A DNA stretch of 64,000 bases from Octopus sinensis (taxonomy: Eukaryota), in NCBI RefSeq assembly GCF_006345805.1, contig NC_043011.1, positions 65,298,464 to 65,362,463 on the forward strand. Direction: 5' to 3'. This document shows, in pieces, positions 1 through 64,000 of the stretch (the first letter of the stretch is position 1; every line of letters starts with the position of its first letter). A program made the translations under genes and the position numbers. The notes beneath the pieces were generated by a model, which saw nothing but the letters and a program-made list of their open reading frames with translations, had not been told where the DNA came from and searched no databases.

Positions 1-137
1 TATAAACGTATACGGACTAGTATAAAAATAGAAAATAACTGAAGTCTTCATTTTATTTCGCCCGTGTTGTAATTAACATTGTAATATTTCCCTATTGTGA
101 AGCATTTAAGAATAAAGTAGGAATTTTACAATCTCAG

Positions 138-243
138 GTGTTGTAACAGAACCATGGGGACAAGAATGCACAAATGGAGCGAAAGCAAAGTGCCCAGAAT
201 TTTTTGAAATCTTTAGAAAAAACAGAAACAATGACAACTGCGT
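138..243 (+). CDS. Candidate internal coding exon of an unknown Cys-rich protein: (G)VVTEPWGQECTNGAKAKCPEFFEIFRKNRNNDNC(V)
   Basis: Acceptor ttttacaatctcAG|, donor |GTAAGT, 106 bp open in phase 1->2, unique sequence. No homology recognised. Confidence 0.3.
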
Positions 244-523
244 GTAAGTTCCATAGAAATAATAATATTAATGTAACAATTAAATTTATCATCTACGAAA
301 TAAAATCTTGTTTGTACAATTTATTATAAAGAATCGAATGATATTTTTTTTGGCATCATTTCCTTGCTTTTCAATGAACCTCTTCTAACGGTCCACAAAC
401 AGCTAGATCCTTCGGGGAAGACTGTTTTTGCTTATTTGCGCAGTTATTTTACCCATCGCTTCCGAAACTTCTCCGAATGTTGCAAATCGATGATCTCGTG
501 AATGATACTTGAGTTTTCTACAG

Positions 524-562
524 ATACGATGGATGTAGAGAGCGAGATCTTGATTGTATATA
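524..562 (+). CDS. Candidate 39-bp exon joining the previous exon in frame: (V)YDGCRERDLDCI(Y)
   Basis: Acceptor gttttctacAG|, donor |GTGAGT; phase 2 start matches the end phase of exon 138-243 and adds two more Cys. Confidence 0.3.
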
Positions 563-686
563 GTGAGTCGAGAAGGGAAACACTGTAAGAGAAGACAAAA
601 AATCGAGCTAAGACTTCCATTACGGAACCACAGCTGTACTACCATATATCATGCGAAAGCTGAGGCACTGCAGCTAACCTAAGAAA

Positions 687-729
<43 letters not shown>

Positions 730-799
730 GGTAACGTGTTTTTTGTTTTATAAATTTCACTACAAGTGGCCAAGCATGTAAAAAAAGACAAAAGACAAC

Positions 800-1930
800 A
801 AAAGCTCAATATGAAATAGTGTACATACAAAACACAAGAGGAAACTGCGTTGAACAGGCAGGTTTTATACGCTAGAAGAAGTAGTCAAAACGACCAAAAA
901 AACTCTTAAGTGCAATCTTCAAAAGGAATGAAAAGTAATAACTTTAATCTTGTTACTTTATTCCGGTCTGACATAGATTTCTAAATTCTTTTAGCAAATA
1001 AAATAATTTGATAGGCGAAAGATTTCATCAGTAACCGCGCCATAACACTAACATATAATTAAGAGACGATTAACACGTGTCTCTTCGTTATACATTATAA
1101 CATTTGAAATCCACTGCGCAAGCGATGTATCAATCGACGGTAAATAAACGACTACAGAACTAATCACTAAGAAATTGCTAAAGTCATATACGTATATTGT
1201 GTTGGTGGTTGTTACTACTTCTAGCGTGGAAAATCTGCCTGTTGAAGGCAGGTTTCTCTTGAGTTTAAATGTAGACTATTTTATATTTGACAATATGTTT
1301 TCTATTGACTTTTTATTCATGCTAGGTCACTTGTAGTGACATTTCAAAAAATAACTTCCTACCCAACATATATTTTACGTATATGGTTTTGATCAATTTT
1401 TAAAAGATTATTTCGGCAGTCATTCATTTATCCACGGCTGGTAATATACCTGTTCGGTTAATTTGAATAATTATAATGTATAGCGATGAATCACGTGTTA
1501 ATTGTCCCTTAATGACTTGTTAGTGTTATGGCCCGGTCACTGATCAAAAAATTTCGCCTAGCAAAAATATATTTTAGTTGCTAAATCAGAAACCTCGGTC
1601 TGACCGGATTAAAATAAGGAGGCAAAAGTTATATTTTATTCCCTTTGACGATTGTTAACACGTGTTAACTGTCTCTTAATGACATGTTAGTGTTATGGCG
1701 CGGTCACTGATAAAAATTTAGGCTAGCAAATTATTTTATTTGCTAAATAAAAATTTGAAATCTCGGCCGACCGGAATAATATAATGAGGCAAAAGTTACG
1801 TTTCATTCTTTTTGACGTTTGCCCTTAAATGTGGTTTTGGTCGTTTTGACTACTTCTTCTAGCCTATTGTATGCAGGCGTCTCTTGTGTTTAAATGTACA
1901 TTATCTTATATTAAGAATAAATTGACTATT
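800..1930. repeat. Complex inverted/tandem repeat (foldback or MITE-like remnant)
   Basis: About 800-1080 is the inverted counterpart of about 1655-1925; 1492-1658 is a 167-bp tandem copy of the unit starting at 1659; about 1210-1300 is a further inverted copy of 800-890. Confidence 0.6.
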
Positions 1931-2056
1931 GACAACACATGGGATAACTTACTTGAAAAAGTACGGAATAAGGTCTTACCGCTTCTTATCTAAGTAGCAT
2001 AGCATTTGTACGCAACTGCTAATTTAACAGTATTTGACACAAGAATTATACTTATA

Positions 2057-2190
<134 letters not shown>

Positions 2191-2593
2191 AGTATGTGTG
2201 TGTGCACGCGTTTGTGCGCGCGTGTTTGTGGGTCGATGTCTATGTGTTTATAAAGTACACAAATCGTATACACTCGAGCTCACAGACAGATACAAAGCCA
2301 TATAAAAACGTGACGTCATCGTCGTTAGAAATAAAGGTGAAAGTATACAGGTGATATAATATATCACATTACAATATACATCTGATTCTTTCACATTATC
2401 CTTTGACGTTTGACACGTAATACCGAATCAGTGCAAATGATGCTTTGTTTTAATCCAAATAACCAAAAGAATTTACATGTAGCTACTGAATGGGTCTGAT
2501 TATTACCTTGTAACCTTGATTCTATTTGGTTTTAGCCGTTTGAGAATGCATAGGGAACAGACACACAGATTTATATATGTATATATATGTTAC

Positions 2594-2647
<54 letters not shown>

Positions 2648-3209
2648 AAGCGTGGGCATATGTGTATGTGTATGTAAGAATGGACGCACGTATGTACGGA
2701 CATCGTCGTTCAAATTTCGTCGGCAGAATATCAAAACACATCAGTCATCTCAACACGTACATCAAATTATTGGTGACGGTCACCCATGATCTGTTCACGA
2801 ATATTCATGAACTTTTCATTCGTTCTATAGGTCGACGTTCGTCCTCAACGGAGTTGGTGTTCAAGCAACAGTAAACTAGGGGTTTTGCTCATCTCCGTTT
2901 CAAACAGGAAAAATGCTTTTGGCCGACGTTTGTATCAGCAGAAAAGAGACTTTTACGGATGCAAGATATTCGTTTTTTAAGCCATGTCTAGAATCGCTGA
3001 ACAGGGGACAGGACTGCGCAACAATAACGCAACACAATTTAGATCGACTCTACGGGGAACTCTACCGCTTCTCGGGACCTGAAATACAACGGGCAAATTC
3101 ACACACATATCGTTTCCGGTAGCTTTCTTGTACCCTTCGTAAAAATTTATATATTTTTACATTTAAGTCTGTATATCTACATATATACATACATATATAT
3201 ATATATATG

Positions 3210-3435
3210 TACTCTTTACTTTTTTACTCTTTTACTTGTTTCACTCATTTGACTGCGGCCATGCTGGAGCACCGCCATTTGTCGAGCAAATCGTCCCCGA
3301 GACTTATTCTTTGTAAGCCCAGTACGTATTCTATCGGTCTCTTTTGTCGAACCGCTAAGTGACGGGGACGTAAACACCCACCATCATCGGTTGTCAAGCA
3401 ATGCTAGGGGGACAAACACAGACACACAAACACAC
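3210..3435 (-). mobile_element. tRNA-derived SINE, 3' half
   Basis: Reverse complement of the 3' half of the full SINE at 42374-42791 (ggccgcagtcaaatga...aagtaaaagagta tail). Confidence 0.75.
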
Positions 3436-3575
3436 TCACATATACATTTATATATATATATATATATAGAAATTCGGGGTGAGTACTTGATAATTATAAG
3501 CACCTGTGTATACCGTTTGGTGGTGTAGGTGGTGGAGTAAATTGATCAAAATAAAAACATGATGCCAAGGATTCA

Positions 3576-3653
3576 GCGGTACATATGTTTCGGGCCTTTA
3601 TTAGACAGATTTATAACAATGCATAATGTATGTTTGTGGCCTTCTTCAGCCGC
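3576..3653 (-). ncRNA. Type I hammerhead ribozyme motif (PLE-1, left arm)
   Basis: GCGG-CUGAAGA-aGGCC[long insert]GGCCc-GAAA-C-AUAU-G-UA-CCGC; palindromic minimal stem III; A10.1-C11.1 mismatch. Confidence 0.6.
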
Positions 3654-5599
3654 GCACAACAGCTTCCACAAGGACATGTGTTACATCAAAAATTCTTGGT
3701 TGGGGATGCAAATCCTCTCATTCCCGTATGACATAATGCGGCAACAGCATAGAATTGAAGCGTCCATCTCCTTCTTCTCTCAATGTAGAATGAGGAAATG
3801 TGGATGTTGAAGTAATGTAAATAAATAAATACATATATAGACGTGAAGATGGAGGGGCGAGAATTCAGGACGAGGGATAAAAAATGTATGTATAAAAAGT
3901 ATAAGTATAGAAAAATATTAAAATGTAGAGTATAAAGATATGAAGGGATATAAGGAGATGTAAAGGGGGTATAAAGAATATAAAGAAATATAAAGAAATA
4001 TAAATGAATGTAAAGGCATAAGGTTATAAAGTAAAGATAGAAATAGAAATAAAAGTAAAAAGTAAAAAAATAAAAATAGGAATAAACATGATAAAAATGT
4101 AAAAAAATATAAAAAAATATAAAGATAAGGGATGTATAGAGGTTAGGGACCAAACATGGTGGTCAGGAGATTGATAAAGTTTAGTTGTAGAAGTTGTCTG
4201 GGGACCTAGTGTGTTGTAAATCAGAGCTGTTGAGCGTTTAATCTAGTTCTTTGAATTAATTGGTCATCTTGTACATACATACCATCATGGATACATACAC
4301 CCATATACACGCGCACATATACGCGCGCATACACGGCTCCAAGCCTATAAGCATACACACGCACTCACGTGTAAACATGTACATAAACACACATACACCC
4401 ACACGCACGCGCGTACATATACATACATACAACAGAATATCCGCATGTATACACGGGCATTATACGTGTACACACCCATATATACATACGTGCGTCCATT
4501 CTTACATACACATACACATATGCCCACGCTTCCAGGTTTAGATATAAGATATTAAAGGATGTATATAAGAACGTATGTAAAGAATCACGCACTCACGTCC
4601 ACACGTGCACGCACACACGGCTGTGTGTCCATATGTGCGTGCACATATGCACTTACATATACACACAGAGACATACGCGCATATGGGTATAGCTATAAGA
4701 TATTAAAAGATGTATACAAATAGGTGTAAACATATGAATATAAGAAAACATGTAAAAAAATGTAAAGAAATACGGGGTATGCACATCCAGACGTAGATGT
4801 TTACTCGTACATATGTACACATATGTATACGTATACATACGTACACGGACGCTCGTAAATAAGGGATAAGCAAAAAATAGACATATATAGAGATATAAAG
4901 CGATAAGTTAGGGGTAAGAATGAGGGTAAGGGTAAAAATTAGAAATAAAAGTAAAAAATACAATATAAAATAAGAAATACAATGTAAAAGTTAGAAATGA
5001 AATATAAAAATTATAAAAATTATAAGAATTAAGATAAGGGATGAAAATAAAAATGAGAATAAAGGTAAAGCGAAGTAGAATAGGATAAAGCAAAATAAAA
5101 GTAAAAATAAAAATAAAATAAAATAAAAATATAATCTGGTAAAGTTTAACATGAGATGAAGGTGTTTGAAAGTTAGAGGTGTGTGTTAAAGGTGCCCACG
5201 TAGGGGCGGGCGGGGGGAACTGAAAATTGGAAGGGTGGGAAGTGGAGTTTGGCGGTGTGCGTTCAACATCCGAGTTAGAAATGTGAAAGGGTCTAGATAT
5301 AGGGAAATAAAGAGACTATATAGGAAGGATATGGATGTAGGAGAAGAAATATGTAGGGAAAAAATGACATATATGGGAGACAAAATGTGCATATATAGGA
5401 GGAAAATGCAGGGAAACATATATGCACATACACCCCCCACACACACATATATATATATATATATACATACACACATGTGCACATACATATATATACGCAC
5501 ACATATACGCATATACACGCACATATAGGAAAGCGGGATGTGCTGGAGCCGACAGGTTTCAACGGGTGGGAGGAAATTGCATGGGGGAGTTGGTATAAT

Positions 5600-6933
5600 A
5601 ACCTAAGCTTTGTAGTATTTGAAAGTATTAATAAGTTTGTGTATACAGGATGGTTTGAACTCTGACCTTTTGTTAATAAGATTGTGTTTGTCTTTGAATT
5701 TCAAGATGTTCAGGATTTCTACACAACATAGTTGGCATCCTGCTCTATTATTTAAATAAGGTGCAGCTGATCCGATGATGGACCACCTGAGTTTGAAGCC
5801 TATGCATTTGTCTTTTATTCACCAAATTTTTTTAGAAAGGGAGGTGCTGTTAGCCTTATGTCTGTGCTTCAGCGAGGACCGGTGGTTGTAGTATCTGGAT
5901 TTCCTGGAGGTTGAGCAACCTATGTAGGTGAGTGTGTTAAACTGGGTACTCACCTCACATGAATATATTACGTTTTTCGCCCTACATGCGCCCTGTAGCG
6001 GGCACTCGGATGCACATATGCAGTTGCACTGCATTGCATTATTCGGTCGTGTGCTGCTAATCCCAGGCGGAGGTGTTGCAATACGAGTGGGGGCGTTGAT
6101 ATCCTCCTGGTTGTTGATGGGTGTAGTATTTCCTCTGTTGTGTTAGCGGGTGTTATTACTAACTGTTTGGGTAATATGGCTGCTAGTCTGATTATATTGT
6201 CTACTAACTGGATGAGGGGGTTCGGTTGGTCGCTATAGCTTGCTCTGTATCTAGCTGTTCTAATATTAATATAGTTATGTTTAGCTATGAGGCAGCACAT
6301 GTTGGGCAGGGTAGAGTAGGAAATCCTAATGGTTTTGTTGGGGAAGATACTTCTATACTTATGGGTGGGTGGGAAGTTGTTGGAAATGATAGAGAATATT
6401 CTCTTACATAACTTACCCCTAACTGCTAAGTTGTATGGTATGTTGAACCATATATATTTGCATAATCGACTATTATCCCTTCTATTTCTCCTAATAGGAT
6501 CTATATTACTCTCGTCGGGAGGGTTACTATTGTGTGCTATTCTATTAGTTCGCCTATTTCCTATACGTTGTTTGGAGTTTAAATTAGAATTATCGCTAGT
6601 GTGAGTTGAGTGCGGAGTTCGATTATAATTGGGAATTTTATGGCCAACGGACGTTCCCGGGTGGTCTACATATGATATTCTCTGGTTATACCCAGCACTA
6701 TAGAGAGCCTGGTTGTAGTGTTGTGCATGATTATTGAAAATTTCTCTATTAGAGGATAGTTTTGTAAGTCTGTCTGAGATGGCTTGGACCGTGGTGCTAA
6801 TTATACAGGGTGGATGGTTGGAAGAGGTATGGATGTATTTGGTAGTTTCTTCGGGTTTCCTATACGGGTGGTGAAGGTGCTTTTTCAAGTCTAACGTAAC
6901 ATCTAAGAAGTTTACTATTTTAGTATTGGTCAT
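5600..6933 (-). pseudogene. PLE RT C-terminus plus GIY-YIG endonuclease (frameshifted)
   Basis: KIVNFLDVTLDL...PYRKPEETTKYIHTSSNHPP (5968-6933), then C-x-C...CPLQGAC...NVIY...TYIGCS...RYYNHRSS (5819-6034) and downstream WSII...CQLC...LINKRSE. Confidence 0.85.
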
Positions 6934-8451
6934 TACCAGATTATATTTTTATTTTAGTTTATTTTTATTTTTACTTTTATTTTGCTTTATCCTATTCTAC
7001 TTCGCTTTACCTTTATTCTCATTTTTATTTTCATCCCTTATCTTAATTCTAATAATTTTTATAATTTTTATATTTCATTTCTAACTTTTACATTGTATTT
7101 CTTATTTTATATTGTATTTCTTACTTTTATTTCTAATTTTTACTCTTACCCTCATTCTTACCCCTAACTTATCGCTTTATATCTCTATATATGTCTATCT
7201 TTTTTGCTTATCCCTTATTTACTTACCTATGGATCCGGTTTATGATTATACGAGCGTCCGTGTACGTATGTATACGTATACATATGTGTACATATGTACG
7301 AGTAAACATCTACGTCTGGATGTGCATACCCCGTATTTCTTTACATTTTTTTACATGTTTTCTTATACTCATATGTTTACACCTATTTGTATACATCTTT
7401 TAATATCTTATAGCTATACCCATATGCGCGTATGTCTCTGTGTGTATATGTAAGTGCATATGTGCACGCACATATGGACACACAGCCGTGTGTGCGTGCA
7501 CGTGTGGACGTGAGTGCGTGATTCTTTACATACGTTCTTATATACATCCTTTAATATCTTATATCTAAACCTGGAAGCGTGGGCATATGTGTATGTGTAT
7601 GTAAGAATGGACGCACGTATGTATATATGGGTGTGTACACGTATAATGTCCGTGTATACATGCGGATATTCTGTTGTATGTATGTATATGTACGCGCGTG
7701 CGTGTGGGTGTATATGTGTTTATGTACATGTTTACACGTGAGTGCGCGTGTATGCTTATAGGCTTGGAGCCGTGTATGCGCGCGTATATGTGCGCGTGTA
7801 TATGGGTGTATGTATCCATGATGGTATGTATGTACAAGATGACCAATTAATTCAAAGAACTAGATTAAACGCTCAACAGCTCTGATTTACAACACACTAG
7901 GTCCCCAGACAACTTCTACAACTAAACTTTATCAATCTCCTGACCACCATGTTTGGTCCCTAACCTCTATACATCCCTTATCATTATATTTTTTTATATT
8001 TTTTTACATTTTTATCATGTTTATTCCTATTTTTATTTTTTTACTTTTTACTTTTATTTCTATTTCTATCTTTACTTTATAACCTTATGCCTTTACATTC
8101 ATTTATATTTCTTTATATTTCTTTATATTCTTTATACCCACTTTACATCTCCTTATATCCCTTTATATCTTTATACTCTACATTTTAATATTTTCTATAC
8201 TTATACCTTTTATACATACATTTTTTATCCCTCGTCCTGAATTCTCGCCCCTCCATCTTCACGTCTATATATGTATTTATTTATTTACATTGCTTCAACA
8301 TCCACATTTCCTCATTCTACATTGAGAGAAGAAGGAGATGGACGCTTCAATTCTATGCTGTTGCCGCATTATGTCGTACGCGAATGAGAGGATTTGCATC
8401 CCCAACCAAGAATCTTTGATGTAACACATGTCCTTGTGGAAGCTGTTGTGC

Positions 8452-8529
8452 GCGGCTGAAGAAGGCCACAGACATACATTATGCATTGTTATAAATCTGT
8501 CTAATAAAGGCCCGAAACATATGTACCGC
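8452..8529 (+). ncRNA. Type I hammerhead ribozyme motif (PLE-1, right arm)
   Basis: CTGAAGA at 8456-8462, GAAA at 8514-8517, GUA cleavage triplet at 8523-8525, stem I gcgg/ccgc. Confidence 0.6.
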
Positions 8530-8562
8530 TGAATCCTTGGCATCATGTTTTTATTTTGATTA

Positions 8563-8610
<48 letters not shown>

Positions 8611-8614
<4 letters not shown>

Positions 8615-8776
8615 GACAGGCTTCTTTCAGTTTCCGTCTACCAAATCCACTCACAAGGCATGGGTCGGCCCGGGGCTATAGCAGAATTCACTTGGCTAAG
8701 ATGCCACGCAGTGGGATTGAACCCAGAACCATGTGGTTGGTTAGCAAGCTACTTACCACACAGCCACTTCTGCGCC
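8611..8776 (-). mobile_element. tRNA-derived SINE, 5' half
   Basis: Reverse complement matches the SINE head ggcgcagaagtggctgtgtggtaag...gggttcaatccc, same family as 42374. Confidence 0.75.
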
Positions 8777-8796
8777 TATATATATATACACACACA

Positions 8797-8887
<91 letters not shown>

Positions 8888-8989
8888 GATATATATATAT
8901 ATTTATATATATTCATATATGCATATATAAACATATATACGTGTGTGTGTGTGCATATATATATATTGTATGTACACTTGTATCCATGC

Positions 8990-9792
8990 ACTAGCTGCAT
9001 AGCCCGGTGTTTCCCGGGTATGTAAGAGCCCCTAGTAGGCAACGACTAATCCCAATCTAGTCCTTTCCCTTTAGGGAACGAAGGCGCATGTGTAGATTGC
9101 AATGTCTTCTCTTCACTCGAATACTTCTGTGTATACGATATTCCTAGCTGTCCATTTGGGCGATAAAAAGACCGAGTTGCGTCCCTTAGAGAGTCTGTAG
9201 TTTGTTTTTAATACACAAATCGGTTTGTTATGTGTGTCATATATGATTTAATTAAACGATTTTTTCCAGTACTAAAGTATCCTTCTGGAATAAAAAGGGC
9301 CATATAGCTCATTGGAACAGACATGATGCTCGCTGTAAATTTAAAAAGAAATTCCTGCCAATTTGTGAAAGATATTGTCGAGAATATGTCATCTTGAATT
9401 TGAACGCGATTTCCCAAAATGGCATGAATTTATCGATTGTTTCCGATAGTATGGTATTGCATGGAAAACGAACGCCAGAATTAAGTTTCTTAGGGTAAAA
9501 TGAAGCTTCACCATGAGTTTAGTAAAAATCGAATGCAAGTTGCGAAAACTACAACAGAAAATGTGTTGCATATAAAAAGCTTAGATTCTCGACCCTATAT
9601 CAAATTTATCGATGTTTGTTAGAACTGGAGAAACATTTCAAAATTTTGGCTGCGTTGGTTTTGAATTATGACATTGGGATATGTGTGTGTCAGGTTTCAT
9701 CAGAATCGGTTGAAAGCCGTGGTCAGGGTGGGTGTACAACCTGACAGACATAGACACAGACACACACAGTCCGCGTATCAGTGTTTTGTATA
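8990..9792 (+). mobile_element. Probable non-autonomous Helentron/DINE-1-like rolling-circle element
   Basis: 5' ACTAGC followed by a CCCGG/CCGGG hairpin; 3' TTTCATCAGAATCGGTTGAAAGCCGTGG followed by (GACA)n-like repeats, resembling DINE-1/HINE-type ends. Confidence 0.5.
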
Positions 9793-9928
9793 TTTCGGTG
9801 GCTAAGTTGTAATTTACATTTTCCTCATTAACTTTCTTTTCCAGGGGTTACAATCATTTTCTGACGTGCATGTTTCCTTTTATCATAGCTAGATGTTATG
9901 CTCAGTTTAAAAAACCTCACATATGCCA

Positions 9929-10891
9929 CGTAAGTTATCTTCTCATTACAAAATTGATAGAATTTCTTGAAATACTTTTCCGTTCTGTCTTCGAATTCGC
10001 CTTGAAATATCTATAAATTTTGAGCAATGATTACTCTTGACTTTTCTATTCGTAATATATTTTAATTTGTTTGCGAGGTATGGGTAGGAAAAATGAATAG
10101 TCTGTACTATCTAATGAATTTTTGCAGCAGTGACATTCTTTTGCATTGCTATTAACTTTTCAATATAGAAACAATATACCATAAATGTTTTCGAAACTAT
10201 TGCTGATGTTGATAGCAGAAAACACTTGAGAATGTTTTCTGTCATCATGAGACGGGTCGATACATTTAGATGCGAATTAAATTTCGTGAACAGACAATAA
10301 CTGCTTTGAAGTATATAAGTGAGCTTTATTAAACACGGAAACCAGATTATTTACTACACTTAATTCCTTAAGTCGAACGAGACGCTTCAATCCAAGCCCC
10401 AGATGTCATTACAAAACGCTTCCTTATTTGGTGTTGTATTAAGTTGTGACTGGTGTAGTGTATATTTTAAACGCCGCCAGAAGGATTCCATTTTTTATAA
10501 AGCTCATGTATCACTAGTAAAGTCAGTGAAGTTCATTGTTTTACTAACTACATAGAAAACATTTTGTAAACTCGCTCCTGACAAATTCTCTGTCAAGAGA
10601 AACAGGCTATTCAAAATTAAACAAAAAATTAAATATTAGCAAATATAAGTCTCTAGTATTAGTGTCATTCATGAGAATCGATCTTGAAGGTATAGTGTTC
10701 TAAAAACCAGCGCCGCATTTGTTTTCATGCTTTCGTATTGAATCTACAATACAATTTAAATTGGGAGCAATAATGGCAGGTAGTATAAGAGATAATATAA
10801 TTGCATACATCGCTTAAGATATCTAGAATGATAACCTTTATACCCCCCTCATTAGGATATACATACACACATACATAATATACATGCATTA

Positions 10892-10963
<72 letters not shown>

Positions 10964-12763
10964 TTTTGTGTAGATTTATTAAATCCAGATATGCAAAATT
11001 CTTTGTTTTCAACATATATGTTATTTCTTTGCAGAACCTGGGCAATCCTTCTAGCGTTAAGGTAATTGATTTCATTCCAACAATTCCCCCAGCAACCTGT
11101 TTATACTGCAATATCTTTGACCGAATCCCATTTCACTTGAGAACTTTCTTCAGGAATATTAGTATAAATTACGGAGATGTACTTGCATAGCAAATGACCT
11201 GATGTGAATCGTGTGCTGGAACGAAAACACTCGCAGTGTGGAAGATGTTTATATGCCATTTAAGAAACTCAGAAAAAACGTTAGATTCACTTTAACATCA
11301 ACATTTATTTTGCCAAAATATTTTCGTCGCTTTGAGACCGCGACCTGTTCCCTCACAAAATTCATTGCTGCGTCTGTGATAATTGTAAGTATAATTACGG
11401 ATTGCTTTATGCATTACAATAGTAACATCATAGCAACAAATATTCAAGCATTTTCTACATTTATTATTAGATAGCGGTCAAATAACATGGTATATTTACG
11501 AGTTGACAACTGCGTGAATATTACAATATCAATACATTCATTACTAATTGCATAATTATTTTGATATTATTATATAAATATTTAAGGTACATCTACAATA
11601 ATGAGTTAGAAATCTCATTAATATGCAGAGGTGAAACTCATTGTACCTTTTGCTATATAATTTCAGGGTGAAACTACTAATGAAGGTCATACACATTCAC
11701 GTTAAGATGAAGGAAGTTGTTGCAATATTTCTATTCAAATTCTGCGGAGGTTGCCTTTCGTCGTTTCGGGGTTGATAAATTAAATACCAGTTGCTTACTG
11801 AGGTCGATCAAATCGAATGTCCCGCTCCCGCACAATAATAATAATGATAATAGTACCGGCCTTGTGCCCAGAGTAGAACAGAATGTATTGTATTGGTCCT
11901 CTATAGTGAACAGCTATAACAACACGATTGCCTCGGCTCATAACCAACACACATCGCCTGAAAGAAACAGGAAGAAATAAGTTAGCCCTCCCCCAGAGAA
12001 GGTTTGAACCCGGTTTTTCTTCTGCATAGTGCACCACATTGAACTAATTAGTATGTGGCACCCTGGTACCGGCCTAATTTTTCTGTCTTTTAAACTGATT
12101 CATCATCAGCAAGATCCTAGTAAATCTCATATTTGTTAATGAATGGAAGATAATCAGTCAATTTCTTGTATAATTAACGACGAACTAATTTGAACATACG
12201 TGGATTCCAGATTTATCTATATATATATCCTTTTCTCCAATTCTCGTTCCAGATCTCCTTACAAAGTATATTCCTGGCTACATTCGCGGTTCAATTATTA
12301 AAGCAAAAATAAGGGCATTGGTGAAATAATGATATGCATGCGTTGTTCTGTAATTCACAGTTGTAGTACAAACTTAAATATTTGAAATGTGTTGTAATGG
12401 GAACAGATTAACGAATGTGTATTTTTCTTTCATATAATGTTCACACGTTCTGAAGTTCTGTATAATCAATATCTAGAGGGGACACTTTTGAAAATAATCA
12501 GAAAAAAATAAAGAAGAAAATGTTCACATATTGTTAGTGTTAATATTATTAGTAGATAAACGCGTTGTTATACCAATTACAATATGTTTAATGTGTGCGT
12601 GGCTGTATATGTATGTGCTTGCGTTTATCTCTCTATATATAGATGTGTGTGTGTGTGTGTGTGTGTGTGCGTGCGTGTGTTAGAGTGTGTGTGTGTGTTG
12701 AATGAATGTATATATATATATATATATACATACATAGATAGATAGATAGATATACAGATAGAA

Positions 12764-12816
<53 letters not shown>

Positions 12817-13992
12817 GTGATTATAGAAGTTCTGAAGATCTAAATTATTTAATTGGTGACATTTATTAAAGTTGTTACAAGACTTAACTTCACTTGTTAA
12901 TATTTGGAAATTTACTAAAATATTGTACCGGGCGTATCTCTTCATCTTTTTGCGTAATTCGTTACACATATCAAATTTATACCTAGAAGGACCTATAGTT
13001 TCATAAAAAGTATTGTTTCCCTGTTTTTATTACAACCTTCCACTCTTATCAATGTTGAGGTATATGCGTCGTTAGAAACATTAACTGGAAAAGCAAGATA
13101 CACATAAAGGATGAAATGATAGAAGTGTACGAAAGATTTTACATGGGATGAGAAGAAAGAAAGCCTGAAGTAAGATATTTCGTGGAATCGCCTCGAAGTT
13201 TAGAGCAAATAATCAAAGAAACTCGGTATATATTATAAGAATGCGTTCATTGGTACTATATAACTGGAGAAATACAATTCCGTTCGATAGAAAATAATGA
13301 TACACACTCAAACACACACATACATTAGCATGCGATATACAGACGGAGACAAATTAGTCCCGTGTCTCAATATGATGTGTTTAATCAAGCTTTCAATTAA
13401 TATGTAAGATTAGACCAGGAACAGCAATTTCGCTATAGTTACTGCGGCGGATTATTATTGGACGCTACTTTATGAGAGGCATGATAAATCACAAAGAGTG
13501 ATAATGTCAGAAATGAAAGACACCACAATGTACCACACACATACACACACAACAAAACCGTAAAAGTATAACAAAAGTATAACAGTGAGAAGATTAAAAC
13601 TGTTTGCACGTCTTACACATTCGCAAGTTCAAAGACATTCACCCAGATTGCTAAGTTAACCCCAAGATATACACATACACGGGCATGCATACTTTACCCA
13701 TGTATTTAAATGGAATGTTTTATCACAGGATAGGAGGTGTAAACGTGTAACACAGGATGAGAAGTGGTAAGGACGTGGACATATTCGGATATAGTTCACA
13801 CAATGTGAAGAAATTATATATAGTTGTTCATCGATTAAGCAATTTATTAGTTATCTAATGATAGAAGATTAATCATAAATGTTGCGGCTGGAGATCCACC
13901 ATCTATTACAAGTGTATCAATTTCAAATAAATTTTTCACATGATGGTTTTACAGCAATTATTAAATCTCAATATTTATGCCATATAATCAGT

Positions 13993-14069
<77 letters not shown>

Positions 14070-15280
14070 ACACATAATTGGTCACACGGTCACATGTAAA
14101 ATCTGATTTTCGTATATATAGTTGCAATGGCGAAAGACTGGATAATAATAACAATGGAAAAATTTCAAATAAACAGAACAAAATACACCAATATTTAGTA
14201 CCACCTTCTCAGAGACCCTACCAATAAAATCTGCTATATTTGTCCCCAACAAAAGAATGTCCTCAACAATGTCGTACTACAATCTTTTTGAAAGCATATC
14301 CGCCATCGCCGCTGCTCAAACCACGCAGCGTGTAGTAAGCGTGACGGGATAGAAGTTAAATAGATCAAAGTTGCAAAGCCATTAAAAAGAGAAACAAGAA
14401 AGAGCAGATCGAACCGCTGTTAGATACCAACAGATAGATGCCTCCTAACGACCATGCACCACCACCAAGGAGAACAGCGTCTACATCATGAATATACACT
14501 CCATCATCTCCACCCACCACTCCACTATCGGCACTATCACAGGTATATGCACAATCAAATTTATAAACAAATCTGATTACATCACACAACATAAACAACA
14601 GTAAGAAATTGCAAGATGCACACCCAGAAACACAGACAATTATAATCTAATTAATTATATACAGAAACATATAAACAGCGCAATAAACACCCCGAATAAG
14701 TTAAAGCCTATGAGTTAAAACTAAACGAAATATGTACGGAGCTGCTCGTGAAATACCTACAGTTTGCATCAAAGACAAACGACCCACCTATCTGCAGAAA
14801 CAAAATAACCGGCTGCTTTATGCCACTTTTCAAAAATGCATTTCATCAGAATATACGTACATGAGCCTAGAGTCGATCTGGAAGGACAGCTGTCTACTCC
14901 AAAAGGTCAGGCTACTAAATTTAGCTGAGATGCCATCAACGAGACCTCAGTTTCGGATCAGTTTGGAGTTTTGACTTTGATACAATATTTAGTTCCATAA
15001 ATTATCTTTTGTTTATATTAAATCATTTCCGGCTCTATACATCATATACCTGTTGAGTACTGATTCCAAAGTTATAGACCTACCCTCTAACAGGAAAATA
15101 TTGGTCATTGCAGAAATTCGAAATTGCAACGAGACAACCCGGTGGAGTTGATAACACCCGGGATATATTATTTATCATAATTTCATCGGAGATACGTCCT
15201 CAGTTAATGATATTCAGTAGAGGTCGATTTCATTTTGTAGGCTTTCTGGATGATATAATAACTACCGGTTGAGGACGAGG
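9929..15280 (+). repeat. Left arm (A) of an inverted segmental duplication
   Basis: Collinear inverted homology to 38288-52646 (e.g. 11717-11980 vs 49262-49552; 10725-11111 vs 51418-51660; 14365-14598 vs 38949-39200; 13620-13870 vs 41870-42130). Confidence 0.9.
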
Positions 15281-15439
15281 TCTACTCCAAAAGGTCAGGC
15301 CACTAAATTTAGCTGATGTGCCATCAACGAGACCTCATTTTCTGATCAGGTAGGAGTTTCGTCGTTCATACAATAATTAGTTCCATAAATTATCTTTTGT
15401 TCATATTAAATCATTTCCGGCTCTATACATCATATACCT

Positions 15440-15990
15440 GAGGTCTCCCGCTTTCAGTCCCCTGTAGGGCATAGGGCGCAACGGTATGATGGATAGCTCT
15501 TGTTCAGAATGTTTGAAGTTAGCATGCTTAGAGATGGTCGGAGGGAAGGGTGAATAAAGTGCATTGCGGGATTGCGTTAGGCCTGACTGGTCTGCGATGT
15601 TTATTGGGAAAGCGAATTGCGTGTTACAATTTTACTTCAGTGTTTGGGATCTTGGAGATTTTGCCATAACCACCTTTGGTTATAATATCACTCATGATTA
15701 TAAAAGATGTCCTCAGTTGCTGATATGTTAGATATTTTAATGGAAACATCGGTGACGATGCTTTTACAGGTAAGTTCAGGCTGATTGGTTTAGTCTTTTA
15801 TATATTGCAGCAATAAATTCATGGGGTTAATGTAAATTTTGCATCTAAGTCGAGAGAGACACATCTAAGTAGTGAGCTATTCGGATATTATTTCCATAGG
15901 ATTTAGTAATGTTATAATTTTCAAAGTTACGTCGATGGAGATCCAAGTGTATTCGCCGAACGTTCGAGATTAAAGCAGTGGCATTGAAAA
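15440..15990 (-). pseudogene. Highly degraded PLE RT C-terminal fragment
   Basis: Minus strand near 15850-15900 reads ...RIAHYLDVS..., similar to the V-N-(F/Y)-L-D-V-T-L-D-L motif of PLE-1; many stops. Confidence 0.35.
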
Positions 15991-16169
15991 GTGTACTACG
16001 TACGTTATGGACCAAGGAAAAGGTTTACAAATTGTTGGTTAATCTGGGAATGAAAGAATAGATGAACCAGATCAGTAGCCGGGGATATACCAAACATCAA
16101 GTACGCAATCGCTGATACACTTACACATACACGCACACACATACACGCGCGCGCAGACACCCACACACA

Positions 16170-16215
<46 letters not shown>

Positions 16216-16219
<4 letters not shown>

Positions 16220-16375
16220 ACGGGCTTCTTTCAGTTTCCATCAACCAAATCCACTCACAAGGCTTTGATCAACCCGAAGCTATAGTAGAAAACACTTGCC
16301 CATGGTGCCACGCAGTGGTACTGAACCCGGAAACATGTGGTTGGTATGTAAGCTTCTTACCATACAACCAAGCCT
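16216..16375 (-). mobile_element. tRNA-derived SINE, 5' half
   Basis: Same family as 8611-8776 and 42374-42791. Confidence 0.7.
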
Positions 16376-16397
16376 ACACATTTGAGTGTGTGTGTAC

Positions 16398-16430
<33 letters not shown>

Positions 16431-16567
16431 ATTGTGTGTGTGTGTCTGTGCGTGTGTGTACGTTTAGCATATACATCGTGTATGTTTTAAGCGTCATGTA
16501 TTTGACTCGTTTATAATCAATATACATAACATTAAATTAAATTGTTAATTTATTAGGGCTTCTGACG

Positions 16568-16688
16568 TGGAGGCGCAATGGCCCAGTGGTTAGAAGAGCG
16601 GACTCGCGGTCGTACGATCACAGTTTCTATTTCCAGACCGGGCATTGCGGGCGTTTATTGAACGAAAACACCTAAAGTCCATGAGGCT
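16568..16688 (+). mobile_element. tRNA-derived SINE head (second family)
   Basis: tggaggcgcaatggcccagtggttag (A box) ... gtttctatttcc (degenerate B box); same family as 53151-53424. Confidence 0.7.
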
Positions 16689-16757
<69 letters not shown>

Positions 16758-16983
16758 GAAATATTAAAATTACTAAGTCTCTCTAAAAGAGAACAACGGC
16801 AGCGTTCCCGGAAAATAATAGTTATCGCCATACTAATATGGCATTCTTATAAAAATAAGAATAAAGCTGTCCGCTTATTAGCTCCATGAGGCCATCGCCT
16901 TAAGTTAGCTATTTGATACACAAACTGTATCCATATAACTTTTGAACAAGGGAGGTCAGTCGCTCCACACTACTTGGCCGGCA

Positions 16984-17029
16984 GCTACAGACGCGTTTCG
17001 GGGTATTGCTCCTTTTCAATGCACGTAGC
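16984..17029 (-). ncRNA. Type I hammerhead motif, U3-A8 variant, one stem II mismatch
   Basis: GUGCA-UUGAAAA-GGAG-CAAUA-CCCC-GAAA-C-GC-G-UC-UGUAGC. Confidence 0.6.
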
Positions 17030-17345
17030 CAGATCAGTAGGTGTCGCTTCTGACAATCTCTGTTCAAAGGTTTTATTTACCTAGCTTCGGTGGAATACAT
17101 CCACTTGTTTTCAATAATAGAAATATTAAAATTACTAAGTCTCTCTAAAAGATAACAACGGCAGCGTTCCCGGAAAATAATTGTTATCGCCATACTAATA
17201 TGGCATTCTTATAAAAATAAGAATAAAGCTGTCCGCTTATTAGCTCCATGAGGCCATCGCCTTAAGTTAGCTATTTGATACACAAACTGTATCCATATAA
17301 CCTTTGAACAAGGGAGGTCAGTGGCTCCACACTACTTGGCCGGAA

Positions 17346-17387
17346 GCTACAGACGCGTTTCGGGGTATTGCCCCTTTTCAATGCAGC
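17346..17387 (-). ncRNA. Type I hammerhead ribozyme, U3-A8 variant
   Basis: GCUGCA-UUGAAAA-GGGG-CAAUA-CCCC-GAAA-C-GC-G-UC|UGUAGC: 6-bp stem I, 4-bp stem II, palindromic ACGCGU stem III, GUC cleavage site between 17352 and 17351. Confidence 0.75.
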
Positions 17388-17484
17388 GTAGGCAGACCAG
17401 CAAAATTTAGATTCAAATGAATATGGTACTTAAGTAAGATGCACCAGAAATGTGTATATAAATTATCTATATAAATCCATTGGG

Positions 17485-19050
17485 TGATTATAATCAAAAT
17501 AAGCCACAAGAATAACAGTGGTAATTTGGTACGATCGTTTCACGCTACATCATTGTATTAAATGTTGTAAGTATTACAACAGATTTAAAATGCTGAGCCC
17601 TCATCAGCCATTAATAGGGGTTTTCCATTAATACATAAATTTTCATATCAATTGATAACATCATAGAGAAGTTAGATATATAGACAAAGATGTGAATTTC
17701 AATTTTAAATACATTTAAGGTAGTGGAGTTTATCAACTGACTGAAGAATATTCAGTTGTTTTGAACTGCTAGGTGGTTTTGAGAAGAATGAACAATTGAA
17801 AAGTTACAAAATAGATTGTATTTTTATTGCAATAAGGGTGAAATAGATGTCAAAATGACATATAAAGAAATTGAGGTAGAGAGAAAAGGGTTTTCACACT
17901 AAAGATTATTTTACTACTATTTGGCAAACAGATTTAGCATTAGGAAAACTAGATTAATGTCAAATGGTTATAATAACCACTCAAAGAGAACGCACAGATT
18001 TTTTAAAACTTATATACATCAACTTTATAATTAGCTAATAGGTTTTGAGTATTTTGATACGTTGGATTAAAGGAGAAATTATAAATCTAATATTTATTCA
18101 ATTTAGAGAAAAATCAATCACTTATTATGAGTAGGCATAATACTTATTAATTGGTGACAAAATTCTTAGTAATCAAGTGAATATATTAGGGGTCAAATAT
18201 ATAGAATAGGAAAAATAGAAGAGGAGTAATCAAAGAAGAAAGATATTCGTAGCTTTAGTAGAAGGTGATTTAATAATATGAAGAGAAGTAATTTAGAAGA
18301 GTAAATTACTCAGATTTCGTAGATAGTGAATTATAATTAATGAATTAAAATATAGAATCTGTTAGAAATAATATTTACTACCCGCGGAGAGAGGCTAATT
18401 AGTTAGGTAAAAATATCCTAGGTTAATGATATATTAAGAAATGGAAGTGAGATAATCAAGGTGAACCGAGTAGTTTCTTTAGGGACATAGACTTTATACT
18501 ATTTAGTATAGGAGAATATCAAAAAAAGGGAGAATTAAATTCTAAGTTTGCAAAGATGTATTTTAGTAATCTATGTATGGTGAATTAAAAGCCAGTATGG
18601 TATATTCATTCTTATTTGGTCATAAAAATTAAAATTTGAAAATTTTAGGAATAATCACAATATTATTATTTAAAATATTTAAACGTAAGGGTTGTTCGAT
18701 GTATGCAAGATATCCTAGCTCCGAACGGTTATTTAAAAGATTTGTATTACTCCTATGATTTAAAATTTCAGATTTCCATAGAACAAATTTCCCAACCATC
18801 CCTACTATTTTTATAAAGCCGTACTTTGTTACTATATCCTATTTCAGGTTGAATTCTATGTTATTCGTTTTCACTTCCCACATTTTCTAGACAATGTTCT
18901 GCAACCTGCTTTGTGTTTGAGCCTGAAGGAGGAAACATGTATTAATTGAAAACCTGTATTAATGGCTGATGAGTGCTCATCATTTTAAAACTGTTGTAGC
19001 GTGAAACGATCGTACAAAATTGTCAAACTTATACTTGTTGCTTATTTTGT
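17485..19050 (-). mobile_element. Old degraded PLE with short inverted terminal repeats carrying hammerhead motifs
   Basis: About 17485-17636 is inverted relative to about 18938-19050; both contain CTGATGA...GAAAC-GATC-GTA (17527-17610 minus, 18963-19017 plus); the interior is AT-rich and stop-ridden. Confidence 0.5.
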
Positions 19051-19442
19051 GTACATATATATATATGACTTTATATCATAATGAAAATTGCATTTAAAAT
19101 ATTTATATATTTATATAAAATTCAAACGAAACAGCTGATGGAAGGTGTGAACGCCATTTGCACCTGCATTTTATACCTAAGCCTCACCCAGGAACCACTT
19201 GAATTTATATTTTTAAAACTGGATTTGAAACTATACTTAATATAAATTGGAATCGTCAAGATGTTGATGAACTCCGATTCAGAATCCGCACATGACAATA
19301 CACATATATTCACATATTTAACTCATATACATATATAGATGTGAATATATATATATATATAAATATATATACACGCACAAACACGAACACACACAGATAC
19401 ACACACACATACACTCACACACACATACACTCACTCACATAC

Positions 19443-19585
<143 letters not shown>

Positions 19586-22500
19586 TTCTGTGTCACAAAG
19601 GATGTGTCTGAACCCAGAATGCAACCACCACCATCTGAAGGGCACAAAACGATCACAAAATAAATATAAACTGCAACAGAGGAAATCTACGACAACAACA
19701 AGAACAAAATACAACCACGTTTCATCTCCTAAAATCAAACAACGTAGACAGAACCATGAAAAAACTATAATACAAAATAATACCAACATGAAGTATGTAT
19801 CCTCTGACCAAGTGGGAAACCAAAGTGGTAACTCTTTTTTACTGACTTACCTAGAAAATATGAAGGCCGACCTAAGCCAGGAGATCCAACGAGCTATCAG
19901 CAACCACCTATGCAAATCACAAGGACCACACACCCACTACCAACAAGAAAATCATACACACACAGCTCCATAAAAGAACTACCCACATTGTTACCACTGA
20001 ACATCATGAAATATAACTTAGAACATTGGAAACATCAAACATCCCTTACCTCCACATTCCTGTTAAATGTACGTGGCATCGACCCATCAATTATTTCCCA
20101 AAAATGGAAGATCCCATATATAGAGAGTTGGCTTGCCGAAACGGCACATTACATCCCTTTCTTTATCCTTACCGAGACACACCTGAACAACACCCTTATG
20201 GACGCCGAAATGAAAATAAAATATTCCATCATTGTTCGTGCCGATCGCACAGACCGAAATAAGGGAGGGAGAGCCATCTTTATCCATGACTCCTTTTCAC
20301 TTGATGCCAAGGACATATTTTCCAACTGCTACTGTGAATCGGTATCACTATTCAGCAAGGCCAAGGACTTAATCATTGTTGGTCTTTACAGGCCTCTCCA
20401 AGCAACTCTAAATTGCTTTGACGAGGGCCTTAGCAAAGTCAAGTCCTTCCTTCGGAAGTACCACTCCGGAAAAATACTAGTGATGGGTGATTTTAACCTC
20501 CCTCATGTGAACTGGCCCACAAATACTCTGAAGTTAGGCAAATGTTCTACATCAGATAGAAAAGCAGCAGAACTGCTCTTTAATCTAATGGATGAATACT
20601 TCCTGACTCAGCTAGTGCTCGAACCAACGAGACAGAATAAAATGATCTTGGATTTGGTATTGACGAATCACTCTAGCTTCGTTCACAGTATTTCAGTTGA
20701 AAAAACTCTCCTCTCAGACCACGACATGGTACTCTGCAATTTCAATTCCCGACATATAAAATCCAAACCAGCCATGCCCACTCCATGGCACTCATTTGAC
20801 AGCATAAACTTCCACAAATCGGAGTGGGGAGCAATCAGAAAGGATCTGTCTTCCAGCGACTGGTCTTTTACTCTCAATTCCTCCCATATTGAGACCGCGT
20901 GGCAGCACTTTGAATACATTGTCACCTATACATGCTCTAAAAACGCTCCCACGAAATCTACTAACACAAACAGAAACCGGCTCCCTAACAAGAAAAAAAA
21001 AACCCTCATCAGGCGCATCAAAAGACTCATCAACAAAAATAAACCAATTAAAATAATCCCCCACACAAAACATCCACATTTAACAACAATGAAAAGGCTA
21101 GAGCTGGAAAAACTTCTTCTGCAGACCGACATGAAAACATCCATTGAAAATCTAAGAGCTTTGGAGGAACAGTGGGTAATCAAAAACATCAAACAGAACC
21201 CAAATGTGTTATATTCTTATGCAAATAAGCATAGAATCAGTGTCTCACCCATTGGCCCATTGATTGATGATAACTGCATTCCACAACACGATGCTAAAGA
21301 AATAGCAGAAATGCTGCAGAAACAATACTGCTCTGTCTTTAGTGTTCCCACTGATTTTGACGCAAGAGAAGCGAACGAAGTTGACTCCCAACATAAAATC
21401 TCAGACACAACCTTCACTGCCACTGACATCGTAGCAGCAATAAGTGAGGTCAAATACTACACTTCTGTAGGCCCTGATAGATTCCCCGCTAGTCTCCTGA
21501 AGGAATGTAAACACCAACTTGCAGTCCCTCTGACCAACCTCTGGAGAAATTCGTTAGATGCAGGTTATAACCCGAAACAGTTTCTATCCCAGTCGGTCAT
21601 CCCGGTTTTCAAAGAGGGAAACAGATCCCTCGCAGTCAACTATCGCCCAATCTCACTCATCTCCCACATCATTAAAGTGTTTGAAAGAGTGTTAAGATCA
21701 AGGATAGCTGACTTCCTGGAGACCCACAAACTCGTAAGTGCAAATCAGCATGGCTTTCGCTGTGGCAGGGACTGTATAACACAGCTCTTACACCACATTG
21801 AAGATGTACTCAAAGACTTGGGAACAGGTTCGAACTCTGACGTCATATATCTTGACTTCAGTAAAACGTTCGACAGTGTAGACCATAATATCCTACTCTC
21901 AAAATTGGCAATTTATTAAGTATTTCCTGGCGAATAGAACACAACATGTTGTTGTTCATGGAGTCCACTCAAGCCCAGCAAAAGTCACCAGCGGTGTGCC
22001 CAAAAGGACTGTCTTGAGTCCGCTACTCTTCATAATTTACATAAACGACCTTTCCAGTGTCGTATATTACTGCAAAGTGAAAATATTTGCAGATGAGACT
22101 AAACTCCAGCAAATCGTCAATGAAGAAGCAGACCGAACTCAACTCCAGTTTGATCTATATGCTGTGAGTCAATGGGCAGACAGAAACATAATGCAACTGA
22201 ACGAGGGACAATTTGAGCTGATGCATTTGGAAGAAATTCCTCGTTAAAACAGCCATGCTCTCTTCCTTCAGCGGAACCGCTCACAGCCGCTAAAGCCTTG
22301 AAACTCTACTCCCTCAAGCACCGACGTGAGCGGTACATCATTGGTACGATGTGGAGAATATACCACCAACTTTGCCCAAACGACCTTAACATTAACTTCA
22401 AGGGTCATCCAAGACTGGGACCACGGGCCATACTGCCCCTGCCCAATTCAAGATCACAGCATACATGTACACTGCAATATAATTTCTTTTCCAAAACAGG

Positions 22501-22777
22501 CCCTGCCCTATTTAACATTGTCCTGAAAGAAATCAAAGAGAAAAAGGATCCCATCAACTTTAAACGGAAACTGGATAGATTCCTTCAAAGAATGCCAGAA
22601 AAGAAACCCATAATTGGATACACCTAACCCAACAAGAACTCACTACTTGAATGGACCATAAACAAAACTTGACTTAAACAGGATTCGAATAATTCTATCA
22701 GGTGGTGCTATTAAGTTAGATGTGGCCTCGACCAATCCTTGGTCTAAACATATCTAAGTTTATCTAAGTCTAAGTTT
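19586..22777 (+). mobile_element. CR1-clade LINE, 5'-truncated in ORF1
   Basis: ORF1 tail ([16 protein letters not shown]), ORF2 with APE and RT, 3' UTR ending in (TCTAAGT)-type short repeats. Confidence 0.85.
19910..21919 (+). pseudogene. LINE ORF2: AP endonuclease plus reverse transcriptase (interrupted; continues at 21996-22247 and 22298-22627)
   Basis: LNVRG, LTETHL, GLYRP, MGDFNLP, LDLVLTN, SDHD; YRPISL, QHGFR, YLDFSKTFDSVDH, GVP..TVLSPLLF, FADETKL. Confidence 0.9.
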
Positions 22778-22795
22778 ATATATATATATGTATAC

Positions 22796-22901
<106 letters not shown>

Positions 22902-23040
22902 GAAAGATGAATAATCTTGTAGTAGATTAATCAAAAGTTTAACCGATACCTTAGTAGCAAAAATCACAGCAGTGAACAGCACGGTTGGAGGTACAACCAT
23001 CTGGCGTTGCAACCGTGCGTTGGTGCGGATAATTGAAATT

Positions 23041-24040
23041 AAAACATTATTGGTGAATTGAAGAAATGGAGCTGAACGCAGATTGAACAGAAATCGTTTT
23101 ATTTCATTCTACACGTGTTTCGAAAGGCACAAATTACCAAAATCCGATTGAATAATGGGACCATATTGTGTCTTTCTCTTCAGGAAGAAAAAAGGAAATC
23201 CGTTGGAAAAACAAAAACAGAACAGAGGCAGAGCAAAAACAAATCGAACTGTGCTCCTAAGAGCCCATGGCGAAACTGTTTATCAGTGTATGTTGAGAAC
23301 CGGTGGCTGAAGAATTCAACAGGTCAGGCATCGGTCAAACATGTGGGTGAGGGTGTATAGATGTTCTTTGTGACCGAGAATAAAGTTCTGACTATTTAAA
23401 GAATATTGGATGTTTTATAAGGGGCGAGAAAAAATCTACTTAGAGACGTGTGTGTGTGTATACTGTTCTATATATGTGTGTGTTGGCGTAGGGGTAGAAA
23501 ACATTTTTTGTGTACGTGTGTGCGTTTGATCGTTCGGCTGACAGTGGCTACTGCCGTGATAACCGTTGGGTGGCAGAAAGAAAAAAAATAAAGAAATTAT
23601 ATATATATATTTTATGTTTTATGTGTGTGTGTGTGTGTTCATCTAAGCCTACCTTGACAAGGAAACCCCCCGCTGTGAAAAAACAAGCCCCGTTTGTCTT
23701 ACAGGAGTAATTTCACTTGCAGTGGTTAATTGTAGATATCTTAAAATCTATTTCAGAATTTGTGACCTGTTGAATTCTTCAGCCACCGGTTCTCAACATA
23801 CACTGATAAACAGTTTCGCCATGGGCTCTTAGGAGCACAGTTCGATTTGTTTTTGCTCTGCCTCTGTTCTGTTTTTGTTTTTCCAACGGATTTCCTTTTT
23901 TCTTCCTGAAGAGAAAGACACAATATGGTCCCATTATTCAATCGGATTTTGGTAATTTGTGCCTTTCGAAACACGTGTAGAATGAAATAAAACGATTTCT
24001 GTTCAATCTGCGTTCAGCTCCATTTCTTCAATTCACCAAT

Positions 24041-24048
<8 letters not shown>
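23041..24048. repeat. Apparently perfect 286-bp inverted repeat with a 436-bp spacer
   Basis: 23041-23326 equals the reverse complement of 23763-24048; identical 70-aa translations on both strands. Confidence 0.95.
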
Positions 24049-24071
<23 letters not shown>

Positions 24072-24073
24072 AA

Positions 24074-24126
<53 letters not shown>

Positions 24127-24719
24127 GTGAATATATATATATATATATATATATAAGTATATGACTACCTGGTGCGGTCTCTAGTTAGAGAATGTGCATA
24201 CATTTTAAGGGTTTTGACAGGATCTAGGCATGACATTTGCAAGTTCATAAAAATAGATTTAAGTTCATATACGTATATATTTGCGTATCGCAAAATATTC
24301 TGTCAAATTCTTTGGAATGTATTAGTTAAAGAGTGCGGAATATAATTCTAGATATATAACTGTTATTCGTAGTGAGCATATAAGCGATGTTGAAGAATTT
24401 GCCAAAGGTGGAGAGGTGTCCATGTGGATGTGCGAACATGCTTTATCTTTTGAATGTCGTTTTGTTTATTGAGCAATCACTCGGGGAAATTCATTTCACT
24501 AATATTTAAACTGTTCTGTATTGATATCAGATGGAATTACGTCGATCCATTCAATGTTACACCGTTCCTGCATGAAATCGTCTGTGAGATAATCATTAAG
24601 AGACATGTTAAATATGAAACTGAAATATGACGTATTACATTTAATGTAACTCGGAAAGGATTACCTTCTCTTCTACAATATTACTGTTTGTAACCTATAT
24701 TGTAGTGTAGAGGATATAA

Positions 24720-24910
24720 GGCGGCGAGCTGGCAGATGCGATTGCACGCCGGGCGAAATGCGTAGCCGTATTTCGTCTGCCGTTACGTTCTGGGTTCAAA
24801 TTCCGCCGAGGTCCACTTTGCCTTTCACACTTTCAGGGTTTAGAAGTTAAGTACTTGTTTCGCACTGATGTCGATGTACTTGACTTAATCCCTTTGCCTG
24901 TCCTTGTTTA
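24720..24910 (+). mobile_element. tRNA-derived SINE (third family)
   Basis: ggcggcgagctggcag...gggttcaaattccgccgagg (B box)...ctttgcctttca. Confidence 0.7.
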
Positions 24911-26083
24911 GAGGATATCTAAGTAATTCTAAACTCTAGAGATTGTCATATATCAAAGATAGATTTGTACTTGAGACAAAATGTGCCAATCTATAAAATA
25001 ATGAATAGAAAAAGCTAAACGGTTAAGTAAATATATTCCACTAAGTACATTTCAAGGTAATATAATTAAACATAATCCGATTGGTATTAACATCTTTATT
25101 TTCAATTATTAGTTAGCATTTGGCATTGAAAATTAAAATTATGAGAAACTTGTAAAACAAAGATATACGTTTAAGTTTCAGATGTTTCCTTATTCTAGGT
25201 ATTGATATATTTCAAGCGTTCAAGATCGAATCATCGAAAGGATTTAGTTGATAATGCATGCTGATTATGATTGCAACCATGTACCTATATTCAATAAATA
25301 AACCACAAATGCAGAAAGAAGAACCGGTATGTAAAAAGTCACCTGTAAAATAAATAGGAATGAATGTTAGACATAAACATTGAAAGTAGTGTCATGTGAA
25401 TTACAGAATTATGTCGATGTGTATATATTTCTATTTATTAAACGTTGTTGTGTTACACGGCATATCACTTCGGATATTTCAGGTTTGTTGTAGAAATGAG
25501 CGACGGACATAAATTTCTAAAAGAGACCACCAGAAAGAGAGCGATGGTGTCAATGACGAGTTTGCACCGATTTATAATTAAAGAAAAACAGAAAGAGAAT
25601 TATTGCGCAGGTAAAAATTGAGTCCTTGCTACTCGCCCCATGAAAAGATAGGGACTATATTGTTTAGCCCTTTTTGGCTGCTGAATATAAATGAAGGTTA
25701 ACAAAATTGCGATGAATGAAATCACATTCATGAAACCTTTTTTCGTTTATTTTTCTAACCTTATAGAGTACCAGATGTTTTAATTAGGGGTCAAAATATT
25801 TTAATAATTATTTCATCTTCTTTCTATATTCATAAATGTGTTAACATTATTAACGTATTTTATCGCAGTGATATTCAAATTCTCATACTCCAATCAGTTT
25901 GGCAGAACTGCCATCATTCCATCAATTACAAATGGATGTATTACAATAAATTATAAAAGAAAATAAAATCAATATACACGACGGCACAGTTTTTATCGAT
26001 CTCCAGGCTTTGGAACATAACACCGCGATAGTCATTTACTTTCATATTGCAACGCCAATGTAGCCAATCCTAAAAATAAGTTG

Positions 26084-26145
<62 letters not shown>

Positions 26146-29100
26146 CACTTTTTTTTTTCTTCTTTCAAATTTGCTTACATTTCTTGCCGGGTGTCTTCCC
26201 GACTCCTAGGGCAAAGAAACTCATAGTATACATTGGTAGGCCATTAAACCAAACTCAATAGTTCGTTCATTTATTTATTCTTTTTTAAGTTAAATTAAAA
26301 TACATGAGCAGCAACAGTTCTCACATCGACAATGCTCTTCTCAATACGTGTGATGTACCAGTTAAGATAATCTTTTGCACTTCTTGCAGGGATGGTAAGC
26401 CAGGGATCATTCTCATATAATTTTCGGTTCCTTTCTTGATCATTCCTATTGCTCTTACGATTACTGGTATTGTAACCGCCTTGAGATGCCAAATTTTCTC
26501 AATGTCAATGGGCAAGTCTTTATATTTTCTGAGATCACAGGGGATGCTCATGTCGATCAATAAGCGAACTTTATTGTTTTGGTCTTTCACAACAATATCT
26601 GGTTTATTGGCCCTGATGGTTCGGTCTGTATGTACTGGAAAGTCCCACAGAATGGTTACATTTTCTCCTTCAGTTACAGCCTCAGGGTGGTGATTATACC
26701 ACATGTCGGCAGTTTTGATATTGTAATGCCGACTTATTAGCCAGTGTAGATATTGGGCAACTCTGTCATGTCTTAATCTATATTCCACTGGTACTAAGAC
26801 TTTACATCCAGAGATTAAGTGGTCCACTGTTTCAATCATGTCGTTGCAGAATCGGCATTTTGGGTTTGCTCCATTTTTCATCACATTGGCCTGGTAGTTC
26901 CGGGTTAATAGGCTTTGATCTTGAGCAGCCAGGATGAAACCTTTTGCTCTCTGCTTTTAGCCCTGAGCTCCGTAGCCACTGATGGGTTTGCTTCTGGTTA
27001 ACATCAACTTGTTTGCTGCGGGCCACATAGTTGCCGTGCAGAGGTTTCTCCTCCCACCTATAAGCCAATTGCACCTGCGCTTTTTTCGTTGCCATTAGTT
27101 TCACCTTCTTAGCAACAATAGTTGCCGTACTTCCCTCGGGTTGTTCAGTTTGGGTATCCTGCACGAGATTAATAGCAAATATTTTGCTTTCCTCTATGAT
27201 AGAATGAAGCTTCTTTAGTCTCTCGTAAATTTCTACGGGCTTTAGCATCCAGTCATTCGTTATTTCGAGATATTTGGCCAGTCCAATTGTGGTTGCTTTG
27301 TAAGCTAGTTCAAATTGGATCAGGCCCCGACCTACTTAGGCTCTTGGGAGGTAAAGGTAATCTACGTCTGCCTTTGGGTGGTGCATCCTATTACAACTCA
27401 GCAGCTTGCGTATTTTCCAATTTATATTATTTACTTCACTCATATTCCAGTTCAACACATTGTAGCTATAAGTAAAAAGTGGAACTGCTAAGGAATTTAT
27501 AGCTAACACCTTGTTACGTGTATTTAGTTCAGATTTCAGTACTGCACGAGCTCTACTATAACATTCCTTCCTGATCTTCTCTTTCATGCTTGCATGCTGA
27601 ATACCAGAGCCTTCATTTATCCTAAATATTTCTATGTTTGTTCTTGCTCAAGCTCTCTTATGACTGTGTCAACATCTAACACGACTGAATTTGTGGTCTT
27701 CACTTTCCCTTTCTGGAAAGTGGCCTTGGCACACTTCTCAAGTCCAAACTCCATCCCGATATTATCGCTGAATGCTTTCACAGTGCACAATAGGCCTTCA
27801 AGTTCATTATTGTCTTTACCATAGAGTTTTAAGTCATCCATATAAAATAGATGGCTTATTCTATTATTGGCAATTTTATACCCATACCCTGTTCTGTTTA
27901 ATTAACTTGTAAGGGGTATTAGGGCTATGCAAAATATTAAAGTTGAAAGTAAGTCACCTTGAAAAATCATCCAACAGTCGATGTTTATATTCTCTGAGGC
28001 AAGTACTCCATTAGAGTAGTATAATTGGAGATTCGTATTCCACAACGACATATTGTGCTTGAGGAAGCTTGAAATCACAGGGGAAAATTTTGAAGATGTC
28101 CAGCGATATCAAGATCCATGGATGCGGTATACTGTCGAATGCCTTTCTATAGTCAATCTATGCCGAGCTTTGATTTCTGCGCTTGTTGTGACAGTTCTCA
28201 AGGATTATACGATTAATTAGCAATTGGTCTTTGCATCCGTATGAGCCTCGGCGGCACCCTTTTTGTTTAATGGGGAAAATATCGTTCTTCTCCATGAAAG
28301 CATATGTTTTCTCTGCCAGGGTAGATGTTAGAATTTTATACGTGGTGGACAGACAGGTTATAGGCCGATATTTCTTTGGAAGGTTGGTTTCGTTACTCTT
28401 TGCGAGTAAGTAAGTAATACCACTTGCTAACCATTCAGGTGTTTTCTTTGTGTCTCTCATAATTCCATTGAGCAGCTGAACTAGCTTTCCGTGTGCGCAT
28501 GGGAGCGATGCGAACCAGAAATTCGGCACCCTATCTTTACTGGGGGATTTCCAATTATGGGCCTTCGTGAGTGCCTTTCTTAGGTCTGCTATTGTAATAT
28601 CTTCCCATGCTTGTTGTTGTAAATTTTGGTAGGATCCTTCAGTTTGTATAATCCAGTCTGCATTTATGTTGTACGTCTTCTTGTCACTCCAAATCATTTT
28701 CCAAATGTTTTGAACTTCTTCCATAGGACAGGGGTCTTTAACAGTTACATTCTCCTTCCCTTTTTTGGCATTGGATGTAAACAGCTTATTTTGCTTGTAA
28801 AACTTGTTTCTCTTCTCAAATCTTCGTATTCTTTGAGCTTTTGCTTGGGCATTTTGTTTCAGCGTTTCTTTTATTGATATCAGTTCTTCTCTTGGTGAGA
28901 ATCCAAATTTTCTCTTCATCTTTCTTCCTGTTCTGGATCTTACATCATTTCCACATATTAGTTTATTTAATATTGATATTTCCCCACTCATATATTCAAT
29001 CGCTTTTTCAATTTTACTTCTCCAGGTTCGATTTCCTCCCAGGTTTCTTTTCCTTAGTTATTTGGGGGGCATACAGCTGGTTGCAATTGCCCTAGCATAA

Positions 29101-29971
29101 GCGTAAATAATTTCATTTAACTCAGTAAAATCAGGTTTTAATTCTTGTATTACTTCATTTGTTACATAGTTGCCAATTTTGATTTTTTTTAAATTTTGGT
29201 TTGTATTTGATAGTTTATGAAGTTGTTCTCTATCATTCATACTTGTATGTCTTACAACTTCAAGCGTATTCATTATTTTCTGCCTCATTTCTGCCATAGA
29301 CTCTCTGTGTTCTTCAGCAAATGCGAGATCTTCAGTTACTGTTGTTTTATCATTTTCCTGACTCTCTTTAACAGGTTCAATAGAATTTCTTGTATCTTCA
29401 GGCCTTTGCGTACTTTGGTCAGATGGCAGTCTTTCAATTAAGCCTCGTGGCGGGCTATACTGTTCTTCTGCTTCTTCATTTCCTTTGTGTCTTATATTTA
29501 TGTCATTTTCCGTTGCGTGCTTGATCGCGCTTATTTCACTGTCTGTGAGTCTGTTATTTCTAAGGATATCCATCCTCACATTTGCCAACTTGTTCTCGTC
29601 CAAATAGGGCCTACTGTCTTGATTCCGTGTTCTCCATATACTGTAAGAGTTTGGTGGTTGTGGTGGTCAACTTGGAGGGCTCGAGTTGGGAGTTTCCCGT
29701 TCAAGTGACCATCCATGTCCGTATTCGGAGAAGAGTTTGTGCCAGTTGATGACTTTTCGATCCCAGGCTGGCTCTTCCCAGGCGGACGCGCTTCCAGATT
29801 AACCATAGGACAAGCGATTTGGTATACTGATTTAGTTTTCCTTTTAGTTTCCAAAAACATTTTGGATGCTATGATAATGTTATCATTTTTTGAGCTTTGA
29901 GTGGCCCGTGGGGAGACGGCCATCATTGCCGTTACAATTATAGTCGTACCTTCATAGCAGCCGTAGTCGGC
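26146..29971 (-). mobile_element. R4/Dong-clade non-LTR retrotransposon (copy A), near full length, degraded
   Basis: N-terminal NKLANVRMDI; RT (YRPITCL..TYK, QKGCRRGSYGCKDQL, YMDDLKLY); CRFC..ETVDHL..GC knuckle; RLE NKPDIV..LID; 3' end abuts (TAA)n at 26087-26145. Confidence 0.9.
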
Positions 29972-30701
29972 TTATTATTGTTATTATCATCACCATTATT
30001 ATCACTATTATTATTATCACCACTATTACTATCATCATTATCATCATCACCATCACCATCATCATCACCATCATCAATGATATTGTTTTATGTGTAGTCA
30101 CAGCAGTATCTTATTATTGTTATTTTTGTTTTTTTATCATTATCACCATCATAGTAGTGTCTGTCTGTCTCGTTGGCTGGCTGGGTGTTTGGCTTGCTGG
30201 CTGTCTTCAACGCCAGAATTCTTGCCCGTCAGATAATACTTTCATATTTGGTTAACATTTGAAGAGTCTAGGTGAGGTTTGTGTTGGCTGAACTTTGTGT
30301 GCATTTGTGTGTGTATACGTGTGTGTTGATAGATAGATAGATTATCAGCACTATTACTTTCATTATTATCATCATCACCATCATCAACATCACCATCAGC
30401 ACCTTCATCATCAGTGATATTGTTTTATGTGTAGTCACAGCAATATCTTATTATTGTTATTTTTGTTTTTATCATTATCACCATCATCACCACTACTACC
30501 ATTGTTTGGGGCACTGATTGGTTAAGAGGTCATGCTCTATGGGTCTATAAATAGATTCAGCGGATGGTGGAGATACAGCCCAAGAGACAAAGCACATTAA
30601 TGGTCAGGAGAGGTCAAAAGGTCAAACATTTTTTAAGAGCAGTTCCGCCCGTTATATTTGTAATTAATGGTAGGAAGAGAGAAAGAGACTATGTATATAT
30701 A

Positions 30702-32308
30702 GAGTTGCGGCCAAAATGTTCAGAACGGCATTGTTTTAGCCAGAAAAGTAGATGTAAGTTTTTATCAAATTTGTTTCATATTCAGTAATTTTTACAGACA
30801 ATAAATACGATATTACTTGTTATTGCCTGAGGATAATACGAAAGTTATAGATGATTTAGTGATTTACTGCAAAACCCATGGCGGCAAAAATGATCAGAAC
30901 GGTTGCTTTTACTCCGTGTTTTAGTATATTTAACCGGTGAACTCTAATGTTTTGAATTTGTTTACATGACGGTTCGTTTACTAAACATTAGTAAGAATAT
31001 TTGCAGTGTACTTTGTTAATATAATGCCACTTACTCCGTTACAAATTCGTCAGCAGATTATTAAGCTTCAAAAGAAGGATAATTTAAGTATTGAATCTAT
31101 TGCAAAGATTGTTAACAAGTCAAAAAGTGTTGTTCACGGTATTCTTAAGGTCTTCGATGATTGTGGTTCGTGTGAAGCAAGAAAGTATACAGGTAGGCCA
31201 AGAAAAACGACCAAGAGAGAAGATCGTGCTATGGTAAAGTTGGTTAAAAAGGACAGATTTAAAACTGCTGCTGCTGTTTCTCGGAAAAAAGAAAACTTTA
31301 TCTCGAAAAACTTGTCTCATCGTTTAGTTGAACATAAACTACAAGAAAGTTCACCAGCAGTGAAGCCTCATATCAGCTCCAAAAATAAAAAGTGTCATCT
31401 TACCTTTGCAACCGAACATGTGTTGTGGTCTCAAGAAAAAAGGCAAACGGTACATTTCAGTGATGAATCTCAGTTTATGTTATTTGGCTCAGATGGGAGA
31501 GGTACGTTCGCTGAAAAGTAGGTGAAAAATTGTCACCTAAATGCCTTAAGACTAGTGTTAAATTCGGTAGAGGAAGTGTGATGGTTTGGGTGATGATATC
31601 TGGCGATGGTTTGGGCGATGATGGTGTGGGCCCTTTGGTGCGATTACATGGAAATGTAAATGCAGGAGTTTATAAACAACTTGTAAAAGATCATGTCTTG
31701 CCTGTGCTGAGAAACTCAACTAAGCGACCACCCATATTCATGCAGGACAATGCCCCATGTCACAAGGCTAAGGTGGTCATGAACCTCCTCAAAGCTGAAA
31801 AGGTTATTATTATGGATTGGCCTGCTCAAAGCCCAGATCTCAATCCTATCGAAAGTGTGTGGAATATTCTAGGAGAACGTTCGAAACCCATAAATCCTAA
31901 AACAACCGAGCAATTATGGAATGCCCTTTAGGAAGAATGGAATAAGATCACCTAGCAAGAAATAGAAAATTTAATTTCCTCATGCAGTCGAAGATGTCAA
32001 AGTGTGATTGAAGCTAAAGGGCTTCACACTAAATATTAACTAACTCCAGTATTCTCTGTCATTTTCGATTATTTTGTTATTTTTTAAACCGTTCTGATAA
32101 ATTTGGCCGCCATGAGTTTTGCAGTAAATCACTAAATCATCTATAACGTTTGGATTATCTACTCAAATTACACCAACATCCCAGACAATAACAAATAATA
32201 GTGTATTTATTGTCTTGAAAATTATAGAATATAATACAACTTTGATAAAAACTTATACCTACTTTTCTGGCAAAAACAATGCCATTCTGAACATTTTGGC
32301 CGCAACTG
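30702..32308 (+). mobile_element. Tc1-family DNA transposon (DD34E) with long IR/DR-type TIRs
   Basis: TA flanks; TIRs of about 200-225 bp, each with outer and inner gcggc(c/a)aaaatg(t/a)tcagaacgg repeats; transposase fragments 31006-31521 and 31530-31931 (GRPRK, FSDES, QDNAPCH, SPDLNPIE, 34-aa spacing). Confidence 0.92.
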
Positions 32309-32535
32309 TATATACCCATACACACATGTATATGTATATGTGTACTCACACATACACATGTATATGTATACACACACACTCATATGTATATGTATATGTA
32401 TACTCACACACACACACATATTATTTGATATTCACGTTGATGATTTTTTTAAATTTCAGAATTCAATTGTATGTATATATCTTATTTTTTATTATGATTA
32501 TTAATATTATTATTATCATTATTATTATTATTATT

Positions 32536-33595
32536 CTATGTTTGACTTTTGCTTTATGTCTGTACAAGTTGGCTCCAAGTCTCACCCAGAGACCTCAAGA
32601 GACAACAGGTTGGAAATTCTGTGCCATATATTTGGGGGGGGGGGAGGTTGTACTAGTGAATGTCTAATACATAAAAATTTTTTAAAAAATAAATAAATAA
32701 ATAAAAAATTTAAAAAATGTTTGTTTTAAACCTTGGGATTACATAGAGAGTATTTTGCGTAGGATATGAGCAGTTCCCATGAGCACTATCTTTTGAATTT
32801 CTGCCATTTTGGGGTTTCCTGGTATCTGAGTTAGGTAGCAATCAGTCCCTTTCGCGATCATTCCCAGGGCACCTATGACAACAGGTATTGTTTTAGTCTT
32901 CAGGTTCCACATTTTGCTGATTTCTATTTCAAGATCTTTATATTTGCTCAGTTTTTGGTAGGTCTTGACAGATACGTTTATATCGATTGGGACAGTCATA
33001 TGAATGAGGAGGCATGTTCTTTGTCTCAAGTCTTTCAATATAATGTCTGGCCTATTTGCATCTATCTTCCTGTCAGTTTGAATGGTGAAGTTCCAGAGGA
33101 GTGAGATGTGGTCATATTCAAGCACAGGAGGTGGATTGTGTTCCCACCAGTTTTTTTCATGGGGAAAATCCAGGTTTTTGCAAATTACCCAGTGAATATA
33201 TTGTGCAGCTGTATCAAGCCTACTGAGGTACTCTGTAGGCGCTAGAAGACTGCATTTGGAGACAACATGGTCAATAGTTTCATTTTGTTGTCGGCATACA
33301 CGACATGTTGGGCTACTGCCGTTCTTTAATATGTTGGCCTAGTAGTTTCTTGTTGGTAGGCGTTGATCTTGAGCTGCTATGATAAACACCTCTGTTTCAG
33401 GTTTTAAGCCAGAGGCCATTAGCCATTGATGGGTCAGGGCTTTGTCGATATCTGCATTATTCGCTCTCTTTGGGTATGTGCCATAGAGAGGTTTTTCTTG
33501 ACATTTATTATTCAGAATATCTAAGGCCGCGGTTTTGGCACGGGTTTTCATGCGCCTAGCTTTTTCTGTGCTTGTTTCTTGTATGTCTATCTCCA

Positions 33596-33597
<2 letters not shown>
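32536..33597 (-). mobile_element. R4/Dong-clade element (copy B), 5'-truncated
   Basis: RLE ANRPDIIL..LIH, KYKDLEIEI..MW; flanked by (ATT)n at about 32500-32535 and 33598-33689. Confidence 0.85.
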
Positions 33598-33689
<92 letters not shown>

Positions 33690-33692
<3 letters not shown>

Positions 33693-34013
33693 TAGTTTCA
33701 TTTTTATTTTTATAGCGTGCTTTCACTTCACTACCGAGCGCAGCTCCGTGTGCCTTGGGTATGTGCTGTGATTTGTTGTGATGCTCTGATGGTTATTGTA
33801 TGGAAAGTGTTCTGCGTAGGATGTGTGCATTGCCTAGTAGTGCAATTTTCTGTATGTTATATGTGTTTGTAAGTGCTGGTGTTTTTGTTATGTATTTGTC
33901 TGAATATTTTTTATCATGCCTAATGCACCTACTATGATAGGAATTGTTTCTGTTTTCAGATTCCACATTCTAGTTACCTCTATATCCAGGTTTTGTATTC
34001 TGAGAGTTTCTCC
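33690..34013 (-). mobile_element. R4/Dong-clade element (copy C), 3' stub of the same family as copy D
   Basis: Nearly identical to 34093-34410 apart from a deletion; bounded by (TAA)n tracts. Confidence 0.85.
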
Positions 34014-34054
34014 ATTATCCATTATTATTATTAATTTTATGATTATTATTATCA

Positions 34055-34092
<38 letters not shown>

Positions 34093-34095
<3 letters not shown>

Positions 34096-37000
34096 TAGTT
34101 TTATTTTTATAGCGTGCTTTCACTTCACTACCGAGCGCAGCTCTGTGTGCCTTGGGTATGTGTTGAGATTTTTTGTGATGCTCTGATGGTTATTGTATGG
34201 AAAGTGTTCTGCGTAGGATGTGTGCAGTGCCTAGTAGTGCAATTTTCTCTATGTTATATGTGTTTGTAAGTCCTGGTGTTTTTGTTATGTATTTGTCTGA
34301 ATATTTTTTTATCATTCTTAATGCACCTACTATGATAGGAATTGTTTCTGTTTTCAGATTCCACATTCTAGTTACCTCTATTTCCAGGTCTTTGTATTTT
34401 GAGAGTTTCTCCATATCTTTTAGAGACACGTTGTCATCAGCCGGTATTGATACATCAATTAGAAAGCATTTTTTTTCTTCATGGTCTCTGACAACTATAT
34501 CTGGTCTGTTGGCCTTAATTTCTCTGTCTGTGTGTATCGTCATATCCCAGAGTATGGTTGCTTTCTCGTTTTCTGTGACCTTTTCTGGTGTGTGCCTATA
34601 CCATCTGTTTTCTGTTGTTATTCCATAATGTTGGCATAGCTTCCAATGTATGTAGGTTCCAACTCTGTCATGTCTGTGAATATATTCCTTCTTAGCCAGG
34701 ACTGGGCAGCTAGAGATAATATGATTTATTGTTTCTTGTCCATCCCCACATATTCTGCAGTTACTTGTAATATTTCTTTTCATTACATGTTTTTGGTAAT
34801 TTCTGGTGGGGAGGCTTTGGTCTTGTGCTGCAATTAAAAATCCCTCTGTTTCTGCTTTGAGTCCTGAGCTTCTCAACCATTGCTGGGATTTTTCTTTGTG
34901 TATTTCTTTTGCGTTTACTTTAGTCCAGTATTTACCATGAAGGGGCTTTTCTTGCCATCGTTTTATCATGGTTCGTTGCTGTTTTATTTTTAGTTTGGAT
35001 TTCATTTGTTTTATAGCTTTTGTTGTTTCTTCATCTTATTCTTCTTCTTCATGTTTATTAGGTGGTATGATTTCTTGTTTGTATTTGTCAGCTTCCTTAA
35101 TTACTGAGAACAGTTTTTTGTTTTGCTTGTGTTTTGCCGCTATCTGGATCAGTTTTCCTTCCTTCTGACGTACGTATTTTTGCACTCTTATGGTGGTTAT
35201 TTTATAGTAGTTTTCCAGCTGTCTAAGACCTCTACCACCTTCTATACGGTGTATATATAGTCTTTCTCTGTCAGATTTTGGGTGATGCATCCTAGATCCT
35301 GTCATTATTTTTCTTGTTTTCCAATCTATTTTGGTCAGTTCATTTCTTGTCCAGTTAAGGATATTGTAGCTGCAACTTATAACTGGGACAGCTAAAGTGT
35401 TGATACATATTATCTTGTTTTTAGCATTGAGCTCTGTGTTTAGTATTGATCTAACTCGTCTATAATATTCTTTTTTATTTTCTCTTTCACTTGTGTGTGT
35501 TGTGTCTTATCTAGTTCATGGATTCCTAAGTATTTGTAAGTTTGGCTTTGGTCTTTTATTTCATTGGTTTTATCTAGTGTGATGTTGTTACTCTTAACTA
35601 GTTTTCCTCTTTTCATGGTTACTTTGGCGCATTTTTCTAATCCAAATTTCATATCTATTCCTTTGGTAAATCCATGAACTGCCTTTAATAGTGTTTCCAG
35701 CTGTTTGTCATTTGTAGCGTATAGTTTTAGGTCATCCATATATAAAAGGTGGCTGATCGTTTTGCCGTAACATTTATATCCGCATCCAGTTCTATTTAGC
35801 ATATCAGATAGAGGTGACAGTGCCAAGCAGAAAAGGAGTGGATAGAGCGTGTCTCCCTGGAATATTCCTCTTCTAATGGGGATGTCTTTGGTTTTCATGA
35901 GTCCCTCTTTTGTTTGGAGGTGTAGGACTGTTTGCCATTTATTCATAGAGTGCTCTATGAATTTTATGATTGTTGGTGCTACTTTGTTAATGGCTAGTGT
36001 TTCGAGGATCCATGTGTGGGGGTGGCTATCAAACGCCTTTTTGTAGTCAATCCAGGCCATACTGAGGCTTTTCTTCTTTCTGTGGCTGTCTTCAGTTATG
36101 GCTTTATTAATCATTAGTTTATCTTTACAGCCATATGAGCCTTTGCGGCATCCTTTCTGCTCTTCTGGGAACAGTTTGTTTTCGTCCAGGTGCTTGTTCA
36201 GCTTTTGTGATATCACTGCAGTAAATGCCTTGAACATAGTAGGGAGGCAGGTTATTGGTCTGTAGTTTTCTGGTTTTACTGTTTCATTTGATTTGGGAAT
36301 TAAGATGGTTTTCCCCTTCGTGAGCCATTCAGGCATTGTCTCTGGCTCTGCTAGTACGTTGTTAAAGTTTTCTGCCAGCTTTTTGTGCATTCCTGTAAGA
36401 TATTTCAACCAGAAGTTGGGGATCCTGTCATGCCCGCAGTGCCTGGGTGACCTCTTCATTTGTTATGGGGGTCTAATGTTGTTCAGATGCCGAGTTTGTT
36501 ATTTTGATACTGCTTTTTTTTGGTGGTTCGTTCGCCGACCATATTTCTCTCCAGAATTCTTCCAATTCTTCTGCCGTTTGTGCTGCAGTGACTTCTATTT
36601 TATTTTTGCCCAGTTCTTGGTAGAACTTTTTGGGGTTGGAGTTGAACTTTTTTGTTTTCTTCAAAGAAGCGTTGGCGTTTCTTGTACCGGCGGATCCTTT
36701 GTGCTTTGGCAAGGATATCTTGCTTCAGCTTTTCTTTTATTTCAGGCAAATCTTTCTCTGTGATGTTATATTTGCGGAGTATTTTTGTTCTCTTTTTGTT
36801 GCTCAGTAGCGTTGATTGTTTGCTGATTTCATTAAGAATCGACAGGTCTTTTCTATGTTTTTTTTTTGCTCTGGATGTTATTTATCCACAGGGTTTGTTT
36901 GGGTCGTGGTACTCCAGTTTGGGCGGGTTTGGGTGAGTATCCAGCTTCTTTTTTGGCTGCAGTGGCTGCTGCGTATATTAGGTTATTTAGCTCAGTGATA

Positions 37001-38025
37001 TCACTTTTTTTTATTCAGTGGCTATCAGTTCAGTGACGGCTAGGTTTATGCTGTTTATAATAGGTGTTGTTATTTCGTTTATTTTGATTCTTGGGAGGTA
37101 TGGTCAGTGGTCCATTTTGAGCTCTGTGGTTTTCATTTCTTTGATTATTTTACTTTTTATATTATCATAATCATTAGGCTCCCCTTCGTTGTTTACATCG
37201 TGTCTGTTGGGAATGTTGCGTTTGTCTTCGTGTTTTATAGTTTCAGTGTTTATATTATTGGGCATTGTTGTGTGGCTTCTATCTACATTTTCCTGGTGTA
37301 TTTTTTCTTTTAAATGTTCTATTTCTATTTCTGATATATTTTTGGCTTTGAGAATGTATCTTCATACGTTAGCTAATTTATTAGGGTTCATTGCTGTATC
37401 CAAGTCTATATCTCTATTATTTTCCTTCCATATTTTATATGTATGTGTTGTTGTATTTTCATTTTTTGGGTAGAGTACTGCTGTGTAGTATGCGTGTAAG
37501 ATAGAAATGTATTCCTCACGTGTCCATTTACGTCTTTTGGGTTTTATTTGCGGGACATGAGGTACAACGTCCGGCCCATTATTTTGACGGTCGTCATTTT
37601 CGTTGGGTACCGGTCCGTTTATTTCTGTTGTCACATTATTTCGCACGTGTAGTTTTTCGTACATTTTTTGTTGTATGTTTAATGTACGTAACGCTCGATT
37701 GTTATTCTTGGGTTGAATAGTATCGGTGGCATTTAATTTCTTCGTTGTTCCTTTGTACATGGTGTTTGGGGTCGGGGATGATCGTGATGTTCCACGCATG
37801 TTTACATGTGTTGCGTTAGAGGTGGAGATGATATCGAGTCAAAATGCATCATTTCGTTTTGAAAATAGTAATAAATTTCAATTAGTATTACTTACTCGGA
37901 TACAGTCAAATTCTTTGTTAGTAAAACTTTGGCTCCATAGGATGTCCTTGTTTTCGATGTTTGTGGATAGATTTCGGAGCTCTGAATTTTCCTTCTTACA
38001 TCTTAAACGTTTCCCGGTGTTCTCC
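34093..38025 (-). mobile_element. R4/Dong-clade element (copy D), full length but frameshifted
   Basis: ORF pieces 37362-37799 (RRKWTREE Myb-like), 35440-36459 (RT with YMDD), 34190-35005 (CRIC..ETINHI..C; RPDIV..LID); both ends join (TAA)n. Confidence 0.92.
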
Positions 38026-38083
<58 letters not shown>

Positions 38084-38091
38084 CATTATTA

Positions 38092-38151
<60 letters not shown>

Positions 38152-38175
38152 TCTTATTACTATTATTATTATTAA

Positions 38176-38223
<48 letters not shown>
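38026..38223. repeat. (TAA)n/(ATT)n microsatellite; similar tracts at 26087-26145, 33598-33689, about 34020-34092 and about 39418-39478
   Basis: Read directly from the sequence. Confidence 0.95.
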
Positions 38224-38228
<5 letters not shown>

Positions 38229-39416
38229 CCATTGTTGTATAGCGCAACGCTCGATATTTTAGGTGGCTATTCAGTTCAATTAATCGGCCTCGTCCTCAAC
38301 TGGTGGTTATTATATCATCCAGAAAGCCTATAAAATGAAATCGATCTCTACTGAATATGATTAACTGAGGACGTGACGTAAATCCGACAAAATTATGATA
38401 AATAATATATCCCGGGTGATATCAACTCTTCCGGATTGTCTCTTTGCAATTTCGAATTTCTGCACTAGCCAGCATTTTCGTGTTAGAGGGTAGGTCTATT
38501 TATCTGCGTCAGTACTCAACAGGTATATGATGTATAGAGCCGGAAATGATTTAATATAAACAAAAGATAATTTATGGAACTAAATATTGTATGAACAACG
38601 AAACTCTTACCTGATCAGAAAATGAGGTTTCGTTGATGGCACCTCAGCTAAATTTAGTGGCCTGACCTTTTGGAGTAGACAGCGGTCCTTCCAAGTCGAC
38701 TCTAGCCTCATGTACGTATATTCTGATGAAATGCATTTTTGAAAAGTGGCATAAAACAGCCGCTTATATTGTTTCTGCAGATAGGTGGGTCGTTTGTCTT
38801 TGATGCAAACTGTGGGTATTTCACGAGCAGCTCCGTACATAATTCGTTTACTTTTATCTCATAGGCTTTAAATTATTCGGGATGTTTATTGCGCTGTTTA
38901 TATGTTTCTGTATATAATTAATTAGATTATAATTGTCTGTGTTTCTGGGTGTGCATCTTGCAATTCTTACTGTTGTTTATGTTGTGTGATGTAATCAGAC
39001 TTGTTTATAAATTTGATTGTGCATATACCTGTGATAATGCCGATAGTGGACTGGTGGGTGGAGATGTTGGAGTGTATATTCATAATGTAGACGCTGTTCT
39101 CCTTGGTGGAGTTGCATGGTCGTTAGGAGGCATCTATCTGTTGGTATCTAACAGCGGTTCGATCTGCTCTTTCTTGTTTCTCTTTTTAATGGCTTTGTAA
39201 CTTTGATCTAATTAACTTCTATCCCGTCACGCTTACTACACGGTGCGTGGTTTGAGAAGCGGCGATGGCGGATTTGCTTTCAAAAAGATTGTAGTACGAC
39301 ATTGTTGATGTAATTCTTTTGTTGGGGACAAACATTGCAGATTTTATTGGTAGGATCTCTGAGAAGGTGGTACTAAATATTGGTGTATTTTGTTCTGTTT
39401 ATTTGAAATTCTTCCA

Positions 39417-39479
<63 letters not shown>

Positions 39480-39696
39480 TATTTTTATTATTATCCGGGC
39501 TTTCGCCATTGCAACTATGAATACGAAACTCAGTTATTTGATGTTAGCGACTGAAAGGGGGAATTTGCGTGTGATTATGTGTGTGTGTTAGTGACTGATC
39601 ATGTACCATTAATATTTAACTTTCGTAATTGCTGTGAAAACCTTCATGAGAAAAAAGTTATTTGAAATTGATACACTTGTAATAGATGGTGGATAT

Positions 39697-41819
39697 CACA
39701 GCGCAACAAATTTCAGGTTCAAATAAATTCCAAGACTTGTTTCTGGGTCAGAAAATTGTCCTAATTCTGATTACGACCTTTATTTCTCCAGATTAGGCAA
39801 CGTTTTCCTGTACCATGAACCACATTTTTTATAATATACTGCATAATATTGCGCACTGAATACAGAATTGCAAATACTGAAAGTTAGAAAAAAACAAAAG
39901 AAAAATGTAGTTTGTATAACAAAAAATATATTGGTTATGAATTAAAAACACACATGTCTGTTTAAACAACTTTTGTCCTTTTAAGCTTCTTGTGCCGGTT
40001 GCTATCTTCTTTTTATACCCCAGCAGTAGTCCGCTAGAATGCCAGGTTTCTATTTTCCTTTGAATCGTCGCTCCATCACTGAAATATGCTGATGGAACCT
40101 TTCGCCATGTTCATCACTCACATCACCAAGATTTTCCGCGAAAACATCCAAATGAGAGGGAATCACCTGGACCTTTAGAGACATATTACATCACATATCA
40201 TGGTAATGACTCAGCAGATCATTTACAACTTGCACATTGTATTCCGAACGATGGATGCCCAGGAGGTTATCGCTACTTGAATGACTCAAAGGCAAGCTTC
40301 TCTTTTCTCTTGAGATGTGTGAAGATGGTTTCAAGTACAAATCGTCTTTAAGTTTAGATTGACTTGGGGAAGGGCACTTTTTCTGCAAGATATGCAAATG
40401 CGGAGGATTCCTTGTCCCAGGCTTCACAAATTGCTTAAACAAACCAAGTTTCATATGCAAAGGTGTTAAGAAATATTTCTATCACTTTTCACAAGTAGTT
40501 TGTGCATGACGCTGTGTTTTCCTTGCTCAATTTCATCTCGGATCGGCCAATCCATGCATACATAATGTTCAGCTCTTACCTTGGAAAACCATAAACACAG
40601 GAAGTATCAAGATTTAGTATAGTCACGCTGAAGGCCAGTAATCAAGGCCACAGCATTACAATCTGCACAAATACGCCAGGTATGGTCATCATACTGTATG
40701 CTTGTTAGAATTGCTTTCAGATTTTCATATGATTCTTTCATGGTTGTGCTATAAGCTATGGTTATAGAAACCAGAGTGTTACTATTCTATAGCAGAACAG
40801 ATTTGATGCTGTCATTGGATGCATCTATGAAAATTCGCCAATTGGTTTTTTCAAATGGTATTTCCAGTTGCTCAAAAAGTTCAGTGATGTCATTAAAAAA
40901 GCATAAATCATTTTTCATGGTGAATAATGCAAGCAGATCCTCTGTACGTTTTCTGTACAGGATTATCTTCACTCCTTACTCACGAAGATTACGTTCTTGA
41001 AGCCTTGACGCCAGAAAAACATTTTTATCTTTGGTTAAATAGAGATCCCTGCACAAGTTATTTAGAGCCTCTTGAGAAAAAAGGATTGGTTTATTATCAC
41101 TTTCTGAATCGTTGGGCTCCACACATTCACCACCGGAACGTTCATCAGCACTACTGACACTCTGCATTTCTTGATCTGGATGTTTAGGCAGAGGTAATTT
41201 TCTGAGTACTCTACTTGGCGCATTGCTGATTGCAAATTTGTGTAAAAATGTGTTTCGTTTTCTTTGATGTAGTACAGTCTGTAAAGTCATGGTGAGAGAA
41301 ATAGCAATCATTAGAGTGATCTTTCTGCTCACGCCAAATCATTGGCACGCCAAACTTCATGTGAACATTTTTTCCTGTATACCAGGCATTCAATGCCTTC
41401 ACACATGTAAGGCAACGCACGGGGTGAGCCCATGACATATCCTGGTCTCCTAAATAACAGTCAAAGTATGCCATGTATATTTTCTTGTAATGGCGTGTAA
41501 TACTGGGCTGTTCTTTCTCAAAAATCAATTCCCCACAGATATAACAGAACCCATTGGGATCACTTTTGCACTGTCAAACACAAGCTTTGAATCACATTGT
41601 AGGTGTTTCTAAGATAGGCCTCTAGTTCTGTGTTGAAAGACATTTTACAATGCGATAAAGAATTTTACTTAAGGATAATGACAAAAAGGGTACACAGTGA
41701 CAATACTGTAGAAAGCATGCTTAATTTAAAAAAAAGAAGGCCAGAAATTGATTTCCCATGTCATATTGCATGTAAAAATGGATACAGATCTCTCGTACTT
41801 TTTTGAGTTTTGCAACGTG
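39697..41819 (-). mobile_element. Probable Chapaev3 (CMC superfamily) DNA transposon, frameshifted
   Basis: Termini CAC...GTG; 3-bp TAT TSD confirmed by the empty site in arm A (about 13890); transposase motifs YF.C.LGDQD.SWAH..C..C, GVPMIWRE..DH..DCYF, HMKLGL.KQFVK, SDEHGERFHQ. Family name from recall of these motifs. Confidence 0.7.
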
Positions 41820-42373
41820 TATCCGGCCGCTAAATTTATGATTAATCTTCTATCATTAAACAACTAATAAATTGCTTAATCGATGAACAACTATATATAA
41901 TTTCTTCACATTGTGTGAACTATATCCGAATCTGTACACTTCCTTACCACTTCTCATCCTGTGTTACACATTTACACCTCCTATCCTGTGATAAAACATT
42001 CCATTTAAATACATGGGTAAAGTATGCATGCCCGTGTATGTGTATATCTTGGGGTTAACTTAGCAATCTGGGTGAATGTCTTTGAACTTGCGAATGTGTA
42101 AGACGTGCAAACAGTTTTAATCTTCTCACTGGCATACTTTTGTATTTCCGATTTTGGTGTGTGTGTGTGTGTATGATACATTGTGGTGTCTTTCATTTCT
42201 GACATTCTTACTCTTTGTGATTTATCATGCCTCTCATAAAGTAGCGTCCAATAATAATCCTACGCATTAACAGTGCGAAATTGCTGTTCCTGGTCTAATC
42301 TTACATATTAATTGAAAGCTTGAGTGAAACATATCAAAGTGAGACACGTGATTTATTTGTCATTGATTTTGAT

Positions 42374-42512
42374 GTGTGGTAAGTGGCTGTGTGGTAAGTA
42401 GCTTCTTTACCAACCACATGGTTCCGGGTTCAGTCCCACTGCATGGCATCTTGGGCAAGAGTCTTCTACTAAAGCCTTGGGCCGACCAACGACTTGTGAG
42501 TGGATTTGGTAG

Positions 42513-42582
<70 letters not shown>

Positions 42583-42791
42583 TTGTGTGTCTGTGTTTGT
42601 CCCCCTAATATTACTTGACAACTGATGCTGGTGTGTTTATGTCCCCGTTATGTTAGCAGTTCGGGAAAACAGACCGATAGAATAAGTACTAGGCTTAAAA
42701 ATAATAAGTGCCGGGGTCGAGTTGCTCGATTAAAGACGGTGCTTTAGCATGGCCGCAGTCAAATGACTGAAATAGGTATAAAAGAGAAAAG
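42374..42791 (+). mobile_element. Full-length tRNA-derived SINE with internal (TA)n/(TG)n
   Basis: Head gtggctgtgtggtaag...gggttcagtccc, core, and 3' ggccgcagtcaaatgactgaa tail. Confidence 0.8.
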
Positions 42792-42796
42792 ATATT

Positions 42797-42939
<143 letters not shown>

Positions 42940-43465
42940 TCACTAAACGAATTGAAGGCATGGCTGCTCTCGATTATTGGGACCGCCTTAAGGTCTTGAA
43001 ACTCTACTCTCTCCAGCGTCGCCGTGAACGGTACATCGATTGTACGATGTAAAGAATATACCGCCCACTTTGCCCAAACGACCTGAACATTAGCTTCAAT
43101 GTTCATCCAAGACCACGGGCCATGCGTTCATTACCCAATTAAAGATCACAGCATACCTATACAATACAACATAATTTCTTTTCCTCAACAGGCCCTGCCC
43201 TATTTAACATTGTCCCGAAAGTGATCAAAGAAAAAAGGGTCCCATCAACTTTAAAAGTAGTCTGCATAGATTCCTTCTAGGAATACCAGATAAGCCACCC
43301 ATAATTGGATACAACTCACCCAACAAAAACTCACTACTTGAATGGACCATAAACAAAACTTAACTTAAACAGAATTTAGAGAATTCTATCAGGGGGTGCT
43401 ATTAAGTTAGACATGACCTGGACATAACATTGGTCGAATCACATCTAAGTTTATCTAAGTTTTTT
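42940..43465 (+). mobile_element. CR1-clade LINE 3' fragment, same family as 19586-22777
   Basis: Homologous to 22290-22777, including the TCTAAGT tail. Confidence 0.85.
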
Positions 43466-43532
43466 ATATATACAAACATACATATATATGCATACATATA
43501 TAAATATTTACATATTTATATATACATACATA

Positions 43533-43583
<51 letters not shown>

Positions 43584-43616
43584 AGGTTTGAAAATGCAAT
43601 TTAAAAGATGTTTATA

Positions 43617-43658
43617 TACTTTACCGGTTTCAGTCTTTGGAAAAGATTGTCAAAAGTA
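43617..43658 (-). ncRNA. Hammerhead-like motif, U3-A8 variant (PLE-2 inverted arm)
   Basis: UACUU-UUGACAA-UCUUU.UCC.AAAGA-CU-GAAA-C-CG-G-UA-AAGUA; stem II offset by 2 nt. Confidence 0.5.
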
Positions 43659-44503
43659 ACATGTGGAAGTTTGGTTGCGTTAATTATTGGTTGTTACAAA
43701 TTGCTACATTACATATATATATACAGTCATTGGTAACATGTTAAGGACATAAAAAAGTTCAACAAGTACCTTAAAATATTGGGCAAAAAAGATTGCATAA
43801 ATAATCGTTCTCAAGGACATACTTAAGATACTTTCCAGAAGGAATTGATATTGGTATTGTATCTGTATATTCAAACATGCACAGAATATTAGTTGACACA
43901 GAGTACTATAATCCATATAAATATACAGTCTTTGGTGACAACAGTATGTTGAGAATATAAAAAAGTTTAACAAGCTCATTTAAAAAATTGGCAGAAAAGA
44001 TTAAAACAAATATATTATACATCTCAGGGTAATTTCCAGGAGGAAATATTAAAAATAGTTCAGTATACACATACAGAATAGTATGAGTTCAAAAAGATTT
44101 ACATTATTGTAGTGGTGAAGTTGTCACTAACCTGTCCGTTTTAGCAGAAATGTGGAATTGAAAAGAATGTACCCGTTTTTTTCTTTTTTGGGCTCTCCTT
44201 CAAGCATCAATGCATCAACATTGAAACTGACATCCATTACAAACCCACTGACTCCAAACAATACCTTCTATTCACCTCCAATCACCCAAAACACACAAAG
44301 ACAAATATCCCCTTCAACCTATCGAGAAGAATCTGTACAATTGTCTCAAATGACAAAACACGAAATAGAAGACTTCGGGAACTAAGGGCAATTCTTCTCG
44401 AAAGACATTACCCGGCATCACTAGTAGACAACGGAATAGAACGGGCCAAATCAATTAACACTCAAAACCTACGAAAAGCTAAACACATCCACAGTACAGT
44501 AAA

Positions 44504-45112
44504 TTGCCTCCCCTATCTCTCAACACACAACCTAAGGAATGCAGAAACATACACTATTATATACAACAACATTCCACAGCTAAATTAGGACCCACGCCTG
44601 AAAAATTACTGGCAGCTCATAAAATAATAAAAAGTAAGAGACAACCTAAATCCCTAAAAAATCTCCTCACCAACGCAAAATTACAGAACAGAAACCCACC
44701 GCCCACCATCAAAAAATGTGGTCGCCCCAACTGCAGGACTTGCATCCACCTCATTGAGGGATCGACGTACAAGTTCCGGTCGGGACACACATTCATCATA
44801 AAAAATAATTTCACGTGCGCATCAAAAAATTTACTCTACGTCATAAGGTGTGAAGGGTGCCTCGAAGACTACATAGGGCAAACGAGCCTTACCCTCAGAG
44901 AAAGAATGACAGTTCACCGACAACAACTGAGGGACCCCTACAGAAGACAGATACCACTAAGTGGACACTTAGACCTTTGTGCACACAATAAGTCCCCCAA
45001 ATTCTTACTCTTCCCACTATACCAATGCTCGGACAACACCACAGACCAAACACGAATAAATATGGAAAGTAATCTTATTCAAAAATACAGACCACAACTA
45101 AACATACTCTAA
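44504..45112 (+). CDS. PLE linker Cys motif plus GIY-YIG endonuclease
   Basis: KCGRPNCRTC; TCASKNLLYVIRCEGC..YIGQT..LRERMTVHR; ESNLIQKYRPQLN. Confidence 0.88.
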   Translation: MPPLSLNTQPKECRNIHYYIQQHSTAKLGPTPEKLLAAHKIIKSKRQPKSLKNLLTNAKLQNRNPPPTIKKCGRPNCRTCIHLIEGSTYKFRSGHTFIIKNNFTCASKNLLYVIRCEGCLEDYIGQTSLTLRERMTVHRQQLRDPYRRQIPLSGHLDLCAHNKSPKFLLFPLYQCSDNTTDQTRINMESNLIQKYRPQLNIL

Positions 45113-45502
45113 CATACCCCCCAGGCACACATCCAGAACAAACGCACAAACACACACACACACTCGCACCGTATCATGCAAGCAGACACATGCACGCATC
45201 AGCACACATAGAGCACACTAGCAGACGTTGACCACACACATACGCGGCACACACACGCATGCATTATATATATGTATGTTATGTATGTGTGTGTGTGTTG
45301 TGTGGGTTGTGTGTGTGTGCATTGTGTGTGTGTGCGTATGTGTGTGCATTGTGTGTGTATGCATGTATATGTGTATATGTGTTATATATATGTATATATG
45401 TGTGTGTTGTGTGTGTGTGTATGCATCGTATATGTGTATATGTGAATGCATTGTTTCTGTGTGTGTGTGTGTGTGCATTGTATATATATATGTGTGTATA
45501 TG

Positions 45503-45541
<39 letters not shown>

Positions 45542-47028
45542 GTGTGCATTATATGTATTGTATTGTGTATATATATATTATATGTATGTGTGTTGTATAT
45601 GTATGTGTACATTTTGTGTATATGTATGTGTATATATGCATTGTATATATGTATATTGTATGTGTGTTGTATATGCATGAATACATGTATATACATTATA
45701 TGTATATATATGTATGCATTGTGTATGTATATGTTATGTGTATATATGTTATATGTGTGTATATTATATATAAATATATATTATATTTGTGTGTTGTGTG
45801 TGTATTATATGTGTGTGCGTTGTGTGTGTGTGTTCTGTATGTATGTGTGGTGTGTGTGTGTGTATTGTGTGTGTGTATATTATGTGTGTGGTGTATATGT
45901 GTATGTGTGTGATGTGTGTGTGTGAGATGTCTGTGTGTGTCTGTGGTATGTATATGTATGATGTGTGTGTGTGTGTATATATATGTATATTTAGTGTGTG
46001 TGTATGTCCCGCACACACGCGTAGATGCGCACACGCACGCACACGCGCGCACACGAGCGGGCACGCATATACACACACCATCCTACCCCCAAAAAATTCT
46101 TTAAACAACACACATCTATTTACACCACCATGGAACCAATCAAAAACAGCCCCCCCACACACACAGACACATGTATACGTGTATGTGCACGCACACAGGG
46201 ACACACAAAAACACACCAATCTCACCTCCATACAGGCACATATATACACACGCAGCACCATGTCAAATGCCATCCACACACATACATGCGTACACACACA
46301 CACACACACACAACGCCATGACAACCACACACGCGGTTGACCAACAGACACCATCCGACCAAATACTACAGACACACAGACACATCTATTCACACCACAT
46401 GTATATGTATGCACACACACATACAAACAGAAACACACATATTCACCTCATCCTAACCCCAAAATCATTGATGCTTGAAGGAGACCCAAAAAAAGAAAAA
46501 AAAACGGTACATTCTTTTCAATTCCACATTTCTGCTAAAACAGACAGGTTAGTGACAACCTCACCACTACAATAATGTAAATCTTTTTGAACTCATACTA
46601 TTCTGTATGTGTATACTGAACTTTTTTTAATTATTCCTCCTGGAAATTACCCTGAGATGTATAATATATTTGTTTTAATCTTTTCTGCCCATTAGTTCAA
46701 TGAACTTGTTAAACTTTTTTATATTCTCAACATACTGTTGTCACCAAAGACTGTATATTTATATGGATTATAGTACTCTGTGTCAACCAATATTCTGTGC
46801 ATGTTTGAATATACAGATACAATACCAATATCAATTCCTTCTGGAAACTATCTTAAGTATGTCCTTGAGAACGATTATTTATGCAATCTTTTTTGCCCAA
46901 TATTTTAAGGAACTTGTTGAACTTTTTTATGTCCTTAACATGTCCCAGTTACCAAAGATTGTATATATATATATGTAATGTAGCAATTTGCAACAACCAA
47001 TAATTAACGCAACCAAACTTCCACATGT

Positions 47029-47071
47029 TACTTTTGACAATCTTTTCCCAAAGAGTGAAACCGGTAAAGTA
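47029..47071 (+). ncRNA. Hammerhead-like motif, U3-A8 variant (PLE-2 3' arm)
   Basis: TACTT TTGACAA ... GAAA CCG GTA AAGTA; 5-bp stem I; palindromic ACCGGT stem III. Confidence 0.5.
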
Positions 47072-47156
47072 AATAAATGTCTTTTAAATTGCATTTTCAA
47101 ACATTCTTTCGTATATAATTCCACTCATGCGGTACCCCACAACTCAACTTTGTCAT

Positions 47157-47225
<69 letters not shown>

Positions 47226-47289
47226 TATATATATATATATACATGTATATTATATATGTATAAATATATATATATATGTATATATATAT

Positions 47290-47505
47290 AATATATATAT
47301 AAGAATATGCATGTATATTGGCGATTTCTTTTCATCTGTCTCCCTTCCTTGTTCTTTCCTTCTCCTGTGTTTCCGACGAAGAGCTCTGCACGAAACGTTA
47401 TACATTCCATCTTTCCTTCCGTCCAATAATACTATATTTGTTTCACGTCCTTGCGTAGTTGTGTTTCTATTTGTGTTTTAATGTTTGGATTAACTTTATT
47501 TATCC

Positions 47506-47510
<5 letters not shown>
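47290..47510 (+). mobile_element. Degenerate PLE-type terminal repeat fragment with a decayed hammerhead (47367-47404)
   Basis: gttt-CcGACGA-agagc.tct.gcac-GAAA-CGTT-atac. Confidence 0.4.
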
Positions 47511-47567
<57 letters not shown>

Positions 47568-47568
<1 letters not shown>

Positions 47569-48335
47569 TTAGCAATTAAGGACAACTTCTTAATAAGGAA
47601 AACTTAACAAGAAATTATCGGGTAGATAGCGTGAAAAACCTCATAAAAGAAAAAATTTCGAAAACAATTCTTTCTTATTGAACATATTAATTATATATAG
47701 AGGGCATTATTATACATACATCCACCACACGCTAAGAGGGGCAAATTAGTCATTTCTACACAAAAAATTTTACTAATCCCAACGAATGCAATTTTTCAAA
47801 GTAAGACAATTTAAAAATATGGACTTGTATCACCTGTGATTTCATACCTCTGTATTCATCAGCAAGACTGGACGTATCATAAATAAACGAACCCAACTCG
47901 TGTAAGCCGAGCAACCATCTGATCATCTTCAACGAAGCACATGGGTGGGTTTACATATATTACATCCGGTAAATGGCAGACTTTTACGAATTGCATTTCG
48001 AGAAAGGAAAAGTTTTTTCGGAATAAAATTTAGCAATTAAGGATAACTTCTTAATAAGGAAAACTTAACAAGAAATTATCGGGTAGATAGCATGAAAAAC
48101 CTCATAAAAGAAAAAAAATTCGAAAATAATTCTTTCTTATTGAACATATTAATTTATATATAGAGGGCATTATTATGCATACATGCCACACGCTAAGAGG
48201 GACAAAATTAGTCATTTCTACCAAAATTTTACTAATCCCACCGAATGCAATTTTTCAAAGTAAGACAATTTTTTGGTACAAATGACTAATTTTGTCCCTC
48301 TTAGCGTGTGGCATGTATATATATAAAACTGGTAA
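47568..48335 (-). mobile_element. 461-bp partial tandem repeat plus short inverted cap (PLE terminal repeat or retrozyme-like)
   Basis: tttagcaattaagg recurs at a 461-bp period; about 48275-48335 is inverted relative to about 48180-48225; canonical hammerhead inside. Confidence 0.7.
47824..47866 (-). ncRNA. Canonical type I hammerhead ribozyme
   Basis: CUUG-CUGAUGA-AUAC-AGAG-GUAU-GAAA-UCA-CAGG-UGA-UA|CAAG: all three stems paired, core intact. Confidence 0.85.
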
Positions 48336-48508
48336 CCAATACTTTTTTATTAAAATATATGTCCTTCTCAGTATAACTTTGACATGTGAAACGAATTAGT
48401 TAATTCTTGTAACAACTTTAATGAATGTCACTAAATGGATACGTTTAGATCTTCAGACTGCTATTCTCACACAATTATATATGCACACATACACACACAC
48501 ACACACAC

Positions 48509-48542
<34 letters not shown>

Positions 48543-49647
48543 ATATATATTATATATATATTATATATATACATATTGTATTTTAATATACATGCATATT
48601 CATATAGACATATATATATATATATATATATTATACAACACACGCACGCACATATTATCTACAGACACGCACACATTAAACATATTGCAATTGGTATAAA
48701 AGAGCGTTTATCTACCAATAATATTAACACTAACAATATGTGAACATTTCTTCTTTATTTTTTTCTGATTATTTTCAAAAGAGTCACCTCTAGATATTGA
48801 TTATACAGGATTTCAGAACGTGTGAACCTTATATGAAAGAACAATACTCATTCGTTAATCTGTTCCCATTACAACACATTTCAAATATTTAAGCTTGTAC
48901 TACAACTGTGAATTACAGAACAGCGCATGCATATCATTATTTCACCACTGCCCTCATTTTTGCTTTAGTAATTGAACCGCGATTGTAGCCAGGAATATTC
49001 TTTGTAAGGAGATATGGAACGAGAATTGGAGAAAAGGATATATACATAGATAAATCTGGAATGCACGTATCTTCAATTTTGTTCGACATTAATTATACAA
49101 GAAATTGACATATTATACTCTTCCATTCATTAACAAATATGAGATTTACTAGGATCTTGCTGATGATAATTCAGTTTAAAAGACAGAAAAATTAGGCCGG
49201 TACCAGGGTGTCACAGACTAGTGAGTTCAATGTAGTGCACTTTGCAGAAGTAAAACCGTGTTCAAACCTTCTCTGGGGGAGGGCTAACATATTTCTTGCT
49301 GTTTCTTTCAGGCGATGTGTGTTGGTTATGAGCCGAGGCAATCGTGTTGTTATAGCTGTTCACTATAGAGGACCAATACAATATATTCTGTTCTACTCTG
49401 GGCACAAGGCCGGTAATATTATCATTATTATTATTGCGCGGGAGCGGGACATTCGATTTGATCGACCTCAGTAAGCAACTGGTATTTAATTTATCAACCC
49501 CGAAACGACGAAAGGAAACCTCCGCAGAATTTGAATAGAAATATTGCAACACCTTCCTTCCTCTTAACGTGAATATGTATGACCTTCATTAGTAAATTCA
49601 CTCTGACATTATATAGCAAAATGTACTAAGAGTTTCACGTCTACCTA

Positions 49648-50937
49648 CGAGGGGCGTTCAATAAGTAATGCCCCTGACCCACGTCCCATAGCAGTAGAGC
49701 AATGAAACTTGGCACAGTTATTAGTCTTTTTCTACATAGGAAGCAGCCAGAGTTACGCATTTCTCCCATCGTTTGATGCGGCTCTGGAGACCGTTTTTGT
49801 AGAAGAACCCAGCTTGGTCCTCCAACCTCAACGTGACTTCAGAAATCAAGACTGCATCATCTGGGAAACGCTTTCTTTTCAAAAACAACTTCATGATTGG
49901 GAAGAGGTTAAAATCAGAGGCTGCAAGGTCAGGAAAGTAGGGGGGATGGGGAGGGGTTCACAGCCATACGCCTGTGGTTCTGATCTGGTGACAAGCGAGT
50001 TGTGGACCGGAGCGTTGTCCTGCAGGAGGAGGATGCCTTTGCTGATCTTTCCCCGCCTCTTGCTTTTGATAACTTCTCTTAACTTCCTCAAAAGTGAAGC
50101 ATAATAGGCTCCTGCAATTGTGGTACCCTTTGTCAGGAAATCTGTCATCACTACACCGTCCTGGTCCCAGAAGACTGTGAGCATGACCTTGCCAGCGGAG
50201 GGCTACACCCTTGCCTTCTTTGGAGTGGGTGAGTCACGGTGCTTCCACTGCATTGACTGGGCTTTGGTCTCTGGATCATCGTGATTGACCCAGGTTTCAT
50301 CCTGTGTAATCAGTCTTTTGGAAAATTTTGACTCATCTTCTTGGCACATCTCCAAATTCACCCTCGAGCACTCGACGCGTTCTTGCTTCTGGAAAGGCGT
50401 GAGCAACCTGGGAATCCATCTGGCAGACACCTTTTGCATATGCAAATGGTCATGAATGATAGTTTCCACATATCCAGTACTAATCTTGACCTCATGTGCT
50501 ATTTGGCGAATAATTATACGTCGATCTTCCAAAATGGCAGCCTCAACTTGACGGACAGACGTCTCATCAATGGCAGAAGGGGGCGGCCAGATCTGGGAGC
50601 CGTTTCCACAGAGTCCCGACCATGTTGGAATTCACGATGCCAGCGTTTTACAAGGTCATATGATGGGGCATCATCACCATAAGTTACTTTCATTTCATCA
50701 AAAGTCTCCAGTGGTGTGCGTCCTTTCAAATACGAAAACTGGATCTCTGCTCGACACTCAACAGGCTCCATTTCACACATGACACGGTTCGAATACCTGT
50801 AAATCAGAAACCACTATTAATTCAGAGTTGTAATTTGCTACTCCCTCTATAGAGATACACATGATTGAACATGCAAAATTCAGCTAGATTAGACAAACAC
50901 AAGTGGGTCAGAAGCATTACTTATTGAACGTCCCTCG
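49648..50937 (-). mobile_element. mariner DNA transposon (DD34D), frameshifted
   Basis: TIR cgaggg(g/a)cgttcaataagtaatgc, TA TSD, empty site in arm A (about 11622); WIPRLLT, QDETW, QDNAPVH, PY.PDLA.SD. Confidence 0.95.
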
Positions 50938-51596
50938 TATTAATGAGATTTCTAACTCCTAATTGTAGAGGTATCTTAAATAATTATATAATAATATGAG
51001 AACAATTATATAATTAGTAATTGATATTGTAATATTCAGTTAATCTTCAACTCGTAAATATACCATGTTATTTGACTGCTATCTAATAATAAATGAAGAA
51101 AATGCTTGAATATTTGTTGCTATGATGTTACTATTATAATGCATAAAGCAATCCGTAATTATATTTACAATTATCAAGATGCAGCACGGAATTTTGTGAG
51201 GGAAAAGGTCGCGGTCTCAAAGCGACGAAAATATTTTGGCAAATTAAATGTTGATGTTAAAGTGAATCTAACGTTTTTTCTGAGTTTCTTAAATGGCATA
51301 TAAACATCTTCCACACTGCGAGTGTTTTCGTTCCAGCACACGATTCAAATCAGTCATTTGCTATGCAAGTACATCTCCGTTTTTATACTAATATTCTGAA
51401 GAAAGTTCTCAAGTGAAATGGGATTCGGTCAAAGATATTGCAGTATAAACAGGTTGCTGGGAATTGTAAGAATGAAATCACTTACCTTAACGCTAGAAGG
51501 ATTGCCCAGGTTCTGCAGAGAAATAACATATATGTTGAAAGACAAAGAATTTTGCAAATCTGAATTTAATTATCTACACAAAAACACACATATATG

Positions 51597-51663
<67 letters not shown>

Positions 51664-52840
51664 TATAATACATATATATATATATACTAATGCATGTATA
51701 TTTATGTATGGGTGTATGTATATCCTAATGAGGGGGGTATAAAGGTTATCATTCTCGATATCTTAAGCGATGTATGCAAATATATTATCTCTTATACTAC
51801 CTGTCATTCTTGCTCCCAATTTAAATTGTATTGTAGATTCAATACGAAAGCATGAAAACAAATGCGGCGCTGGTTTTAGAACACTATACCTTCAAGATCG
51901 ATCTCATGAATGACACTAATACTAGAGACTTATATTTGCTAATATTTAATTTTTTGTTTAATTTTGAATAGTCTGTTTTCTCTTGACAGAGAAATTTGTC
52001 AGGAGCGAGTTTACAAAATGTTTTCTATGTAGTTAGTAAACAATGAACTTCACTGACTTACTAGTGATACATGAGCTTTATAAAAAATGGAATCCTTCTG
52101 GCGGCGTTTAAAATATACACTACACCAGTCACAACTTAATACAACACCAATAAGGAAGCGTTGTTGTAATGACATCTGGGGCTTGGATTGAAGCGTCTCG
52201 TTCGACTTAAGAATTAAGTGTAGTAAATAATCTGGTTTCCGTGTTTAATAAAGCTCACTTATATACTTCAAAGCAGTTATTGGGTCTGTTCACGAAATTT
52301 AATTCGCATCTAAATGTATCGACCCGTCTCATGATGACAGAAACATTCTCAAGTGTTTGTGTCTATCAACATCAGCAATAGTTTCGAAAACATTTATGGT
52401 ATCTTGTTCTATATTGAAAAGTTAATAGCAATGCAAAAGAATGTCACTGCTGCAAAAATTCATTAGATAGTACAGACTATTCATTTTTCCACATAACCTC
52501 GCAACAAATTAAAAATATATTACGAATAGAAAAGTCAAGAGTAATCATTGCTCAAAATTTATAGATATTTCAAGGCGAATTCGAAGACAGAACGGAAAAG
52601 TATTTCAAGAAATTCTATGAATTTTGTAATGGGAAATTAACTTACGCCGCAGCTGTAATTTTCTTAAGAGAGAATAGCATTTAGGTGTGGCAAAATAATA
52701 AAAGCATCTTATAAGAGTTTCGTAATACCTGCAAAAGAATGTTAATGAGGACAATTCATTTACAAATTAGCCACAGAAATATACACAACACGGATACGCG
52801 CACGCAAACGCACACGCAGATATATGCATGTATATATGTG

Positions 52841-52899
<59 letters not shown>

Positions 52900-53150
52900 T
52901 ATAACACACATATATATGTGAGTGTGGTGTGTGTGTGTATTTGTGTGCGTGACTGTTTATGAGTTTCAACAATCCTCCGAATTTCTGAACCACTGCAATG
53001 TTTAAATGGAAAATACTCTAACGTGCATAAAGTGTAAACTTGTACAATGAAATAATTTGAAATCGTCCCGTTTTTTGTGTGTGCACTCCCTTGCTTAAGA
53101 ATGTATATATATATATATATATGTAACATGTATATATACATATATATATA

Positions 53151-53424
53151 TATCACGTGATCACGTGATATATATCACGTGATCACCTGACCATCAGATG
53201 TTGTTACACATCACTGGTCACAATGCATTCGTATCGTTTTAGCCTTCGAATGACGCCACCCCGCTGGCTAAGCGAGCAGGCCAACAGAAGAAAGAGTGGG
53301 TGAAAGAGCGGAGCTTTTAGGTGTTTTCGCTCAGTAAACACTCAAAATGTCCGGTCTGGGAATCGAAACCGTGATCCTGCGAACGCGAATCCGCTGCCCC
53401 AACCACTAGGCCATTGCGCCTCCA
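53151..53424 (-). mobile_element. tRNA-derived SINE (family of 16568)
   Basis: Reverse complement tggaggcgcaatggcctagtggtt...ggtttcgattccc; 3' gatcacgtgata repeats. Confidence 0.75.
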
Positions 53425-53586
53425 CATATATATATTATATATATATTAGCAAATTTACGTCAGAAATCACGGTTGAAGCTACATGCCAAGAGCAGCAATC
53501 ACGTGCTTTCGTGTGGGAATTTGTGTGTTTTTTAATAGATAATTGAAAGAATACAGTCGAACGACGATTTAACAAATTTCCTTTCT

Positions 53587-53667
53587 TCTCGACAAATGTT
53601 TCGAAGACTGTATATTCTAAAATCCGGAGGAATAAAGGGTGCATTATGTCATCTTCTCATCAGGAAA
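53587..53667 (-). ncRNA. Type I hammerhead motif within a small inverted repeat (about 53545-53815)
   Basis: UUUC-CUGAUGA-GAAGAU[long loop]GUCUUC-GAAA-C-AUUU-G-UC|GAGA; decayed inverted copy at about 53689-53790. Confidence 0.6.
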
Positions 53668-53829
53668 GACAAGGTACTTATGTCAGCATCATGACGAACA
53701 AAGACTTTTAGTCATCTAAATATTTTGGACCCTTTATTCCTTCGGAATTAAGAATCTGCAGCCTTCGAATCATATGTCGAGAATAAAGGAATTTTATTAA
53801 ATCGTCGATGTACTCCATTCTTTCATTTA

Positions 53830-53910
<81 letters not shown>

Positions 53911-54113
53911 AATATTATATATTATATATATAATATATATATATACTAATTGAGATCGGGGTTTGTAAATGCAACCTCCATGGATAACATATATCCATAT
54001 ACTGCTAGTGAAGTACCCAGCAAAGTTAATACAAATGTTTATAGATTGCGATGTATCAATTCATTTACTGTCTCATATGGGCAAAGGTAAAATGATTTAC
54101 CACAAATTACTAA

Positions 54114-54510
54114 TACAAGATAAGAAAACGGAGAAATAATCTAAATCAAATATCAATTACCAGATAATACTCAATCACATATTTTATTAAACCACCACAT
54201 AAGAGACTGTAGGGTTACATATAAAAGCAGAACAAATCAGTGTACGTACTTATCTACATGGCCGAAACAGCTGTAAGATGTAATCTATACTTATATTTAT
54301 ATTCTCTCTTTATATATATTCTACTTATTATACAGCATTACTTTTTTAGGTACACTTTTTTATGTACATTCATTTATGTACACTAATTTGTTCTGCTTTT
54401 ATATTTAACCCTACAGTCTCTTATGTGGTGGTTTAATAAAGTATGTAATTGAGTATTATCTGGTAATTGATATTTGATTTAAATGTATTTCTCCATTTTA
54501 TTATCTTGTA
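54114..54510. repeat. 132-bp inverted repeat with a half-hammerhead (GAAAC-AGCT-GTA) in the spacer; probable PLE terminus remnant
   Basis: 54114-54245 is inverted relative to 54378-54510; the CUGANGA half of the core is missing. Confidence 0.6.
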
Positions 54511-55450
54511 TATATATATATTATAATATATTATATGTTGTGTGTGGTGTGTGTGTGTGTACGTATTTATGTATTCTACATTAATGTAACACTATTATAC
54601 TTATACGAAGGGTACAAAAAAGGAGCCGGAAACGTTATCTGAGGGAGGAGCCCGTGGTAGTTAAGGCCGCAGAAATCTACCTCCATTTTATTATCTTGTA
54701 TATATATATAATATATATATATATGTGTTGTGTGTGTTGTGTGTGTGTGTGTACGTATTTATGTATTCATACATTAATGTAACACTATATATACTTATAC
54801 GAAGGGTACAAAAAAGGAGCCGGAAAAGTTATCTGAGGGAGGAGCCCGTGGTAGTTAAGGCCGCAGAAAGAAATCTACATCTTGCGTCCACGGGAGAGTC
54901 GTTCTAAATTGTGGTGCTTCTTTGTTTTGCAGTCCCCGCAACAAGTTCAGCGATTCGTGAGATGGCTCAAAGAACGAAAAGCTGGCTTCCGTGAAAGTCT
55001 TTTTTCTGCTGAGGAGAACGGCGCCGCGAGAAGCGTTTCATATTTCAAAAGGACATGAGAAAAACCCCTAGTTTATAAGTGGTTTCTATACTTAAAGAAT
55101 GCTAAACCGTTGCTTGAAGACCAACCTCGTTACGGTCGAATGTCGACCTATAGAACGAATGAAAAGTTCATGAATATTCGTGAACTAATCTTGAAGTAAC
55201 GCCGCCACCAAGAAATTGACCTTCTTGTTAAACTGAATTATATATCTTGGTTATTTCTGCCAGCGAAATTTGAACGACGATTTGCGACTGAAATGAGTTG
55301 CAGGAAAATATGTGCCACGCTTACTGACGGAAAACCAAAAACAGCCAGGAATGAACGCTTGTTGTGAAATGGAAAACATTTTAAAAACATTTGGAAATTG
55401 ACAATGATTCGAAGACCATCAATGGTGAGGAAAAGGTGATGCTAAGAATT
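54491..55450 (+). mobile_element. Old mariner remnant whose left end lies in a 190-bp tandem duplication
   Basis: TA-cgaagggt terminus at 54606 and 54800; degraded LEDQPRYGR.ST and KYVPRLLTENQKQ motifs. Confidence 0.65.
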
Positions 55451-56164
55451 ATGCCGTTAATGAGAAGGTGAAGAAACATCATTGGGGGTGTTATTGTTTA
55501 GTGTATAATCTTCTACAGAGGTTCACAATATCCCAATAGTGAAAATGTATCTGGACCACTGCAATGTTTAAATGGAGAATACTCTAAAATGCATAAAAGT
55601 GTAAAAAAGTAGAATGAAATAATTTGAAATCGTCCCGTTTTTTGTGTGTGCACTCCCTTGTTTAAATATGTAATATAATATGTTACACATATATATATAT
55701 AAATATATAAATATGTGGTCTGTTCCCCATCCATTTCAACGGACGGCTTAAAACCAAATCGAAATCAAGATTATATGGTAATAAACAGCCAAATTAGTGT
55801 CTTTAATATATAAACACACAGATATCGACACCCACCCACACACACACGCACGCACACACAAACACACACAAACACACACACACACACACCCACACACAGG
55901 GACATTATACACTTTATATAGATAAATCAGGGCTAATGCTTGTGTCAAATACTGTTAAATTAGCAGTTGAGTACTAATGCTATGCTACTTAGATAAGAAC
56001 TGTGTTAAGACAAATATTCCGTACTTTTTCAAGAAAGTTATCCCATGTGTTGTCAATAGTCAAATTATCTTTAAATATATAAAACTGAGAATGTGTATCT
56101 TATCTGTCTGTCTGTGCCTTCACTAAAACCTGATAACTACACAACAATTTCATTCAAATTAACA

Positions 56165-56274
56165 CATGGCTACTTAGGGCCCGAGGTAGTGAGTGTCAAC
56201 TGGAAAAAAAAATGTTCAATTTTGCCTAGAGCCGGCCCATAGCAATCTCATAGTGGGTAAATAAAGAAAAAAGA
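56165..56274 (+). mobile_element. 3' stub of a Tx1/L1-type element
   Basis: Ends tagtgggtaAATAAAgaaaaaagaa, matching the 3' end of the unit ending at 59660 (tagtgggtAATAAAgaaata). 5' boundary approximate. Confidence 0.5.
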
Positions 56275-56283
56275 ATTGACAAC

Positions 56284-57991
56284 GGTTCGTGTTTTTTTGC
56301 TCTTAAATTCGGTTAAAAAAGAAAAAAAGCGTTGTTGTTGTTGCTCTGTGGCATTGTGGAATGGCGGTGATGCGGGTTTCGCGTTTCGCTGGTTCTGCGC
56401 GTTACACTTTTTCTGTTTTGGCGGCCGTTTTCGGTCGGTCAGACAGAAGGAAATGGACTATGAGTCTCTAACAGACTTGTCCACGACAGATGAGGAACTG
56501 GAACAGGCAGTGACAATGAAGCTGATGGGAGATAAGGCTGGAGTTTTCGAGTCTTTATCAGACATGTCTACGTCTGAGAATGAGCTAGAAATGGCAGCGA
56601 GGAAATTGGAACAGAAGCTGGGTTATACCTATGCCGGTGTAACCAAGAAGGCTGAAGAGAAAGGGGTCGACTTGGCCAAGCAGCCAAGTTACCAGAAATA
56701 TATGAAAAAAGGAAAGCGGTGAGGTGGTGGAACTAGCACCGACACCAGGAGAAAAGAATGGTATGATAAAAGGACCATATTTACAGGGTGTTCGCAAACG
56801 AAGGGAAGAGGGTAGGAGTTGTAACCATGGAGTGGATAGAGGAGGCCCTGCGAAGAACGGAGGAGGAAATTAATTTTCTGACTCGAGGAGTCCGCTGTTT
56901 GAGCGAGGAAGATGGCGGCGAAGGCGGTGAAGTCAGAAAAGGTAACACTTTTTACCTAGTATTTGAATAGAAGGATTACACGAATAAGGGTAGGGAGTGC
57001 CACCAAAACGTGGAGGCAGAGTGGATTGTGGCGGCTGTGATCAGCGGCCACGAGGAGGAAGTGGATATTCTCCATGCCTCGGTTAAGACCGAGGGCTGGA
57101 GAGGCGTAACAGTGGAGCTGAACGTGCAGGTAGAGAACGAGGTACTGGTGGACCTGGCGGAAAGCATCAGATTGGGAGAGGTGATCATGAGAGTGTGGGT
57201 GGAGGGCAGAGTTCCACGTTGTTACAAGTGTGGCCTGAGGGGTCACATAAGAGCCTTCTGCCCTCCCCCAGGGAAAGAAATGGATTCCGAACCACAGAGA
57301 GAGAAGCAGAAACCAGAGGAGAAGGAGACAGTAGAAGAGGAAGAGAATTCACAGAAATGGAAGGAAGCTGGAAATAAGAGGAAGAGAAGAATACGTGGAA
57401 AAGAAAATAACATGGAACACCAATCCACCCCAACACCACCCACACCCTCTGATTCCCACCCTATCCCTGCAGACAGTGAACCCACCCGCTCCCCCCAACA
57501 AGAAAACAAAAGAAAAAAAATAATACAGACAGACAAGAGATTGAAATCGAACCCAGGCCGTACATTTGTACTATGACTGAACAGAAAGAAGTTAAAAGTC
57601 TAATGGAAGAGTATAAATGGTATGAAGTTGGTGAGACTAGGTATGCTGTGATTGAAAAGAAGAACATAGATGAATTTATGGTGAGGTGTGAAAGGGAAAA
57701 TTGGGAGGTGAAAGATATAAGAATGAGCGAGGAATTCGTGGAAAATATGGATGAGTATTTCGGAGTAAGAATGGATATGGAATTTATTCGTATTGGGAAA
57801 GAACATTCAAGTGACGGTGAAAACCAAAGGACAGGTAAGTGATGCTAACGAATGGGGCCTTTAGCATCGCTTTCATATTATCATTTTTTCATGTAACAAT
57901 TCATCCTTCATAAATTTAATTGTAATGTTCTATGTCCCCATGTCTTGTAATGTCCCCTCTTCGTTCGCCCCTTGTGTGTAATAAAGAAATA
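56284..57991 (+). mobile_element. ORF1-only Tx1/L1-derived element (HAL1-like), unit 1, frameshifted
   Basis: 5' gtgttttttt leader; ORF1 pieces 56453-57842 with EGRVPRCYKCGLRGHIRAFC knuckle; no APE/RT; AATAAA at 57980 and short A tail. Confidence 0.85.
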
Positions 57992-59660
57992 GTGTTTTTT
58001 TGCGCTCTGTGAAATTCGGTTAAGAAAGAAAAAAGAACAAAAAGTGAATGGTTGTTGTTGTGAAATTTTGAACGTCGTTGATGCGGTTTCGCGTTTCACT
58101 GGTTCTGCGCGTTGCACTTATTCGGTTCGGAAGGCCGTTTTTCGGTCTGAGGCGACTATGAGCCGCCTCTACCAAACGGATGAGATGGAAGGGAGAAATT
58201 TCTCTGAAATTTCGTCGACATCTGAGGAGGAGTTGGCGGTGAAAAAAATGGAAAGCACCTATGCAGGTATAACGAAGAAGTCAACAGAAAAAGAGATAGA
58301 CCTGGCTAAGTTGACGGACTTCCAGGAGTTCATGAAGGAGGAGGAGAACGGTGAGGATGAGCTGTTGCCTCTAGCAGGGCGCGGAGACTGGTTCCATCGT
58401 AGAACCATTAAATATAAAGCATTTATGAATGGAGGTAGAAAAATGGAAGGGATTAACATGGAAGCAATTGAAGAGGCTTTCAAACAGACAGGAGAAGAAA
58501 TTGTGTACATGACAAAAGGATTAGAATATGGATCCATAACGGTACAATTTAAAAGTGAGAAAGCAGCCAGGAATATAGCAGCCAAGGTGGTGAGTACAGA
58601 AAAGTTTTACTTGTTCCCCTCGTATTTGAATAGAAGGACCACCAGAATTAGGGTGGTGGGAATACCTCCACACCTAGAGGGCGAATTAATAACGGCTGCG
58701 GTTATCAAATGAAATGAAGATAAAGTGGACATCCTCCACGCCATTATGAAATATGAAGGCGTGAGAGGTGCCACATTAGTAATGAACATACAGACGGAGG
58801 CGGAAGTTATAGGAAAGCTTACGGACAGTATAAAAACTGGAAACATTGTTATGAGAGTGTGGGTGGAGGGTAGGGCACCCAGGTGCTACAGGTGTGGCCT
58901 GAGGGGTCACATAAGAGCCTACTGCCCTCCCCCACCAAAGGAAAAAGAAAAGGAAATCGTCGCGGAAGCCCCAAAAGAGGAAAAAACAAAAGAGAACCAA
59001 AGGGAAAAAGAAACGACAGAAGAAGAGGAGATGCAACAAGAGTGGGAAGAAGGAAGAAAAAAGAGAAAAAGAAAGAAAAAGAAAAACGGTGCGAAGCCCC
59101 AACCCACCCCAACACCACCCGCACCCTCTGAATCCCACCCTTCCCCTGCAGACAGTGAACCCACCCGCTCCCATCCAACAAGAAAACAAAAGAAAAATAT
59201 ACACAGACAAGTGTTTGAAAACGAACCCAGGCCGAACATTTATATTATGACTGAACAGAAAGAAGTGAAAAGGGTAATGGAAGAGTATAAATGGTATGAA
59301 ATAGGTGAGACCAGATATGCAGTGCTGGAAAAGAAGAATATAGATGAGTTTGTGTTGAGGTGTGAAAGGGAGAATTGGGACGTGAAAGATACAAGAATGA
59401 GTGATGAATTCGTGGAATATATGGAGGACAGTTTCGGAGTAAGAATGGATATGGATGGTCTTCGTATTGGGAATGAACATTCAGGTGACAGTGAAAACAA
59501 AAGGACAGGTAAGTGGTGCTAGCGGATGGAGCCGTTGGCACCGCTTTCATATATCATTTTCAAAATTCATTTTACTCATATCTATGTAATTGCGATGTTC
59601 CATGTCCCCAATGTTTGTAATGTCCCTTCTATATGGCCCCTAGTGGGTAATAAAGAAATA
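57992..59660 (+). mobile_element. ORF1-only Tx1/L1-derived element (HAL1-like), unit 2
   Basis: Same leader; ORF1 58158-59522; no APE/RT; AATAAA at 59649. Confidence 0.88.
58158..59522 (+). pseudogene. Gag-like ORF1 (454 codons with one in-frame TGA at 58710-58712): probable RRM-type region, CCHC knuckle, Lys/Glu/Pro linker, distinct C-terminal domain
   Basis: ORFs 58044-58712 and 58725-59522 share a frame; CYRCGLRGHIRAYC knuckle. Confidence 0.85.
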
Positions 59661-59879
59661 GGTCGTGTTTTTTTGCGGTTATTGTAAGTTGATATATTTT
59701 TGCTGTCGTATTATTATCTCTGTTATTCTCTACTGTTTGTCTACCTGTTTTGTATATTGCTGTCTAACTGTCGAAGTCAGCCTTCGCGCGAGGACTTCGC
59801 GTTTGTGTTCCCCCCTCCGTGGGGGAAAAATATCAATTATCTTGAAGTTACCAAGGGCTTGTGAAGCCAACTGTTCAAG

Positions 59880-61180
59880 ATGGAGTCCCCCTTCTCTGAT
59901 TCTCCCGTGAAGAGTGAAGAGGAGTATCCGGCGATGTCGCCAAGGAAAAAAGAGGCGGTGTCGCCAAAGAAAAAAGAGGCGACTTCACCAAAGAAAAAGG
60001 AAAACCCAGCACCTGCACCAGCTTCAGCGAAAAAAAATCTCTGAAGTGGCCGGTAAAAAGATTAAAAAAATAAATGTGGAAGATTTGGAAATATATGCGG
60101 ACTGTGTAAAAAAAGAGGGCACGGAAGTGACAGTGGTCACAAACGTCCAAAAACACGATGAAATAGAAAAAAAAAGAATAATTTATAAGACATTTAACAA
60201 AAAATTGAAGAAAAAAAATAGAGAACTGTCTTAAACCATTAATGGACAAAATAACTTACAGTAACAGAGGAAAGAGATACGGCACAGTGGAGGTGCGTTT
60301 CACTACAGAGGAAATAGCAAAAAAACTATCTATGGAGCCGATTAAAGCGGAGAACATTGTTCTCCTCCCCTTGTATAGAGGGAAAACAACATCGAGAATT
60401 ACGATGAACAACATTCCCCCATAGGCAGATGCCGAATGTCTGGTGGTAGCAGTGATGGTAGGCCTGGAGGAAAAAATAAACATCCTCCAGGCCACAGTGA
60501 AGGAAGAGGAATTTTGGAAAGGACAGAAAATAGTAATAGCCATTCAGGCGGAAGTTCAAACACTGGAGGAAATTCCAGAAACTTTAAAAATAAGTGAGGA
60601 AGAGAGAATAACAGTTTTCGTGGAGGGCAGAAAGCCGAGGTGCGTCGGCTGCGGCAAGAAGGGTCATGTAAGGGCGGAATGCCAACCCCAACCCAAGCCG
60701 CAGGAAGCACCTCAGCCAGGTGAAAAAGAAGATAAAGTGTCACAAGAAGCAGCGCCGGGCGGCCCAGAAGGGACGACTGAAGGTGTGGAGGTGAAAAAGG
60801 CAGCAGAACCAGCGGCGGAGGAAAATAAGGGCGAGGAAAATAAAAATGAGGAGGGGTGGGCAAAAATCACCAGAAAAAAAAAGAAAAACGGAAACCACCC
60901 CTCCCAGAGTGAACTTAAAAAGAAAAGAGAGTCGATGAACTCGTATATGGCCGTTAAGGCATCAAATAACAGACTTGGAAACGTATTGGCAGCTATGGCC
61001 AAAGTGGAGAGAATAGGGAAAAAGAACGACTATGTAGTTTACAGAATAGGCCGGAAGGATTACGGGCGGATAAAATCCGAATTCTTCCATGACGTAGGCC
61101 CACTTAGAATGGATGTGACATCTCCACATATATTCGAGGGCCTACGTCAGACTCCCCACGAGGCCCTGAAAAAGAGTTAA
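59880..61180 (+). pseudogene. Tx1 ORF1 (frameshifted) with N-terminal SPxK repeats and CCHC knuckle
   Basis: MESPFSDSPVK..SPRKK..SPKKK..SPKKK; aligns with units 1/2 over YG(T/S)..V.F...LP.Y...T.RI....IPP...EGR.PRC. Confidence 0.8.
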
Positions 61181-61228
61181 ACAAAGAAGAGAAAAGAGAA
61201 AACCGAACCACTGATATAAAGGTAAGTA

Positions 61229-64000
61229 ATGGATTACATTTATGTTGGTTGTTTGAATGTGCGCGGCCTGGGAGCAGGCTGGAAGCAAGGTCGCTTCCTG
61301 CATGATATCCGGTCGCGTAATTTAGATGTTATTGTTGCTACAGAAACCCGGTTAGAGGGGCCAAGAGGTCTACTCCTGCTGTTTTACGGCTGCGAGAGTT
61401 TTTTTCTCTCCTGGCAGTCCTACTGGCGGAAGTGGGGTGTTGGTCCTAATAAAAAGAAACCGGGTTTCTGAGAAAAAGTTAATTTTTGCAGATCCAGAAG
61501 GTAGGCTGGTCGTCATGGATTTGACGTTCAGTAACGGTAAAGTTATCAGACTGGTTGCAATTTACGCACCCAACCATACAGGGCAAAGTGATTATTTTCG
61601 TGAACTAGAAAACTTTCTTGGTACTTCTCATTCATTAGTTGTGCTAGGAGACTTTAACACAATTTGTAAAGCGGATGTAGATTGTGTTCGCTCGCGTTCA
61701 GATAGAAAAGTAACAGTGGCTTCATAGAACTGCTAAGCCGCTTTGAGCTAGCAGATCCTTATAGGCTGGAATTTCCGAACGCTCCATTGTGGACATGGTC
61801 AAAGAGCGACGGATCTTCCAGGTCATATTTAGATAGAATACTAATTAGAAAAGTAGACAGAAAAATAGCTAAGTGTCCACAGTTTTACCCGATCAGCTAC
61901 AGTGATCATAAAATGGTCACCTGTAAGCTTGACATAGATAAGGTTAAAAATAGAGATCCGGTTACTGGAAACTTAATACGTCCCTTTTGGCGATTAAGGA
62001 GTACAAAGACCGGATTAGGACTATAATTCAGAGGGCACTATCTGGTACCATCATTAATAACAAATGGTGGTACGCCCTCAAACGAGCCATCAAGTTCGAG
62101 TCAATTAGATATAGCATAGGAGTAGTGGCTAGAGAGGCTAGGATGGTAACTACTCTAGTTAAGGAATTAGAGGAAGCCTTGAAAACTGGCTCTGCGGCTC
62201 AGGTGGCGTCCAAGAGACTGGTTTTAAACCACCACCTCGAGGCCAAACACATGGGCTGCATTGTCAGGGCTAGGATCCGCGCAATAGGATGTGAAGGAAT
62301 CAACGCTGTGAGATGGGCCCGAGTGGTGGAAGCCAAGCGTGGTAACGATGCCACGATTCGATCTATGACGAAACAACAAGGTGAGTTGATAAACGAGCCC
62401 GAGGAGATGTGTGAGGCCTTTCAGGAGCACTTCGCTCAGCTTTTCGGTGAGTGCGGCGGACTGGATAGGAGGAGCGCCTTTACGGACCTACTCGACGGGA
62501 TGCCGCGCTTATCGGGGCGAGATGCGGAGGGCTGTGAAGGGCCAATCACGCCTGAGGAAGTGGTTGAGGCAATGGCGGACTGCGGCGCGGGCAAGGCGCC
62601 GGGTTTGGATGGTCTACCCTATGAGTTATATAAGAGTATGCCAGACTTGTTCGGGCACCTACTGGCGGAGGTCTATGCGAACTGGCAGCAGAACGAAATA
62701 TACCCAGATATGTGCGCCGGGGAGTAGTGACACTCGTCAGAAAGGACCCGAGCAAGGGGGAGTGCATTGATAAATTCAGGCCCATCACTCTGCTAAACAC
62801 AGAGTTGAAGATTTTGGCCAAAGTGTTATCGAAAAGATTGGCGCGTGTCACGGATGGTCTGATCGGGGAGGCACAGACATGTGCCGTTCCGGGCAGAACC
62901 ATTCAGGATAATCTCCATCTAATGCGGTATACTATAGAGGGTTTTAATAGTGATTCTGGCAAGCGTGGGGCACTGGTCCATTTAGACCAATCTAAAGCAT
63001 TTGATAGGGTCGACCATCGGTACCTGGTATCTGCCCTGGCACAGTTGGTTGATCAAGTTGGAAAGACAGCTCTTCTACTTCTTGTGGAAGGGCGGGAAAC
63101 CACTTGTGAAACGCTCTACTTGCTGTCAACAACCGTTAAAGGGTGGGCTAGGGATGCCTTGGCTGATGATAAGCAGACATGCGCTGAGGTTAAAACATCT
63201 GTGGCTCTACCTGGATGGTGAACGGGTGTGGTCTCCGCTAGCAAAACTGATGTTTCCCAAGTTCACTAGTTTCGGTGGATGGGAAACCTGGCTGAGTCGT
63301 AGATCGAAACTTGGTACTTGGTACACGGAGTGTCGCAAGGCTCTCCTGCTATTTCGTCGCTCAGGTAACGCTTGCGGTGGGGGTTCCACCACATTCTTTT
63401 ATAGAGGGTTGGTAGAGGCGGAATGTGAAGATACCTTGGGGGAAACCCTAGGTCTCGACGATAATCAGCTGGCCAGTCTGTTCCGACGTACGTTCAAGCC
63501 GAAGACACTGGACAACTTCCAGAAGTCTCTGGCATGGCAATGCTACAGAGGAGCTCTACCTGTTCGGGATAAACTCGCAAGGCACGGTGGCCGAGACAGT
63601 CCGATATGTCCAAGATGCGAGCGGGACAGGGAAACCGTTCCGCACGCTATTGTTCATTGTCCGGACGTGTCTGAGGTGTGGGTTTATGCCGAACAGCTGT
63701 TGTCAAGTACATGAAGAGTACAGCTGTCGACTGAGTCGATTACAAAAATTGACCCACCGGATTTCCTCGCGAATGAAGTTAAGTTTCGTTTTCTCGTTGT
63801 AGTAGCAATTGCGAAAGAGGTGATATGGAAGACGAGAATGAAAGGTCTACAATCAGGCAAGTTCATCTCCGGCCCTGGTTTGATGAATTATTTCATCTTT
63901 CACCTGAAAAGGAAGATAGGGCTGGAGAGAATATGCCTGACTAAGAGAGTGTATGAAGAACGATGGAAAGATGTAGCACGAAAGTTGCGAGTGAATGATA
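61229..64000 (+). pseudogene. Tx1 ORF2 (APE plus RT) with frameshifts and an internal RT deletion near 63045
   Basis: CLNVRGL, ATETRL, IYAPN, LGDFN, SYLDRI, SDHK; GKAPGLDGLPYE, RPITLLN, LDQSKAFDRVDH joined directly to LERQLFYFLWKG...GGLG. Confidence 0.9.

Follow-up and report, generated by a model that had tools for sequence, protein, structure and literature searches.

Probable decayed copies of an ORF1-only, non-autonomous LINE lineage stacked head to tail in the genome of Octopus sinensis

The window, i.e., the whole stretch of 64,000 nucleotides of Octopus sinensis DNA analysed here, carries on its plus strand two ORF1-only units followed head to tail by a two-ORF element (el3), with junctions of 0-1 bp, and the two units are probably decayed copies of an ORF2-less, ORF1-only non-autonomous LINE lineage that is dispersed, retrotransposing and stack-forming. 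The lineage exhibits the features of an ORF1-present non-autonomous LINE, namely an ORF1, no EN/RT, a shared terminus and signs of retrotransposition; while the class of ORF1-only non-autonomous LINEs is already known, the octopus lineage is newly found. An initial annotation had read the units as HAL1-like elements co-inserting with their helper; the genuine lineage stands, on the grounds of dispersion, solo copies with TSDs and dN/dS, whereas co-insertion with the helper is not supported.

Organisation of the stack

The features of the window are the following:

56066..56252, plus strand: repeat U, a host repeat unrelated to the LINE stack
56253..56275, plus strand: u-type 3'-end remnant of 23 nt, GTGGGTAAATAAAGAAAAAAGAA, matching the conserved terminal module of the units, ..GTGGGTAATAAAGAAA
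56276-57992, plus strand: unit 1, ORF1-only element of subfamily u1, pseudogene; 5' end TTGACAACGGTTCGTGTTTTTTTGC, 3' end ..GTGTGTAATAAAGAAATAG
56453-57842, plus strand: unit 1 ORF1 remnant, broken frame
57834..57843, plus strand: ORF1-end motif of unit 1, GGTAAGTGATG, read from the sequence
57948..57992, plus strand: 3'-terminal module of unit 1, ~45 nt; unit 2 counterpart at 59617-59661
57993-59661, plus strand: unit 2, ORF1-only element of subfamily u2; 5' end short by ~14 nt
58158-59522, plus strand: unit 2 ORF1, 454 codons, ATG at 58158, TAG at 59520, in-frame TGA at 58710-58712
59508-59514 (unit 2) and 61221-61231 (el3), plus strand: counterparts of the ORF1-end motif; that of el3 is GGTAAGTAATG, its ATG being the ORF2 start
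~59662 to beyond 64000, plus strand: el3, two-ORF element of L1/Tx1 type, its last ~274 bp lying beyond the window end
59880-61180, plus strand: el3 ORF1, broken
from ATG 61229, plus strand: el3 ORF2, broken
63045..63046, plus strand: breakpoint in the el3 RT domain, a 614-bp internal deletion respective to the L003 and L005 copies

The head-to-tail, plus-strand layout with near-direct junctions was thus borne out, and chance abutment is ruled out because the same families abut at other loci too; no TSD separates the elements at the window's own junctions, and sequence comparison retrieved no further copy of the units or el3 from window positions 1-56000. A "3' stub" had been placed at 56165-56265, yet this interval is mostly repeat U (to 56252) and the match to a unit 3' end is confined to the 23 nt at 56253-56275, which are either an extreme 5'-truncated copy or the leftover of a deletion. 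Repeat U does not resemble the 3' UTRs of the units; it matches L001 4695-4881 (82% identity) and L005 8034-8230 (77%), in two octopus loci (see below) where it sits ~350 bp upstream of other stacks. Where AATAAA plus a short A tail had been described, the units have fixed termini (...GGTAATAAAGAAATAG) and no homopolymer tail.

Unit 1 can be aligned with unit 2 over its whole length, the DNA identity being 72-75%, in agreement with the substantial divergence first noticed between them. Unit 1 is 90-92% identical to Octopus vulgaris u1 copies, and unit 2 matches the copies of L005 and L001 at 95.5% and 93.7%, respectively, its CDS sharing 97.4% identity with the intact ORF1 of L005 (453 codons). 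Neither unit carries the complete ORF1 originally assigned to it: compared with the intact O. vulgaris ORF1 of L002, unit 1 is wrecked by seven frame-shifting indels, including a 23-bp deletion, and one premature stop, and the ORF1 of unit 2, in which the CCHC knuckle reads CYRCGLRGHIRAYC, is open save for the single in-frame TGA at 58710. As for the reported lack of any APE or RT trace, it was confirmed, i.e., the unit ORFs gave no Pfam match to APE or RVT, and tblastn with the el3 ORF2 protein as query found nothing in the units below E=0.5. Both units are dead, old, inactivated copies of subfamilies u1 and u2.

Full-length el3 spans ~5.2 kb in L003 and L005, whose copies define the element ends. 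The near-intact copy in L003 matches the Pfam profiles Exo_endo_phos (7e-14), RVT_1 (1e-30) and zf-RVT (8e-9); the window el3 retains these domains in pieces, with RVT_1 covered over profile positions 5-93 of 205 as against 5-204 in L003. The 614-bp deletion is private to the window el3 and has removed the RT palm, its ORF2 is spread over at least five frames, and its ORF1 differs from an intact O. vulgaris ORF1, to which it is only 83% identical, by seven frame-shifting length differences and an in-frame stop; this is a dead copy. With an N-terminal APE, an RT and a C-terminal zinc-binding domain in ORF2, el3 fits the L1/Tx1 group of LINEs, families of which are reported to have been active recently in O. 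vulgaris (PMC13282606), and the best matches to its ORF2 include one from Argonauta hians at 58%. Among three el3 copies, ORF2 and the 3' UTR are 94-100% identical, and the 5'UTR/ORF1 modules just 72-88%.

Related loci and subfamilies

The comparison set comprises seven loci of O. vulgaris and O. sinensis (L001-L007), with ~190 kb of other genome sampled; the loci were reached via gene models that splice the last exon of a unit to downstream ORFs, so that the sample is biased towards stacks. Matches to the unit ORF1 come from Octopus alone, with gene-model fragments on at least 12 O. vulgaris chromosomes. Three subfamilies, namely u1, u2 and u3, occur across the two species as elements of 1.6-1.75 kb with a common architecture, in which a gag-like ORF1 lies between a 5' leader and a 3' UTR of ~150 nt. 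Dispersed solo copies with TSDs, which the initial annotation had proposed to search for, do exist, and intact ORF1s are found in all three subfamilies: 468 aa (L002) and 472 aa (L001 copy 8) for u1, 453 aa (L005) for u2, and 384 aa (O. sinensis L007) for u3. A separate family, Y, has the same ORF1-only design and tail, with an intact ORF1 of 493 aa in L003. The ORF1s of u1, u2 and u3 share 46-58% amino acid identity with dS above 1. As the unit ORF1 is no closer to the el3 ORF1 (32-36% aa) than to that of Y, the real parent or helper of the units may be an unsampled family.

All three subfamilies have an identical joint after ORF1, GGACAGGTAAG(T/C)GATG...GCTTTCATAT, and the same 3' UTR; since this is true of three subfamilies from two species, the lineage has long been ORF2-less. 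The ORF1-end motif, also present in O. sinensis u3 as GGTAAGCGATG, is a putative remnant of an ORF1/ORF2 junction.

The annotations of O. vulgaris and O. sinensis include gene models over parts of ORF1, and these models are artefactual splices from a GTAAGT at the ORF1 end into whatever follows downstream.

ORF1 protein and selection

The ORF1 of 384-472 codons contains a C-x2-C-x4-H-x4-C knuckle and is intact in L002, L005, L001 copy 8 and L007. Its predicted layout comprises an RRM-like domain, the CCHC knuckle, a charged linker and a small C-terminal domain. In the AlphaFold model of protein P0128, residues 20-100 (pLDDT ~80) adopt a beta-alpha-beta-beta-alpha-beta topology, for which Foldseek returned generic ferredoxin-like and RRM matches only (E>=0.02), with no Pfam match to RRM; Transposase_22 likewise gave no Pfam match in the ORFs at E<0.1.

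Between u1 and u2, dN/dS is 0.24-0.31, i.e., not near 1, with bootstrap intervals spanning 0.16-0.41 and dS ~1; between u3 and u1 or u2, dN/dS is ~0.25 and pN/pS 0.5, with bootstrap intervals of 0.42-0.60. The intact ORF1s have thus been retained under purifying selection. Over the last ~90 codons, though, dS is low (0.17-0.25), which points to recombination and makes it harder to argue that ORF2 was lost just once; u1 and u2 exhibit a young shared 3' end behind old 5' parts.

Insertion signatures and formation of the stacks

A solo u3 copy (L007) is flanked by a 19-bp TSD, CAGAAAYGTTAGCACGCCG, and its joined flanks rebuild an intact SINE. This site, at the head of an abundant SINE, was hit in both species, since in O. 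vulgaris L004 it holds a unit and a Y element along with three copies of the TSD, and some 12 empty copies of the site were seen alongside these insertions. Other insertions have TSDs unrelated to the SINE-head site, at least four unrelated TSD sequences being represented overall. Copies truncated at the 5' end keep a common 3' end. A 5'-truncated copy of L004 ends in an A tail and is flanked by a 16-bp TSD; three u1 copies of L003 differ in 5' truncation and are each followed by the same 12-15 nt. TSDs of 12-19 bp with variable 5' truncation are the signature of target-primed reverse transcription. In L003, L004 and L005, stacked elements are separated by repeated TSDs, i.e., one nick site was used repeatedly and the TSD regenerated between elements. 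Unequal exchange has further enlarged stacks into arrays in L001, where nine copies of 97-100% identity form a 3-unit higher-order repeat with recurring junction types, and in L006, which holds a second array of units. As for the window, positions 56251-59660 and L001 19057-22509 are colinear (90.9% identity) straight across the unit 1-unit 2 junction, which is identical in L001, unit 2 being truncated at the same point there but having different neighbours around the pair; an existing stack can thus be copied as a block. Stacks without a helper in L001, L004 and L006, and a unit 1-unit 2 junction that was made once and then copied, run counter to the idea that the units co-insert with their helper.

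The TSD-less junctions of the window could alternatively stem from a single retrotransposition event, the whole stack being co-inserted either after the RT switched from one RNA, at its 5' end, to the 3' end of a second (concatemer) or from a read-through RNA of a dimer already in place. This is a possible but rather unlikely origin. The window junctions indeed leave 0-1 nt and no TSD between elements, whose 5' truncations are small; each AATAAA is followed by the GTGTTTTTTTGC of the next unit, a plausible downstream poly(A) element that makes read-through conceivable, and the recurrence of the unit 1-unit 2 junction in L001 among other neighbours would fit a dimer propagated as a unit. Template jumping, however, gives no repeated TSDs such as those between elements in L003, L004 and L005, a block copy at the DNA level accounts equally well for the shared junction, and in L001 flank D, not el3, comes after unit 2, so that unit 1-unit 2-el3 did not arise in one event.

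Much less probable is a macrosatellite, where the units would be DNA-level tandem duplicates of one internally deleted LINE, spread by unequal crossing-over and segmental duplication. While the O. vulgaris arrays of L001 and L006 plainly grew by unequal exchange and flanks U and D are common to three loci, the two units are just 72% identical to each other and each has closer relatives on other octopus chromosomes (88-97%); the TSDs of solo copies rebuild an empty SINE site, the 3' end is constant among 5'-truncated copies, and ORF1 is under purifying selection. For the lineage as a whole, this explanation is already contradicted. The units are accordingly not confined to the window as local deletion or duplication products.

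Slightly less credible still is that the ORF1-only copies derive one by one from autonomous elements through separate, recent internal deletions and were dead on arrival. Such deletions occur, as the private 614-bp loss in the window el3 illustrates, and in mammals HAL1 is reported to have originated on several occasions (PMC5753468); nonetheless, one post-ORF1 joint and one 3' UTR are common to u1, u2 and u3, between which dS exceeds 1, and a u-type ORF1 joined to an ORF2 was not seen at any locus examined. Finally, a domesticated gag-derived host gene family in tandem, like mammalian L1TD1, is very hard to credit despite a dN/dS under 1 and gene models over parts of ORF1, considering the many decayed copies, TSDs, 5' truncations and LINE-type 3' module, the artefactual nature of those models and the absence of a conserved single locus.

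Shared 3' module and proposed mechanism

A 3'-terminal module of ~45 nt is common to u1, u2, family Y and el3, upstream of which the sequences of these families are unrelated. In an alignment of 13 copies from the four families, TCT..CCCCT.GTGGGTAAT.A..AA is invariant or nearly so; no covariation-supported structure was found in the module. The unit terminus reads ..AATAAAGAAATAG, without a poly(A) tail. We infer from this module, the one feature that points to it, that the ORF1-only units may use an el3-like ORF2 in trans.

For the ORF2-less lineage, the following course can be proposed. A single loss of ORF2 probably preceded diversification into u1, u2 and u3; unit RNA would be bound by its own ORF1 protein and reverse-transcribed in trans, via the shared 3' module, by the ORF2 protein of el3-like elements. 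Repeated hits at one nick site, with the TSD regenerated between elements, build a stack, which unequal exchange can turn into an array and which can also be copied as a block. The window stack is probably one such composite, since decayed.

More speculatively, and with little probability, stacking might be more than incidental: ORF1-only elements might dock exactly where a resident relative begins on its 5' side, the composites of ORF1 and ORF2 modules being re-expressed or recombined by template switching and serving as a reservoir from which new 5'UTR/gag modules pass repeatedly to autonomous Tx1-type elements. This would account for the el3 mosaic (94-100% versus 72-88%) as well as for the young 3' end of u1 and u2; if true, such a reservoir would parallel the telomeric gag-only/helper system of Drosophila, though at interstitial sites and in an endonuclease-dependent manner.

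Comparison with known systems

Site-specific Tx1-group LINEs were reportedly described by Kojima and Fujiwara in 2004, i.e., Tx1L in Tx1D of Xenopus, Keno, Kibi, Koshi and Mutsu. Their ORF1 is of a type with RRM/CCHC (PMC5203782). The octopus elements resemble them by the APE, RT and C-terminal zinc-binding domain and by recurrent insertion at one repeat position, here the SINE head, although site specificity is in octopus a preference, not a rule, given at least four unrelated TSDs.

HAL1 (half-L1) elements of mammals are non-autonomous derivatives of the L1 group that form their own families and have kept the 5' region, ORF1 and LINE 3' end and lost ORF2 (PMC5753468; PMC5786205), and the octopus units are likewise ORF2-less with these three parts. 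HAL1 has a Type II ORF1p (coiled coil-RRM-CTD, Transposase_22) and poly(A), whereas the octopus units have a CCHC knuckle (putatively Type I-like) and a fixed non-poly(A) terminus, and differ further by their mollusc host, site re-use and stacking. As Transposase_22 and the poly(A) tail are absent and a CCHC knuckle is present, the units are not HAL1 in the strict sense.

Among HeT-A, TART and TAHRE, gag-only elements rely on a related ORF2, are intermixed head to tail and beget further ORF1-only lineages (PMC13534243). The octopus stacks similarly intermix ORF1-only elements with two-ORF relatives, head to tail, but are of L1/Tx1 type with endonuclease-type TSDs, whereas the Drosophila elements belong to the Jockey clade and sit at chromosome ends without TSDs. 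Unlike the fly arrays, octopus stacks are interstitial, e.g., 32 Mb into a 119-Mb chromosome; a telomeric array of HeT-A/TART type was rejected, all seven related loci lying megabases away from contig ends with TSDs present.

Ag-Sponge of Anopheles, of the CR1 clade, is an "ORF1-present bipartite non-autonomous LINE" in the Kojima 2018 classification (PMC5786205). It is thus ORF1-present and non-autonomous like the octopus units and differs from them in clade. We know of no report of stacking for Ag-Sponge.

Regarding stacking itself, site preference leads to TSD-separated head-to-tail TE dimers and then to unequal-exchange arrays (McGurk and Barbash, 2018; PMC5932611). The 9-copy L001 array and the L006 array are alike, except that the partners in octopus stacks often belong to different families (ORF1-only u and Y, autonomous el3).

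Implications

ORF1-only LINE derivatives are known from three clades, namely L1 (HAL1), Jockey (HeT-A) and CR1 (Ag-Sponge), and a diversified cephalopod lineage under selection and tied to L1/Tx1-type helpers would be a fourth setting; as such, gag-only hyperparasites would arise again and again where LINEs can share their proteins in trans. Octopus genomes have an unusually high repeat content, and LINE activity in them has been connected with brain biology; the ORF2-less, array-forming share of the "L1-Tx1" signal therefore matters, bearing on repeat annotation, age estimates and expression studies. It is also an annotation problem, as present O. vulgaris gene models splice ORF1-only elements into spurious proteins. 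With their re-used sites and mosaic ORF1/ORF2 pattern, these elements also lend themselves to the study of module exchange between LINEs.

Organisation and condition of the stack

The stack was mapped by reading the sequence from 55700 to 61400, by translation in all frames and by alignment of the pieces, which together bear out the initial annotation of three related plus-strand elements abutting head to tail, namely two ORF1-only LINE copies (units 1 and 2) followed by el3, a two-ORF L1/Tx1-type LINE and the presumed helper. No further copy was found in the rest of the window searched (1-56000).

56276 (TTGACAACGGTTCGTGTTTTTTTGC...) to 57992 (...GTGTGTAATAAAGAAATAG), plus strand: unit 1, from sequence reading and alignment
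57993-59661, plus strand: unit 2, from sequence reading and alignment
about 59662 (GTCGTGTTTTTTTGCGG...) to beyond 64000, plus strand: el3, two-ORF element
56453-57842, plus strand: remnant of the unit 1 ORF1, broken
58158 (ATG) to 59520 (TAG), plus strand: unit 2 ORF1, 454 codons, open apart from one in-frame TGA

The units are indeed diverged, aligning end to end at 72-75% identity, and neither holds an endonuclease or reverse transcriptase (RT) remnant, as tblastn with an ORF2 protein gave no match below E=0.5; in el3, Exo_endo_phos, RVT_1 and zf-RVT were matched. The description of their ORF1s as complete does not stand, since relative to an intact O. vulgaris relative that of unit 1 has seven frame-shifting indels (one of them a 23-bp deletion) together with a premature stop, while that of unit 2 is interrupted by one in-frame TGA at 58710. 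The el3 copy of the window is dead. When an intact O. vulgaris ORF1 of only 83% identity is taken as reference, its ORF1 (59880-61180) differs in length at seven frame-shifting positions and contains a stop in frame; in the raw frames it falls into three pieces; its ORF2 (ATG 61229) is spread across several frames, and a 614-bp deletion at 63045/63046 takes out most of the RT palm. The 3' end and downstream flank of this copy lie beyond the window edge. Two terminal features had been read differently. Within the supposed 3' stub (56165-56265), only 56253-56275 (GTGGGTAAATAAAGAAAAAAGAA) resembles a unit 3' end, 56066-56252 being an unrelated repeat also present upstream of O. vulgaris stacks; instead of a short A tail, the units have no A tail and end in a fixed terminus, GGTAATAAAGAAATAG.

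Elsewhere in the window, unrelated LINE-type ORFs (endonuclease/RT) are present at 19910-21919 (plus strand), 26321-29603, 34190-36459 and 5968-6933 (all minus strand), and as such the region corresponds to TE-rich intergenic sequence. Two copies of a 194-bp unit, 95% identical, lie at 54491-54869, and a (TTA)67 microsatellite occupies 38026-38226.

Relatives in Octopus genomes

A protein search with the unit 2 ORF1 returned seven matches, all "hypothetical" O. vulgaris gene models on seven different chromosomes and all aligning via the final ~90 residues. These gene models are artefacts, because the predictor splices from AG|GTAAGT at the ORF1 end into the next unit or the following sequence. 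This perfect 5' splice-site consensus lies in the window at 57834-57840, 59508-59514 and 61221-61227, and in el3 it stands immediately 5' of the ORF2 ATG; its counterpart in the u3 subfamily is GTAAGC (L007 ~10899), and the site is absent in Y, another ORF1-only family. Models P0001-P0007 use it as a putative donor, giving spurious proteins such as P0001 and P0002, in which the C-terminal domain occurs three times in tandem.

An exhaustive HMMER search gave 92 representatives (26 at E<=1e-10), and nine of the ten looked up were from Octopus (seven O. vulgaris, one O. sinensis, one O. bimaculoides), the O. vulgaris proteins lying on additional chromosomes; searching by profile yielded a single additional ORF1 relative, an O. 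sinensis protein. DNA retrieved around seven gene models provided the loci L001-L007 (L007 from O. sinensis, the others from O. vulgaris), all megabases away from chromosome ends. Other genome sequence sampled amounts to ~190 kb only and, the loci having been found via gene models, is biased towards stacks.

A dispersed, ORF2-less lineage

Judging from sequence, the units represent an ORF2-less lineage that is dispersed and retrotransposes; this part of the earlier interpretation is retained, while strictly speaking the lineage is not HAL1. Unit 1 matches copies of its subfamily (u1) in L001-L004 at 90-92% identity, and unit 2 matches copies of its own (u2) in L001 and L005 at 94-95.5%; the two units are more distant from each other (72%). 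In each of the three families, the window copies consistently fall outside those of O. vulgaris, by 2-4%, so the window may derive from another Octopus species. Intact ORF1s are found in a solo u1 (L002; 468 codons), in copy 8 of L001 (472 codons) and in the L005 u2 (453 codons). The third subfamily, u3, was found in L007 with an intact 384-codon ORF1, 46-49% identical to those of u1/u2, and with the same post-ORF1 joint (GGACAGGTAAG[T/C]GATG...GCTTTCATAT) and 3' UTR. This u3 copy sits between 19-bp target-site duplications (TSDs), CAGAAAYGTTAGCACGCCG, at L007 9439-9457 and 11056-11074, and joining its flanks restores the head of an abundant tRNA-like SINE. Solo copies with a TSD (L007) or an intact ORF1 (L002) thus exist. 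In L004, a unit has the same TSD as u3, and a separate, 5'-truncated copy of ~240 bp has a 16-bp TSD and an A tail; in L003, three u1 copies differ in 5' truncation point and have one common 3' end. Such TSDs and 5' truncations are signatures of target-primed reverse transcription.

Leaders are otherwise unrelated among u1, u2, u3 and el3, except for a conserved 5'-terminal motif, ..CGGTCGTGTTTTTTT(G/A)CG.., in the first ~25 nt; in arrays, it falls 10-20 nt past the AATAAA of the preceding unit, the expected place of a U-rich downstream poly(A) element.

Respective to the encoded protein, the unit ORF1s matched no significant Pfam family, and a CCHC knuckle could be read directly in the sequence. 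The AlphaFold model of the O. sinensis protein P0128 (mean pLDDT 60) has a beta-alpha-beta-beta-alpha-beta domain (pLDDT ~80) just N-terminal of the knuckle, for which Foldseek returned generic ferredoxin-like and RRM folds only (E>=0.02). The predicted arrangement fits, without proving, a Type I ORF1p (RRM+CCHC), a type linked to plant L1 and Tx1-group elements (PMC5203782).

Selection and loss of ORF2

Between subfamilies, dN/dS is below 1, i.e., 0.24-0.31 for intact u1 vs u2 ORF1s (Nei-Gojobori; bootstrap intervals 0.16-0.41; dS ~1) and ~0.25 for u3 vs u1/u2 (uncorrected pN/pS 0.5, bootstrap intervals 0.42-0.60); the pair of u1 copies gives 0.40. The three subfamilies have one common ORF2-less architecture, and no u-type ORF1 joined to an ORF2 was seen at the sampled loci. 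Most simply, ORF2 would have been lost once, long ago, and the subfamilies would then have diversified while selection acted to keep ORF1 functional. The last ~90 codons of the u1/u2 ORF1 have a dS of only 0.17-0.25, which indicates a younger common ancestor of the 3' part, by recombination or by constraint at the RNA level; the common 3' architecture of the subfamilies could therefore be partly exchanged rather than inherited.

The presumed helper and a second ORF1-only family

Full-length el3 copies of ~5.2 kb in L003 and L005 set the element ends; in the L003 copy, ORF1 is intact (438 codons) and ORF2 carries one frameshift. The best ORF2 relatives of el3 include Argonauta hians, and L1-Tx1 families have reportedly been active in O. 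vulgaris in recent times (PMC13282606). The final ~45 nt of el3 (..TGTCCCATCTATGTTCGCCCCTTGTGGGTAATAATAAAACAAC) match the unit ends (..TGTCCCCTCTTCGTTCGCCCCTTGTGTGTAATAAAGAAATAG), the sequence upstream of this module being unrelated from family to family; in terms of conserved RNA structure, the module offered no more than an invariant hairpin of 4 bp, unsupported by covariation. A common 3' module characterises "stringent" LINE/SINE partnerships, and by this likeness we infer, quite naturally, that the units would be mobilised in trans by an el3-like ORF2 protein. The unit and el3 ORF1s are 32-36% identical in amino acids, no nearer than the unit ORF1 is to that of Y. This ~1.9 kb ORF1-only element is the immediate downstream neighbour of u-type units at three loci:

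L003 10410-12334: Y
L004 ~10282-12286: Y
L005 10268-13697: Y

The Y ORF1, of which L003 holds an intact copy of 493 codons, includes a CCHC knuckle and a linker rich in lysine and glutamate. With this intact ORF1, no ORF2 and the 3'-terminal module of the units and el3, Y represents a second, independent ORF1-only family.

The el3 copies themselves are mosaic. Comparing window 59662-64000, L003 990-6200 (minus strand) and L005 13690-18900, identity is only 72-88% over the 5' UTR and most of ORF1, but 94-100% over the last ~150 nt of ORF1, ORF2 and the 3' UTR. This pattern suggests that 5' UTR/ORF1 modules may have been replaced or recombined, an exchange possibly fed by the stacks.

Formation of the stacks

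Three routes to stacks can be seen, namely (a) successive insertions into the same site, (b) unequal exchange that expands a stack, and (c) block copying. Route (a) is seen in L004, where a unit stands beside a Y element and the 19-bp SINE-head TSD occurs three times (8600-8618, 10263-10281, 12287-12305), in L003, where the same 12-15 nt follow each truncated u1 copy, and in L005, where partial copies of ACATGGAGGAAA lie between u2, Y-Y and el3. The SINE-head site was used by three families in two species (u3 in O. sinensis; unit and Y in O. vulgaris) while ~12 copies remained unoccupied in the ~190 kb sampled, which argues for a real site preference, and not for strict specificity since other TSDs are unrelated.

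Route (b) is seen in two u1 arrays:

L001 5228-20835: nine u1 copies, 97-100% identity
L006 1-15651: at least nine u1 copies, one 5'-truncated unit inside

In L001, copies 2-3-4 recur as 5-6-7, i.e., a 3-unit higher-order repeat of ~5.2 kb, and junction types follow the order a,b,b,a,b,b,b. Both arrays follow the "double insertion, then array" route known for Drosophila TEs (PMC5932611).

Route (c) is seen at the unit 1-unit 2 junction of the window. Positions 56251-59660 are colinear with L001 19057-22509 (90.9%) across the unit 1-unit 2 junction, and the 5' truncation point of unit 2 is identical in both, so this junction arose once. Flanking repeats, U upstream and D downstream, are also found:

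L001 4678-5227 and 22510-23025: U and D
L005 8017-8576 and 18897-19402: U and D
L006 15653-16128: flanking repeat of the U/D set

These three loci have U and/or D in common, bounded by (AT)n tracts, with different stacks on different chromosomes; window 56066-56252 is the first 187 bp of U, and D is a decayed ORF1-like fragment starting ACATGGAGGAAAGC. The sharing would reflect either a much-used docking site or one ancestral stack copied and remodelled. A single-event concatemer (template jumping) or a retrotransposed read-through dimer stays a live rival to successive insertion for the window junctions, because these have no TSDs. Orthology of the window and L001 was set aside as their outer flanks do not match; common ancestry of a "U...D" composite is possible.

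Comparison with known systems

In the way they work, the octopus units resemble the "ORF1-present bipartite non-autonomous LINEs", i.e., HAL1 (L1), HeT-A (Jockey) and Ag-Sponge (CR1) (Kojima, PMC5786205). Unlike HAL1, they have neither a Transposase_22-type ORF1p nor a poly(A) tail, and their host is no mammal. Drosophila telomeric elements are typified by head-to-tail arrays in which gag-only and two-ORF elements are mixed, and by gag-only lineages from which more gag-only lineages arise (PMC13534243); the octopus loci, in contrast, are interstitial and TSDs are present. L1-Tx1 elements have been reported in octopus (PMC13282606, PMC8967140), ORF1-only elements or arrays being unmentioned there. 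The octopus units provide a well-supported ORF1-only case, relevant for genome annotation, and the mosaic pattern of el3 offers one more provocative lead.
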